From Eledone cirrhosa (Eukaryota): a stretch of DNA of 64,000 nt. Position numbers and translations under genes: made by a program. The DNA is taken from assembly GCA_964016885.1 (NCBI GenBank), contig OZ024743.1, positions 187,674,001 to 187,738,000 on the forward strand, written 5' to 3'. Below the pieces are notes generated by a model. The model ran no database searches. It had not been told where the DNA came from and saw only the letters and a program-made list of their open reading frames with translations. This document shows positions 1 to 64,000 of this stretch, piece after piece. How positions within the stretch are numbered: position 1 is the stretch's first letter; each line of letters opens with the position of its first letter.

Positions 1-231
1 TATATCAAATTTGTGTAATTTGCTAAACAACCAAAATGCCCTTCCTCGCAGTAGCAGATTAACATAAAGTAAGTAAGTAGCAGTCTGTGACCGAGTTTTT
101 AATACCAACGCTGACTGACTGCCCAGGTCACGTGATTCATATGCAAATGTGTGAGCACGTGTAAATTGAATAGAAATTTAACAGTCCATACAACAATGAG
201 GTTGTGAGTTCGATTCCCAGTCCATACAACA
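1..231 (-). repeat. 3' LTR (partial, begins before the window)
   Basis: Aligns to 4655-4887 with about 7 substitutions and 2 small indels by eye. Ends TACAACA at 231, next to the polypurine tract. Confidence 0.95.
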
Positions 232-265
232 CCTCCCCACCGAAATTGATGCGACAAAAGAAGCA

Positions 266-975
266 TCAACAGCAAAGTCTCTCTGGGGGTTTACGAGTTC
301 TCTTGGACCGTCTTCTATTGTCTGGTCCATACTTTGGAACGGGCAACAAGGTCTTGGATCTGGTCTGTCTTGGAGTTAGTGGCACGATTTCCGAGATCTC
401 CATCGGGTGATCTGTTGCAAATTCAAAAACAGTGTCTACTGCATCACCAGATTCATTGTCTTCCTCAGTAGTGTACCGCGGTTGCAGCTGTTCCCAGTGT
501 CGTCTCCACACCGGGCCATGAGGTATGACCTTAACGTTGAAGCAGCGAGTACCCAATGACTTCTTAATGATTGCTGGTACCCATCGGGGATCTTTGTCTC
601 GGCGAGGTCCGTAGTACAGTGCATACACAGGATCTCCAGCCTTGTACTGCCTGGTAACCTTAGCGACACCTGCCGAGTCCGGAGTCATCTGAGACTTATA
701 TGCTTCCTTAGACTGCTTGCCTTGAGCGATGTGTGCTGGCGAGGGCAGCAGAGAATCAATCCTTGTCTGTATCTGCCGGTGATTCAAAAGTTCACTCGGA
801 GAGAATTCACTGGATGTCGGTGTTCTCCGGTACTGCATCAAGAACTCTTGAAGTGCTCGCTTCGGCGGAAGAGAAGTCTTCCTCAGAGCTTGTTTGAAGG
901 TCTGCACCAAACATTCCGCTGCTCCGTTAGTAGCTGGGTGGTAAGGTGCCCCTGTCAGGTGCGTGATCCCACTTC
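266..975 (-). CDS. Integrase C-terminal half, out of frame with the upstream pol (single frameshift near 972)
   Basis: GITHLTGAPYHPATNGAAE.LVQTFKQAL...YRRTP...SPSELL continues the integrase core directly after WCKE, in another frame. Confidence 0.9.
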
Positions 976-3900
976 TTTGCACCAGCACTGGAACTCCTCA
1001 GAAATAAAAGTTGGTGCGTTATCGGTGACTAGCGTGTGAGGAAATCCGAAGTGCGCAAAGTCTTCTTCAAGCAGATCTAAAGTGGCTCTGGAGGACGTGG
1101 ATGACGTAGGATGAATGCATGGATACTTGGAATAAGCATCCGTGATCACCAACCAATTACTGCCCATGAAATTTATTGCGTGGTCCAGGTGTAAGTTGCT
1201 CCACGGATTTTCAGGTAACATCCATGGGTGAACTGGAGACTTGGATGGCTGGTTTTGATGTTCACCACATGAATCACATTGTCGACTGGTTTTCTCTATA
1301 GCAGCATCGATACCAGGCCAATAAACAGCAGTTCTTGCCAATTGTTTCATGCGCTCCATGCCAAAGTGTCCGAGATGCAGAAGATTGAGGATCTTTGGCT
1401 GTAAGATATGTGGAATCACAACTCTCGATCCATGGATAAGGCATCCGTGGCAGATACTGAGTGAATCCGATAACTTCCGGAACTTATTGACTTCGTCATT
1501 GATCTCAGTATTCTTTGGTGGCCAGCCTTCACGGACGTAGCGTATCACTGTAGATATCACTGGATCTTTCCCCGACTCTTGACGGAGGACGTTAGCATCG
1601 ATAGGTTGGACTTGAAGACTGAGAGATTTGATGGCGCACAACATGTCCATGTCTTCACCATTTTCCTTCCTGTCAAAGTCGATGTCATTACCAAATGGCA
1701 AGCGACTGAGGGCATCTGCATTGCCATGATCCGCTGTTTTCCGATATTCGATGGTGTAGTCAAACTGGTTCAGCCACAGGGCCCACCATGCTCGTCGGTT
1801 AGCATCGAGAAGTGGCGACCCTTTCCTCGGACTGAACAGTGATGTCAGTGGCTTGTGGTCAGTTACGAGTATAAACTGATGTCCGTACAGATATTGATAG
1901 AACTTCTGCAAGCCAAATATGATGGCCAGGGCTTCCTTTTGAATTTGGCCGTAGTTACGCTGTGCAGAAGTAAGAGTCATGGACACATTGGATATTGGGC
2001 GCTCGCTTCCATCAGGATAGCGATGAAACAGGACTGCTCCAATACCAACGTTTGACGTGTCGCAAGCCAGTCCCAAAGTTTTGTTTGGATCGAAGTGTAT
2101 CAGAACTCGATCCGATGAAAGCACATTTTTCAACTGATCGAAAGCTGACTGTTCTTCATCTCCCCACTTCCAAGTAGTCGTTTCTTTTGTAAGGCAATAG
2201 AGTGGCTCTGCCATGCTGGCCAGGTTTGGGATAAACTTTCCATAGAACTGAACTGAACCCAGGAAAGACTTCAAGTTTGAGACGTTCGTTGGAGGTGGCA
2301 TCTTTAAAACTGCTTCGACCTTGGATCCCTTCGCGATCCCTTCAGCCGACAAGGTGTGTCCAAGGTATTCCACACTGGGTAGTGCAAACTGGCACTTGTC
2401 ACGGCGACATCTGAGTCCTTTGTCGCACAGACGTGTGAGCAGACACTTTAGGTTGTTCAGGTGATCGTTTGCATCTTTCCCACTGACGAGCATGTCGTCC
2501 TGGAAGACGGCCACACCAGGTAGATCTTGAGTCAGGTTTTCCATGATCTCCTGAAAGTAACCAGGTGCTGACTTGATTCCGAAAGGGAGTCGTTCCTTCA
2601 GGAGCACCCCACGGTGAGTGCTGAGTGCAAGCCTGCGTTGACTTTCTGGAGCCAGCTTGATCTGATTATAGGCATCAGCAAGATCAATCTTTGTGTATCC
2701 GAATCCACCTCCGAGCTTCTGCATCAGTTCCTCTGGGAGTGGCATTGGATGACGATGATCTGCAAGTTGGTCGTTAATTCCCACAGAGTAGTCACCACAA
2801 ATCCGTAGTTTGGGCTTCAGATTGCCTGAAGTATGTGCTTTACGAATCGGTACCACTGGCGTTCCGTATTCGTTGAACTGTACAGGCTTCCAGATTCCTT
2901 TGGCGATGCCTTCTTCGTAACCTTTGGCCAGGTCACCACGAAGAGCAAACGGGACCGGGCGTGCCTTGTGAAAGACCGGTGTCGCGTCCGACTTGAAATT
3001 CACTTCCAGTTCGAAGTCATTAAGACATCCCAATTCTTGCTTGAAGAGATCTGGGAATTCATCACACATGTTGTGACAATCTCGTTGCATGGAAATATAG
3101 GGCTCATTTGAGGTCTTTGGATGCATCACTTCTGCACCCTCACTCTTGGCCTGGCTGTCTATGCTTTTCAATCCTAGAGCGTTGTCCACGGAAATTCCCA
3201 GAGTCTGGATAGCGTTTCGTCCCAGCAAATTAAGATCAGGGATCTTGGTGACGATGTAGGGTATTGAATTCCGTTTACCGGTCGTTGGATCCTTGGTTTG
3301 ACCCATGAAAGTTCCCAGAGCGGGCAGGTCGTGTTTGCTGGCAGATTCAAACCGATGTTTGACATCTTGCAGCTTCAGTTTTCCTAATTGTTTCCAAACT
3401 GACAAGGAAACAAAATTGCCTGTAGTAGCTGTGTCCAATTCCATTGTGAAAAGTCTGTTCTGGATTGTTATTGGCACATTCAAACTATGAGTATCGTGGG
3501 GAACTTCACCAAGGATCGCCTTGACTAGCCCAGCTTTCGTGATTCTTTTCACGTAATTTTGTGAGCGATGATTACGTTGCTGATGTTGTTTCTTTCTACA
3601 CACCGCTTGCAAATGTCCCTTTTTGTCACAAAAATGACATTTGGCTTCTTTGAAGGGGCAGTCTGTCGCTTTGTGGGCCTTTCCACATCGGTAGCACATC
3701 ACCTGGTCTGTGGAATAAGACTGCTGATGGTTCTTTCGAGGACCCTTGTTCTTGTTCTGCTGGACCTTGTAGACTTGCTTGGTTTTGGAACCGTAAACAG
3801 TTTCCTTGGCAACCTTTGCTGCGTCTTCGGTCCCGATGGCAACTTGGACAGCACGGGCGAAATCTAGTTCTGTATCCTTGATTTTGAAAATAGCCTTCAA

Positions 3901-4527
3901 CACAGCTTCATTATTGACAGAACATATACATCTCTGTCTTAGAGCTTCATCTTGTGGATTTGTGATCGAAGGAAAATCACAGGTAGCTGCATCCTGACGT
4001 ATACGTGCTGCCAGCTCCTGGAGAGATTCGCCTGGCTTCCGTTGCATGTCACTCCTGTACTTGAAACGTTCTTTCACAATGAAAAGTTTTGGATCGAACT
4101 GTTCTTTCATGAAGTCAACAATTTCGTCCATTGTCAACTTGTTGATATTCTTAGGCGGATTTTGTTGAGCAGCCAGATTTGCAAGTTGTTTGTAGATAGC
4201 AGCCGTCTGATTAGTCAGGAACATTTGTGCCATGCGTTTCTCGGGTACAGCGTTAGCAGCCACAAACGTGCAGAACCTTGACCAGTAATCAGGCCATAGT
4301 TCTGTTGTTGAATCAAAAGCAGCAAATGGTGGGATGAATGCTGTTGGTGTCGAAGCAACTGGCAACGCCAATAAACTCTGTTGTTCAGAATCTCGAGCAC
4401 CAAACAGTTTTATCAGAGTGTCCATATCTTTCTTGTGTTGTTGCATTTGTTGTTCCTGTTGTTGCATTTGTTGTTCCATCTGTTCTCTAAACAACTTTAT
4501 TAGCTCCGCTGTTTGTTGTTCCGCCAT
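955..4527 (-). CDS. Gag-Pol polyprotein (gag, protease, RT, RNase H, integrase N-terminal half)
   Basis: ATG of MAEQQ at 4527. Two zinc knuckles CYRCGKAHKATDC and CHFCDKKGHLQAVC; protease MELDTAT; RT KIDLADAY...LPFGIKSAPG...FQDD; RNase H CDTS...EALA...TDHKPL...ADALSRL; integrase HLGHFG...CDSC, LHLDHA, TDNAP. Confidence 0.93.
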   Translation of the reverse strand: MAEQQTAELIKLFREQMEQQMQQQEQQMQQHKKDMDTLIKLFGARDSEQQSLLALPVASTPTAFIPPFAAFDSTTELWPDYWSRFCTFVAANAVPEKRMAQMFLTNQTAAIYKQLANLAAQQNPPKNINKLTMDEIVDFMKEQFDPKLFIVKERFKYRSDMQRKPGESLQELAARIRQDAATCDFPSITNPQDEALRQRCICSVNNEAVLKAIFKIKDTELDFARAVQVAIGTEDAAKVAKETVYGSKTKQVYKVQQNKNKGPRKNHQQSYSTDQVMCYRCGKAHKATDCPFKEAKCHFCDKKGHLQAVCRKKQHQQRNHRSQNYVKRITKAGLVKAILGEVPHDTHSLNVPITIQNRLFTMELDTATTGNFVSLSVWKQLGKLKLQDVKHRFESASKHDLPALGTFMGQTKDPTTGKRNSIPYIVTKIPDLNLLGRNAIQTLGISVDNALGLKSIDSQAKSEGAEVMHPKTSNEPYISMQRDCHNMCDEFPDLFKQELGCLNDFELEVNFKSDATPVFHKARPVPFALRGDLAKGYEEGIAKGIWKPVQFNEYGTPVVPIRKAHTSGNLKPKLRICGDYSVGINDQLADHRHPMPLPEELMQKLGGGFGYTKIDLADAYNQIKLAPESQRRLALSTHRGVLLKERLPFGIKSAPGYFQEIMENLTQDLPGVAVFQDDMLVSGKDANDHLNNLKCLLTRLCDKGLRCRRDKCQFALPSVEYLGHTLSAEGIAKGSKVEAVLKMPPPTNVSNLKSFLGSVQFYGKFIPNLASMAEPLYCLTKETTTWKWGDEEQSAFDQLKNVLSSDRVLIHFDPNKTLGLACDTSNVGIGAVLFHRYPDGSERPISNVSMTLTSAQRNYGQIQKEALAIIFGLQKFYQYLYGHQFILVTDHKPLTSLFSPRKGSPLLDANRRAWWALWLNQFDYTIEYRKTADHGNADALSRLPFGNDIDFDRKENGEDMDMLCAIKSLSLQVQPIDANVLRQESGKDPVISTVIRYVREGWPPKNTEINDEVNKFRKLSDSLSICHGCLIHGSRVVIPHILQPKILNLLHLGHFGMERMKQLARTAVYWPGIDAAIEKTSRQCDSCGEHQNQPSKSPVHPWMLPENPWSNLHLDHAINFMGSNWLVITDAYSKYPCIHPTSSTSSRATLDLLEEDFAHFGFPHTLVTDNAPTFISEEFQCWCKEVGSRT

Positions 4528-4612
4528 GTTTTTGTGATAAACAATTTCCCGGCAATGTAGGTAAATCCTATCGGCATTGTAGGTAAATCCTATCGTCAAC
4601 GCCCATAAACTC

Positions 4613-4887
4613 TGTTGTATTCCTCTCGGTACTCGCAGAGAAAACACAACGAGTTATATCAAATAATTTGTGTAATTTGCGAAACAACCAAAACGCCCCT
4701 CCTCGCAATAGCAGAATAACATAAAGTAAGTAAGTAGCAGTCTGTGACCGAGTTTTAATACCAACGCTGACTGACTGCCCAGGTCACGTGATTCATATGC
4801 AAATGTGTGAGCACGTGTAAATTGAATATAAATTTAACAGTCCATACAACAATGAGGTTGTCAGTTCGATTCCCAGTCCATACAACA
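4613..4887 (-). repeat. 5' LTR (275 bp)
   Basis: TGTTGTA at 4613 and TACAACA at 4887; matches 1-231. Confidence 0.95.
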
Positions 4888-5001
4888 GTATGTATGTGTA
4901 ATATGGGCATGGCTTAATTTATAATCTAATTTGTGTGTAAGGTGGTTTGAATTGAGCTGTAAGCTAATTATCTAAAAAACTTAGACATACATCCAACAGA
5001 A

Positions 5002-5162
<161 letters not shown>

Positions 5163-6039
5163 AATATAATGTATGGGTGTCTGTGCATTTGGCAATATCT
5201 ATAGGTGTGAAAAGGAAAAAAAGAAAATATTGCTCAATTGGAAAGAGAGCAGAATTATTAAGTTATTTATTTATGTTCAAACATGGAACAAAAACGCTAC
5301 CCAAAGGTTTTAAGTCCCAATATTGACCACACACCACAAATCAAAAGAGGCAGAAAAATTGTGACCTATCTTCAAGTGCTTATATGAGTTTGTAAGATAT
5401 AGTTAAAAGTAATGCATGCTACAAATGCTAGTTTACGAAAGAAACTATTATAACAAAGGGAAATAACTCCAAGATGAATATTTGAAACACAAGATAGTTC
5501 ACACATTAGTGTTTGTATGTTGTAGCAGAAGTATTGTATTATATGGTAGAATGTAATATAGAGATGGTAATATTTATTAAGGTATGGACTAGAGTAGGAT
5601 AGAAAGGGTATTATATTATGTAAGTGTGTAAAGAGAAACAGAAAGAAATAATATAATGGAAGTATATAAATCAAATTAAGGTGGTTGAAAATCAGTGGAA
5701 TTTGTTGAGTATTTTTACTTAGAAACCCGTTGGGTTTTGAGATGGAGGCCTCCTCTAAACATTTTGCTCTTTCAGTTCAAATAATTATTGTACAGAGATG
5801 ACAAACCTTGTAATAGTCTAAATTTCTCACTAAGACAAAGTTGACATCTCGAGATGACCATAAATAAATAATATATTTCTGCTCTCTTCTTGAATGAGCA
5901 ATGCTTTTCTTTTTCATTTTCACACCTATATATTTCTTCTATGTGGCTTTTTTGCACAGACCTTCAAATTTATTTCTACCCATTTTTTGAGCATTCTTCA
6001 GACTTTAGATATTGTTGTCACTACTACATATGGATCTAT

Positions 6040-8015
6040 ATGAGATTAACTATTCAACCAAAAACATACTGCCACCTACCAACATCTCTTACACCAAAAT
6101 GCTTCTCAAAAAATTATATTTTGTATATATATTGAGGTAGAAGGCTCTTAATTCAATTAAGTCTTAGCCCCATTTGAAGCTGGTCTGTTAGATATAATTG
6201 TGACCATAAAGTTTCATTAGTACCTTCCAGCATATAGTTGTAAAGGACATTAAAAATTCAAATCCACTAAGAATGTTCTTTTTATTTTCGGTCAAAACAA
6301 AAATTTCTATCAAATGGATAAAGAAATATATACAACCTTATACTTAATAACATACCCAATAAATAATAAAAAGCTAAACCTAACACCTATTATAAGATTA
6401 ATGATGAGGTCAAAGGTATTGCCATAAATTTCTAAATAGACAATAGAGTTGAATGTTTCGCAGAACGTGATACATTCATTACCCTGAAGGATCACAAACC
6501 CGATTTTACTAACATGCCTACCTGTAGGCTAATAAATCCTGCAAGGACAGAGTTAGGACTAACTAGTAAACATTTTTTAAGAGGCATCAAAACCTGTATT
6601 ATTAAAAACACCAATCTCTCATTGTGGAATAAAGTATTGTCATATCCTGGTTCACAGAAATCCCCTTTAAGAACAAGATCAAATTCACACAGTTTGATAT
6701 CATAGATTTTTATCCCTCTATTTCTAGGACACTTTTGAATAACACCTTAGACTCTGCTCGTTCTTTTGTATATATCAGTGTCATGGAATATGACCTTATA
6801 TTCCATGCCCATAGAACCCTCCTATTTAGTAATTGTATTACTTTGGTAAATAAAATCTGATCCTGATGATTCTTTTAATGTCTCCATGGGGTCCTATGAT
6901 GGTGCTGATGTTTGTAATCTTATCGGCTTATACATTCTTCACACCATAAAGTCTAAATTCTCCAACCACTCCTTTGGTCTATACCGTGATGATGGTCTTA
7001 CTTTTTCACATGACTGTAATGGACAGACTGTGAACAGATTCCATAAAAATTTAATTGACACCTTTCATGCACTAGGACTTAAAATTACGGTTGATACAAA
7101 TCTTACTAATGCAAATTTCCTTGCTGTAAACTTCGACCTAACCACAGCTTCATATAAACCACACCATGAACCTAAGGAAAAATTGAAATATATTAATAAA
7201 GCCTCATTCCATCCCCAGCTGTTTAAAAAAACCAACTAATTTCTAATATTAGTCATAGGATCACAAATCTATCAGCAACTAGGATGATTTTTGTTAAGGC
7301 TGTTTCTTACTACAACCAAGCCCTCATAGATAGTGGTTTTAAGGAAAAGAATTAAGTATACATCCAATCATCCCAACCCAACCATATTAAAAATGCTAAC
7401 AGAAAAAGAAGAATTATCTGGTTCACACCCCACTTTTCCCTTAAAGTAAAGACTAATGTAGGTAAGATATCTTTAAGATTTAATAGATAAACATTTCTCA
7501 CCACAACATAGATATAGTAAAATATTCCATCAAGATATTTTATTCATATGGATCGTCTATCCGATCAAAAATTACTGCAAAGTATAAATCTGATGTTAAT
7601 CCAATATGCTCTCGTAGGATTAAAGAGAACTTCCATCTCCAACAGAAATATCAAATCTGTTATGTATAACGCAGTGATAACACACCGTTTTACATGCATC
7701 TCACTCCTTACAATAATTGTTTCTACTTTAGGCACAAGGCCAGCAATTACCCAGTGCATTACTGGTACTTTATTTTATCGACCCCGTAAGGATGAAAGGC
7801 AAAGTCAACCTCGGCGGGATTTGAACTCAGATCGTAAAGGGACGTAACTATGCTGGAAAGCATGGCGTCCGACCCTCCACCGATACTGCCAATGGTTGCA
7901 AGAGATGTTATCTCTGTCTTACTGAGAAATTTAGAATATTACAAGGTTTGTCATCTCTGAATAATAATTATTTGAGCTCAAAGAGCGAAATGCTTAAAGG
8001 AGGCCTCCATCTCTA
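6040..8015 (+). pseudogene. PLE reverse transcriptase + GIY-YIG endonuclease, frameshifted, interrupted by a SINE and a deletion
   Basis: ORFs 6514-6705 and 6886-7239 (YRDD catalytic motif) are pieces of one RT; CxLCLxEK GIY-YIG tail at about 7903-7930. Confidence 0.85.
7712..7893 (-). mobile_element. tRNA-headed SINE family A (central GCCTTTCATCCTTACGGGGTCGATAAAATAAAGTACCAG, Meta-domain-like)
   Basis: B-box GAGTTCAAATCCC; near-identical copies at 46738, 50580, 56705, 58831, 63152 and 63349. Confidence 0.88.
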
Positions 8016-9359
8016 AACACAACTACTTGCTAAGTGGAAATTCTCAACAAATTTCACTGATTTTTCAACCAAATTAATTTGATTTGAATACTTTCGTTAT
8101 ATCTTTTCTTTCTCTTTCCACACTTACATAATGCAACACACATTCTATACTACTCAATTCCATAACGTAATAAATATTACCATCTCTATATTACATTCCA
8201 ACACATATCACAAAACTTCTGCTACAACATACAAACACTAACATGTGAACCATCTCGCTTTTTAAATTTACATCTTTGAGTTATTTCCTTTTGTTATAAT
8301 ACATGTTTTCGTATACTGGCATTTGTGGCATGCATTACTTTTAACTATAGCTTATAAACTCGTATAAGCACCTGAAGATAGGTCACACTTTTCCTGCCTT
8401 TTGTATTCTGGAGCTGTGGTCATTATCATCATTACAATTTATCATGTTATTAGTTATTTTTCTTGTATAGTTAGAGTGATATCTGTTATGCAACATTGCA
8501 GGAGTGTAAAATTATCTAATAGATGGTAGTAAGTAGGTTTAATTACCAGGCATTACATATCTATTACATATTTAGAATGTTGTTATTAATTTTCTTTATA
8601 TAGACGGAATATAATTTGATATTAAATTTGAAGGTGTGGAAATGTTTTTAAGAAACAGTAGCAGGCACAGACAAGGAGTTAGCATTTTACATACAAAATT
8701 AATATATAAAAATACATAAACATATGGTTAGATAAAACATAGAAGCATTCGAAAATTTATTTAATTTATTAGAAAATTTCTGTTTCACTAATAAACAGGT
8801 GCTGATTTAATTTACAGTATCATTCTTTTAGTCAAATTGTCCATGTTACCAAGTAAGAAACTATTGTAAGTATTAATGACTCTAATTAAGTTGGACTTAT
8901 CAATCAAATCATCTATTAGATTTACAAAATGAATTAATTGAATGTTTGAAATATTTTTATTCAGAAATATAGTGAACCAATGATTTTCTCATTGGGAACC
9001 AGAAATAAATGATGCTACTGTATACCAAATGCAATATAAAATAAATAAATAAGTACTAAGGTCAATTTAATTGATTATAGGCTCCTCCCAATTTTGTCTC
9101 ATTATACCTATAATAGTAAAATCAGTTGCCTAAATACCAGTAATAATTTTTAATTTGGGAACAAGGATCATATTTTCAAAGAGAGGTCTGCAGTCATTAG
9201 AATTTCCTTATTTCATCAACAAATTAATATAAAAATGAAACCTTATAAGATTTTGAAATCAGAAATGAGAAGCACAATACAATATCCTACTATGTTAAGA
9301 CATATCTACCACTGCATTTGGCTATCTATAATTTGTAGCAATCAACAATACCAATGACA

Positions 9360-9560
9360 AAGCTTTTACATAGTCACTTGACCTGCTAGAATCAGAAGCC
9401 ACATCTTCCACAAAACACACCTTACTTTTTTGAATAAAATGTCACATTGGTTAATATAGTCCTAGGATCTTTAAAAATACAGGATTGACACAACTAAAAT
9501 GTACTTAATCAGAGATCTGCATGATTACGTTTGAACTATGGTTAAACAAAAAAAAAAAAA
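9360..9560. repeat. Unclassified dispersed repeat (SINE-like)
   Basis: cttgacctgctag...agcc..atct..c.caaa.cacac motif recurs at about 34855-34910. Confidence 0.45.
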
Positions 9561-9924
9561 ACAGTTAAAATTGAAAATCTTGTTTAGATCAAGATGCATA
9601 CACATATGTACAAATGTATCCATCCATCCATTCATACATACACACAACACAAACACACACACACCTGTATATATATATATATGGCACCATGACAAAATCA
9701 CCTACTCCACACTGTAGGGGTGGGGGTCATATTCATGACATGACAGGATGTGTCCAGCCCACAAATGTAGTTGGCAATATAAAGGGCATCCATCCATAGA
9801 AACCAAGCCAGAAACAGTTCTGTATGAACAAGACATGGTCATCTAACTTGACTTGTCTCACAACAGGACAACTCTTTTAACCCATGCTAGCATAAAAAAT
9901 GAAAAAACGTATCCAAAATTAAAG

Positions 9925-10730
9925 TGCTAGTAAGTAGGAGAGAAGATATGACCCTGATTCCTTCAGGGATTTCGCCCTGCTCAATAGGTAGAAAAGGAGT
10001 AGGCATAAACTCCATTCAGTGCACACAATGTAAATCTTGGGGTAGACTAACAGAAAATAAAGATTTTGTATGTAGAAGATGCACAGGAGTAATCAAGGGT
10101 TAGAGCATTCTTCAAGTCACTGGATGGGTCCATAGAAGAGGTTGGTAGTTTCTGCTACCTAGCTGACTTAATTAGTAGCAGAGGAAGGTGTTCTGAGAAC
10201 ATAATAACTAGAATAAGGATAGGATGGAAAGCGTTTAGAGAGCTACTCCCACTATTGACCACAAAAGTTTTCTCCCTATGTGTAAAAGGCAATGGTACAT
10301 GTCCCTGAAACATGGTCTATGACTGTAGAGGACATGCATAGACTGGAGAGAAATGAAGCAAACATGCTTCATTGGATGAGAGAGAGACAGAGCTTGGACG
10401 AGCTGAGTGAGAAACTGGATTTAAGAAGTATTTGAGGTGGTGTACATGAGAGAAGTCTTTATTGGTAGAGGCATATGATGTGCATGGATGATGATCACTG
10501 AGTGAAGAAGTGTCAGTGGAAGGAAGCCACAGTAGAAGTAGACCATGAAAGACCTTGACAGAGGTTGTAAGAGCTGACCACAAATTACTGAGACTCACGG
10601 AGGAGATGACAAGTTAATGCGATGAGTGGAGACATGCTATACTGAGAGAGACCAATCCACCCCATGCAAGCATGGAAAAAAAATAAGCATAAAAGCAATG
10701 ATGATGATGATATCATCATTATCATGATGA
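9925..10730 (+). mobile_element. Decayed RTE LINE 3' part
   Basis: Remnants of PCS.GRKGVG.NSIQCTQCK, FCYLAD, GWKAFRELLPLL and GRP.KT; 3' CCCATGCAAGCATGGAAAA followed by a (GAT)n tail. Confidence 0.8.
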
Positions 10731-10927
10731 TCGTTTTATGTCAACTTTTCCATGTTGGCATAAGTTATACTTGATTTTTGAGGCAATTTTCTTCAGCTGG
10801 TTGTCCTTCCTGACTCCAACACCTTTCATCACTTGTAACAACACACGGAGTTACAGTTGTAAATATAAAAGTATTTATATGTAGATATCTATCTATATGT
10901 ATATATTCATTGATATTAATATTCATT

Positions 10928-11736
10928 GATATGCCTGCATATGAACTGCAATGTTACATGGCAGTGAGACCTGGGCAGTGTGTGCAGAGGATTTACGCAG
11001 ACTGGAGAGCAACGAAGCTTGCATGCTCCGCTGGATGTGTAATAGTAATATACGTGAACGGCAAAGCATAAATGAACTAAGGGAGAAATTAGGAATAAGA
11101 GGAATCAGATGTTTACTCAAGAGAAGACTACGTTGGTACGGTCACGTGAGGCGCATGAAAGACAACAGCTGTATAAAAAAGTGCAGGGCGATAAAAATAG
11201 ACGGTAGCCACGAAGTAGGCAGACCCAGAAAAACCTGGGACGACTTGATAAATTCCGACCTCACACACTTACACCTCTCCAAGATAATGTCACTGGACCG
11301 AGATGTTTGGCGCTACACAGTAATACAGAAGACCCGCCTTGCCTAAGTACAAAGCGAAACCTACAGTCAGTAGGCACTTCTAACAAAAATACACCCCCAT
11401 CCCACTACCCCACCGCATCCACACCACCCCTTTCAATGTAAATTTATGTTGGTACCACAACATCCAGTCCGAAACAAATGAGGTCGTGTAGGTGTCACAA
11501 CAAAAAAACCACACAGTCCACACTGTAATGTGGCCGTGTAGGTAACACGGTAAAAACCTCCCAGTCCACACTGTAAACGTGGTTGGTGTTAGGAAGGACA
11601 TCCAGCCGTAGAAAACCCGCCAGACAGTCCTATACGAGCAGGACAACCAATCTTGCCTCAAGTGGGAAAACTCCCATCCAAACCCATGCTAGCGTGTAAG
11701 ATCGACGTTAAACGATGATGATGATGATGATGATGA
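10928..11736 (+). mobile_element. RTE LINE, 5'-truncated
   Basis: ORF 10951-11346 MLHGSETW...LRWYGHV...GRPRKTW; 3' UTR and (GAT)n tail. Confidence 0.93.
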
Positions 11737-11920
11737 TTAAGGCTAAAAGTTGAGTCTTGTTACTCTGGATATTGCCTGTTTTTCACAGGGTCATCACATG
11801 ACCCTGTGATAAGCAGGCAAATCTCCAGAGTAACAAGACTCACTTTTCAGCCTTAATATAAATTAATATTTAAATTCTACTTCGGTATTGAGTACACCTT
11901 TCTCCTCGACTGTCAACCAT
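11736..11920 (+). mobile_element. Fold-back PLE-pLTR-like element (122-bp hairpin plus tail) with HHR remnant, family H1
   Basis: 11736-11794 is inverted with 11798-11857; homologous to the HHR-bearing element at 43385-43508. Confidence 0.8.
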
Positions 11921-12299
11921 ATATGGATATATATATATATATATTCTGAAAGGTTAAAATGAATCACTAGAGCTGCTAACCCATGTTCCAGCCATCCATC
12001 CATATATATCTTCCAGGTATCCATCTATTTCCCAATTGCAAATGTTCCGCTCACACTATTATTGTTGTATTTATCATTTCACTAGCCTCCACAACACATT
12101 TATTTTTTACCCTCATTTTCTTTTCCCATGCTGTCTCTCTACGAAGTCATCTACTCCCTTTCTCTCTCTTACATTATTATTAGTATTGTTGTATTTATCA
12201 TTTCGCTGTCTCTACGAAGTCATCTACTCCCTTCGAAATACTAACATTAACATTTTGTCTTGTCTAATATAGCTACTCGTATCGGTTTATTTTGCCCTG

Positions 12300-15200
12300 A
12301 GAATCTATAGGCCATGATGGCTACCTATCTCACAATTTGACCAACCAATCAAACCTCAGCATGTCCCTCCCCACTCATTAGCAACCACAACAAACTCTGC
12401 CATTACTACTACTACCTACCTCTCTCCTCACCCATTCCAGCCCCAACACACCCTGCCATTATTACCACCCCCACTGTTCTTCTAGCCCTGAATTCTCCTA
12501 CCGTTATGTATAGATGAGCTGAAAATAAATGGAGCAACCCCGAATTAATAAATGAAAATGAATATGAATCTGCAAGCTACGAAGCACCTATGTGAAGCTT
12601 CAATTCAGAGACAGGAAGCATACACACACCCCTGTAAAAGTCGACCCTTTCCACGAATGTTGACAAATGGCCAAAACTCCGAGTTGGTACCATCGATGTA
12701 AGCACAATTAAAGGCAGAGCAGGAGAAATCGTAGAGATGCTAGAGCGAAAGAATGTATGCTGTGTGCAAGAGACTAGATGGAGAGGAGTGTCTGGTAGAG
12801 TCCTTGTAAGAAAAAGTCAGTGCTACAAATTTTTCTGGGTGGGAAATGATGATGGGATGGGTGGTGTAGGTATCCTACTAGCTGACTAGTGGGTAGATAA
12901 GGTAATCTCAGTGAACAGGGTAAATGCAAGAATCATTAAACTCAGACTAGTCCTGAATAAAACAATTACCACAATAATATCAGCTTATGCACCCCAATCA
13001 GGGTTGCCAGACGAACTTAAAGATAGGTTTTACGAGTCCCTAATGCACACTACTGCTCTAACAAACGACAATGACTTTCTAATCATTGCAAGAGATTTTA
13101 ACGGACACGTAGCGTAGGTAAACACCGTGACAGCTTCTATAGAGTCCATGGAGGCCATGGGATTGGCACAAGAAATTCTGCGACGCCAATGACATGTCGA
13201 TATGTAACACAAACTTCAAAAAACCCAACAACAACCTGATCACCTATAGATCAGGGGAACATTCTAGGCAGATGGACGGTCGTAAACACAAAAGCCTTCC
13301 CGACTGATGAATGTACCTCCCAACATAACTTAGTTGTCAGCAACCTCACTGTCAGAACTAGACGAACTTGGAAACAGAAGGCAACCTGAAGAAGAAAGAT
13401 GCATGGAAGAGCCATTATGAAAGATTACTAAATGAGGAGAATGCATGGGAAGAAGAGACCCTACCCCAAGTAGACCCTATAGAGGGGCCAGCAATACAAG
13501 TCAGCAGCAGCGTAGTAAGTAAGGCAATCAAAGATATGAAGACGGGGAAGGCAACCGGTCTATCGGGTATAGCTGCCGAGATGCTGAAGGCATCTGGGTC
13601 GGTAGGTCACACCATAACCACACGTATTGTTAACCAGGTAATACTAGAAGGTGTCATACCAAAGGATTGGTGCAGTAGCATAATTGTCAACTACTACAAA
13701 GGTAAAGGTGATGCACTAGATAGAGGTATGAAGCTGATAGACCATGTGATGAAAGTAACAGAAAGAGTTATAGCACAGTTGATTAGGGACATGTGAAACT
13801 AGATGAGATTCAATTTGGCTTTGTGCCAGGAAGAGGTACCACTGATGCCCTCTTCCTTGTGAGGCAGTTACAGGAAAAGTACCTAGCTAAAAGTAAGCCA
13901 CTCTACCTGGCATTCGTCGATCTTGAGAAAGCCTTTGACAGAGTTCCCCATGCTACAATCTGGTGGGCTCTTAAAAAACTAGGAGTAGGTGAATGGCTTG
14001 TGAAAGCGGTACAAGCCATGTATAGGGGAGCAGTCAGCAAAGTTAGGATTAGCAATGAGTATAGCGAGGATTTTAGCGTACAGGTCGGTGTCCACCAGGG
14101 CTCTGTTTTTAGCCCTCTCCTGTTGATCATAGTCCTGCAGGCAATAACGGAGGAATTTAAGACCGGATGCCCATGGGAACTCCTGTATGCAGATGACCTC
14201 GCACTTATAGCTGAATCTATGGTAGAACTAGAGAAGAAATTCCAAACTTGGAAGCAAGGACTAGAAAGAAAGGGTCTCAAAGTCAACCTGACAAAGACTA
14301 AGGTCCTTGTAAGTAGACAAGAAAACAGAACCCAGATCCCCTCAGGGAAATGGCCTTGCTCAGTATGTAGGATAGGTGTAGGTAGGAACTCCATTCTCTG
14401 CCCCAAATGCAAACAATGGGTACACAAGAGATGTAGCGGGATCTCACAAAACTTAACTAAGAATGTAGGCTTCACATGCAGCAGCTGTGCTGGGACAGCA
14501 AGCAGCAAGCAGCCACAGGAAACAAGTACCACCAAACTATGGGAGGGCTCTGTAGAAACAGTAGACAGCTTCTGCTATCTAGGTAACCAAATTAGCAGCA
14601 GAGGTGGGTGTTCGGAAAGTACAATAACTAGGGTAAAAACGGGATAGAAGAAGTTCAGGGAGCTACTCTCACTGCTAGCTGCAAAAGGCTTTTCCCTCAA
14701 AATGAAAGGCTGACTGTATGATGCGTGTATACGAACAGCAATGTTACATGGTAGTGAGACATGGGTGCTGTCTGTGGAAGACTTGTGTAGATTAGAAAGA
14801 AACGAGGCCTGCATGCTCCGATGGATGTGTAATAGTAATATACTCGAATAGCAAAGCATAAATGAATTGAGAGAGAGACTGAGCATAAGATGAATCAAAT
14901 GCTGTGTGCAGGAGAGGCAGTTGCGTTGGTATGGACATGTGATGCGTATGAAGGATGACAGCTGCATAAAAAGGTGCAGAACACTAGAAGTCGATGGAAA
15001 CCGCGAACAGAGGAGACCCAAGAAGACCTGCGATGAGGTGATAAAAGCCGACCTTACCCAATTACGCCTCTCAAAGGCGATAAAACATGACCGTGACCTC
15101 TGGCGTCACGCAGTAATACAGAAGACCCGAACCCCCATGAGTACAAGCCGAAGCTGAAGCATATAGACAATATACCCCCCACAGCCTCCCACTGCAAAGT

Positions 15201-15460
15201 GGTCGTGGAGGTGCCACGGCGAAAAAGCACCCAGCCCACACTGTAAAGTGGATGTGTAGGTGCGACGGAAAAAAAACCACCCAGCACTCACTGTAAATGA
15301 GGTTATGTGTTAGGAAGGGCATTAAGCTGTAGAAATCAAGCCAGAATCAGTTCCCGTATGAGCAAGACAAGGTCAGCGGACTGGACACTGCCCACAACAG
15401 GACAACCCGTCTAACCCATGCTAGCGTGGAAGAACGGACGTAAAACGATTATGATGATAT
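12300..15460 (+). mobile_element. RTE LINE, near full length (APE endonuclease + RT), degenerate with internal deletions
   Basis: APE motifs CVQETRW, GVGILL, SAYAPQ. RT QFGFVPGRGTTDA, FVDLEKAFDRV, GVHQGSVFSPLL, YADD, FCYLG. (GAT)n tail. The 5' boundary is approximate. Confidence 0.92.
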
Positions 15461-15499
15461 ATGTGTGCGTGTGTGAATTCCAAATGCAGAAAATAAATG

Positions 15500-15657
15500 T
15501 AATAACAGTTAATCGCTATAAGTAATAGCTTCGAAAGTCAGGCAAAATACTCTGATACAGTGTGGAATTGGTCACCAGCTGCTTATCCCCTTTACTCTCT
15601 ATACAGGCATTTAACCCAACTTTCTAAGCTATAATTTATAGTGATTGGCTGTTATTA
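15500..15657. repeat. Imperfect ~42-bp inverted repeat pair (15500-15541 / 15616-15657)
   Basis: taataacagttaatcgctataagtaatagcttcgaaagt versus the reverse complement taataacagccaatcactataaattatagcttagaaagt. Confidence 0.7.
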
Positions 15658-15725
15658 CAGTAATGTTCAGTGTTTGGCATACCAGGATTTCCAAATTTTG
15701 AAATATTCGTATATATCATATATAT

Positions 15726-15915
15726 TATAAAGAGTTGGGACCCTGGTGGGAGTGCTCTTGCTGTTTCAACAGCTAGGTCCAGACTCCTGCCTAAAACTAG
15801 CTGTTGAAATGGTAAGAGTTCAGCCATCTGGGTCCTGAATCATTATAATATAACCATACTCCAGTACCCCAAGTATCAAGTACTCTGTTGAGTAATGTTC
15901 TAACCAGTTTCAAAT
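15726..15915 (+). mobile_element. Fold-back PLE-pLTR-like element, family H2 (old copy)
   Basis: ctagctgttgaaatggtaagagttcagccatctgggtcctg matches 45483-45523, is preceded by its inverted copy and is followed by the same tail (agtatcaagtac). Confidence 0.7.
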
Positions 15916-15944
15916 TGAATCCTTCCTGATTTACATTTCATTTC

Positions 15945-16280
15945 ACTTCATTTTCATTTTACGTCCACTTTTCCCTGCTTGCAAGAGTGGGACGGGAACT
16001 GATTGTGGCTTGATTTCTACAGCTGGATGCCCTTCCTAACACCAATCTCATTTACAGTGAGTGCTGGGTGCTTTTTTGCCGTGGAACCTCCACGACCACT
16101 TTGCAGTGGAATGATAGGGACTCCAGTCCCTATCATCTCATTTCTACAGTTGACTAAACTGGAGCAATGTGAAATAAAGTGTCTTGCTCAAGGAAACAAC
16201 ACATCACCCGGTCTGAGAATTGAACTCACAACCTCTCGATTGAAAGGCCAATGCTCTAACCACTAAGCCATGTGCCTCCA
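15945..16280 (-). mobile_element. SINE family B (tRNA head, CORE-like centre, RTE-derived tail)
   Basis: Reverse complement of 20360-20690. Confidence 0.88.
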
Positions 16281-16314
16281 TTAGCCATGTGCATCCATGA
16301 TATATATATATATA

Positions 16315-17272
<958 letters not shown>

Positions 17273-17798
17273 CACTTAGACACATACATATATAACTATG
17301 TTCGTAACCACTAATGAAATATAGTACTTGAAATATAAAACAAAACAATAACATAAAGTAATGCAAGCCAAACGAAGCTTTGGTTTTTATGCACTGATAC
17401 CTTTTTTTAATAAATATATTCCCCATCATATAAAACCATGACCCAGGGGAGTTCTCTTGAAATACTGGAAGTTCTTTCACAAAACCTAGCACCAATTTAA
17501 TGATTAGTTCGCAGAGGTTCCGATAGAATTTTACAAAGATATATTGACTGGTTGAATGAATGATTTGTCTACAGACTAATCACACTATTTCATTCTTTTA
17601 TTTCTTTTCGGATAATCTTACTGTGTATGTAACAAACTAACAGTATTTTATTGACATCAGTTCTGAGATTTCTTTATATATCATGAAATTGAGAGAAAGT
17701 ATAGACAGTAGTCACAAATATAGCTCTATGCATAAGGCTAATCAAGTCCTTGTGAGTGAAATTTGGTAAATTTGGTAGAAAAAAATCTATGCAGAAAC

Positions 17799-17845
<47 letters not shown>

Positions 17846-17930
17846 ATATATATATATGTGTGTGTGTGTGTGTATATATATATATGTATGTACATATATA
17901 TATATGTATGTAGGTAAATATATATATATT

Positions 17931-17988
<58 letters not shown>

Positions 17989-17993
<5 letters not shown>

Positions 17994-19878
17994 AACCAAG
18001 TCATACAGAATGGGTTCGTTCCGAAGGACTGGTGCAGCAGCATCATCATTAACTGCTATAAGGGTAAAGGAGATGCCCTAGATAAGGGAAACTATAGAGG
18101 CATTAAATTAATTGAGCAGGTCATGAAGATTCACAGAAAAAGTAATAGTGCAACTAATCAGAGAGCGAATTGATCTAGACGAAATGCAGTTCGGGTTTGT
18201 GTCAGGTAAAAGTACAACAGACGCTCTTTTCATTGTACGACAACTACAGGAAAAGTACCTAGCTGAAAGTAAACCCCTAAACTTAGCTTTTGTTGACTTG
18301 GAGAAAGCCTTTGACAGAGTACCCTGCTCGATTATCTGGTGGGCCCTTAGAAAACTAGGTGTTGATGAATGGCTTGTCAGAGCTATACAAGCTATGTATA
18401 AAGAAACAGTCAGCATGGTTAGAATTAACAACAAATATAGTGAAGAGTTTAGCGTAAAAGTTGGTGTTCATCAGGGCTCCGTCCTTAGCCCCCTACTATT
18501 TATTATTGCCCTTCAGGCTATAACAGAGGAGTTCATGACCGGCTGCCCATGGGACTTCTATACGCAGATGATCTAACGCTCATAGCTGAATCAATGGCTG
18601 AACTAGAGAAGAAAGTCCAAACATGGAAGCATGGCCTAGAATCAAAAGGCCTTAAAATTAACCTATCTAAGACTAAAGTTCTAGTTTGTAGGAAGGAAAA
18701 TAGGGCACTGGTCCCATCTGGGAAATGGCCATGCTCAGTGTGTAGGAAAGGAGTATGGTGTGTGGGTGCATAAAAGATGTAGTGGGATCATAGGTAAGCT
18801 AACTAAGAATATAGATTTTATATGTGGCCGGTGATCAGGTGCAATAAGTAGCAGCAAGTGCCCACAGAATACTAGCTCATTCCAATGCACAGATGGTTCT
18901 ATAGAAATAGTGGACACCTTCCGTTACCTGGGTGACAAAATCAGTGGGGGAGCGTGCTCCGAAAGTACAGTAGCTAGAGTCAGAACGGGATGGAAAAAGT
19001 TCAGGGAGCTTATACCAGTATTGGCCATTAAAGGTTTCTCTCTAAAAATGAAAGGCAGGCTGTATGATGGCTGCATACGAACAGCAATGTTACATGGCAG
19101 TGAGACTTGGGCATTGTGTGCAGAGGATATATGCAGACTGGAGAGAAACGAAGCTTGCATGCTCCGCTGGATGTATAATAGTAATATACGTGAACGGCAA
19201 AGCATAAACGAACTAAGGGAGAAATTAGGAATAAGAGGAATCTGATGTTGTTTACTCGAGAGAAGACTACGTTGGTATGGTCACGTGATGCGCATGAAAG
19301 ACGACAGCTGTATAAAAAAGTGCAGGGCGATAAAAATAGACGGTAGCCACGGAGTAGGCAGACCCAGAAAAACCTGGGACGACTTGATAAATTCCGACTT
19401 CACACACTTACACCTCTCCAAGATAATGTTACTGGACCAAGATCTTTGGCGCTACACAGTAATACAGAAGACTCGCCTTGCCTAAGTACAAAGTGAAACC
19501 TACAGTCAGTAGGCACCTCTAACAAAAATACACCCCCGCCTCACCACCCCCACCCCATCCACACCACCCCTTTCGATGTAAGGTTATGTTGGTACCACAA
19601 CATCCAGTCCGAAATAAATGTGGTCGTGTAGGTGTCACGAAAAAAAAACACACAGTCCACGCTGTAATGTGGCCGTGTAGGTAACATGGTAAAAACCTCC
19701 CAGTCCACACTGTAAACGTGGTTGGTGTTAGGAAGGGCATCCAGCCGTAGAAAACCCACCAGACAGTCCTATACGAGCAAATCAACCAATCTTGCCTCAA
19801 GTGGGAAAACTCCCGGCCAAACCCATGCAAGCGTGGAAGATGGACGTTAAACGATGATGATGATCATGATGATGATGA
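17989..19878 (+). mobile_element. RTE LINE, 5'-truncated, frameshifted RT
   Basis: [55 protein letters not shown]; (GAT)n tail. Confidence 0.94.
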
Positions 19879-20359
19879 TATATATAGCTGTCGATAATCC
19901 TATTCACGCCACTGGGATGACACGGTGCAGTGTCTGTATTTTTATAAAATGCAACACGTGGTTCGAGTCATTCACAGATTTGCATTTGATGTGTAAACGC
20001 AGATGGTTGGTTCTTCTCCTTTGGTGACCATCCAGGATTTGATCGCTGTGATTGGTGAAATATATTTTTTATTTAAATATATTTTTTATTTAAAGAAATA
20101 TATACAAAGGAGATTAATCATTTGAAGTTCTAGTTAAACTTTAATTAGTTACCTACCTAGCTATGTGTGCTTACTTACAAATTATTCCCTGAGATTGTTT
20201 CATGTGTTTATTTTATATATATATATATATGTGTCAATCTATTTCTAGTTGATATAAAATGCTCAGATCTATTCATTGGAATCTTTGAGCTTATTCTGCA
20301 GTGAATATGGCACATGTCTCTCAGACATAACAACCTTAATTTAATTTTGTATATATATA

Positions 20360-20686
20360 TGGAGGCACATGGCTTAGTGGTTTGAGCATTGGCCTTGCAA
20401 TCGAAAGGTTGTAAATTCAATTCTCAGACCGGGTGATGTGTTGTTTCCTTGAGCAAGACACTTTATTTCACATTGCTCCAGTTTACTCAGCTGTAGAAAT
20501 GAGATGATAGGGACTGGGGTCCATATCATTCCACTGCAAAGTGGTCGTGGAGGTGCCATGGCAAAAAAGCACCCAGCACTCACTGTAAATGAGATTGGTG
20601 TTAGGATGGGCATCCAGCTGTAGAAATCAAGCCAGAATCAGTTCCCGTCCCACCCTTGCAAGCAGGGAAAAAGTGGACGTAAAATG

Positions 20687-20690
<4 letters not shown>
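20360..20690 (+). mobile_element. SINE family B (tRNA head, CORE-like centre, RTE-derived tail)
   Basis: A-box TGGCTTAGTGG, B-box-like AATTCAATTCT and CCTTGAGCAAGACACTT. The 3' part matches the RTE 3' UTR at 15189-15358. Confidence 0.88.
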
Positions 20691-20720
<30 letters not shown>

Positions 20721-20721
<1 letters not shown>

Positions 20722-20801
20722 GGAAAATGTTTGACCCCGACGGCTATTTCTGGACTGGTGCATTATGGTCCATCTGGTTCCTTACCACACCTCCTTCGTT
20801 T
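20721..20801 (+). mobile_element. Miniature family-H2 element in (TA)n
   Basis: Starts aggaaaa..gaccccgacggct like 44574 and ends ggtgcattatggtcc..ctggtt.cttaccacac like 45569-45612. Confidence 0.75.
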
Positions 20802-21108
20802 TATATATATATATATAGGGATGTAATCACGGTAAGCATGTACGCATTTCTTCTAACTTTAAATTTATACCTAATTGAGTATGGTTGACGGTATATTTAC
20901 TCAATTTCTACACTCTGTTTATATGTTGGGTAAATATTCTATTGCGGTCAGCCACGAAGAGGCCGCTTTGTTTATTTATCAAATATTTCTTCATAGGAGC
21001 CTTTATTCTTATAGCCTGGTCTAATTGATTTTTTATGTGGTTAATTATGCTAATTGGGAGAGGAAATAGTGTATATATTTTATCAAATGATTCTTTGGAC
21101 ATAATTTA

Positions 21109-21145
<37 letters not shown>

Positions 21146-21477
21146 AATATATATATATATTTACATACATATATATATATATACACACGTGTGTGTGTAT
21201 ACATTTATATTGCTGCCTGTTTATATCTCAGAACATAGCAGTTCAGCAATTTGAGATTGATAAGATAAGTATCAGAATTAAAAATAATTATTGGAGGTGA
21301 TATGATCAAAAGGTAAACAAAGTGTTCTAACAAGAAATAAATCCAAAGACTGAAACCAGTAAAATAATAATAATAATTATTATGATAATGATAATAAAAA
21401 TAATAATAATGATGATATCTACTATAGGCACTAGGCCAGCAATTTTGGGAGAGGGAAAATTCAATTAAATCAACAAG

Positions 21478-22060
21478 CATTTGAAGACGGACAGAAAAAA
21501 GAATGTATGGGCAATTCCATAGAGATTTTGAAGATGAGAAAGACAGAGAAAATAGGTAGTTATGGATGGCTAAAAGTGATCTAAAACCGGAAACAGAAGA
21601 CTTAATCTGTGTTACTCAAGAACAAGCACTGAGAACTAACTACATCAAGCATAGAGTACACCTGTGTAACCATGAGATTGAACATAGGAGCCCAGATATT
21701 GTACTAAATGAGAAAAAAGCAAATAGTGTTGGATCATAGATATAGCCTGTCCAGCTGATAACAAGGTATGTGATAAAGAAGGAAAACATTGATAGATATG
21801 ACCGGTTAGCTTGGGAGGTTAAGCAGTTGTGGTCATACCAATAATAGTTGGAGTCTGAGGAACAGTGAGTAGATATCTTGAGAATTACATTAGACAAATA
21901 GGGATTGCAATCCAGATGGAACACATGCAAAAAGCAGCATTGCTTAGAACAGCTTGAATACTCTGAAGGATACTTGAAAAATAAGGGGTGCTATCTCAGT
22001 GAACAGCTAACACTGCAATACATCTCCAACATTCGAAGCTGAGCAAGGAAACAATAATAA
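21478..22060 (+). mobile_element. R4/Dong-like non-LTR retrotransposon 3' fragment (restriction-like endonuclease)
   Basis: MYGQFHR, LKPETE.LIC.TQEQALRTNYIK, SPDIV, IDIACP.D, RY.RLAWEVKQLW, MQKAALL.TA.IL. Confidence 0.82.
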
Positions 22061-23315
22061 TAGCCTGATTAAGAGGATATGGAAATGAAAGTATATTAAG
22101 AAGATTAAGTGGAATAACATTGATATAGGTGTTGAGGAAGAATATAAAAACAAACACTGCAATATCATATATTTGACAATTTTAATAGTAAATCAATCGT
22201 ATCTGAAGCATTTCAACTTTGAATCACGTGAAACTGCATTAACATGACATTCTTGAAAAATACAAAATAGCACCATGACTGCATTACATTAGTTATTCAA
22301 CTATTTACTCTAATACTACAAATTTTCACAATTATCTGTCCACTAGTTAAGATGCGGTAAACAAACCTGATTTTAGTCATTTTCTGTTAAATCATTATGA
22401 GATGTTAAGAATTAAAGATAGAATTATGAATGGCTTGGCTAAAATGTTTATTGCTCTTCGTAAAAAAATGCTATGAATAATGTATGTGTAATACCCATTA
22501 TAACATACATCATATAAAAGCAACCTACAGACATTCAAGAGATAATACTATTGTGTTTGGGAAATATTAAATAAGCTTTTTTTTTTTATTGCAAGCTGAC
22601 AGAAGAAATATTCATTTATAGAATGCATATAATCACTTGTAGAAAGAATTTATGAGCAGAGATAAAGCCATGTTCTGATGATATTCTTCAGATCATTGAT
22701 ATTAGTATAGACTGTTAGATAACGAAATATTTATTTTATGTCTGTATGATTTTATATCATGCTATGGTAGGCAATATTCTTACAGATGATTTTATTAACC
22801 ATAATCTTTGTGTTATTGTGGAAAAATAACAAAAAAATCCACATTTTTCAGAGTTTTAATTGTTTTACAAGTGAGTTGATCTGAGAGTGTGTGTTGAAAT
22901 TGAAGCAAATACATTGCAGTACTGTCATTTTAGCCATTTACACAATAAATGGTGTGTTAACCTTAATTTATTTCTTAAGAATATTTTCTACTATGAAATA
23001 TCAAAAGGCTTTGTTACACTTTTGGGACATTGTTTTAAGTTGACATAGAATCAGAAATGATGAAGTGATAAGTTAAATAAATTTCTTACAGTATATATGT
23101 TTAATCCTAAATATATTCACTTCAATCCCACTTGGAACATTAACATAGCTACCAGGTATGTACAGGTATTGATATATCCTCTCTTGTAGTCTTCTAAATT
23201 TTGTTTTTCTTTTACTCTAGTGATATTGTGTTTCCCAAAATTCTCCAATTGAAAGTCACGAGTATTTTATTTTTCGAAATAATCATATATTATTTCTCTT
23301 ATACATTGCTTTATG

Positions 23316-23438
23316 ATCTGAGTTCAAATCTCGCCGAGGTTAACTTTGCTTTTCATCCTTACGGGGTCGATAAAATAAAGTACCAGTAATGTACTGGGTA
23401 ATTTGCTGGCCTTGTGCCAAAAAATAGAAACAATTATT
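23316..23438 (+). mobile_element. SINE family A, 5'-truncated
   Basis: gagttcaaatctc...tttcatccttacggggtcgataaaataagtaccag. Confidence 0.85.
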
Positions 23439-23883
23439 TCTCTTATGTATATTACTATCACCCTCTTTCTGTCTACCCCTTCTCTCTTCCCCATATACAC
23501 AAGATGAACACATCTGTCTAACACTAGCAGCAGAGATACTGGAAATATACACATTATTGACCTTGTCGAAACCTCAGAACACTGCTTAAAGACAACTAAC
23601 TATCAACACTGTTGGAGCAGATGATGCTATGCCATATTGTCATTTATGTTACAATAGTAGATATAATAACACCACATGTTTTGAAAATACCAGTTCACCA
23701 GCTTATCCATTTCAAATTCCATTTATTTTATATCACATCTGAACAAGTGGGCCATATTTGCGACCATGAAACTCTTTGATAATGCAAAATTAAGTCAACC
23801 TGTTAATCTAAATATTCTCAACTTCCACATTATATGTTAACTGCTCTTTTCTTTCTTTTGTACCCAAACTTGTATGTATGTAT

Positions 23884-24211
23884 GTAAATATCATCTTGGT
23901 TAAGAGAGTGGGACTGGCTTTGTGCAGTGCCTTTGCTCACTATAAAAGCTTCACGGCACAGGCATTGCTTTATATCTGGAGATCTCTCTGCACTTGTCCT
24001 CACATGGTACCATGGGCCCAGCACTATGTGTCAATAATTGTCACAAGTGTAGTGTTTGTACCAGAGTTTTCAAGTCGCTGGCTGGACTAAAAAGTCACAC
24101 TCGTTCAGCGCATCGGTAGGGGTCCTCCTACATGGATATAAAGTAGTGGCCGTACTCGAAAACGAGTTGGCAGCCACCATGTATGTATGTATGTATGTAT
24201 GTATGTATGTA
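23884..24211 (+). mobile_element. Short LINE derivative ending in a C2H2 zinc-finger remnant, 3' UTR and (TATG)n tail
   Basis: 24018-24119 translates PALCVNNCHKCSVCTRVFKSLAGLKSHTRSAHR*; flanked by (TATG)n on both sides. Confidence 0.7.
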
Positions 24212-24610
24212 TTCATGTCTATATTATGAATTTGTTATAAATTTCCAGATGGCTGGTTCAATAACCGGATGGTTGTTTATATATTGTCAAAGCTCTTTTG
24301 TCACACATTCTGTGACCTCCTCAGTGACTGATTTCTTATTTTGTGTCTCTCATTTGTTCTAAAACAAGATGATGTAAAGCAAAACAAAGAAGGGACACAA
24401 CATATGTGTGACAAAAGAGCTTTGACAATATATAAACAACCATCCAGTTATTAAACAAATCAACTGGAAATTTATAATAAATTGAAGTGAAAACCAACAG
24501 GTGCGTGTGTTTTGTTGGCAGGATGACCCTCCCAAAGTATAACAATATCTGATTTGACACAATTTTTTCAGATAAGAAATCTTGCAAAACAAATTAAAAA
24601 ACGAAAATAT
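24212..24610. mobile_element. Fold-back element with degenerate HHR (family H3)
   Basis: Inverted repeat 24229-24309 / 24404-24483. Minus strand 24286-24328 reads GUCA CUGAGGA G GUCAC AGAAUGU GUGAC AAAA GAGCUU UGAC. Confidence 0.65.
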
Positions 24611-24851
24611 ATATGTGTGTGTGTGTGTGTATAAGGAAAATGATGAAAAGATGGTTTGAAAAGCACATTTGATATATATTGTATATAAAGGATATTTATA
24701 ACATGTACAAAAATTGATGTTAATAATTGATGTTTAGCAAAGCCTACTTTCTCTATATTAGGTTATCAAAGCATTTGTTATTAGGTTAAGTTATTTTGAC
24801 ACTCCAATATGGATTGTACATGTTATAAAGATCCTTTATATATATATATAT

Positions 24852-25216
24852 TACACCTCTCAAAGGCGATGACACATGACCGTGACCTCTGGCGTCACGC
24901 AGTAATACAGAGTACCCGAATTCCCATGGGTACAAGCTGAAGCATATAGACAATATGCCCCCAGACCCTGCCACTGCAAGGTCGTCGTGGAGGTGCCACG
25001 GCAAAAAAGCACCCAGCCCACACTGTAAAGTGGACGTGTAGGCGCCACGAAAAAGCACCCAGCACTCACTGTAAATGAGGTTGGTGTTAGGAAGGGCATC
25101 CAGCTGTTCCTGTACGAGCAAGGCAGGGTCAGCCGACCAAACACTGCCCACAACAGGACAACCCGTCTAACCCATGCTAGCGTGGAAGAACGGACGTAAA
25201 ACGGTGATGATGATGA
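24852..25216 (+). mobile_element. RTE LINE 3' end in (TA)n (subfamily of the 12.3-15.4 kb copy)
   Basis: Matches 15062-15460. Confidence 0.9.
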
Positions 25217-25324
25217 TATATATATATATATACCAGGTGTGCTTTTCAAACCATTTTTAAAATCATTTTGTTCTTATATGATGTGACCTGTATAATAGAA
25301 CAGACACGCACACACACATATATA

Positions 25325-25866
25325 TCATCATGATCATCATCATCGTTTAACGTCCATATTCCACGCTCGCATGGGTTTGGGCGGGAGTTTTCCCACTTGA
25401 GGCAAGAGTGGTTGTCTTGTTCGTATAGGACTGTCTGGTGGGTTTTCTATGGCTGGATGCCCTTCCTAACACCAACCACATTTACAGTGTGGAACTGGGA
25501 GGTTTTTACCGTGTTACCTACACAGCCACATTACAGCGTGGACTGTGTGTTTTTTGTCGTGACACCTACACGACCTCATTTGTTTCGGGCTGGATGTTGT
25601 GGTACCAACATAACTTTACATTGAAAGGGGTGGTGTGGATGGGGTGGGGGTAGTGGGACGGGGGTGTATTTTTGTTAGAGGTGCCTACTGACTGTAGTAG
25701 GTTTCATTTTTCACTTAGGTAAGGCGGGTCTTCTCTATTACTGTGTAGCGCCAAAGATCTCGGTCCAGTGACATTGTCTTGGAGAGGTGTAAGTGTGTGA
25801 GGTCGGAATTGATCAAGTCGTCCCAGGTTTTTCTGGGTCTGTCTACTCCGTGGCTGCCTACTCCGT
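25325..25866 (-). mobile_element. RTE LINE 3' end
   Basis: Matches 16315-16860. Confidence 0.9.
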
Positions 25867-25899
25867 ATGTATGTATATATATGTATATGTATATATATG

Positions 25900-25932
<33 letters not shown>

Positions 25933-26589
25933 ATAAATCTCTATATATATATATGTGTGTGTGTGTATGTATATATATGTGTGTGTGTGTATGTATATAT
26001 ATGTGTGTGTGTGTGTGTATGTATATATATATGTGTGTGTGGGTATATATATATATACATATATCATAAAAATAAAATGGTTTGTAAATTTATATCTTCA
26101 TATTTTGTCAGACAGAAAATAAACACTTAAAGAAAATAATATTTTCTACAATTGTAAACCATCGGAAATATTTAACTACAAAGAAAATAGTACTTAAGTA
26201 GCTATAATGATAGATTCTTATCTACATATGAATGGAAAAAAATTCTCAAGATTTATAACTGAATAGACAATTTGCTGTCTATATGTTTTTTAGTAATTAC
26301 TTTTCTTTTTTGCATGACTTTCCTTATCAAAATAAGGAAACTAAAATGGGAGTTATTTATATAAGGACACTTGTGAAAGAAAATATTTTAAATTCTTAGT
26401 GAAAAACAATCTAATGAAAAGAATTGGCTACTGTTAGTATCCTGTGCATGATAAATCTATTACTTATTAGAATATAACATTTAAGCACTACTTAGTTTAT
26501 TAATTTCTATTTCACAGTTATGGGACACAAAGGGACATAAATCGACCCAAATATAATTATCAGCATCTTTTTTTGAAATCCGTTGTTGG

Positions 26590-26735
26590 GGAATTGGCAG
26601 AGTTGTTAGAAGATTGGATAGAGTACTTTGAGGTATCCGTTCCAGCTTTCTGATCTCTGAGTTCAAATCCTGCTGAGTTCAACTTTACCTTTCATCAATT
26701 TCAGGTTGATAAAATAGTACCAGTCAAGTATTGGA
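26590..26735 (+). mobile_element. SINE family A-related, diverged
   Basis: gaattggcaga...gagttcaaatcc...cctttcatc...gataaaatagtaccag. Confidence 0.7.
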
Positions 26736-27182
26736 ATCTAATCTTCCTCTACATCTCTTCCTCACTTCTTCTCTCACCCTTGCTCCTTCTCTGGAAGAAG
26801 TCTGCAGTGATAAGACCTGGAGGGGGATAGGCTCTGATTGGCTTAAAATGCTCAAGTAATGCCATATGTCAATACGATACCAATATGACTCTATCAGGAG
26901 TTATGGGACCATACCATACCACCAATATAAACATGGACATTGATGCAGACATACACACACATACCCTCACACACATATATATTTGACATAGAGCTTCCCT
27001 CTCCAAAATTCCACTCATACAGTATTGTTCTACCCTTGTTATAGTGGAAACACTTGCTCAAGTTTCCACAGAGTGTAACACAACCCAGATCACATGGTTG
27101 AGAAGTGAACATTTTCACGATGCAGCAATGCCTGAACCTATATATCTTTACTTCATTCTGCTAATTTTTCTTGTGGTTTAAT

Positions 27183-27365
27183 GAGAGCCAGATTAAATTC
27201 TTTTCAGGCCCTAAGCACTTAAAAGATCATCACCACCTACCACCAATGTTTTTTTAAGTGATAAATAATTTTTTTTTTAAATGATAAATGCAATTAATTT
27301 GATTAAAATAATGCACCTCTTCCTTTGATGTCCCAGGCATGTGCATATTGATTAATCCAGCCCTG
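27183..27365. mobile_element. MITE (hAT-like terminal inverted repeats), decayed
   Basis: Left gagagccagattaa and right ttaatccagccctg (CAGGGCYGGATTAA-type TIR); internal ggccctaagcact. Confidence 0.55.
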
Positions 27366-27999
27366 ACGAAGTATCAGTGCTATGTATATGGTTCTAGTTA
27401 ATATTGTTGCTAAACCCAAAGTAAGCTCTAGTAGAGCAAAAGTTTGATTAAATGGATTCTACTCATGATTGTTCTGTTATTTATTCAACAATAGTGTTGG
27501 CTTCAGTATAATCAGATGAATATATGCTCTGCATGTGACAAATGAGGGAATATTACAAGTTATGGGTTGCTGCAGTAGGATGCAATATGTTAAGATAGTA
27601 CAATCTGTAGATGAGAGACTTGTCCTGAATGTTTGCATGGTTAGTTTTAGCCTAACACAGCTGTAATTAATATGATTAAATTATACAACTATCATCCTCC
27701 ATATGCATCACATATCTGTACCAGTGCAGCTGTCTCTCTTGCGCACTCCATCTAATTCTTTTTATATTCACTAACAAGAGTGTTTAGTTGGATTCACTTA
27801 GGGATCCAGCCAAATCATTTAGAGATGTTTACTTCTGACAGGACCTTCTGGAAGGCATGTTTTGCAACTCTGCCCCCACAACCCTCCCATGAATATGTGG
27901 ACAGTAAAGAAGAAATGAAGAAGATTTGAGAACATGTTTTTTTTGCCATTTATATCCTCCCTCACTCTCATTCTTTATCTATCTTTACCCCTTGGATGT

Positions 28000-28200
28000 A
28001 TCAGAACACCCAATAGGCTTCTTTGTGCCAACCTCCCCCACCATTCCCATGATCTTCTTTTGCAGCCAACTTGATCATGTTGAAGAAGAATGATGGTGAC
28101 ATGCAGCCCATTGCAGTGGGTAACATCAGGTAATAACCTTTGGTTAGTAGAACATGGGGTAACATACAAAGAAATGTTGTGTCCCTAAATTTAGCCTATA
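28000..28200 (+). mobile_element. CRE-like non-LTR RT fragment
   Basis: FAANLIMLKKNDGDMQPIAVGNIR resembles the CRE-clade L.ALxKKDGGIRPIAVG motif. Confidence 0.55.
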
Positions 28201-29027
28201 AATCAGTGTGCTGGATTTAACAAAATAAAGTAGCGTTCATGTACTGGAATTGATTTATATTTCTATAATCCATCCTGGATGTGTATAAACATATTAGAAG
28301 AAAAGAAAATATGAAAAGAATGATCTTTCTTTCTGACAGTTTTTGAGAAAAGAAGAAGCAAAGAGCAGAGAGCAGAGCAGTGTCATGTATGCTGAAGAAA
28401 ATTTCAAATCGTAATTGTGAAATCAATAGTCAAACAATTTAATAACATTGACACTTCTCTGCAGTCCTAAGAAATGAGACCAATTAATACCTAATGTTAT
28501 TTAAAAAAAATTTTAATGGTGATAAAGTATGGACTCAGTATAAACATGAGAGAAAAGTTCCATTTATTATGTTGATAAAAAAGAAAAAAAAATGATGCAT
28601 AATTCACAATAAAGCAGCAATTAAAATATAATCGCAAAAGAATTTAAATTAAATAAAAAATATGACAGACAAAAAACATATAAATGTTAATTTCAATGCC
28701 ATTCAGATTTGAAAGAATTTGACAAAAAATATTATTTAATTTTTTAATTAATTGACTGAAACAACTTAAAACAAAAATGTCAAAAGCAATTTCAGGTGAA
28801 ATATTTTCAAAATTATGAGCAAACATAAAATTCCAATTAATTACCCAAAGATGAAATATTTCTGTATGTTTTCTGGTTTGCTTGACTATATCACATGCAT
28901 ACATTCTCTCTCTCATTCATACATTCTCACATGCATACATTCTCTCTCACATTCGAAGAACACATTCATAAGCATATATGTTCATAGAAAATGTTATCTC
29001 AAATGTAGAAGATGACTGTAATAGCAG

Positions 29028-29450
29028 TCATCATCATCATCATCATCATCAGCGTTTAACGTCCGTGTTCCATGCTTGCATGGGTTTGGACGGGGGTTTT
29101 CCCACTTGAGGCAAGAGTGATTATCTTGCTCGCATAGGACTATCTGGCAGGTTTTCTACAGCTGGATACCCTTCCTAACACCAACCACATTTACAGTGTG
29201 GGGCTGGGAGGTTTTTACCGTGTTGCCTACACGGCCACATTTCAGCGTGGACTGTCTGGCGGGTTTTCTACAGCTGGATGCCCTTCCTAACACCAACCAC
29301 ATTTACAGTGTGGGGCTGGGAGGTTTTTACCGTGTTGCCTACACAGCCACATTACAGCGTGAACTGTGTGTTTTTTTGTCGTGACACCTACACAATCTCA
29401 TTTGTTTCGGCCTGGATGTTGTGGCATAACTTTACATTGAAAGGGGCGGT
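29028..29450 (-). mobile_element. RTE 3' UTR fragment with a ~114-bp internal tandem duplication
   Basis: The block ggacta/gtctggc.ggttttctacagctgg...cagcgt is repeated at about 29138 and 29250. Confidence 0.85.
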
Positions 29451-29854
29451 GTCAGTTGCTATAAATGATAGCTTAGAAGATTGAGTAAAATACCCGCTAT
29501 TGACAGAAAAAATGGCCAGCATCTTCTATGAAAAATAAAAATCCATACCCCTCATATAAATATAAACACATATCATCATTGTAATAATTAATGAACAATT
29601 TTGAGGAATTTACTAAGATGATTAAATATTTCATTACCAAGATAATATGATTCTGATATGAAATTATGGTGGGAAATTTTTATTTAAATTGGAAATCTTT
29701 AAAATAGATAATTTTCTTTCAAAGAGCCAGTATCAGTCCTTACTACTTTGGGATCAAAATGTGGGTGTGTAAATATATATATATATATATATGGTCCTAC
29801 CCATGTTAGCGTGGAAGATGGACGCTAAACAATGATGATGGTGATATATATATA

Positions 29855-30590
29855 TAAATGTAAGTATGTATACGTACATACATATATGTATACAGACGTA
29901 CAATAGTATGTATATATATACATACATGCACACATATATATATGTACGTATGGGTTTACCGAACATTTATTATAATGTTCGGTTTGTTTGTAAACAAACT
30001 GCCCGAATTATGCCGTACAGTGTTCGGCAACCATTGTCGCCCTTTTGTTCAACACTGACAAAGGAACGATGAACTAGTTTCAAGCTTATTAGCTATCATC
30101 AGCATCATATATCTTCCTGTTAGATTATTGAACGTTGGAAAGTATATACTTTCCTTATGCATATTAACGGCTGAGCAGCCTAATTTGCATATCGAGTGAG
30201 TTAGTCGGCCCGGCGTTCTGAAAACGATAAATGGAAAAGAATGAAATGAAATTTCATTTCTCACTCTTAGTACGGCTGATACTTAAATGTAAGTATGTAT
30301 ACGTACATACATATATGTATACAGACGTACAGTAGTGTGTATATACATGCACATATATTGCTGAACACTGTACGGCTTAATTTGGGCTGTTTGTTTACAA
30401 ACAAACCGAACATTATAATAAATGTTCAGTAAACCCATACGTACATATATATATGTGTGCATGTATGTATATATATACATACTACTGTACGTCTGTATAC
30501 ATATATGTATGTACGCATACATACTTACATTTAAGTATTAGCCGTACTAAGAGTGAGAAATGAAATTTCTTTTCATTCTTTTTCATTTAT
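29855..30590. mobile_element. HHR-bearing tandem/fold-back element, family H4 copy 1 (429-bp unit)
   Basis: Unit start repeats at 29855 and 30284; inversion at about 30358; HHR on minus at 30068-30106. Confidence 0.85.
30068..30106 (-). ncRNA. Minimal type I hammerhead ribozyme (GUU triplet)
   Basis: GAUG CUGAUGA U AGCU AAUA AGCU U GAAA CUAG UU CAUC. Confidence 0.82.
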
Positions 30591-30596
30591 ATATAT

Positions 30597-30651
30597 ATGT
30601 AAGTATGTATGTATACGTACATACATATATGTATACAGACGTACAGTAGCA

Positions 30652-30713
<62 letters not shown>

Positions 30714-31268
30714 TATACACATATGCATACAGGTACACATACATATATGCACGCATCAGTTTAGCCGACGTTTATTATAACGCCTGCTTTGTTCGTTTGT
30801 TTGTCAACAAATCAAACAGCCTGAATTTATGCCATACGGTGTTAAGGCAACCACGTCACCTTTTTGTTCAACACTGACACAGGAACGATGTACTAGTTTC
30901 AAGCTTGTTAGCTATCATCAGCACCGTTTACCCATCTGCCAGATAGTTGAACGTTCGAAAGTATATACTTTCCTTATGAAAATTAACGGCTGAGCAGCCT
31001 AATTTGCATATTGAGTGAGTTAAATCGGTCAGGCATACCGAAAACGATAAGTTGAAAAAAATGAAAACGAAAAACAAGCTTGAAACTAGTACATCGTTCC
31101 TGTGTCAGTGTTGAACAAAAAGGTGACGTGGTTGCCTTAACACCGTATGGCATAAATTCAGGCTGTTCGATTTGTTGACAAACAAACGAACAAAGCAGGC
31201 GTTATAATAAACGTCGGCTAAACTGATGCATGTATATATGTATGTGTACCTGTATGCATATGTGTATA

Positions 31269-31342
<74 letters not shown>

Positions 31343-31458
31343 TGCTACTGTACGTCTGTATACATATATGTATGTACGTATACATACATACTTACATTTA
31401 AGTAAGTGCCATACTAAGAGTGAGAAATGAAATTTCGTTTTTATTTTTTTCAACTTAT
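30597..31458. mobile_element. HHR-bearing fold-back element, family H4 copy 2 (different subfamily)
   Basis: 30597-30909 is inverted with about 31073-31398; HHR on minus at 30884-30928. Confidence 0.85.
30884..30928 (-). ncRNA. Minimal type I hammerhead ribozyme, intact core (GUA triplet)
   Basis: AACGGUG CUGAUGA U AGCU AACA AGCU U GAAA CUAG UA CAUCGUU: 7-bp stem I, 4-bp stem II, palindromic CUAG stem III. Confidence 0.88.
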
Positions 31459-31969
31459 ATATATATGCATACCGTCTAACCCATGCTAGCGTGTAAGATA
31501 GACATTAAATGATGATGATGATGATGATACATATATACTCATGCACACACACACACACACATATATATATAATAGCAATATAGCAAATGGAAGAATGAAA
31601 CACAGGATGAATGAACAAAAGCATATACCTTCCTCATCAACCATACATTTTGTGCATAATATCATGTCCACAATTGTCCAAACAAGTCACTGGGAATAAG
31701 CATATGAGACAAAACAACAACATAAAGCTAGACCAAAATAATAGAGAGTAACTTTCAACTGGATCTATGATGTAACTAGATCATAAACAACTAATAATTA
31801 ATACATAACAAGAGACAAAAAATGTAACTTGTGCAAACTGTAATGCAGGAAGGGAAGAAATATTTGTAGTGAGTTATCTAAATGGATACATGTGTAGGTA
31901 AAAGAGTTGATAAAATATTTCTTGTCTCTTTCAAATTGTCTCAATAAGTGAAAAACTAATTATATACAA

Positions 31970-32348
31970 GCTGACATTGCCCAATTGCACCTCTGAAAGG
32001 CGATGACACAGAACCGACACCTCTGGCATTATGCAGTAATACAGACGACCCGACTTCCAACGGGTACAAGCCAAAGCTGAAACATATAGACAGTATGCCT
32101 TCACCCGGCCTCCCACAACAAAAAAGCACCCAGTCCACAGTAATGTGGTCATGTAGTCGCCATGGTAAAAAAGCGACCAGTATTTAGGTTGGTGTTAGAA
32201 AAGGCATCCAGCTGTAGAAATCAAGCCAAAATCGGTTCTGTATGAGCAAGACATGGTCACCTGACCTCGCATTACGTACAACAGGACAACCCATCTAACC
32301 CATGCTATCATGGAAGAATGGACGTAAAACAGTGATGATGATGATGAT
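31970..32348 (+). mobile_element. RTE LINE 3' end
   Basis: Homologous to 15050-15460; (GAT)n tail. Confidence 0.85.
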
Positions 32349-32349
32349 A

Positions 32350-32690
32350 CATATTTTCCTTTTCTTCCCCCACATATTCCTGGGTGCGTCGTGGGTGCAG
32401 AGTTCTCAGACATACATTCCAGAGGGTCCTATCAGAAGCAATCATCTCCAGTTGATCCAGCTGGATCCCTAAGGGAGACCAACGAAGTTCATGGATGTTA
32501 TCCAAACACCCACTTCTGGTCTGACTCTGCATCTCCTGCTAGTTGACTTTGTCTGTAAAATCTGTCCAGCGAATCTTTCCCTAGACATTCTAACCACTTA
32601 TCAATAGAATCAGAGCTGTGATCTCTCACTTAAGAGAAGTAGTCATTCTATCTGTAGTGACTCCCTGATCTCTGAGGATGTGTAATGTTA
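32350..32690 (-). mobile_element. Rex3/Expander-like RTE 3' fragment
   Basis: LDNIHELRWSPLGIQLDQLEMIASDR; homologous to 61705-62000. Confidence 0.7.
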
Positions 32691-33865
32691 GTGTGCATGA
32701 ATGTCATAGCATAAGTGAACTGAGAAAACAACCTGGCATAAAAAGAATTGGTTGGAGTTAGCAAGAGAGAAGATTGCATTCATATAGACATGTGATGCAT
32801 ATGGAAGATAGCAGCTACATAAAAAAGCAGAGAAATTCCAGTAGCTGGAACCCATAGAAGAGGCAGACCCAGGAAAACTTGGGATGATGTATAGAAGGCT
32901 GACCTTAAGAAACTAAGTCTCACAACTGAGTTGATAAAGGATGGCACTATGATGTAATGAAAAAACCTGGTCACAAGCATACAATGTGACTTCTGACCAA
33001 TCCCTTTTTCATCCCCTCCCCCCACTCATAACCCCTCAAGTACCACTCCTTAGCTAATCTCCCCTTCTGAAGCCCTTGGATACCCTCACTATTGCACCCT
33101 AATAGCTACTCTCTTTACCAGCTGTGCACCCTCTCCCCTACCACCACTCAGATATTTCTCCATCACTACACTCCCCATCTTCATGCCGTATTCGCCACAG
33201 CATTCACACCCACCACATTATTACATCCCCTCACCCTATATATTATCAGTCACTCCTTCCATCCCTTACTCATCACCCGGCTAAATCACCACTCTAACCA
33301 TACACCTATAAATTCATACCCATCTCCCTACCCTATCACTCCCACAAACCCCACAAAGTAGAGAGAGTTCTTTAGTTGTGACTATGACCAACAACCTCTC
33401 TAGTGACAGTGCTCTGACAATTCACCCAGTACACCTGTAAGTTGATTGGCAAGAGGAAACCATGCTTAGAAGGGTTCAGAGGACCCCCAATCATGTCAAT
33501 GGCACTACAACCTCTCTAGTTTTTGTGGTCTTCACAATAAATATACCCAGAACATGCTGTAAAGTGTTTGGTGAAAGGAAAGGCATCTAGCTGTAGAAAA
33601 CTTTCCAAACAAAAGGTTGTAAAGACTCTCCATTTGTGTCAAGGACATGACAACCTCCCTAAGTCTTGGTGATCTATGCAATAAATGAACCCAGTGCATG
33701 TTGTAAAATTCACTTGGAAGAATGCAAAACTGTATGTAAGTGAGATGTGCATCTCCAGCCTGCCTGGGAGGTCAGTAGCCTTGCATCAGTACTGACTTGG
33801 TCTATGGAGACCTAACCAACTTTTACTAGCAGGGAAAGTTTAGGTTAGATGATGTTGACAATGAT
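32690..33865 (+). mobile_element. Old RTE LINE 3' part with long 3' UTR
   Basis: [29 protein letters not shown]; repeated caacctctctag units. Confidence 0.7.
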
Positions 33866-34239
33866 TATATAGAGTTAGATATAGGGCACAACATTCTGAA
33901 AAGTTTGTTAAGAATGGCCAACTGTTGCTCATGAAGCAAGAATTTTCTCTCTCCTCCATCGCCAGATTTAATACAGCTTATCGTCCGTACAATCACAAGG
34001 AAGCTCAGAACTTAAAGGGCTGAAGCAATTACCATAATTCATTGTTTAACACTTTAACAATTCCCTCAATCCACCACTTTTGATTGCTACCTCATTTAAT
34101 TGACTCCAGGAAAGATGACAGAGAAAGTTGACTGCAATGGAATTAGAACTCGAAATTTAAAAAAGCCAGAACAATATCTGTAAACAGCTTGCTGGACACT
34201 CACAATTTTACCAGTTCTTCACTTAACATACACACACAA

Positions 34240-34270
<31 letters not shown>

Positions 34271-35464
34271 CACACATACATATTTAGATACATACACTTA
34301 TGAACACATCTGTACACTGAGATATGATTGGAGGGAATTGTTTGAATGTACACTCATGTCCAGGGGGCCACACAGTTTTTTTTATTTTGATGTAGACTTT
34401 ATATCTATTCTGAAAAATCGATTGTGGGAATATATTTTTAGATAGGACTATTTGGTAAAACTAAAAGTATTGAAAAATGTTTTATTTGTTATTTACATCT
34501 TATTAATTCCCAAGTGGCATTAGACATCCTGTTTTGCTATAATTAGCAACAGCTGTTTACTTTCATCTTCTTCTATATCTCTTTTCTTGCTACTAAATTT
34601 CTCATGCAGTATTTCCTCCACTCCTGACACATTCTGTTTGATATTTTGACTTCTTATAATCTGTGTCACTTTTTAAGTTAGACTGGTGAAGAATTTTCTT
34701 GCAAAGATATTTATTCAAAGAGGTTGAACTAACAATACTTTCAGAAATCTCAAAACAAATTTATTAAATCCCACCTTGATTGCAAGGTAACACTACTCAG
34801 AAAGTGCTTCACGCATTCTTTCAGCAAGTAGATGGGGAATACTCTGTGTACTCTCTTGATCTGCTAGATATTTCAGCCAAATTTCTATCAAATCACACAC
34901 TACACCATTTTAAAATAGGAAGCACAATAACAATCTTCAACTTAGACAACATACCTGTGGTGTTCATCTATCTCTCATCTCATTGAGGAGAAATCTCCTG
35001 TCAAACTATTATGTTACAGTGTAAATGGATGGGAATATTTCTGAGATACATTGGGATATTCCACAGTTCTGTTAATTTTAACCCACACTTCCTACAGTGG
35101 ATCAACACTTCCTTCTAACTTAAACTTTCACACACTATATATTCCGCATTTGTCCTGCACTGCTCTTATGAAAAATGTCTTTAAAAATATCCGACAATGC
35201 AGCACAAAGAGAAAACTGCTACACATATCAAAGAAATAGTCATGCACATCACCCTTCATATACATAAACAACACATATTTGAAACTTTAGAATTCTTAAA
35301 ACTTTAAAACCATACAAAATGGTTTGCCTCACAGTGTCTGATGATATTGCATAATGATCTTACATATAACAGGAAAAATGCATTCTGAAAACTAGCTTTC
35401 TTATTAGGTACATAAATACTTAATCTCTGATCAGTTGATTACTTCTAAAAGTCTAAAGTTTGTC

Positions 35465-35718
35465 TTAAGTCAGAAGGCTCATTTGGCTGGTGCTTATGCC
35501 GGTTTCATGGTGTGAGGCAACTGAGAGTACAAGACTCCCCCCAGGACAGGGAACCAGCCCAGGGTTAAACCTCCAGATATTGCTGGTACTCATTTTCAGC
35601 TGAGTATACTGGAGCAATGTGAAATGAAGTGTTTTGCTCCAGAACATATGCAACCCAGGAATCAAACCCACAAAATTATGATCGTAACACCCTTACCACT
35701 AGGCCATGTGCCTCCACT
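35465..35718 (-). mobile_element. tRNA-headed CORE-like SINE
   Basis: Minus strand ggaggcacatggcctagtggtaag...gtttgattccct...agcaaaacacttcatttcacattgctccag; similar copy at 60050-60252. Confidence 0.8.
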
Positions 35719-35779
35719 GATTACTTCTACAAAATTCAAATATGACCTATACTGAGATACTGTTCACATCGGTTCTGAC

Positions 35780-36070
35780 AATGAGTGTTCCATTTGCTTG
35801 ACCAATGGAAAAGTCTGAAACAACTGTCCAGTTGGTTAAGCATTTCACAGACATGTAAACCCATTACATGATTCTTAGGGAGATTTAGTGTGACACATTG
35901 AGTGACAAAGCTGGCTCTTTGGATTACAGATACAGCTAGATTTTGCCAACTGAGTGAACTGGAACAATCTGAAATAAGTGTCTTGCTGAAGGACACAATG
36001 CATCACTGGGAATCGAACTCATAACCTTGTGACCTTGAGTCAAACACCTTAACCATTAAGCCATACCATT
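35780..36070 (-). mobile_element. tRNA-headed CORE-like SINE
   Basis: Minus strand tggcttaatgg...gagttcgattccc...ccttcagcaagacactt. Confidence 0.78.
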
Positions 36071-36957
36071 GATTCTTCTAGTACTACAACTATAATGGCC
36101 TCTGTTTTCTCTGCTAATAAGTTCTGTACCACACTGGTAGTAATTAACTTTGTTCTATCATTCCTCCTTCTCTGAGCTGCAAACCTCTGAAATTTTCAAA
36201 CTGACCACAAGCTGCTACTCAACCATGTTCATCTCATCAGTCTAGGAGAGCCTATAATGGATACAAATTAGCACCAGTTTCCTCAGATTTGGGTTTCTAT
36301 CCTATTTAATCAGGTAATCTACTACTACTGTCAGTTTACTGCTATCTTCCATTGCAAATAGATTAAACAATTAGTGTATGGGATCAATATAAGTATACAA
36401 TTTTTATCATGGCACCAAAAAGTCTGCATAACCTTGAAAAGACTGACTGAAACTTTGCAACAATAGCAATAAAATGAATAAAAATGTGTCTGAACCCACA
36501 AAAACACTTATGTTTTAGAGATTGTGATGATAGTGCTGATTGAAAAGCTGGTAATGGTGGTAAAAGGAAAAAGAGGTGTATATCATCATATGGTTTTAGT
36601 GTTAATTAATTGTAACAAATAACATTAGCACTCTTGTCTGTTGTACAGAGTTCTAGGTAATTCTTTTCTTTTTGCATGAATAGAAACTGCAGTAATTAAC
36701 TTATTAGATAAATGGGATACTAACAATTTAATGCCCAACCTTGAATGTTTCATTGAAAACATAGGTTATCTAACATTTATATTATATTGTTGAATAGCTC
36801 TGTGATACAATCCTTTTAGTCATTCCTGGCTGGTACTTTCAATACCTGATACATAATTCGATTACATTAAACCTATCCTCTATTTATGATTTTGTTAAAA
36901 GCTTATGCTTTCACTATTCAATATATACTTCTATTTGTGAGATGTTTTCTCCATAAA

Positions 36958-37018
<61 letters not shown>

Positions 37019-37136
37019 CATATATATAATCATTGTCTTCATCAACATTATTAGTATATTAGTGTGTAGTATTATTGACAGTAATGATAATAAGAATAGT
37101 TGTTGTTCCCATCATCGTCTTTATTATTATTATTAA

Positions 37137-37174
<38 letters not shown>

Positions 37175-37681
37175 TGATATACTTCTTCAAAATAGTTATG
37201 GAGGAATCTATTTTGGTTTATATACATACTTCCTCAATATATAAATTAAATGAATGTAAGCTCTCTTCTCATTGCTATTCAATAAATACAGATACATATA
37301 TGATGCATAGGTGACCAAAAAAAAAAAAGGAGAGGAGATTGTATAGAGCCTTTGTTGCTGACATTGTTTAGAGTTGATTAACTGGATTAAAGTGGTTTAG
37401 CATCATCACTGAAACCATCACAATCTTGATCATGATAACGGGCACTATCATCATCATGATATTTTCTTTTCAATTATTCCTTTATCTGCTATTTCTGACA
37501 CACACACACGCACACACATATATATATATATATAATATGTATATAAATATATATATACATACATATTGCAAGCAGGGAAGAGCGGACGTAAAATGATGAT
37601 GATGATATATATACATATATGTATGTATATAAATATATATATATATATATACATACATATCAACATTCCTCTCTCTCGCTT

Positions 37682-37726
<45 letters not shown>

Positions 37727-39199
37727 CCACCCATATACCCAGAAGGTGGAAAGGGATGTATATGTGTGTAATCATGTCCATTCATTTATATTATATAAAT
37801 AAATGTATAAAAACACACAGATGTTTATATATATACATACCACATACATATGTATTTATATCAGTTGTAAAAGCTATACAAGCAAGACACAAACAATTTT
37901 GGGGAAGCGTGTGCTTATGCAATTAATGAGTTATCAAGCTGTGCATTGAGATTACATGTCATCAGGTAATAAATCCTACATCTATTGAAAGTATCGGCCA
38001 TTTTTATAATGAGAGAATATAACATTGTATAGATTATTAATATCTCTAAAATACTTAAAAGGTTTAGCAAACATGATTGTAAAATCAAAGTTCCTTATTT
38101 CAAAGATAAGATATTATCACATTATCGGTATTATGGTGTAAATTATTTAGATTATTACACATCATTACTTGTGTCTTTATTGTTTTCCATCATACAGAGA
38201 GCTTTTATGATCACCATAATTTTCATCAACATCATTTTTATCATACAAATCTCATGACAACAGTTGCCACCACTGCAAACAACACACAAGCTGCTACAGT
38301 TTTATATTATTAACAACTGTTATCCTTAACCTGTTTATTATTTCCCAAATTATTAGATTTGAGAGAACTCTTTAGTCTGGCCATGCATGTGACAATCTCT
38401 CTAATGTTGATGCTATGATAAAATGCAATATAACTTGTAAAGTGTTAGTGTTGGTGCAACAATAATACGCCCAGTACACTCTGTAAGGTGTTTGGCATAA
38501 AAAAAACAAATACGAAAAGTCTGAGCAAGATGAGGCTGTTCAAACCTGTCTAACCCAAGCCAGCATGGAATACAGGCGTAAAGTGATGATGCTGATGATG
38601 GTGAGGATGATCCTTATTGATATTTATGTGGACTATAGTGAATTTAGGTAATATCTTGTCTAAATTGCATCTTTGCTAGTATGAAATTTGGAACCTCAAT
38701 AGCTGCTACTCTTTGATGTTCTGGGTGACATTCAGCATGAACTATATGCAGAGTGACCATTGAGAAATTCTAATACGATGGCTATTAATAGTGGAAAGAT
38801 AATACCAAATAAACAGCTACTATTTGCCTGAAACTCTATGAGACACCTGGATTTGCCTGGCAGCTAAATTATCATCTGTGAATCAAATTGTAGAAGAAAC
38901 TGTAAACATTGTTCAAAATGATAGGGCAACAGAATAGTAGAATTGTTTGAGCATTGGAAGAAATGCTTTGAACCAATTTAATCGACTTCCCCTTTCCACA
39001 AATTGTTAACCTTTTGCTTAAATTGGAAATAATACGCTGGTGGATTGGCCAAATCATTAGGGTGTTGGATAAAATGAATCTTATTGAAGTCAAGTTTGCC
39101 TTTCATCCCTCTGGGGTTGATAAAATAAGTACTGGGTATATATAATCAATTTTCCTTTCTCCCCGAATTGCTGGCCTTGTGCATATATAATTATTGAAA

Positions 39200-40745
39200 A
39201 CATTTATTCCAAAACTATGGCCAAATCTCTGGCAAAAGACTGGTGTCTCTTTTCAATGTCACAGAGAGCATATGCACCACTATGGTTTCACACATTCTTT
39301 TTTCTCAATGGCATTCTGTTTCATACAGACTGCTTTGAAATTTGGAAAGTTTCATCCATTTAATTTTCATAATGTCAAGCATAAGAGAATTTCCTACTGT
39401 CAATTTCTCTTCTGGCTTCATCGATCTGATGCCTTACTTTCTAGCTAGCATGTTTGATATTGCTCTTTCTTACCTGCATTTATTTACACTTCTCTCATTC
39501 TTCTCAACTAGCTATGATATGCTACAGGATTCTTAGCAGTCTTTCTACTCCATCCACATTGATTTATTATAGGAGGTATAACTCTTCATCAGACGAGGAT
39601 CAGATGTTCTCAACCATAAGCCTGTCTTGATTTTTGATTATTAGAAATTCAATTTGGCTCTTACGTCCATCATAGATGTAGGCAGTTACTTGGTTGGCTG
39701 ACTTTCTACAGTGTGCTGCAAAGGATCTTGATGATCTTCCCCATAGAACTCCAGCATCCAGAATCCATAATCCTAATTCATTTACTCAATGATGTACTGA
39801 AAATGTAGACAAAGGGAGAATGGGGTAAAAGTTCATGGTGCTGTTATCTTTACTGGCAACAAAGAACGTCTCTCTTAGAGTGAAGAACAGATTATATAAT
39901 GCCTGTGTACAAACTTTTATGCTACAAAGCAGCAAGACATAGACTGTGAGTACTGACGATTTGCAATAGTTGGGTATATAATGGTTGCTTTGCTGGATAT
40001 GCAATATTTTCTTTGCTGTGTAATATTTGCTGGATGTGTAATATTTGCTGTGTAATATTTGCTGGATGTGTAATATTTGCTTTTTGGGGGGTGAAATGTT
40101 AAAGAAAATGGATTTGGGAGCACAAATGAAATGAGAAAAAACTCTAAATATAGGAATATAAGACATATACGATTTCACTGATATGGACATGTGATATGTA
40201 AGAAAATTGAGTGTTATATAAAAAGGTGCTGAGCACTTGAAGTAGATAGAATGTGTGGAAGAGAGAAATCAAGGAATACATGGAAAAAAGTCATGAATTA
40301 TGAGCTCAGAAATGAGAAAAGATTAAGTTGATTGATAACATACTGTATTAGATATGACTAGGGCTGCAGCACTAACATTACACGTGATGAGACTACATTG
40401 ATTGGTTGGGTAACCTTTAGCCAGTATTAGATGAAACAAGCTCTCTAGTATTGCTAAAAAGATTGAACACACTAAGTATCTCATTAAAATGGAGGACATA
40501 CACAACAATACAATGTGGAGCAGCAGGTGCACTTTTGTCTTGTCAAGAATTTGACAACTTTGTTAGTATTGGTGCCACAATAAAATGCACCCAGTAGACA
40601 CTATAAAGTGATTGGCATTAGGAAGAGCATCTTGCCCTAAATTTATGCCACAATGTGAAATATATTTTTGCTTGGATTCTGATGAGCCATCCAACCTATG
40701 CCAGCATGGAAAGCAGATATAAAATACCAAATGATGGTGATGATA
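39200..40745. mobile_element. Very old RTE fragments (endonuclease remnant on minus 39200-39790; RT and 3' end on plus 39800-40745)
   Basis: TAYIYDGRKSQIEFLI remnant; KF..LLSLLATK.VSLRVK.RLYNACV; RTE-type tail with (GAT)n. Confidence 0.6.
40012..40080. repeat. Minisatellite of alternating 14- and 18-bp units (tgtgtaatatttgc[tgga])
   Basis: Four units directly visible. Confidence 0.85.
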
Positions 40746-41739
40746 GTCTTCCTGCACACAGGTGAAGCTGTCCTAGTGTTTCTGGATATGACTAGAAGAA
40801 TGCAAAATTATGATGCTAATAATAATTTTATCAATTTCTTCAGATGTGCACAAAGACCTGAGAAAGTCAATTGTTTTGCTCATCTGTCAGTCCCACTCTA
40901 AGTGAATTAACATATAATCTTACAATAGCTATACTACACCCAGTTTAAATATTCTAGCACCTATTCTGACCCTTACAAGTATTTCATCTTACCACTTTGG
41001 TGCTAAGAATGTAAGTAGGACATTTACATTTGAATTGCTACCACCTCATAATGTAAATATCATTTGAACATATACATGCAATAGGGCCAATTTCGTAATT
41101 TTCCTGCTCAGCGACATCCATTAAAGTGTTATAATATATTTTTCTTGAAAGTATATAAGCAAATTCCAGCATGGAAGTTAATTGTGCTAACATGAGTTAA
41201 TCCCCCCCCCCCCCATCCTGTTGGTAAATGCTTCAGCAACAAATTGGTACTCTGTAGCAAAATGAGACTGGAATACCAGTGAAAAAAAAACTACCTAGAT
41301 GTAACTGAACAACCTTTTCAGAGCAGATATGTACAATACCTTTATTTTTTCAACATCCAAAGGGAAAAGGACACCACTTCCCTCACACAAGACATTTAGT
41401 TAGTAGCAAATGGATGTGGAAATAATAAATTTCACGATATTGTGATCTGTGATAGGATTAAATAAACTGTAATCTGGAGTATCTAAACCATACTTAGCAG
41501 ACCTGTTCTGCTAGAGAAGCAGATGCAGGTGGTGGATAGCAATACAATCACCAAATATGATGTTTAACTGCAATATAAATGCGCTTCTGCAGGACAAATA
41601 AATAACCATAGACCAAATAGTGGAAAACTACTAGGGGAGTGGGAGCAATGGGTGACACAAAATACTGTAGCTCAGCAATAAAGTTGTGACAAGCCAAGTA
41701 AAAGATGCCTCTAAAAATGCATAGTCTTTGCAAGTCTGA

Positions 41740-42340
41740 GAAAATTACCAAATTTATGACTGGCTTGAATATGACCACCAAAAACTGCAGTATGGTCAGA
41801 TTCAATAAAAGTAATCATACCACGTTGTCCTTCATGTGGAGTAAGAAGGAATGCATTCAGGCCTTTGGTAGAGGAGCCTGTTTTAAAAAAATTTTGCTAT
41901 CTAATTCTAAAGGTGTTTTCAGGAGTGATGGAAGAATTAAATGTAAGAATTGTTGGAACTTATGTAGTAATGCATCAGATACAGCACTCAATCATCTGAA
42001 GGGAGGTAAGTGTAAAAGCCAAAATCACTATATTTAATTCAGTGTTTGTATCTACACTTACTTATGGTCATGAATCTTGGGTAATAACCAAAGGAATATA
42101 TTGATTGCAATTACAAGCAACTGAAATAGGGCTCATTTGAAGGGTCTTTGCTCAAAAGGGTGCATAACTTGGAGATCACAGAGTTGTCTTAGAGAAACTA
42201 CTTTTCTGAATTAAGAGATCACAGCTCTATTAAGATTGACATGACCTGGATTAGTCCTATCAGAAACAACCATTTGGAGATGGTTGTTTCTGATAGGACT
42301 CTCTGGAAAGCATGTCTGAGAACTCTGCTCCCATGACCCT
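41740..42340 (+). mobile_element. Rex3/Expander-like RTE fragment, decayed
   Basis: SVFVSTLTYGHESWVITK...LQLQATEIG; homologous to 61900-62330. Confidence 0.65.
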
Positions 42341-43384
42341 CTCCCAGAAAGAAATGAGCAAACATGAAAAAATAATCTGGAGGATCTTAAAAGCACCAAT
42401 GGGGAATTTTTCATATTAATTTCCTCAATCAACTTTTTTAATGGAAGGACTAACTTGTCTCAAAATATCATTCTCCAAATAAATTCATTTGAGAAACTTT
42501 GTACTAACTACAGGTTGAATAAACTATAAGAATTAACCTTGATGGTTAAATTTCTTTGAAATTCTTTTATTCCTTTTAGATTTCTTTGAAAATCTACATT
42601 TGAGGTAAAATCACCTCTCGTAGTTAAATATTTTTCCAAATATTCCACGCAAGACTAAAAAGTTCAATAAACTCTTGCTATCTCTATTATTGGAAACAAG
42701 AATTGTTTTGCCTATTGTATATCTATCTGAAACACACCTCTTTCGTTTCAAATGATCCCACATTCCCTTCTTTTCTTTTGCTTTTCACTTATGCAATTTT
42801 ATTACAATGTTCTCAATTTTCATCTTAATTATCTATTTAATGCTCTATCAGTTTCAACATCCTTTCTTTACATGCAAACTATTGACATTAGATCCGATGC
42901 TACCCACTTGTGAAAATGTTAGCCTTCCACTTGTATAGAAACAATAACTTTCTCCTTCACAACCTCTTTAATTTTGTCTATTTCTTCGCTTGTTTTCAAA
43001 CTACTTTTTTTTCCTCTCTGTTCGTTTTTCTCTCTCCCTCTCTATTTTTTCTTCCACTTAATTTCCTCTTTCTTTTTTGCTAACATTAAATCTTTTTCAG
43101 TTCCATCTCTCCTTGATCTTTTCTTTACCTTTTTCTATGTCTCATTTTTTTGTGTGCATTTAGTATAGAACGTGTACCATATTATGCATATTTTTAATGG
43201 TACCGTCAAACTTGTCCAAGAGCTTGATGACTCAGTCACAAATTTGATTTCTCTTACAATCTGGGGAGATAGTTGAAATTGGGCCTTGAAACCTTAGGTA
43301 CCACTTTTATTTTGTGTATGTACATAAATAAGTGACATATATATAAATACACACACACACATACATATATATATATTGTATGTA

Positions 43385-43508
43385 GTTGACAGACGAGAGA
43401 AAAGAGTGCTCAATACCAAAGTAGAGTTTTTATAGCCATACATTATAGCTAAATAGTGAGTGTTATTACTCTGGAGTTTCACCTGTGCACTCAGAGGGTT
43501 ATCAGACA
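43385..43508 (-). mobile_element. PLE-pLTR-like element with HHR (family H1)
   Basis: Minus strand UGU CUGAUAA CCCU..AGG U GAAA CUC CA GAG UA AUA, then tail ctactttggtattgagcac...tctgtcaac matching 11876-11917. Confidence 0.8.
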
Positions 43509-44187
43509 TATATATACTACAGGCTTCCATACAATTTCCATCTATCAATTTCATGTACAAGGCATTGGTCAATGTGAAGCTATAGAAGGAGACACTTCCT
43601 CAAGGAATCACACAGAAGAACTGAACCTGAAAATGTATAATTTAAAAGTGATGCATAGATGTATTTATAAATGTCTATACATATATTATATATGTATATT
43701 ATATATGATACCTTTCCTCGCTCATAATCACATATATTAAGAATCCATCGTATTGAAAAATAGACAAATTATTTCCAGCAAAACAACATTGGTGCTTTGT
43801 AATTAATCTTAACTGATGGAACTAATTTCTTCTAATCTCTTCAAATAATCTTAATGACAGTGTCTTTGCTACTGAAATTGGCATCACATTGTTTGTAAGA
43901 GTTTCTAATATACTGGCTGTTTTTGATCTTCTAATCTATTTTCTGATAATCTATTTATTCATTATTTATTTATGTGCTTATATGCTTATTTACATCATTA
44001 TTTATTTCTATTTATTCTCTATAACATTTCTGTATTACATTTCCAACACACCAATCACTGATTCACAGCATTTACCATCTTGGGTGAAACAATATCACAC
44101 AATTCTAAAGCGCCAGTTTATTTGCTTTCTAGGTGATATTTACATCTTTGCCTGATATACATCAATAATATATATATATATATATTA

Positions 44188-44553
44188 TAAAATAAGGCGG
44201 CCGACTGGGGTAGAAGCTGCTAAATGTTCGGTCGCCCTCTTGTCTCTGATTTTCAGCCCTATGGATTTTGTCTATTATATTCCTTTGTTATATTTCGAAT
44301 ACCTGATGATGTCACCGGATTCATACTGAACCCGGTCATTGAAATGATCATAGTATAATAAACCTTTTAAGGAATTACACCAGTCCAGCTTCCTGTTATT
44401 TATAATAATTAACTCCGCACTTGCACCACCAACTACACAAACAAAGACAGGTGAGTTGCGTTACGCTGAGTGCTCTCCATAATATTACATCGAGGTTGAC
44501 CATACGGAATGACCAGTTCTATCCAGTGGTGAACCAACAAACCTAAATAAATA
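44188..44553 (+). mobile_element. Solo PLE-pLTR-like element in (TA)n with HHR, AATAAA and splice-donor consensus (family H5)
   Basis: (TA)n on both sides; HHR at 44299-44356; AATAAA at 44357; AG|GTGAGT at 44449-44456. Confidence 0.8.
44299..44356 (+). ncRNA. Type I hammerhead ribozyme with palindromic stem III
   Basis: AUAC CUGAUGA [UGUC ACCGG AUUCA UAC UGAAC CCGGU CAUU] GAAA UGAUCA UA GUAU. Confidence 0.83.
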
Positions 44554-44573
44554 TTATATATATATATATATAT

Positions 44574-45612
44574 AGGAAAAGAGTCAGGACCCCGACGGCT
44601 GAGCTTCGGCCGTTTCGACAGCTAGGTCTGAACTAACGCGGTATTGTTAGTACAGCATTAGCCTCATCTTCAAATCCCCTCACGATCGTGTGGTTAGACC
44701 TCGGCTGTAACATCTTTTCCTATTTGCCGACTAAGATAGAGGAAACCCCAGCATAATTAGGTAGAAGTAAAAATTATTTTTCTTTCTTCTTTTTTCTTAC
44801 TTTCTTCCCCTCTCTCTCCTCTTACTTTTCTTGTTTTCTTCATTAGTCGCACACTCCTTTACACTTAGGCGGCCCATCGCTTATATTCAACTTCATTCTT
44901 CCTTAGATTAATCCTAGTATTTCCACTCCTGTTATATCTACATAGCACTGGCTGAAAATATAGCCAGTGTTTTCTCTTTTTGTGGGAGTGCATCATTACA
45001 GACAATATTATTGATAAATTACCATTATGAGATGATGTTCTAGTGTTTTGGACGACCTAATAACTAAATTTTATTAATTTGCATTTTGGTATTAAATTAT
45101 ATTTGCCTTGCTTCCTGGCCAATTATTAATTCTATGATTTCTTTGTTTATCATAGGTTCCCAGCCCCCTTTAGAGATAGCTGTATAGAATTTCCTCTTAA
45201 TGCATGACTGGCCTGCAACCACAGGTCAGATTGTCATCTTACTCCCTCCCCTTGTTCTACAGGCAAGTTCAGCCACGCCCACCCCCACCTGCCAATATGA
45301 AGGAATTTAACTGCTTTTACAAAATCTTTGACCACTCCCCGTGATTGAAAAACAACTTTGAGAACTGTTTGACACAACACTACAGCACAGTGACACTTTC
45401 ATTGCATGCTCATATATGGAATTATCCCTTGATAAGTTCAGCCAGGCTATTGCTGTACTAACAATACCATGTTAGTTCAGACCTAGCTGTCGAAACGGCC
45501 GAAGCTCAGCCGTTGGGGTCCTGGCTCTTTTCCTATTACCCACTCTACTACCCAGTATCGAGTACTTTGGTACATTATGGTCCTCCTGGTTACTTACCAC
45601 ACTTCCATTGTT
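44574..45612 (+). mobile_element. PLE-like non-autonomous element with inverted partial pLTR and HHR (family H2)
   Basis: 44574-44664 is inverted with 45444-45534. HHR-like UUGAUAA...GCUGUC GAAA CGGCCGA AGC UCAGCCG U(C/U) GGGG at 45424-45520. Unpaired tail to 45612; (TA)n flanks. Confidence 0.82.
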
Positions 45613-46737
45613 ATATATATATATATATATATATTAGAAAGTGAGGTTTTTTTTACAAATTGAAAAATAACCGAGGTGTCCTACATGAGTGAAAGTATAA
45701 AGAAAAAGAGATGAAATTGAAAATGCAACTGGAGTCTTATTTTTTTTTTAAATATATATATTTATTTGGTTCCTTTACCGGTTTCGCAGTTCTTCTGCTT
45801 TTCAAAAGCAGAGTTGAGATGGAGGGTCTGTGTGTGTATGTATGTGTGATTATGATGATACAGTACAATAGTCAAAGTGAGACTGGGGCTTTGTGTGCAG
45901 AGGACTTATGAAATTTGGAAAGAAATGAGGCAAGTATTCCTGGTCTCTGTGCTCTAAGTTCAAATCCTGCCAAGGTCAACTTTGCTGTTCATCCTTTTGA
46001 GGATAATAAAAGAAATATCACTTCAGTATTGGGCCAGATGTGTCCTCTATTTCTCAATTCTTATCTCTCAGTCCCTCATCATCTCTGGAAAATATCAGCA
46101 TGGGCTCTACCAGGTTTTAAATGCTTAAGAGATGCTGTAAATCACAATGACACCCCTCTGACCCCATCAGTATTTATAAACACATTCAGAGGATGATGGT
46201 TAGTTCCTATTACCTTTTTCAGAGACTCCATGACTGATAGGTGACATAGAGAAAGCTATTTTCAGGCAAGAGACTTTATTAGAATAATTGCAACAAAGCT
46301 AATTTCTTCTAGAGACATACAAGGGTTAGTTGATGAAGTCAAAGCAGGAGACAAATTAAGTGTTATACTCCATAACAGGAAAGTTAAGATTTATGCAATG
46401 GGATTGCTCGGAATTTCCATCTACTTGCAAGATTTTGTTTAAGCTTGTGCAGCTCTTACCACCAATGTTTTAATCTTTATATTATGTAGAAGTAGTATAT
46501 TATTGGGCCTAAGAGGTATCTGCCCAGATATAAACCGAGACTGAGTTCTTCAAAGTTAGTTAAGAGAAAAATTAATGGCATAGACATCAGAATAAAAATA
46601 TGAAAGCAAATTATTAATCTTAATGATGACAGTGAGAGAACAATAATGATTGACAGTGATGTCTATGTATCTGTATATTATTGGTTAGCCCATCCTATAC
46701 CACAGGGCTGTTACAGGACATCATCATCATCATTATC

Positions 46738-46922
46738 GATTGGCAGTATCGGTAGAGGGTCAGACGCCATGCTTTGACGCATAGAGTTATGGCCCTTGCC
46801 ATTCTGAGTTCAAATCCCGTTGAGGTTAACTTTACCTTTCATGCTTACAGGGTCGCTAAAATAAAGTACCAGTAATACACTGGGTAATTGCTGGCCGTGT
46901 GCCAAAAGTAGAAACAATTATT
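46738..46922 (+). mobile_element. SINE family A
   Basis: Same head, centre and tail as 7712-7893. Confidence 0.88.
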
Positions 46923-48814
46923 TTATGTCCGCTTTTCCCTGCTTGCAAAGGTGGGACAGGTCTTCTTCTCTCCATTCATCACGGCCCCTTGTCATTTCCT
47001 CGGTGATCTTCAGCATTCTGAGGTCAGCTCTCACCACCTCCGCCCATGTTTTTCTATAATATAAACATAATATATCAGATATATCAGAGCATTTCATAGG
47101 TCTGGCACATTACATATGCTAATTTTTGTCTATTCAGAAACTTTGTTATACACCTCCAGAGTAAAGAAGAAGCTATAGAACTACTATTTTGCACTAGAGG
47201 GATGAAAAAGACATTACGTTATTTAGAAGTCTTGGGGGAAAATACACAGTGTCTGCATGAAAACTGAATGGTACGAAGATCAGTTTTAACATATTTAATA
47301 AAGTGAAACTAGGAATTTTAATTCATTAGAATTACACCTATAATGTAAAATTTTAGTTATCTTAATGATCAATTCTGTTAAAGAAAGACAGGGAAAACAA
47401 ACCCCAAATTTTAATTAATTAAAAGTAGAATGTGATGAATAAGTTTGATTGCAACATTACAATGACAACTCAAATAATTATTAGAATCCTCCATAAATCA
47501 TAGTTTTTAACAAAGATGACTTAAGTAACTCTATGCTTGCACAGTATAGCAATATATTTTCCACAAATATCTTTCTATAATCTTGAAAATAGGAATTACA
47601 GGGATGAAGACTAAAGTAGTTGCATATTTGTGATAAAAACAATGCTACATTCATAATCGCATAAATACCATTTTTCCTGCTATCTAGGTAGTAATATGGC
47701 TGCAGTGTTAGAGTAATAGACAAAATGCATTGCAATATTTATTCTAGTTCATTGTATTCTGTGTTAAAATCCTACAAAAGTCAATAAAATACAAGTCTAG
47801 GGCAGTAATTGAATTTAGACTGGTGGAATTATTGGAACATCAGACTTGTAGTATTTGTTCCATCTCTTTGCATTTTGAGTTTAAATCTGGCTGTAGCCTT
47901 TTTAGGTGGTACACTTAATCCACCACTCAGTTTAACAGTATAACTTGATCCTTGGGTGTCCTTAAAACGTCCACTCTGTTACAAGCCTTTTATCCAGGTC
48001 TCTAATTTGAATATAATTTTTCTCCCTCTCTCCTAGTCATGTAGGCTCTGTAAAGAATCATGGGCACTGCTCTTCTCCCTTACTAAGTGATAAAAAGGGA
48101 AAGAATAAATTTAAACCCTATTGTAGAATATTCATTCCTAACTACAAGAGAATCTACGAATCTACTACAATCCAATACAATCTTATAAAACCGCACATTT
48201 TACCTTTTAGTTTTTGAGCCACATAAGTAGGATGTGCATTGATGTATGTTTTGTAATTGAGCAATATAGTTTATATATAAACAATAAACTTTCCAACAAT
48301 GGTTTATAATTATTTGTGTTTTAATGATATTTAACAAATATATGAATAATTGAAGTAAATATTGATAAAACTAAACAAATATTGAATTTGTATTATTTTT
48401 TCTGCAGAAAGATTTATTTCCCTACAGAGATGGGTAATTAAATTCCACTTCTCAAGGTTTCAGTTAATGAATATATTCAATCATATTTTTCTCTTATTCT
48501 CTCTTGAAACAGTACATCACACATAACACTTTAGCAATTAAATTAATGGTTCTGTAGATGAGCAGAGATAATGCTTGGTTTCTGATCTAATAGACAAAAT
48601 TCAACTTTTGGAATAGTGTTGTGTCATAACTGTTTCACTAACACAGGCTATAGAGAGTTATATGCTGACTGAATTCAAAGAGTATGAAGAATCTCTTAGT
48701 GTATGTAGTTTCAATTATTTACATTCTGAAGTCAAATTCTGCCTTAATTAACTTTGTTTTGTATTCCTTCTCCAATTTGCTAAATTTATTACTTGTAATA
48801 GGTGGCAAATTAAC

Positions 48815-48955
48815 AGAGTCAATAGAATGTTGGATAGAATGCTTTGTGGTGTTTGTTCCAGCTCTCTATTCTCTGAGTTCAAATCGCACTGGGATCAACT
48901 TTACCTTTCATCCATTTCAGGACAATAAAATAGTTCCAGTTTAGTACTCTGGTCA
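48815..48955 (+). mobile_element. SINE family A-related, diverged
   Basis: gagttcaaatc...aactttacctttcatccatttcagg..aataaaatagttccag. Confidence 0.7.
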
Positions 48956-49344
48956 ATTCTTCCTCTATATATCTTTCTCACAGCCTTTCTCCCACACTCT
49001 ATTCTTCTCTGGAAGAAATCTGCTGTATTCAGACCTGGAGAAGAAATGGGCTCTGCCAGGTTTAAATATGCCCTGGAAACACTCTTGGCATTCTGAGTTC
49101 AAATTCTACCAGGGTTTCTATGGTCAAGATTAATCACTGAACTATGAGAACATTCCATACATCAGACAGCATAAACAGATAGGCTTCAGAGGAGAAACAA
49201 AAATTATATGTCAACAGTAGAGTACTGAATATTCCTTCAGAAGTGGAAGAAATCTGCTGAAAGGAAAATATATTTGGATTCAATTGCGTTTGTTATATTT
49301 CTATGCAAAATTTTAATGAAAACAATTTCAGCATAAAGTCATTC

Positions 49345-50185
49345 GGTAATAGAGGTGTATATGAAGGAATATACAATACATTTATGTGTAATAAATATAT
49401 AAGACTCTTGCTCTGATCGATCGACAAGATCCCAGACCTCATTTGCATGCTGAGTGGGGTGGACCTCATCGAATCAGACCAAGAAAACAATGTTTCCATT
49501 GGTCTTTCCATTGCTGATACTATCTACCAGTCGCAACTCCTGGCAGAAAGAGCAATGTGAAATAAAGTGTCTTGCTCAAGGATACAATACATCAACCGGT
49601 CTGAGAATTTAACTCACAACCTCAGGATTGCAAATCCAACTCTCTAACCACTAAGCCACATACCTTTACCTTTACTATGAATATATTAAGCTGTGAACAA
49701 GTTAAAGCTGTTTGAGAATGTCAGACATGTATTTCTTATCTTTTCTCCATCATCCGTACTTAGTACTGAGATAAGAATAAGCAATAGCTTATAAGTTTGT
49801 TTTACACATAAAACATAAAATGGAGATGCTCATTTGCATATAGTGTGAACTTGACCAGCAGGGATAGGGTAACAGTAGCTCTAACTTTCTATGGTTCATA
49901 ATAGGGGTGTATATAAAGGCATATAAAATGTGTTTATGTATAATAAACATACAAGAGTCTTGCAATGAATATATTAAATTCTAATAACATCACAGCCATA
50001 GAACCATGTGAGAATATCGAACACAGGTTTTGGTAATCTTATCCATCATCAGTGGCAATTACTCACTGAGTATTGAGACAAGAATAAGCTATAGCTTATA
50101 TACTTTTTTGCGTATGAAACTGGAGATGCTCATTTACATATAGTGTGAACTTGACCAGCAAAGATAAGTTAACAGTAGCACCAAC
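49345..50185 (-). repeat. Old 300-bp tandem unit with octamer, palindrome and degenerate HHR (family H6), interrupted by a SINE
   Basis: tggagatgctcattt(g/a)catatagtgtgaacttgaccagca at 49821 and 50121; 49345-49413 matches about 49896-49967; CUGAUGA on minus at 50046-50052. Confidence 0.75.
49415..49670 (-). mobile_element. tRNA-headed CORE-like SINE
   Basis: Minus strand tggcttagtgg...gagttaaattctcagaccgg...ccttgagcaagacactt. Confidence 0.8.
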
Positions 50186-50229
50186 TGACCATTTGTGTAG
50201 GAAAAATTGGTTGGATATGCTACCACTCT

Positions 50230-51035
50230 TCAGCTGTCATTCTGTTGGAATTTGGGGTTTCCAAATGCTCTCTACTCAACATGTAAAGAGGGAAGAAAGC
50301 AGCCTGTAGTTGATTACAGCTTTGACTGTCATGGGGAGAAACCAAGATAATAAATATTTGGAGATCTTAGAACTAGATGATATTTTGCACACAGAAATAA
50401 ATGAAAAGGTTATTGGGATATATTTAGAAACAGTAAAAATGGTTTTAAAATCCAATTTGAATGCGAGAAATCTGGTCACTGCAATGAACATCTTGGTCGT
50501 TGCAGTGATTGAATATAGTGCATCCATTCTTAGTTAGACTGAAGAAGAAATATTAAAATTAGATAGAAAGATGAGAAAATTAATTGTTTCTACTTTAGGC
50601 ACAAGGCCAGCAATTACCCAGTGCATTACTGGTACTTTTATTTTATCGACCCCGTAAGGATGAAAGGCAAAGTCAACCTCGGCGGGATTTAAACTCAGAT
50701 CGTAAAGGGACGTAACTATGCTGGAAAGCATGGCGTCCGACCCTCTACCGATACTGCCAATCCGCAATGACATTGTATGGCATTTTACAAACTAAAGCAA
50801 ATATTAATAGACTATACATGAAGAGAAAGAATGGTGGAAGAGGCCTTATCAGTGGGGATCATTGAATAAAAAGCAGAATATTCGATAAACAGTATCAAAG
50901 AGTTTTTGCAAAATACAGCAGAAGATATGGGCATAAATGCAGTAGAAATGGTTGGAAAGGAATAGTATAACCAAAGAGCAGAAGAGAAAAGTGTAAGAAG
51001 ATCTAGGAATGAGAATGCATGGTCAGTTTGAAAGA
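50230..51035 (+). mobile_element. R4/Dong-like RT fragment, split by a SINE and truncated by an RTE
   Basis: KYLEILELDDILH, LKSNLNARNLVTAMN..V..YSASIL, LDRKMRK, RLYMKRKNGGRGL. Confidence 0.8.
50580..50763 (-). mobile_element. SINE family A
   Basis: Near-identical to 7712-7893. Confidence 0.9.
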
Positions 51036-52195
51036 AATAGGTGACCAAATTAGCAGTGGAGTTTGGTGTTCTGAAAGTATTGTAGCCAGATTGAGGATAA
51101 GATGGAAGATGTTCAGGGAACTACTACCACTGCTAGCTACGAAAGGTTTTTCCCTCAAAATGAAAGCCAGATTGTATGACGCATGTATGCAAGCAGCAAT
51201 GTTGCATGGTAGTGAGGTCCGGATGCTGTGTGTAGAGAACTCACGAAGATTGGAAAGTAATGAAGCCTGCATGCTTTGATGGATATGTAATAGTAATATA
51301 TGTGAACAACAAAGCATAAACAAACTGAGAGAGAAACTAAGTATAAGAGGAATCAGATGCAGTGTGCAGGAGGGGAGATTGGTATGGACATGTGATGCAT
51401 ATGAAGGACGACAGCTTTATAAAAAGGTGCAGAGTGTGCAAAGTTGATAGAAGCTATGGAGTAGGAAGACCCAGGAAGACTTGGGATGAGGTAATAAAAG
51501 CAGATCTTGCACAATTGCACCTCTCAAAGGTGAAGACACTGGACTCAGATCTCTGGTGTTATGTAGTAATACAGAAGACCCACCTTCCCTTGAGCACAGG
51601 CTGAAGCATACATATAGTATTCACCTCTACCACCCCTCCTATATACCTCCTTTGAATACATGTTGAAGCATACATCTAGTATGCACGTTCACCTTTATCC
51701 CCCCTTCTATACACCTTCCAGGTCCTAACACTCCACCCCTCACATTTACCCATATACTCCCCTCTCTAATCCTCACACACCCTTCCCATCAAGTCCCCCA
51801 GCCCACATTGTAAAGTGGTTGTGATGGCAAGATGACAAAAACTGCCCAGCCTACACTGTAAGGTAGTCATGTAGATGTCATGACAAAATGCATCCAGCCC
51901 ATGCTCTGAAGTGGTCCTGTAGGTGTCATGGCAACAAGTACCCTGACCACACTGTATGGTGGTCATGTAGGTGTCATGCCAAAAAGTACCCAGACCACAC
52001 TGTAAGGTGGTCATGTAGGAGTCATGACAAAAAGAACCCAGCGCACACTATAAAGTGGTCAGCATGTGTCACGACAAAAAACATCCATAGTTCACTGTAA
52101 ATGTGGTTGGTGTTAGGAAGGGCATTGAGCCATAGAAACCAAGCCAAAATCAGTTCTGTATGAGCAAGTCATGGTCGTCTGACTTCTCAAACACA
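51036..52195 (+). mobile_element. RTE LINE 3' part with an expanded 48-bp tandem array in the 3' UTR
   Basis: GDQISSG..CSES..AR.R..W..FRELLPLL, GRPRKTW; array at 51797-52110. Confidence 0.88.
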
Positions 52196-53850
52196 AGGGG
52201 ACGAAAGCCGTTCAATGGGCCCGAGTGGCGGAGGTGCGTCGTGGCAACAAAGCCACGATCCGGTCTTTGGTGGACCACGACGGACGCATGCTACTCGATC
52301 CCGGGCAAATGTGTAAAGCTTTTCAGCGACACTTTGCTCAGCTGTTCGGGGGAAGCGGCAGACCGGATTGAGGGATGGACTTTAGTGCTAATCTCGACGA
52401 CTGCCGCGGCTCTCAGCCACTGAGGCGGAGTGTTGTGAAAAGCAGCTGAAGTACGGGAGGCAATGACTGGTTGCACAAGGGGTAAATTGCCTGGTTTGAA
52501 TGGTCTGCCCTAAGAACTTTACGTAGAGATGCCAGACTTGTTTGGAGGCCTCTTGGCGGACGTCTACTGCAACTGGCAACAGAACGGGAGAATTCCCAGC
52601 TCTGTGAGCCGAGGAGCGGTGGCGCTGCTGAAAAAGGATCCGAACAAGGGGGATAACATAGATAATTTCAGGCCCATAACTATGCTAAGAACAGAGTTCA
52701 AGATTTTGGCCAAGGTGCTAGCAAAGAGGTTGGCGCTTGTCATTGGTGGTCTGGTAGGAGAGGCGCACACATGTGCCATTCCAGACAGATCCATCCACGA
52801 CAACCTCCACCTCATGCGATACATCATGGAGAGGGTAGCTAAGGAACCTGGCACGGGTGGGTCCTTGATCAATTTAGATCAGTCGAAAGCTTTTGATAGG
52901 GTCGACTATCGTTACCTAGCGGCAGTCCTGAGGGCGGCTGGCTTTGGGCCCGTCTTCAGAAGCTGGATCGCTGCCATGCCCAGCGACATCTGCTCTGTGG
53001 TGAGAGTGAACGGTCACCTTTCGGAACCGTTCAACATCATGCGCTCGGTCCGCCAAGGATGTCCCCTCTCGTCCCTCTTGTCCGTATTAACTCTCGAGCC
53101 ATTACTGCACAAACGGGAGACGTTGAGGGGGGTCCCGCGCGAACTAGGATGCCGTGTCAGCATATATGGACGATGTCACCATAGTGGTGTCGAACGCCAA
53201 ACACATCGAGGCGATTGGCACTACACTATGAGAATACAAACCGGTGACAGGAGCAATGATCAACCAGGAAAAGTCGGTGGGCCTGCAGCTCGGCACCTGG
53301 AGAGGCAGGTCTATGCCACCCAGCAGCGTCGTCGGGCGCTGGACGGACGGACTGGCATAATTGCTAGGGGTTTGGTTTGGTCCGGACCTCCAGACGGACA
53401 AAACTGGGATGATGTGACGAGCAGGGTGGCTTCTCTCACCCAGAAATGGGCGGAGAGGAAGCTATCCCTGAAAGGTCGAGTGGAGGTGGCTAACGCGTAC
53501 ATCGCCTCCATCATCTACTACCACCTGACCATCGTGCCTTGTCCTAAGCCTCGCCTGACTGCGCTGGAGCGTTTGCTCTTTCGCTTTTTGTGGAAGGGAC
53601 GCGCGCCGATGGTCAGGCAGTCCATCTGCTGTAAACACACGCTACGTGGAGGACTGGGCATGCCGTGGCTGATGATGCGCAGACACGTGCTCAGGCTACG
53701 ACATCTACACCACTTCCTCGACGGTGATCAGGTGTGGTCGCCGTTTGTTAGACACGTCTTTCCCCCAGCTCGTCTCCTTGACGGAGCTGCAGTCCTGATC
53801 ACCGTCGAGGAAGTGGTGTAGATGTCGTAGCCTGAGCGCGTGTCTGCGCA
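52196..53850 (+). mobile_element. Tx1/L1-clade non-LTR retrotransposon RT fragment (GC-rich)
   Basis: PGLNGLP.ELY, NFRPITML...KILAKVLAKRL, LDQSKAFDRVD, SVRQGCPLS, frameshifted SAYMDDVT, LSLKGR, GGLGMP. Confidence 0.92.
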
Positions 53851-55560
53851 TCATCAGCCTCTAGAAAGGGATGTATGGCTATAACAAGCAGCTACTGGCG
53901 ATTTGAATCTTTATAGAAGATTGTAAAAAGAACAAAGCTCATCTTAGCTTGAATTGATAATTGGAAGGACTTTAATAGTATTTCTCATTTATGGATAATG
54001 GAGTAAACTCACATAAATAAAGAGGCCTTTCCACTGCTCAATGATATCAGTTAGGCCATGACAAAATGGAAAACCACCATAACTTTGTAAATAGAGAATA
54101 TGGAAAAGACCGTCGAAATGTATCTTATACCCATAAAAAGAGGAATTCTCGAACAGGTTTTGTTATCCCCCACTACATTTTTCTTGGCTCTGACCCCACT
54201 TACAAACTTGATGAATGAAACACCATGACACATAGATGCTATGGACAAACGTCTTTAAAATCCTTGGCTTAAAAATCTTTACAAGAAATAGTATTGAACT
54301 AGAATACCACTTAAAATTTGTCCATTGCTTCATTAAAGACAAAGATGAGTTAATGCTTGACAAATGGTCCAAAGCTGCTCCAAGAAATCGCAAAATAACC
54401 AGCACTGAAAATATTACATTAGACATAGACATCAAAATCAGAAAATTAGATAACAATCATCCTTACAAATGCCCAGGGACAGCTAAATTACATCACATGA
54501 AAATGAAAGAGAGAATTATTAAAGAATACTACAGAAGAGTTAAACTAATATCAAAAATAAAGTCAATGCTTCAATTAAAGTAATACACATAAATATGCTG
54601 ATCATACCGGGTATAAATTATAGTATTAATATAATAAACTTTTTCAAAAAGTGAGTTAAAAAATAGCCCAAAGAAGACTAGAATACTCCTTATAGCTTAC
54701 TGAAGCCACTACCCTTAAAGAAGACATAGACAAAGTATGTCTACCTCCTCCCACACCTAATACGGATGTGACCTAACACAATTAGAAAACTACTACAAAA
54801 TAACATCAGTTGGATTGGAAAAGCACTTAGAAACAAATAGAGGAAGACTGATAAACATAATGAGGAAACATAAAAAATATAAAAAAATGTAGAAAACAGA
54901 AACTACGTTTAAGGAATATATTTAGAATACAACAAAAACAAAAACAGTTAAAGAGGCAAAAAGACAACAACATGAAAACAGAATTGCAAAACATACTAAA
55001 GGAGAAAATGAAAGAAGAATCACTCCTCTGTTAATAGCATACGTGGTTCAATAAAGAAGTAAACCATCATGAACAACAACAATAGGTCAGAAACTTCAAA
55101 CTAAAAGCAGAAATGTAAGAACTGATTCTTTCTGCCCAGGATCATGTTAGCATTGGTAGCTATATCCACTGGGCAATAGGCAAACACTGTGTTGGGAAAA
55201 TGAAAACGAAGAGGTATAACTAAATACCAATGACAACACTCAGGTTACAATCTTCTAAGCATGTGCTCATCTTAACTTACAAAGAAATCAATGTAAACCA
55301 TCCAGATATTATAATCAGTGACTGGAAAAAATACATGCACAGTGATAAACATCTCAATCCCTTATACATGAAATATTGACTCCGCAAAAGTGGAAAAATT
55401 GTCAAATTTCAAGTATCTTGACTATTGAATATACAAAATGTGAAGTATGAAGGTAAAACAGAACTAATTTTGGTAAAACTGAGTATGATAAAACAATATG
55501 AACAAAAATATAGAAGCCATACACAACACTACACACTATCTGGAAACATATTTTTACCCA
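53850..55560 (+). mobile_element. R4/Dong-like non-LTR fragment, heavily decayed
   Basis: RGIL....LSP..FFLALTPL, KMKERIIKEYYRRVKLI, LKAE..ELILSAQD, VNHPDIII. Confidence 0.7.
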
Positions 55561-55938
55561 CATTCTGCACAAAATATTATCAATTCAATAGCACAGTTCA
55601 AATAGAATCTTCACACACAACTCACACCCTATACAATAAGTACCTCATAAACACAACTCACACAAATTATATTCTTCAAGATTAATATCCCATAAAATAA
55701 CACAACTTACATTACACACACCATACACAACAGAACAAACACAAAAATAACACAAGAAACTACATGCTATACCTCATAAAAATAAAACTGAAGCAGTACA
55801 CTAATAGGTGCTTATACTTCCCCAAACAACAACAACAATAATATCACAATTCTGTACACACCTCAGGAACACAGTGGTTTACAAGGTGATGTTATCGAAA
55901 TGCATATGAAAATACTGAAGAAATAATAATAATAATTG

Positions 55939-56510
55939 ATATAAAGAATGATGTGCTCATGTGCAGAGATGCTATAAAATAGCTTATAAACTAGGATGAA
56001 GACTCTTAAAAGACAGAAAAAGAAGTTGCCATCAGCCACTATGTGGAATCGAATACCATATCTCCCAAATGCATTTCAAGGGTCTTCATCCTACTTTATA
56101 AGTTATTTTATATCATCTCCTTACATGAGCACATCCTTCTTTATATTCACTTTATATTCTCAGTGAGAGATCAACATGTACACACAATGTTTATTTGTTT
56201 ACATATGTATGTCTGTTGACATCTGAAAGCTGTGATTCAGCTATGTATCTAAGTTAAGACATTAAGAGTTGTCATGGTCCCTTGGCTTAATGATTAAAAG
56301 TGACTAACTGGTATCTGGGAGATATGGTGTTCAATTCCTCATAGTGGCTGACGGCAACTTCTTTTTCTCTCATTTCAATGTCTTCACCCTATTCTATAAG
56401 TTATTTTATAGCATCACCGTGCATGAGCACACCACTCTTTATATTAGCTTTATCTTTTCAGGTCTTTGAAGAGTCTAAGAGATTGGCTACATACACAATG
56501 TTTATTTGAA
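55939..56510 (+). mobile_element. ~300-bp tandem/fold-back element containing a tRNA-like module, in (AAT)n (family H7)
   Basis: Inverted partial copy 55939-56067; direct repeats starting at 56072 and 56371; tRNA-like 56276-56350 with TGGCTTAATG and GTTCAATTCC boxes, then TTTTT. Confidence 0.7.
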
Positions 56511-56704
56511 TAATAATAATAATTGTTTCTATTTTAGGCACAAGGCCAGCAAATTGAAGGGGAGGGGAAAGTCGATTAAATCGTAATTTGGGAAGAGGGT
56601 AAAGTCAATTTAATTGAAACATACTTCACTGGTATTTTATCTTATCACTCAAAAGGATGAAAGACAAAATTGGCTTGAACTCAGAATGAGAAATTCAAAA
56701 GTAA

Positions 56705-56890
56705 ATATTGTTTCTACTTTTGGCACACGGCCAGCAATTATCCCAGTGCATTACTGATACTTTATTTTATCGACCCCGTAAGGATGAAAGGCAAAGTTAA
56801 CCTAGGCGGGATTTGAACTCAGAATGGCAAGGGGCGTAACTCTATGCATCAAAGCATTTTGTCTGATATCCTACCAATACTGCCAATCTA
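56705..56890 (-). mobile_element. SINE family A (an older related copy lies at 56520-56700)
   Basis: Same sequence family as 7712. Confidence 0.88.
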
Positions 56891-56914
56891 CCACCCCTTT
56901 AATAATGGTAATAA

Positions 56915-57305
56915 TCTATATTATAATAAAAGTGCTGTCTGTCTTTCAACCAATCCTTCCATTTGTCCTTCCAGTAATCACACTCACTTTATATAGAGAG
57001 GGTGAGAGCCAAGCAAGAGATATGTACAGAGATAGAGAGAGAAAAGGGAACGTTTTCGAGGTGACAGAAAGAGGTAGATAGACAGAAAGTTATGATGTTG
57101 CCTTCATTTATATAGAGAAAGGGGGAGGGCCATGGAAAAGAGATGTACATAGATAAAGAGACACAGAGAGAGAGTATGTGTGACAGAAAGAGGGAGAAGA
57201 TTAGATCGCTCTCATCTAATGATGATAATATTGATAATGTTTTCTTTTATTGACCACAAGGGCAGATATTATCTTAAAATATTGTTAGCTTTATTACAAG
57301 GCTAG
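56915..57305 (+). mobile_element. Possible non-autonomous Helitron
   Basis: A|TCTATATTATAATAAAAG...TGTCTGTCT 5' end and CTAG|T at 57302-57306; no clear 3' hairpin. Confidence 0.35.
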
Positions 57306-58229
57306 TGAATTATGGAAGTTATTCATAGTTCTTGACATACAGGTCCCTCAGAATATACTAGTTCATTCTCTTCAACTACTAGTTTCCTTCTGAATGTCAT
57401 TGTTCTTCCCCACTACTAATTTTCTATAAAATGCTACTGTGAAAGTTTCACCATCCAAGGATCTCTCTATAATAATAGCCTCAACACATCTTTCCATCAC
57501 TAACCACAGAATACCAATATATCTGTACAAAGAGTGTTGGAAGTAGATGGTCCAGCTAACCAGTCGAACACAGTTCTTGTGCATAAAGCAAAAAAACAAA
57601 CAAAAAAACAGCTGCTCCAATATAGCCAAATGAAAACTGAAGTAAATCATAAGTTTCAGGTGGTAATATACTATAGAGATGATGTACACATTTGTCACAT
57701 CTGGCTGACGCTCAAGAGACAGCTTCCTCTCAGGGGCTGATTATGGGCATAATGGTAGTGGTGTAATGGCTGGAACTGATACTGGTAGAGTGTGAGTGAT
57801 GTTGGCTAGTTGAAGGTAATAATGACAGTGATAATGACAATGATAATGGCAGGGATTGGATGATGAGGAAGATAATAGTGGTGGTGTTAATGATAATGAT
57901 CTATAATTATAAATTAAGTACCCAATTGTGCTTTGGAGCAAACATATTTTTTATTGATCTGTGTTTAACTAGCTCATGTTGTAGCCACTATAACCATAAC
58001 TTCGACTGGATCATGGAGTATTGAAATTGATTCAGTACATTTGGAACATGATGTTGGTAAATATCCAAACAAACATTCCTACATAGCAGAAGTGGATTAT
58101 ATTTATTTACTTTTCTGGAATTTAATTATTATTTTGGTTGTTATTACTTAGCTATACATCTTGCCTGATGGAGCAGATTTATAATCAAAGGTATTCCAGT
58201 TGTGAGATCCATTCAGAGGTATCGATAAC

Positions 58230-58560
58230 TACTTTGTACAAAACATAAACTGGCATCAACATATTACAAATGAAAGTTTATATGGAAACTTGCCCAAGAT
58301 AACTGCTACAATTGTCCAAAGAGGGTTATAATATGCAGGCCATTGCTGGAGAAGTAAGCAGGAAATTATACACAAGCTACTATCTATTGTGGGAACCAAC
58401 TCAAGGGAGATACAACAGTAGACCTGCTCAAACCTTCATTAAACAACTCTCAGATGATACAAACCTCAGCAGGGGGAAGTTGACAGGAGTAATGGAATAT
58501 CGTGAATTATGGAGAGACTTTGTCAGGTATATTCGACTGTGGTAGCAAAGATGGTGATAA
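58230..58560 (+). mobile_element. Third RTE-type family, 3' RT remnant
   Basis: HQHITNESLYGNLPKIT...YAGHCWR...LLWEP..G..RP..TFIKQL..DT...RELWR. Confidence 0.65.
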
Positions 58561-58830
58561 CTACATTATTTAACATGGGATTCGATAAAAAAATGTATAA
58601 TACAGAATATGGGGCTCATTGAAAATGTAAATAAGACAAAGAAAAACAAAGATGCATACAGTGGATCCATTAAAAATTGAGACAGATAATATAATATAAA
58701 GAAAAGGAGACGAAGAGAATCCCATTAAAATGTGAATAAAACAAATACTAAGAAGATTTAATGGACCCCCATTAAAAACAGATAACACAAAATTGGCGAC
58801 ATAGAATAGATCCCATTATAAAATGCTATG

Positions 58831-59014
58831 GGCTGTGAATTGACGGTATCAGTAGAGGGTTGGGTGCCATGCTTTCTAGCATAGTTACGTCAGTTTACGG
58901 TCCGAGTTCAAATCCCGCCAAGGTTAACTTTGCCTTTCATCCTTACGGGGTCGATAAAATAAAGTACCAGTAATGTACTGGATATTTGCTGGCCTTGTGC
59001 CAAAAGTAGAAACA
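58831..59014 (+). mobile_element. SINE family A with 16-bp target-site duplication
   Basis: attataaaatgctatg at 58815-58830 and 59015-59030. Confidence 0.92.
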
Positions 59015-59179
59015 ATTATAAAATGCTATGACATTGGTTCAGGGTGTTGCTGAAGTAGAAACAACACGTCAGGTCTCATTGAGCAGATCTATTTGTGTAG
59101 TTAGCTTAGATTAGGTGTCACCTGATGAGAGGCCAGTTTTGAAGAGGCTCCTCCACTATACAGTGGTGGGCATAACTGG

Positions 59180-59925
59180 ACCCCAAAACCTAATGTCACA
59201 CATACATGTTAAGTGTATGAAACTGTGTAATAGTAATGTACATGAACGACAAAGTGTGAATGAAGTGAGAAATTATGCATATGAGGGATCAGATGCAGGA
59301 TACTAGAGAGAAAATCGCTTGGTACGGTCATATGATGCAAAGGACAACAGCTGTATAAAAAGGTTCAGGATGATCAAAATTGATGGAAGCTATGGAGTAG
59401 GAAGACACAGAAAGTCCTGGGATAAGTTGATAAAAGATGACCGTGCACACTTGAAACTCTCAAAGACAATGACACAGGATGGAGATCTTTGGCACTATGC
59501 AGTAATACAGAAGACCCACCTTCCCTTGTACACGGACACAAACATACACTCAGTAGGCACCTCTTAATCCACTATACAAAGCCTTACACTGCTTTCCCAC
59601 TTCTGCCCACACCACCCTTACTCTGTAAAGTTATGTTGGTATCATAAAAACAACCAGGCCACACTGTAAAGTGGTTGTGTAGGTATCACGACAAAAACAC
59701 CCAGCCCACACTGTAAAGTGGTTGTGTAGGAGGCATGGCAAAAAGCCCCCAGGTCACACTGTAAATGGAATTTGGATTAAGAAGGGCATCAAGTCGTAGA
59801 AATTCAGCCAGAAACATTCCTATATGGGCAAGACACAGTCACCTGACCCAACTTACCTCTAATGGTACAAACCCGTCTAACCCATGCTAGTGTGGAAAAT
59901 AGACACTAAACGATGATGATGATGA
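59180..59925 (+). mobile_element. RTE LINE 3' part
   Basis: KIDGSYGVGRHRKSWD...VIQKTHL; 3' UTR units; (GAT)n tail. Confidence 0.87.
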
Positions 59926-60049
59926 TAATATATATATATGTGTGTGTGTGTATATATATCTATATATATCATCATCATCATCATCATTTCATTTTACGTC
60001 CGCTTTTTCCCTGCTTGCAAATATATATATATATATACATATATATGTT

Positions 60050-60252
60050 AAAGCCAGTGCTTATCCTGGTTTAATAGCCTAAAGTGACTCAGAGTACATG
60101 ACACCCCCCAGGACGCCAGTGGAGCAAACTGGAGTAATGTCAAAATGAAGTGTTTTGCTCAAGAACACAACATGCAACCCAGCCCAGGAATCAAACCCAC
60201 AACATTATGATCATAAGTTCAACATCCCTAACACTAGGCCACATGCCTCCAC
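60050..60252 (-). mobile_element. tRNA-headed CORE-like SINE
   Basis: Homologous to 35465-35718. Confidence 0.78.
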
Positions 60253-60291
60253 AAATATATATATACATATATCTATCTATCTATCTATCTA

Positions 60292-60632
60292 TGGAGAGAG
60301 AGAGGTGCTGTAGCCCAGCAAGTTTTATGAAAGGTGGGTGAAAGTGGCGAGAATGGCCCGAGTGAATGGGCCTTCTCTTCATATCAGCCTGTAGGTTGAG
60401 GAAAAAGAGGAGGAGAGGAAAGGGGTACAAACTCTTCGTACTCCTGGAGATGAGGGTTGCACATTTTTTTCGGGGGTATGTGTTACCCATATGTAATGTC
60501 TCCCCCTATTGGGGAAAATCGATTAACTTTTAAATTGTATTTGTGATAGTATTTTACACGTTTTTATTGTATGTAAACTTCCCCTTTGTATTTGTCCCCT
60601 TCTTTTGTGCCCCTGTGGCTAATAAAGAAACA
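60292..60632 (+). mobile_element. Probable non-LTR (Tx1-like) 3' end inserted in a TATC/TC microsatellite
   Basis: ORF end ...KFYERWVKVARMARVNGPSLHISL*, T-rich UTR, AATAAAGAAA; atatctatct on both flanks. Confidence 0.5.
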
Positions 60633-61005
60633 TATCTATCTCTCTCTCTATATATATATGTGTGTGTGTATGAGTGTGTGTTTATGTGTTGTATGCTTGC
60701 ACGTGCCTTGTAAAAGCATCATCCATGATATGTAACTATACGCCAATATAGTAAATGCTTGTGCCTTCAGAGGAATGAACGTTAAATGATGATGATGATG
60801 TATGTGGGTTTGTGTGTGTGTGTGTGTGTATGTATTTGCATATGTGCACATATATATGTATGTGTGGGTTGGTTTTGTGCAAATGGGTATGTATGTATGT
60901 GAGTACAACTCTAAAACTAATTTTTAACTCACCCATGAAAAGCATCATTTTTTATTTAAGTGATTAAATGATGTTTTTTTTTACCTTATTGAATTCATCA
61001 TCATC

Positions 61006-61043
<38 letters not shown>

Positions 61044-61319
61044 TAATAATAAATAAGGGGTAAAATGTAAAAGTATAAAAAAAAAAAGTTAATTCAAAAA
61101 TATAAACAAACAAGATTAATCCTCTGACTAAAATCAATAAACACAATCTGATTTTTTTTTTAAATTTTATTTTTGTTTGTGCCATTATATAGACAGTTCT
61201 AATATATTGTTTTCTGATATTGAAATAAGCTGACCACACCTATTCAAATGTTAGATGCTGGTTGGATTATTATTATTATTGTTGTTATTGTTTTTGTTCT
61301 TGTTTTGTTTTTATTGTTA

Positions 61320-61570
61320 TTATTATTATTATTATTATTTTGCGCATTATCACTGCATTACCGAGCGAAGATCTGTGCACCTTTGGTATGAGCAGTGTAG
61401 TTTTTTTCTGATGTTGTTTCTATTGTATTGATAGTACTTTTCGTAATATGTGTGCAGTGCCTAGTAGTGCTATCTGTCAAATGCTGTATATATTTATAAA
61501 GTCCTGGGGTTTTGGTTATGTATTTGTCTGTGTTTTTTTATCAGCCCGAGAGTACCTATTATTATAGGTA
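61320..61570 (-). mobile_element. R4/Dong-like 3' end with (AAT)n tail
   Basis: Minus strand PIIIGTLG...QIALLGTAHILRKVL. Confidence 0.75.
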
Positions 61571-61612
61571 CTAGCAGAAAAACTGCCCTACGGACGGTTT
61601 TATGCTGGCATA
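61570..61612 (-). mobile_element. Helitron-like 3' terminus
   Basis: Minus strand ccgtcc-gta-gggcag imperfect hairpin, then ...ttctgCTAG|T. Confidence 0.4.
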
Positions 61613-61704
61613 TATAGTGTGTATATTGGTATTATACACAAATCTATATGCATATAGATATATGTAAATTGAAAAGTAAATTGACAATATCTTCTTCTTC
61701 ACCC

Positions 61705-62330
61705 ACTTATTTCTGAGAGGGTCGTGGGGGCAGAGTCCTTCTCAAACACTCCTTCCAGCGAGTCTGTCAGTAGCAAACATCTCTAACTGATCCAGCTGTT
61801 TCCCAAAGTGTGACCAGTCAATCTCATGGATGTTATCCAACTATCTGCCTCTGGGTCTCTTGCCGGTTGGTTTTGCCTGTAAAATGTGTCCAGCTATTCT
61901 TTACTGAGACATTCTAACTACATGCCCATAATATCAGAGTTGTGATTTCTCAATTCGGAGAAGTAGCGGCTCTACCAGGAGTGTCTCTCTGGTCTCTGAT
62001 CTATGCACTTTATCGAGTAACGTTACTCCGAAGACCCTTCGGAGGAATCCCATTTCTGCCACTTTTATTTGCAATTGTATTCTTTTGGTCATTACTCAAG
62101 ATTCATGATCTTCGGTAAGAGTTGGCAGGAATACCAGCAAGGCAGCGAGTTTGGCTTTTACACCCCTGCCTCCTTCATCCGATTGCTGAATGCTGAGGCT
62201 GGCGCATTACTGCATCAGGCTTTGCACTTTTTGCAATTCAACCTTCTGCATTCCATCACTCATGAACACAGCTCCAAGATACTTGAACTTCTCTAACTGC
62301 TTCAGTGGAACTCCATTTACATATATATAA
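61705..62330 (-). mobile_element. Rex3/Expander-like RTE fragment
   Basis: EKFKYLGAVFMSDG, PTLT...ES.VMTKR, AEMGFLRRV.G, LLLRIERSQL..YGHV.RM, GKRPRGR. Confidence 0.82.
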
Positions 62331-62514
62331 ATTTGAGGGACTTCTGTCCACCCGTCCATCACGCAATGTGTATGCGTGTTTGTGTGAATGTATGTGTGTG
62401 TAAAAGGAAGGAAAGGGATACACACATATATATGTCTAACTTAAAAACAGTGACACACACACACGTGTCTCTAATTTAAGAATGCCGACAAACTCACGCG
62501 TGCACACATACACA

Positions 62515-63140
62515 CACTGGCCTATACCACACAAGAGCTTTGGCCTGGGCAAACATCCCCTCAATTTTGGAACCGTCTGGGTTGTCCTGAATTGATGGGA
62601 AAAGACTTGATGGTCTTACTCTGTGCTCCTGGTCAAGAGGCAGGTGCCTTACCTGGGACATCACAATTAGTGACTCTTTTGCTTCTTCCCACATCCTGGA
62701 TGCAGCGGTAAGGGCGAGAGCTACAACATCTGCAGCTGAACGGATCAAAATCCTAAAATACCGTGTTCTGTCAGCTAACTACATTATCCAGCCTGTGGCG
62801 TTCGAGACGTTTGGGGGAGTCGAGCTACTGACAGCAAGATTCTTATTTTCACTGGCGGCTCACCAAACAGAGGTAACTGGTGATGCTCGTGAAGGCACTT
62901 GGTTGTTCCAGCACCTCAGTGTCGCCATCAGCCCAGGTAATGCTGCAAGCGTGCTGGCCTGCCTCAAAAATTATTAGAGAGGTTTCCCAGTGCTCCTCGC
63001 TATATTGCTATCTTTTGCCCTGGTAGTGGCTCATTTTTTCACTCTTTCGTCTGCATTTTGTTCAATGTGGTCTATGATGTGTGTATTACCTGCTTGTGTA
63101 TTTTTTCTCTTTCTTTTTTTCCTTTCCCTTTTCTTTGCAT
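62515..63140 (+). mobile_element. CRE-clade non-LTR retrotransposon 3' end (restriction-like endonuclease)
   Basis: RAL..ANIPSILEP.GL..DGKRLDGLT..W.RGRCLTWD.T..D...AAERIKI.KY..L...I.PVAFETFG...TGDARE..WLFQHLSVAI..GNAASVL*. Confidence 0.85.
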
Positions 63141-63151
63141 ATATTATATTG

Positions 63152-63533
63152 AATTGGCAGTATTGGTAGAGGGTCGGACACCATGCTTTCCAACATAGTC
63201 ACGTCCCTTTACGGTCTGAGTTCAAATCCCGTCAAGGTTAACTTTGCCTTTCATCCTTACGGAGTCGATAAAATAAAGTACTTGTAATGCACTGCGATAA
63301 TTGCTGGCCTTGTGCCAAAAGTAGAAATAATTATTAAAAGGGTGGTGGATTGGCAGTATCGGTAGAGGGTTGGCTGCCATGCTTTGTAGTACAGAGTTAC
63401 GGCCCTTTAAGATCTGAGTTCAAATCCCACCGAGGTTAACTTTGCCTTTCATCCTTACGGGGGGTCGATAAAATAAAGTACCAGTAATACACTGGAATAA
63501 TTGCTGGCCTTGTGCCAAAAGTAGAAACAATTA
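63152..63533 (+). mobile_element. Two tandem SINE family A copies (63152-63335, 63349-63533)
   Basis: Both carry the family A head, centre and tail. Confidence 0.9.
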
Positions 63534-64000
63534 TATTTGTTAATGTTTTTGTTCTGTAACCATTATATTAAATGAGTTTTTAAAAAAAGAGTTAATAAAT
63601 AGATGAAGAGTTAATGAATAAATAAAACGTTATACTTGTTTCACCCTCCTATTTCCAATTCACCGAACGCTACTATCATGACTGTATGTGTGTGTTTGTA
63701 TAAATGTATATGTGTGAATGTATATGTGTGAATGTATGTATGTTTGTGTGAAGGTATGTGTATTTGTGTGAATGTCCGTGAGCGTGTATTTTTATAAGTT
63801 TGTGTTTGCGTGATTATAGTTATATACTCATACATATAAATGTATGTATGTGCACACTCATGCGCGTCAGCGTGTAGAAAATCATAATCTCTCTATCTCT
63901 CTCATCATAATCTCTCTTTCTACATATATGGTAGTTGAAGTGGTGGTGGTGGTGACGGTATACCGGAAGTGTAGAAATGTGAATGAAACTTTGAAAAGAA

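Follow-up and report, generated by a model that had tools for sequence, protein, structure and literature searches.

The window, by which we mean the entire 64,000-nucleotide stretch of Eledone cirrhosa DNA analyzed here, contains two insertions of a repeat designated H4, one spanning 29855–30590 (copy a) and the other 30594–31458 (copy b), each formed by a direct unit and an accompanying inverted arm, and both with (TA)n as their target, an insertion mark of the PLE type. Copy a comprises a full, closed 429-bp unit on the minus strand (29855–30283) in the order tail, octamer, TATA, hammerhead, body, and an AT-rich 3' end adjoining the (TA)n; the unit contains no ORF reaching 120 aa. Joined to it head to tail are 75 bp of the 3' end of a preceding unit (30284–30358, minus strand; 92% identical to 29855–29927), so that the window holds 1.17 direct units of this copy, followed by an inverted, 5'-truncated arm on the plus strand (30358–30590; 96% identical to the direct copy) that covers the 3' end together with a 57-nt tail (30534–30590) and reaches up to the (TA)n. 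The direct unit of copy b (30594–31066, minus strand; 79% identical to copy a) carries octamer, TATA, and hammerhead, and its inverted arm (31073–31458, plus strand; 98.7% identical over 156 nt) begins within helix II of the hammerhead and includes the tail 31408–31458. The tails of the two arms, of 51–57 nt, stop at about the same register; and the combination of inverted arm and tail is a published signature of PLEs (PMC11167929 and PMC8557442). Of the 429-bp tandem family described in the first-pass annotation there remain, then, the unit and the head-to-tail junction, the locus itself being not a plain tandem array but two insertions with inverted arms; the individual motifs reported for H4 and for a further repeat, H6, were all found where they had been placed.

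Judged by its sequence, the minimal type I hammerhead motif of H4 is well formed. In copy a this motif occupies 30066–30108 on the minus strand, with the core C3 at 30102, a U·U followed by a 4-bp helix II, the palindromic helix III ACTAGT—which palindrome predicts a dimer-dependent cleavage—and a GUU site with the predicted cut between 30072 and 30071; in copy b it occupies 30884–30928 on the same strand, with the core at 30921, a GUA site (the family majority), and a 7-bp helix I. The two hammerheads differ at 2 of 41 positions, helix I being preserved despite changed bases, and the best-supported family variants concern sites that tolerate change (N7 and loop II, besides U·G to C-G and GUU to GUA), while in one subgroup of the X1 run a change in helix I occurs at 30069 (47% of depth). 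The Rfam models gave no hammerhead match in H4 at E ≤ 5.

Upstream of the ribozyme lie, in copy a, the octamer ATGCAAAT (30183–30190, minus strand; 31002–31009 in copy b) and a palindrome centered on TATA (30137–30154). The annotated perfect 18-bp palindrome does exist in copy a, but is not family-wide, measuring 16 bp in copy b (30957–30972) and in most family contigs; and position 30137 reads another letter in 78–100% of the depth in three of four runs. The 66-nt block from the TATA palindrome to the octamer (30138–30203) shows 4 differences in 66 positions between the H4 copies, versus 43 in 226 (p = 0.012), and all 38 of the variant places with the best support fall outside it (p = 0.008 for the largest gap), family variants and depth having been obtained from four of the 14 runs listed as containing the family, X1, X4, and X6 among them, and the variant places from the best 40 of 130 rows. 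Among the runs so listed none was an RNA run, a result that speaks neither for nor against transcription. Depth peaks at this block in X1, X4, and X6; in X4 it is the octamer that carries the peak, with 16–34% of that height at the TATA palindrome. Although the first-pass annotation had conceded that the motifs might prove no more conserved than their surroundings, the octamer–TATA block is better conserved than most of the unit. Similar depth peaks nevertheless occur in three other H4 blocks—the hammerhead, the tail, and the 3' stem—so that conservation gives no pointer to a DNA promoter in particular. The tail region in addition contains a second perfect 18-bp palindrome (30243–30260), overlapping the depth peak 30245–30280, which palindrome we propose as a candidate signal for the start of reverse transcription.

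The conservation of the block fits a promoter starting approximately 16 nt before the ribozyme core, and the block is likely to be the promoter of H4. The predicted transcription start is 30118 (minus strand), the A of a CAG, a base that stands 31 nt away from the initial T of TATATA and precedes C3 by 16 nt and the predicted cut by 47 nt; that CAG is kept in both H4 copies and in the X1/X4 loose-end consensus. Newt satellite 2 reportedly contains an octamer and is said to start its transcript about 47 nt before the cut. One feature of snRNA-type promoters, an octamer upstream of the predicted start, is conserved across the H4 copies at the level of sequence; as to the TATA element, TATATACT fits the consensus at only six of eight positions. 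The promoter had been described as internal, which term we would not retain: the predicted promoter lies upstream of its own start and would be inherited solely via head-to-tail units.

The H4 family is present in public contigs from four organism labels, with 8,728 and 4,844 contigs in two of the runs. The head-to-tail junction occurs in the loose ends of at least 65 contigs in X1 and at least 112 in X4, and contigs of X4 rejoin across the H4 unit with 6–32 intervening letters, thus forming ORF-less head-to-tail units; yet no single contig or piece spans two H4 cores. Exact H4 and H6 words had no occurrence in prokaryote genomes.

H6 is a head-to-tail dimer of short, ORF-less units on the minus strand, both of them old. 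Unit a (300 bp, 49887–50186) has an octamer with a mismatch (50132–50139), TATATAAG at 50102–50095, a 16-bp palindrome (50084–50099), and CTGATGA (50052–50046), with no GAAA; unit b (49335–49886, some 294 bp without a 258-bp insert at 49414–49671) has a perfect octamer (49832–49839), an imperfect palindrome (49777–49792), a degenerate first core box with no CTGA, and a GAAA…CATGTC. Each motif reported for H6 therefore exists, but no unit has all three intact, the octamer being so in b, and the palindrome and CTGATGA in a. An apparent third copy at 49441 was rejected as the SINE-containing insert inside unit b. Between the units the octamer block is the best kept (38/40), and in unit b a TCAGT stands at initiator spacing from the TATA. 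At H6 we found no inverted arm, tail, or (TA)n target.

H4 and H6 share, as had been noted, the order octamer, palindrome, CTGATGA on the minus strand. The gap from octamer to core is 80 nt in H4a, 80 in H4b, and 79 in H6a; from the octamer end to the palindrome center the distance is 37.5 in H4 versus 40.5 in H6, and from that center to the core 43.5 versus 39.5. A layout of this kind would arise by chance at another place in the window with a probability on the order of 2e-4, as computed from background counts with motifs chosen after the fact. The palindromes themselves are out of register—that of H4 is centered on TATA, whereas that of H6 merely begins inside it—and the item in common is AAAGTATATA. 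Nor is the reported lack of primary similarity quite right, for H4 and H6a align weakly but colinearly over some 250 nt, at a score matched by 2/300 and 1/300 shuffles; as eight H4 pairs were tried, the likeness is only suggestive. Since the weak alignment runs along H4, H6 is probably a distant relative, and the convergence of two dissimilar families becomes less likely than a distant common descent.

The octamer–hammerhead layout is not general. At the H4 spacing the octamer is absent, within the window, from the hammerhead element at 44303 and from a Hydra remnant, and it is absent from the six published Hydra consensi in the PMC8557442 supplement. Octamers as such are common in the window, with 10 exact occurrences and 128 at one mismatch; a Gypsy LTR and a SINE insert are among the places that carry one. 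A search of viral sequences for the octamer–hammerhead pattern gave 37 matches, none of them among well-formed hammerheads; in metagenomes 52 matches included three true hammerheads (L041, L045, and L078), none with a TATA. L041 and L078 no longer count as evidence that the layout is general, because the octamer was missing from the mirror arm or formed at the fold-back junction; L045, with three octamers and no TATA, remains a lead. In the open-license literature we found no paper on a promoter of the octamer/TATA type in retrozymes or PLEs.

The window also contains a decayed PLE, which by-eye comparison with Hydra-1_Obim places in the Hydra clade, a previous assignment to Naiad being rejected; Pfam gave no match for this remnant, and in Atlas it met only unnamed clusters plus HTH_animal/RVT_1 minorities. 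As described in supplement files S1 and S2 of PMC8557442, Hydra-clade PLEs have a ctgatgat/4-bp stem/tetraloop/tgaa build, GUU and GUA sites, and a (TA)n preference. None of six H4/H6 words searched in that supplement matched within a Hydra 3' end, and no coding PLE matching H4 was found at the locus or among the loose ends listed. On the sequence features, H4 is likely to be copied in trans by a Hydra-clade PLE. The idea of noncoding, PLE-copied hammerhead retroelements is supported for H4, with its ORF-less closed units, (TA)n, tailed inverted arms, and Hydra-type ribozyme, but in H6 the hammerhead is decayed and doubtful and the PLE marks are absent.

The function of the conserved block might, alternatively, be exerted in the RNA: H4 would then be a non-autonomous PLE transcribed by read-through, and the block a signal—either hairpins to which the PLE protein binds or an aid to ribozyme folding—with octamer and TATA being incidental, which proposal we consider rather unlikely. 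The predicted fold of the block does contain two hairpins (-19.9 kcal/mol and -13.7 kcal/mol), with the octamer paired within a hairpin in each H4 copy; palindromes follow one another along the whole unit (z = -8.45 versus shuffles for copy a, owing in part to the AT-rich end); the tail and 3'-stem blocks are likewise conserved; other hammerhead elements have no octamer; and the PLE protein requires RNA stem-loops for internal initiation (PMC11167929). The octamer letters, however, are identical in H4a, H4b, and H6b though their pairing partners differ, the stem is weakened in H4 copy b and H6 pairs differently, and the spacing from TATA to CAG or TCAGT suits a start site in both families. Were the block indeed an RNA signal, it would mark what the PLE enzyme recognizes in a parasite RNA. 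As very improbable we regard the notion that the H4 copies derive from a coding PLE as its 5'-truncated pseudo-LTRs (pLTRs), the block being an ordinary pLTR promoter, even though most minimal genomic hammerheads are truncated PLE ends (PMC4209133), PLE promoters sit in the pLTR (PMC8557442), and TATA-like boxes are discernible by eye 33–46 nt before the core in four of the six Hydra consensi; for copy a is a closed unit with no space for an ORF, the rejoining X4 contigs and the X1/X4 junction loose ends represent ORF-less head-to-tail units, and H4 has no likeness to the Hydra remnant's repeat (a score reached by 107/300 shuffles). No RT plus GIY-YIG ORF adjoined H4 at the locus or among the loose ends listed, 524 further loose-end rows lying outside these; a coding parent of H4 may still exist.

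With respect to H6, there is an appreciable chance, somewhat short of even, that it is unrelated to H4 and no ribozyme element at all, but an old dimer of another repeat with an octamer, a TATA, and a CTGATGA by coincidence. Neither unit has a complete core, the ribozyme region is the least conserved between them (33/49), the PLE flanks, arm, and tail are wanting, and a hammerhead covariance model scored H6a at E = 2.7, in a weak test whose model includes H4 by construction; but since the same model overlooks a clear hammerhead, that at 44303 (E = 6.2), its failure on H6 is weak evidence. Chance, moreover, would have to account for the joint layout, for the rarely equaled colinear alignment to H4, and for the complementary core halves held by the two units. 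H6 is most likely, from these comparisons, an old, decayed relative of H4 with the same module, its ribozyme being putative.

We thus hold it rather probable that H4 is an abundant ORF-less hammerhead repeat with Penelope-type marks, likely trans-copied by a Hydra-clade PLE and likely transcribed from its octamer–TATA block. The block would bind a POU factor at its octamer and TBP at its TATA, and these would start the RNA some 16 nt before the core; the RNA from a head-to-tail pair would read through the next unit's promoter, by which means daughter copies would inherit a promoter upstream of their own start; and the PLE enzyme would nick the (TA)n, with cDNA synthesis beginning internally at both the 3' end and the tail end, some 57 nt from each other, to yield the direct unit and the inverted arm. 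Because each H4 copy continues through the cleavage site, the template would have been an uncleaved multimer or a circle. Of the self-cleaved monomers or circles envisaged in the first-pass annotation, circles may have occurred but need not be invoked, an uncleaved multimer accounting for the H4 copies equally well.

Among known systems, metazoan non-LTR retrozymes (Cervera and de la Peña, 2020, PMC7229834; Li, Clavereau and Pollet, 2026, bioRxiv 10.64898/2026.07.22.740005) resemble H4 in being short and ORF-less (H4 falls within the published 51–972 bp), in the type I hammerhead, whose helix III is palindromic and which has a U·U at the helix II base as in HHR_Amex2, in head-to-tail junctions, in strongly self-paired RNA (predicted), and in a proposed PLE origin; H4 differs in its dispersal as inverted PLE-type insertions in (TA)n, with no long arrays seen. 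The accessible parts of those two papers include no promoter analysis. Animal retrozymes are reported to be heavily transcribed in most tissues, and in the literature found a promoter is described only for the newt and schistosome satellites. With the Hydra-clade PLEs, including Hydra-1_Obim (Craig et al., 2021, PMC8557442), H4 shares the hammerhead build, the GUU/GUA sites, the (TA)n target, and the tailed, inverted, 5'-truncated arm, but H4 has no ORF, its helix III is shorter, some 218 nt follow the ribozyme, its tail measures 51–57 nt versus 30–40 nt, and it has the octamer that the six consensi lack; one retrozyme-like family is thereby tied to one PLE clade via ribozyme build, target, and tail. 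LTR retrozymes of plants, which carry type III hammerheads and LTR/Gypsy features, are unlike H4, though the terminal repeat of NbRZ1 holds a promoter (PMC9695139, PMC12029980) to which the H4 candidate may be likened. Newt satellite 2, a hammerhead repeat with its own snRNA-type promoter (Coats, Zhang and Epstein, 1994, cited in PMC2220036), is similar to H4 as a hammerhead repeat with a candidate promoter of its own, from which satellite H4 differs in joining octamer to TATA within 34 nt, in that its promoter is a candidate by sequence, and in its likely cephalopod host, to which the Hydra-1_Obim-like remnant points. We tentatively suggest, as a possibility only, an invertebrate mini-retroelement lineage—H4, H6, and kin—in which the ORF of a Hydra-clade PLE would have been replaced by a compact octamer–TATA promoter, the RNA starting at the hammerhead and the promoter being passed on via the head-to-tail junction: the solution of newt satellite 2 in another phylum. 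Such a lineage, if real, may be why animal retrozymes are so heavily transcribed, a question for which H4 offers a conserved block of 66 bp and a start predicted to the single base; and H4 itself is plausibly a new member of the non-LTR retrozymes or non-autonomous PLEs, equipped with a candidate promoter.

Three type I hammerheads were found in the window by a structural scan of both strands: at 30102 (-), 30921 (-) and 44303 (+). The former two belong to copies a and b of H4, the family with a 429-bp unit, in which helix I comprises 6-7 bp whose pairing is kept despite base changes, a U·U pair is followed by a helix II of 4 bp, and helix III is the palindromic ACTAGT. A short palindromic helix III, along with dimer-dependent cleavage, is described for animal hammerheads (PMC4209133); the U·U at the base of helix II recurs in the axolotl HHR_Amex2 (PMC7229834); and the overall build—ctgatgat, 4-bp stem, tetraloop, tgaa—is that of many entries for hammerheads of Hydra-clade Penelope-like elements (PLEs), with GUA and GUU sites (PMC8557442, supplement S2). 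The ribozyme variants listed from four sequencing runs restore GUA at 91%, 63%, 85% and 100% of depth, further ones fall at N7 or in loop II, or make helix I stronger, and a change at 30069 (47% of depth in run X1) would weaken helix I.

Where a tandem array of H4 had been proposed, this locus holds instead two insertions with inverted arms. Insertion a (29855-30590) comprises a complete 429-bp unit joined to 75 bp from the unit before it, followed by an inverted arm of 96% identity that extends past the 3' end and through a 57-nt tail as far as (TA)n. Insertion b (30594-31458), 79% identical to a, follows the same plan with an arm of 98.7% identity, and its tail stops in roughly the same register as that of a. 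Flanking the locus are two RTE-like LINE ends (29776-29856 and 31456-31537). Ends of this kind, which carry 46-50-bp subrepeats and are tailed by (ATC)n/(TA)n, abound between 9760 and 59980.

Inverted 5'-truncated arms with 30-40-nt tails are given as the PLE signature in PMC8557442, whose file S1 names (TA)n as the Hydra-clade target; in PMC11167929 the tail is ascribed to reverse transcription that starts at two internal sites, and insertion in vitro is reported not to require hammerhead cleavage. Because both H4 copies continue across the predicted cleavage site, the template would have been an uncleaved multimer or a circle, between which the data favour neither. A frameshifted PLE at ~6300-7700, resembling by eye the published Hydra-1_Obim, suggests a Hydra-clade helper for H4 and a probable cephalopod host. 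That decayed element (5320-8426) has its reverse transcriptase between 533-bp inverted repeats and broken by a short repeat (7706-7893), and carries a decayed hammerhead core at 8372.

H4 words were present in 14 of the 19 runs listed (10 studies, 11 organism labels), most shares being small; and the contigs in the four runs examined (8,728, 4,844, 21 and 3) show that the family is abundant, read depth in these runs not being equivalent to copy number. Loose ends behind the unit repeated its 3' end (in 65 X1 contigs and 112 X4 contigs), and in X4 joints led back across the unit with 6-32 letters between; closed units lacking an ORF therefore exist.

All eight motif positions of the first-pass annotation were confirmed, and so was the matching layout claimed for H4 and H6, a 300-bp family: in both, the minus strand reads octamer, TATA-containing palindrome and CTGATGA, with octamer-to-core distances of 80 (H4a), 80 (H4b) and 79 nt (H6a). 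Given the window's background (128 octamers when one mismatch is allowed, CTGAnGA at 40 places and three unrelated palindromes of at least 16 bp), about 2e-4 such layouts would be expected, the motifs having been picked post hoc; a match by chance is unlikely. The supposed lack of primary similarity between the families was not quite borne out, a suggestive colinear alignment of H4 with H6a running for ~250 nt, including AAAGTATATA, and being equalled by one or two of 300 shuffles. H6 comprises two head-to-tail minus-strand units, a (49887-50186) and b (49335-49886), identical at 38/40 positions in the octamer block, 29/33 in the TATA block and 33/49 in the ribozyme region; unit a has CTGATGA without GAAA, and unit b GAAA and CATGTC without CTGA. 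H6a scored E=2.7 under a covariance model from seven hammerheads, which also missed the clear motif at 44303; at the H6 locus, inverted arm, tail and (TA)n flank were all absent. We consider it rather probable that H6 is a decayed distant relative of H4, and there is no need to invoke convergence between dissimilar families. The 258-bp insert splitting unit b (49414-49671) contains a tRNA-like SINE part, with partial copies at 16162, 20370, 35962 and 60132, and a further octamer at 49441.

The 66-nt H4 block from TATA palindrome to octamer (30138-30203) contained none of 38 listed variant places (largest-gap p=0.008, among 40 of 130 variant rows), and differed between copies a and b at 4/66 positions versus 43/226 elsewhere (p=0.012), the ribozyme at 2/41 and the stretch between ribozyme and block at 12/35. 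The 18-bp palindrome is perfect at its position, as claimed, and most family members carry a 16-bp version; since the unit is hairpin-rich (fold z=-8.45) and its tail holds a second perfect 18-bp palindrome, palindromicity is not special in H4. With the block read as a putative promoter, an H4 start was predicted from TATA-to-start spacing and initiator rules. It would fall 31 nt from the leading T of TATATA, on the A of a CAG retained within a variable stretch (copies a and b, X1/X4 loose ends), which places it 16 nt ahead of the core and 47 nt ahead of the predicted cut; in H6b, a TCAGT stands almost equally far from its TATA. Several points count against the promoter reading: the block can form hairpins as RNA too, and might alternatively be an RNA signal; the tail and 3'-stem blocks are kept as well as it is; in X4 the depth peak has the TATA at its shoulder; and a Gypsy LTR and the SINE insert in the window contain octamers as well. 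Another possible octamer promoter is found in an LTR retrotransposon (1-231, 955-4653 (-), 4655-4887; 1,232-aa RT/RNase H/integrase ORF; LTRs 95% identical), each of whose LTRs (1-231, 4655-4887) holds ATATGCAAAT between two CACGTG boxes.

The layout is not shown to be general among hammerhead elements. In the window, neither the single, non-coding, (TA)n-flanked element at 44186-44554 (+), whose well-formed Hydra-type hammerhead has a 4-bp palindromic helix III, nor the Hydra remnant has an octamer at the H4 spacing; the former also lacks TATA at that spacing and a further copy. The supplement of PMC8557442 holds 11 exact octamers, all of them outside the six Hydra consensus sequences (octamers broken across lines would escape); four of these six sequences have, by eye, TATA-like boxes 33-46 nt before the core. 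Three of 52 octamer-hammerhead metagenome matches were true hammerheads, all in animal-like DNA and without TATA. Two are fold-back insertions of short minimal-hammerhead elements, their octamer not common to the mirror arm: L041 1286-1726, adjoining an EGF-domain exon, and L078 287-762. In L045 (1388-1636), three octamers, two forming an inverted pair, precede a minimal hammerhead, the closest of them lying 78 nt from the core; the contig stops just past the ribozyme.

By its sequence H4 would work like, and belong with, the non-LTR retrozymes, treated as non-autonomous PLE derivatives in a 2026 preprint (bioRxiv 10.64898/2026.07.22.740005). Hammerheads had already been counted in a squid genome (PMC6962438); new here are the H4 family, its Hydra-clade tie and the conserved octamer-TATA block, for which a start at a precise position is predicted. 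No earlier report of such a block was found in the open-licence literature. A precedent is newt satellite 2, whose promoter reportedly contains an octamer, with a start about 47 nt before the cut. PMC2220036 gives that satellite an snRNA-type promoter and a schistosome satellite a Pol III promoter. The predicted H4 promoter, lying upstream of its own start, would be inherited only via head-to-tail units, and in this it resembles the pseudo-LTRs of PLEs.
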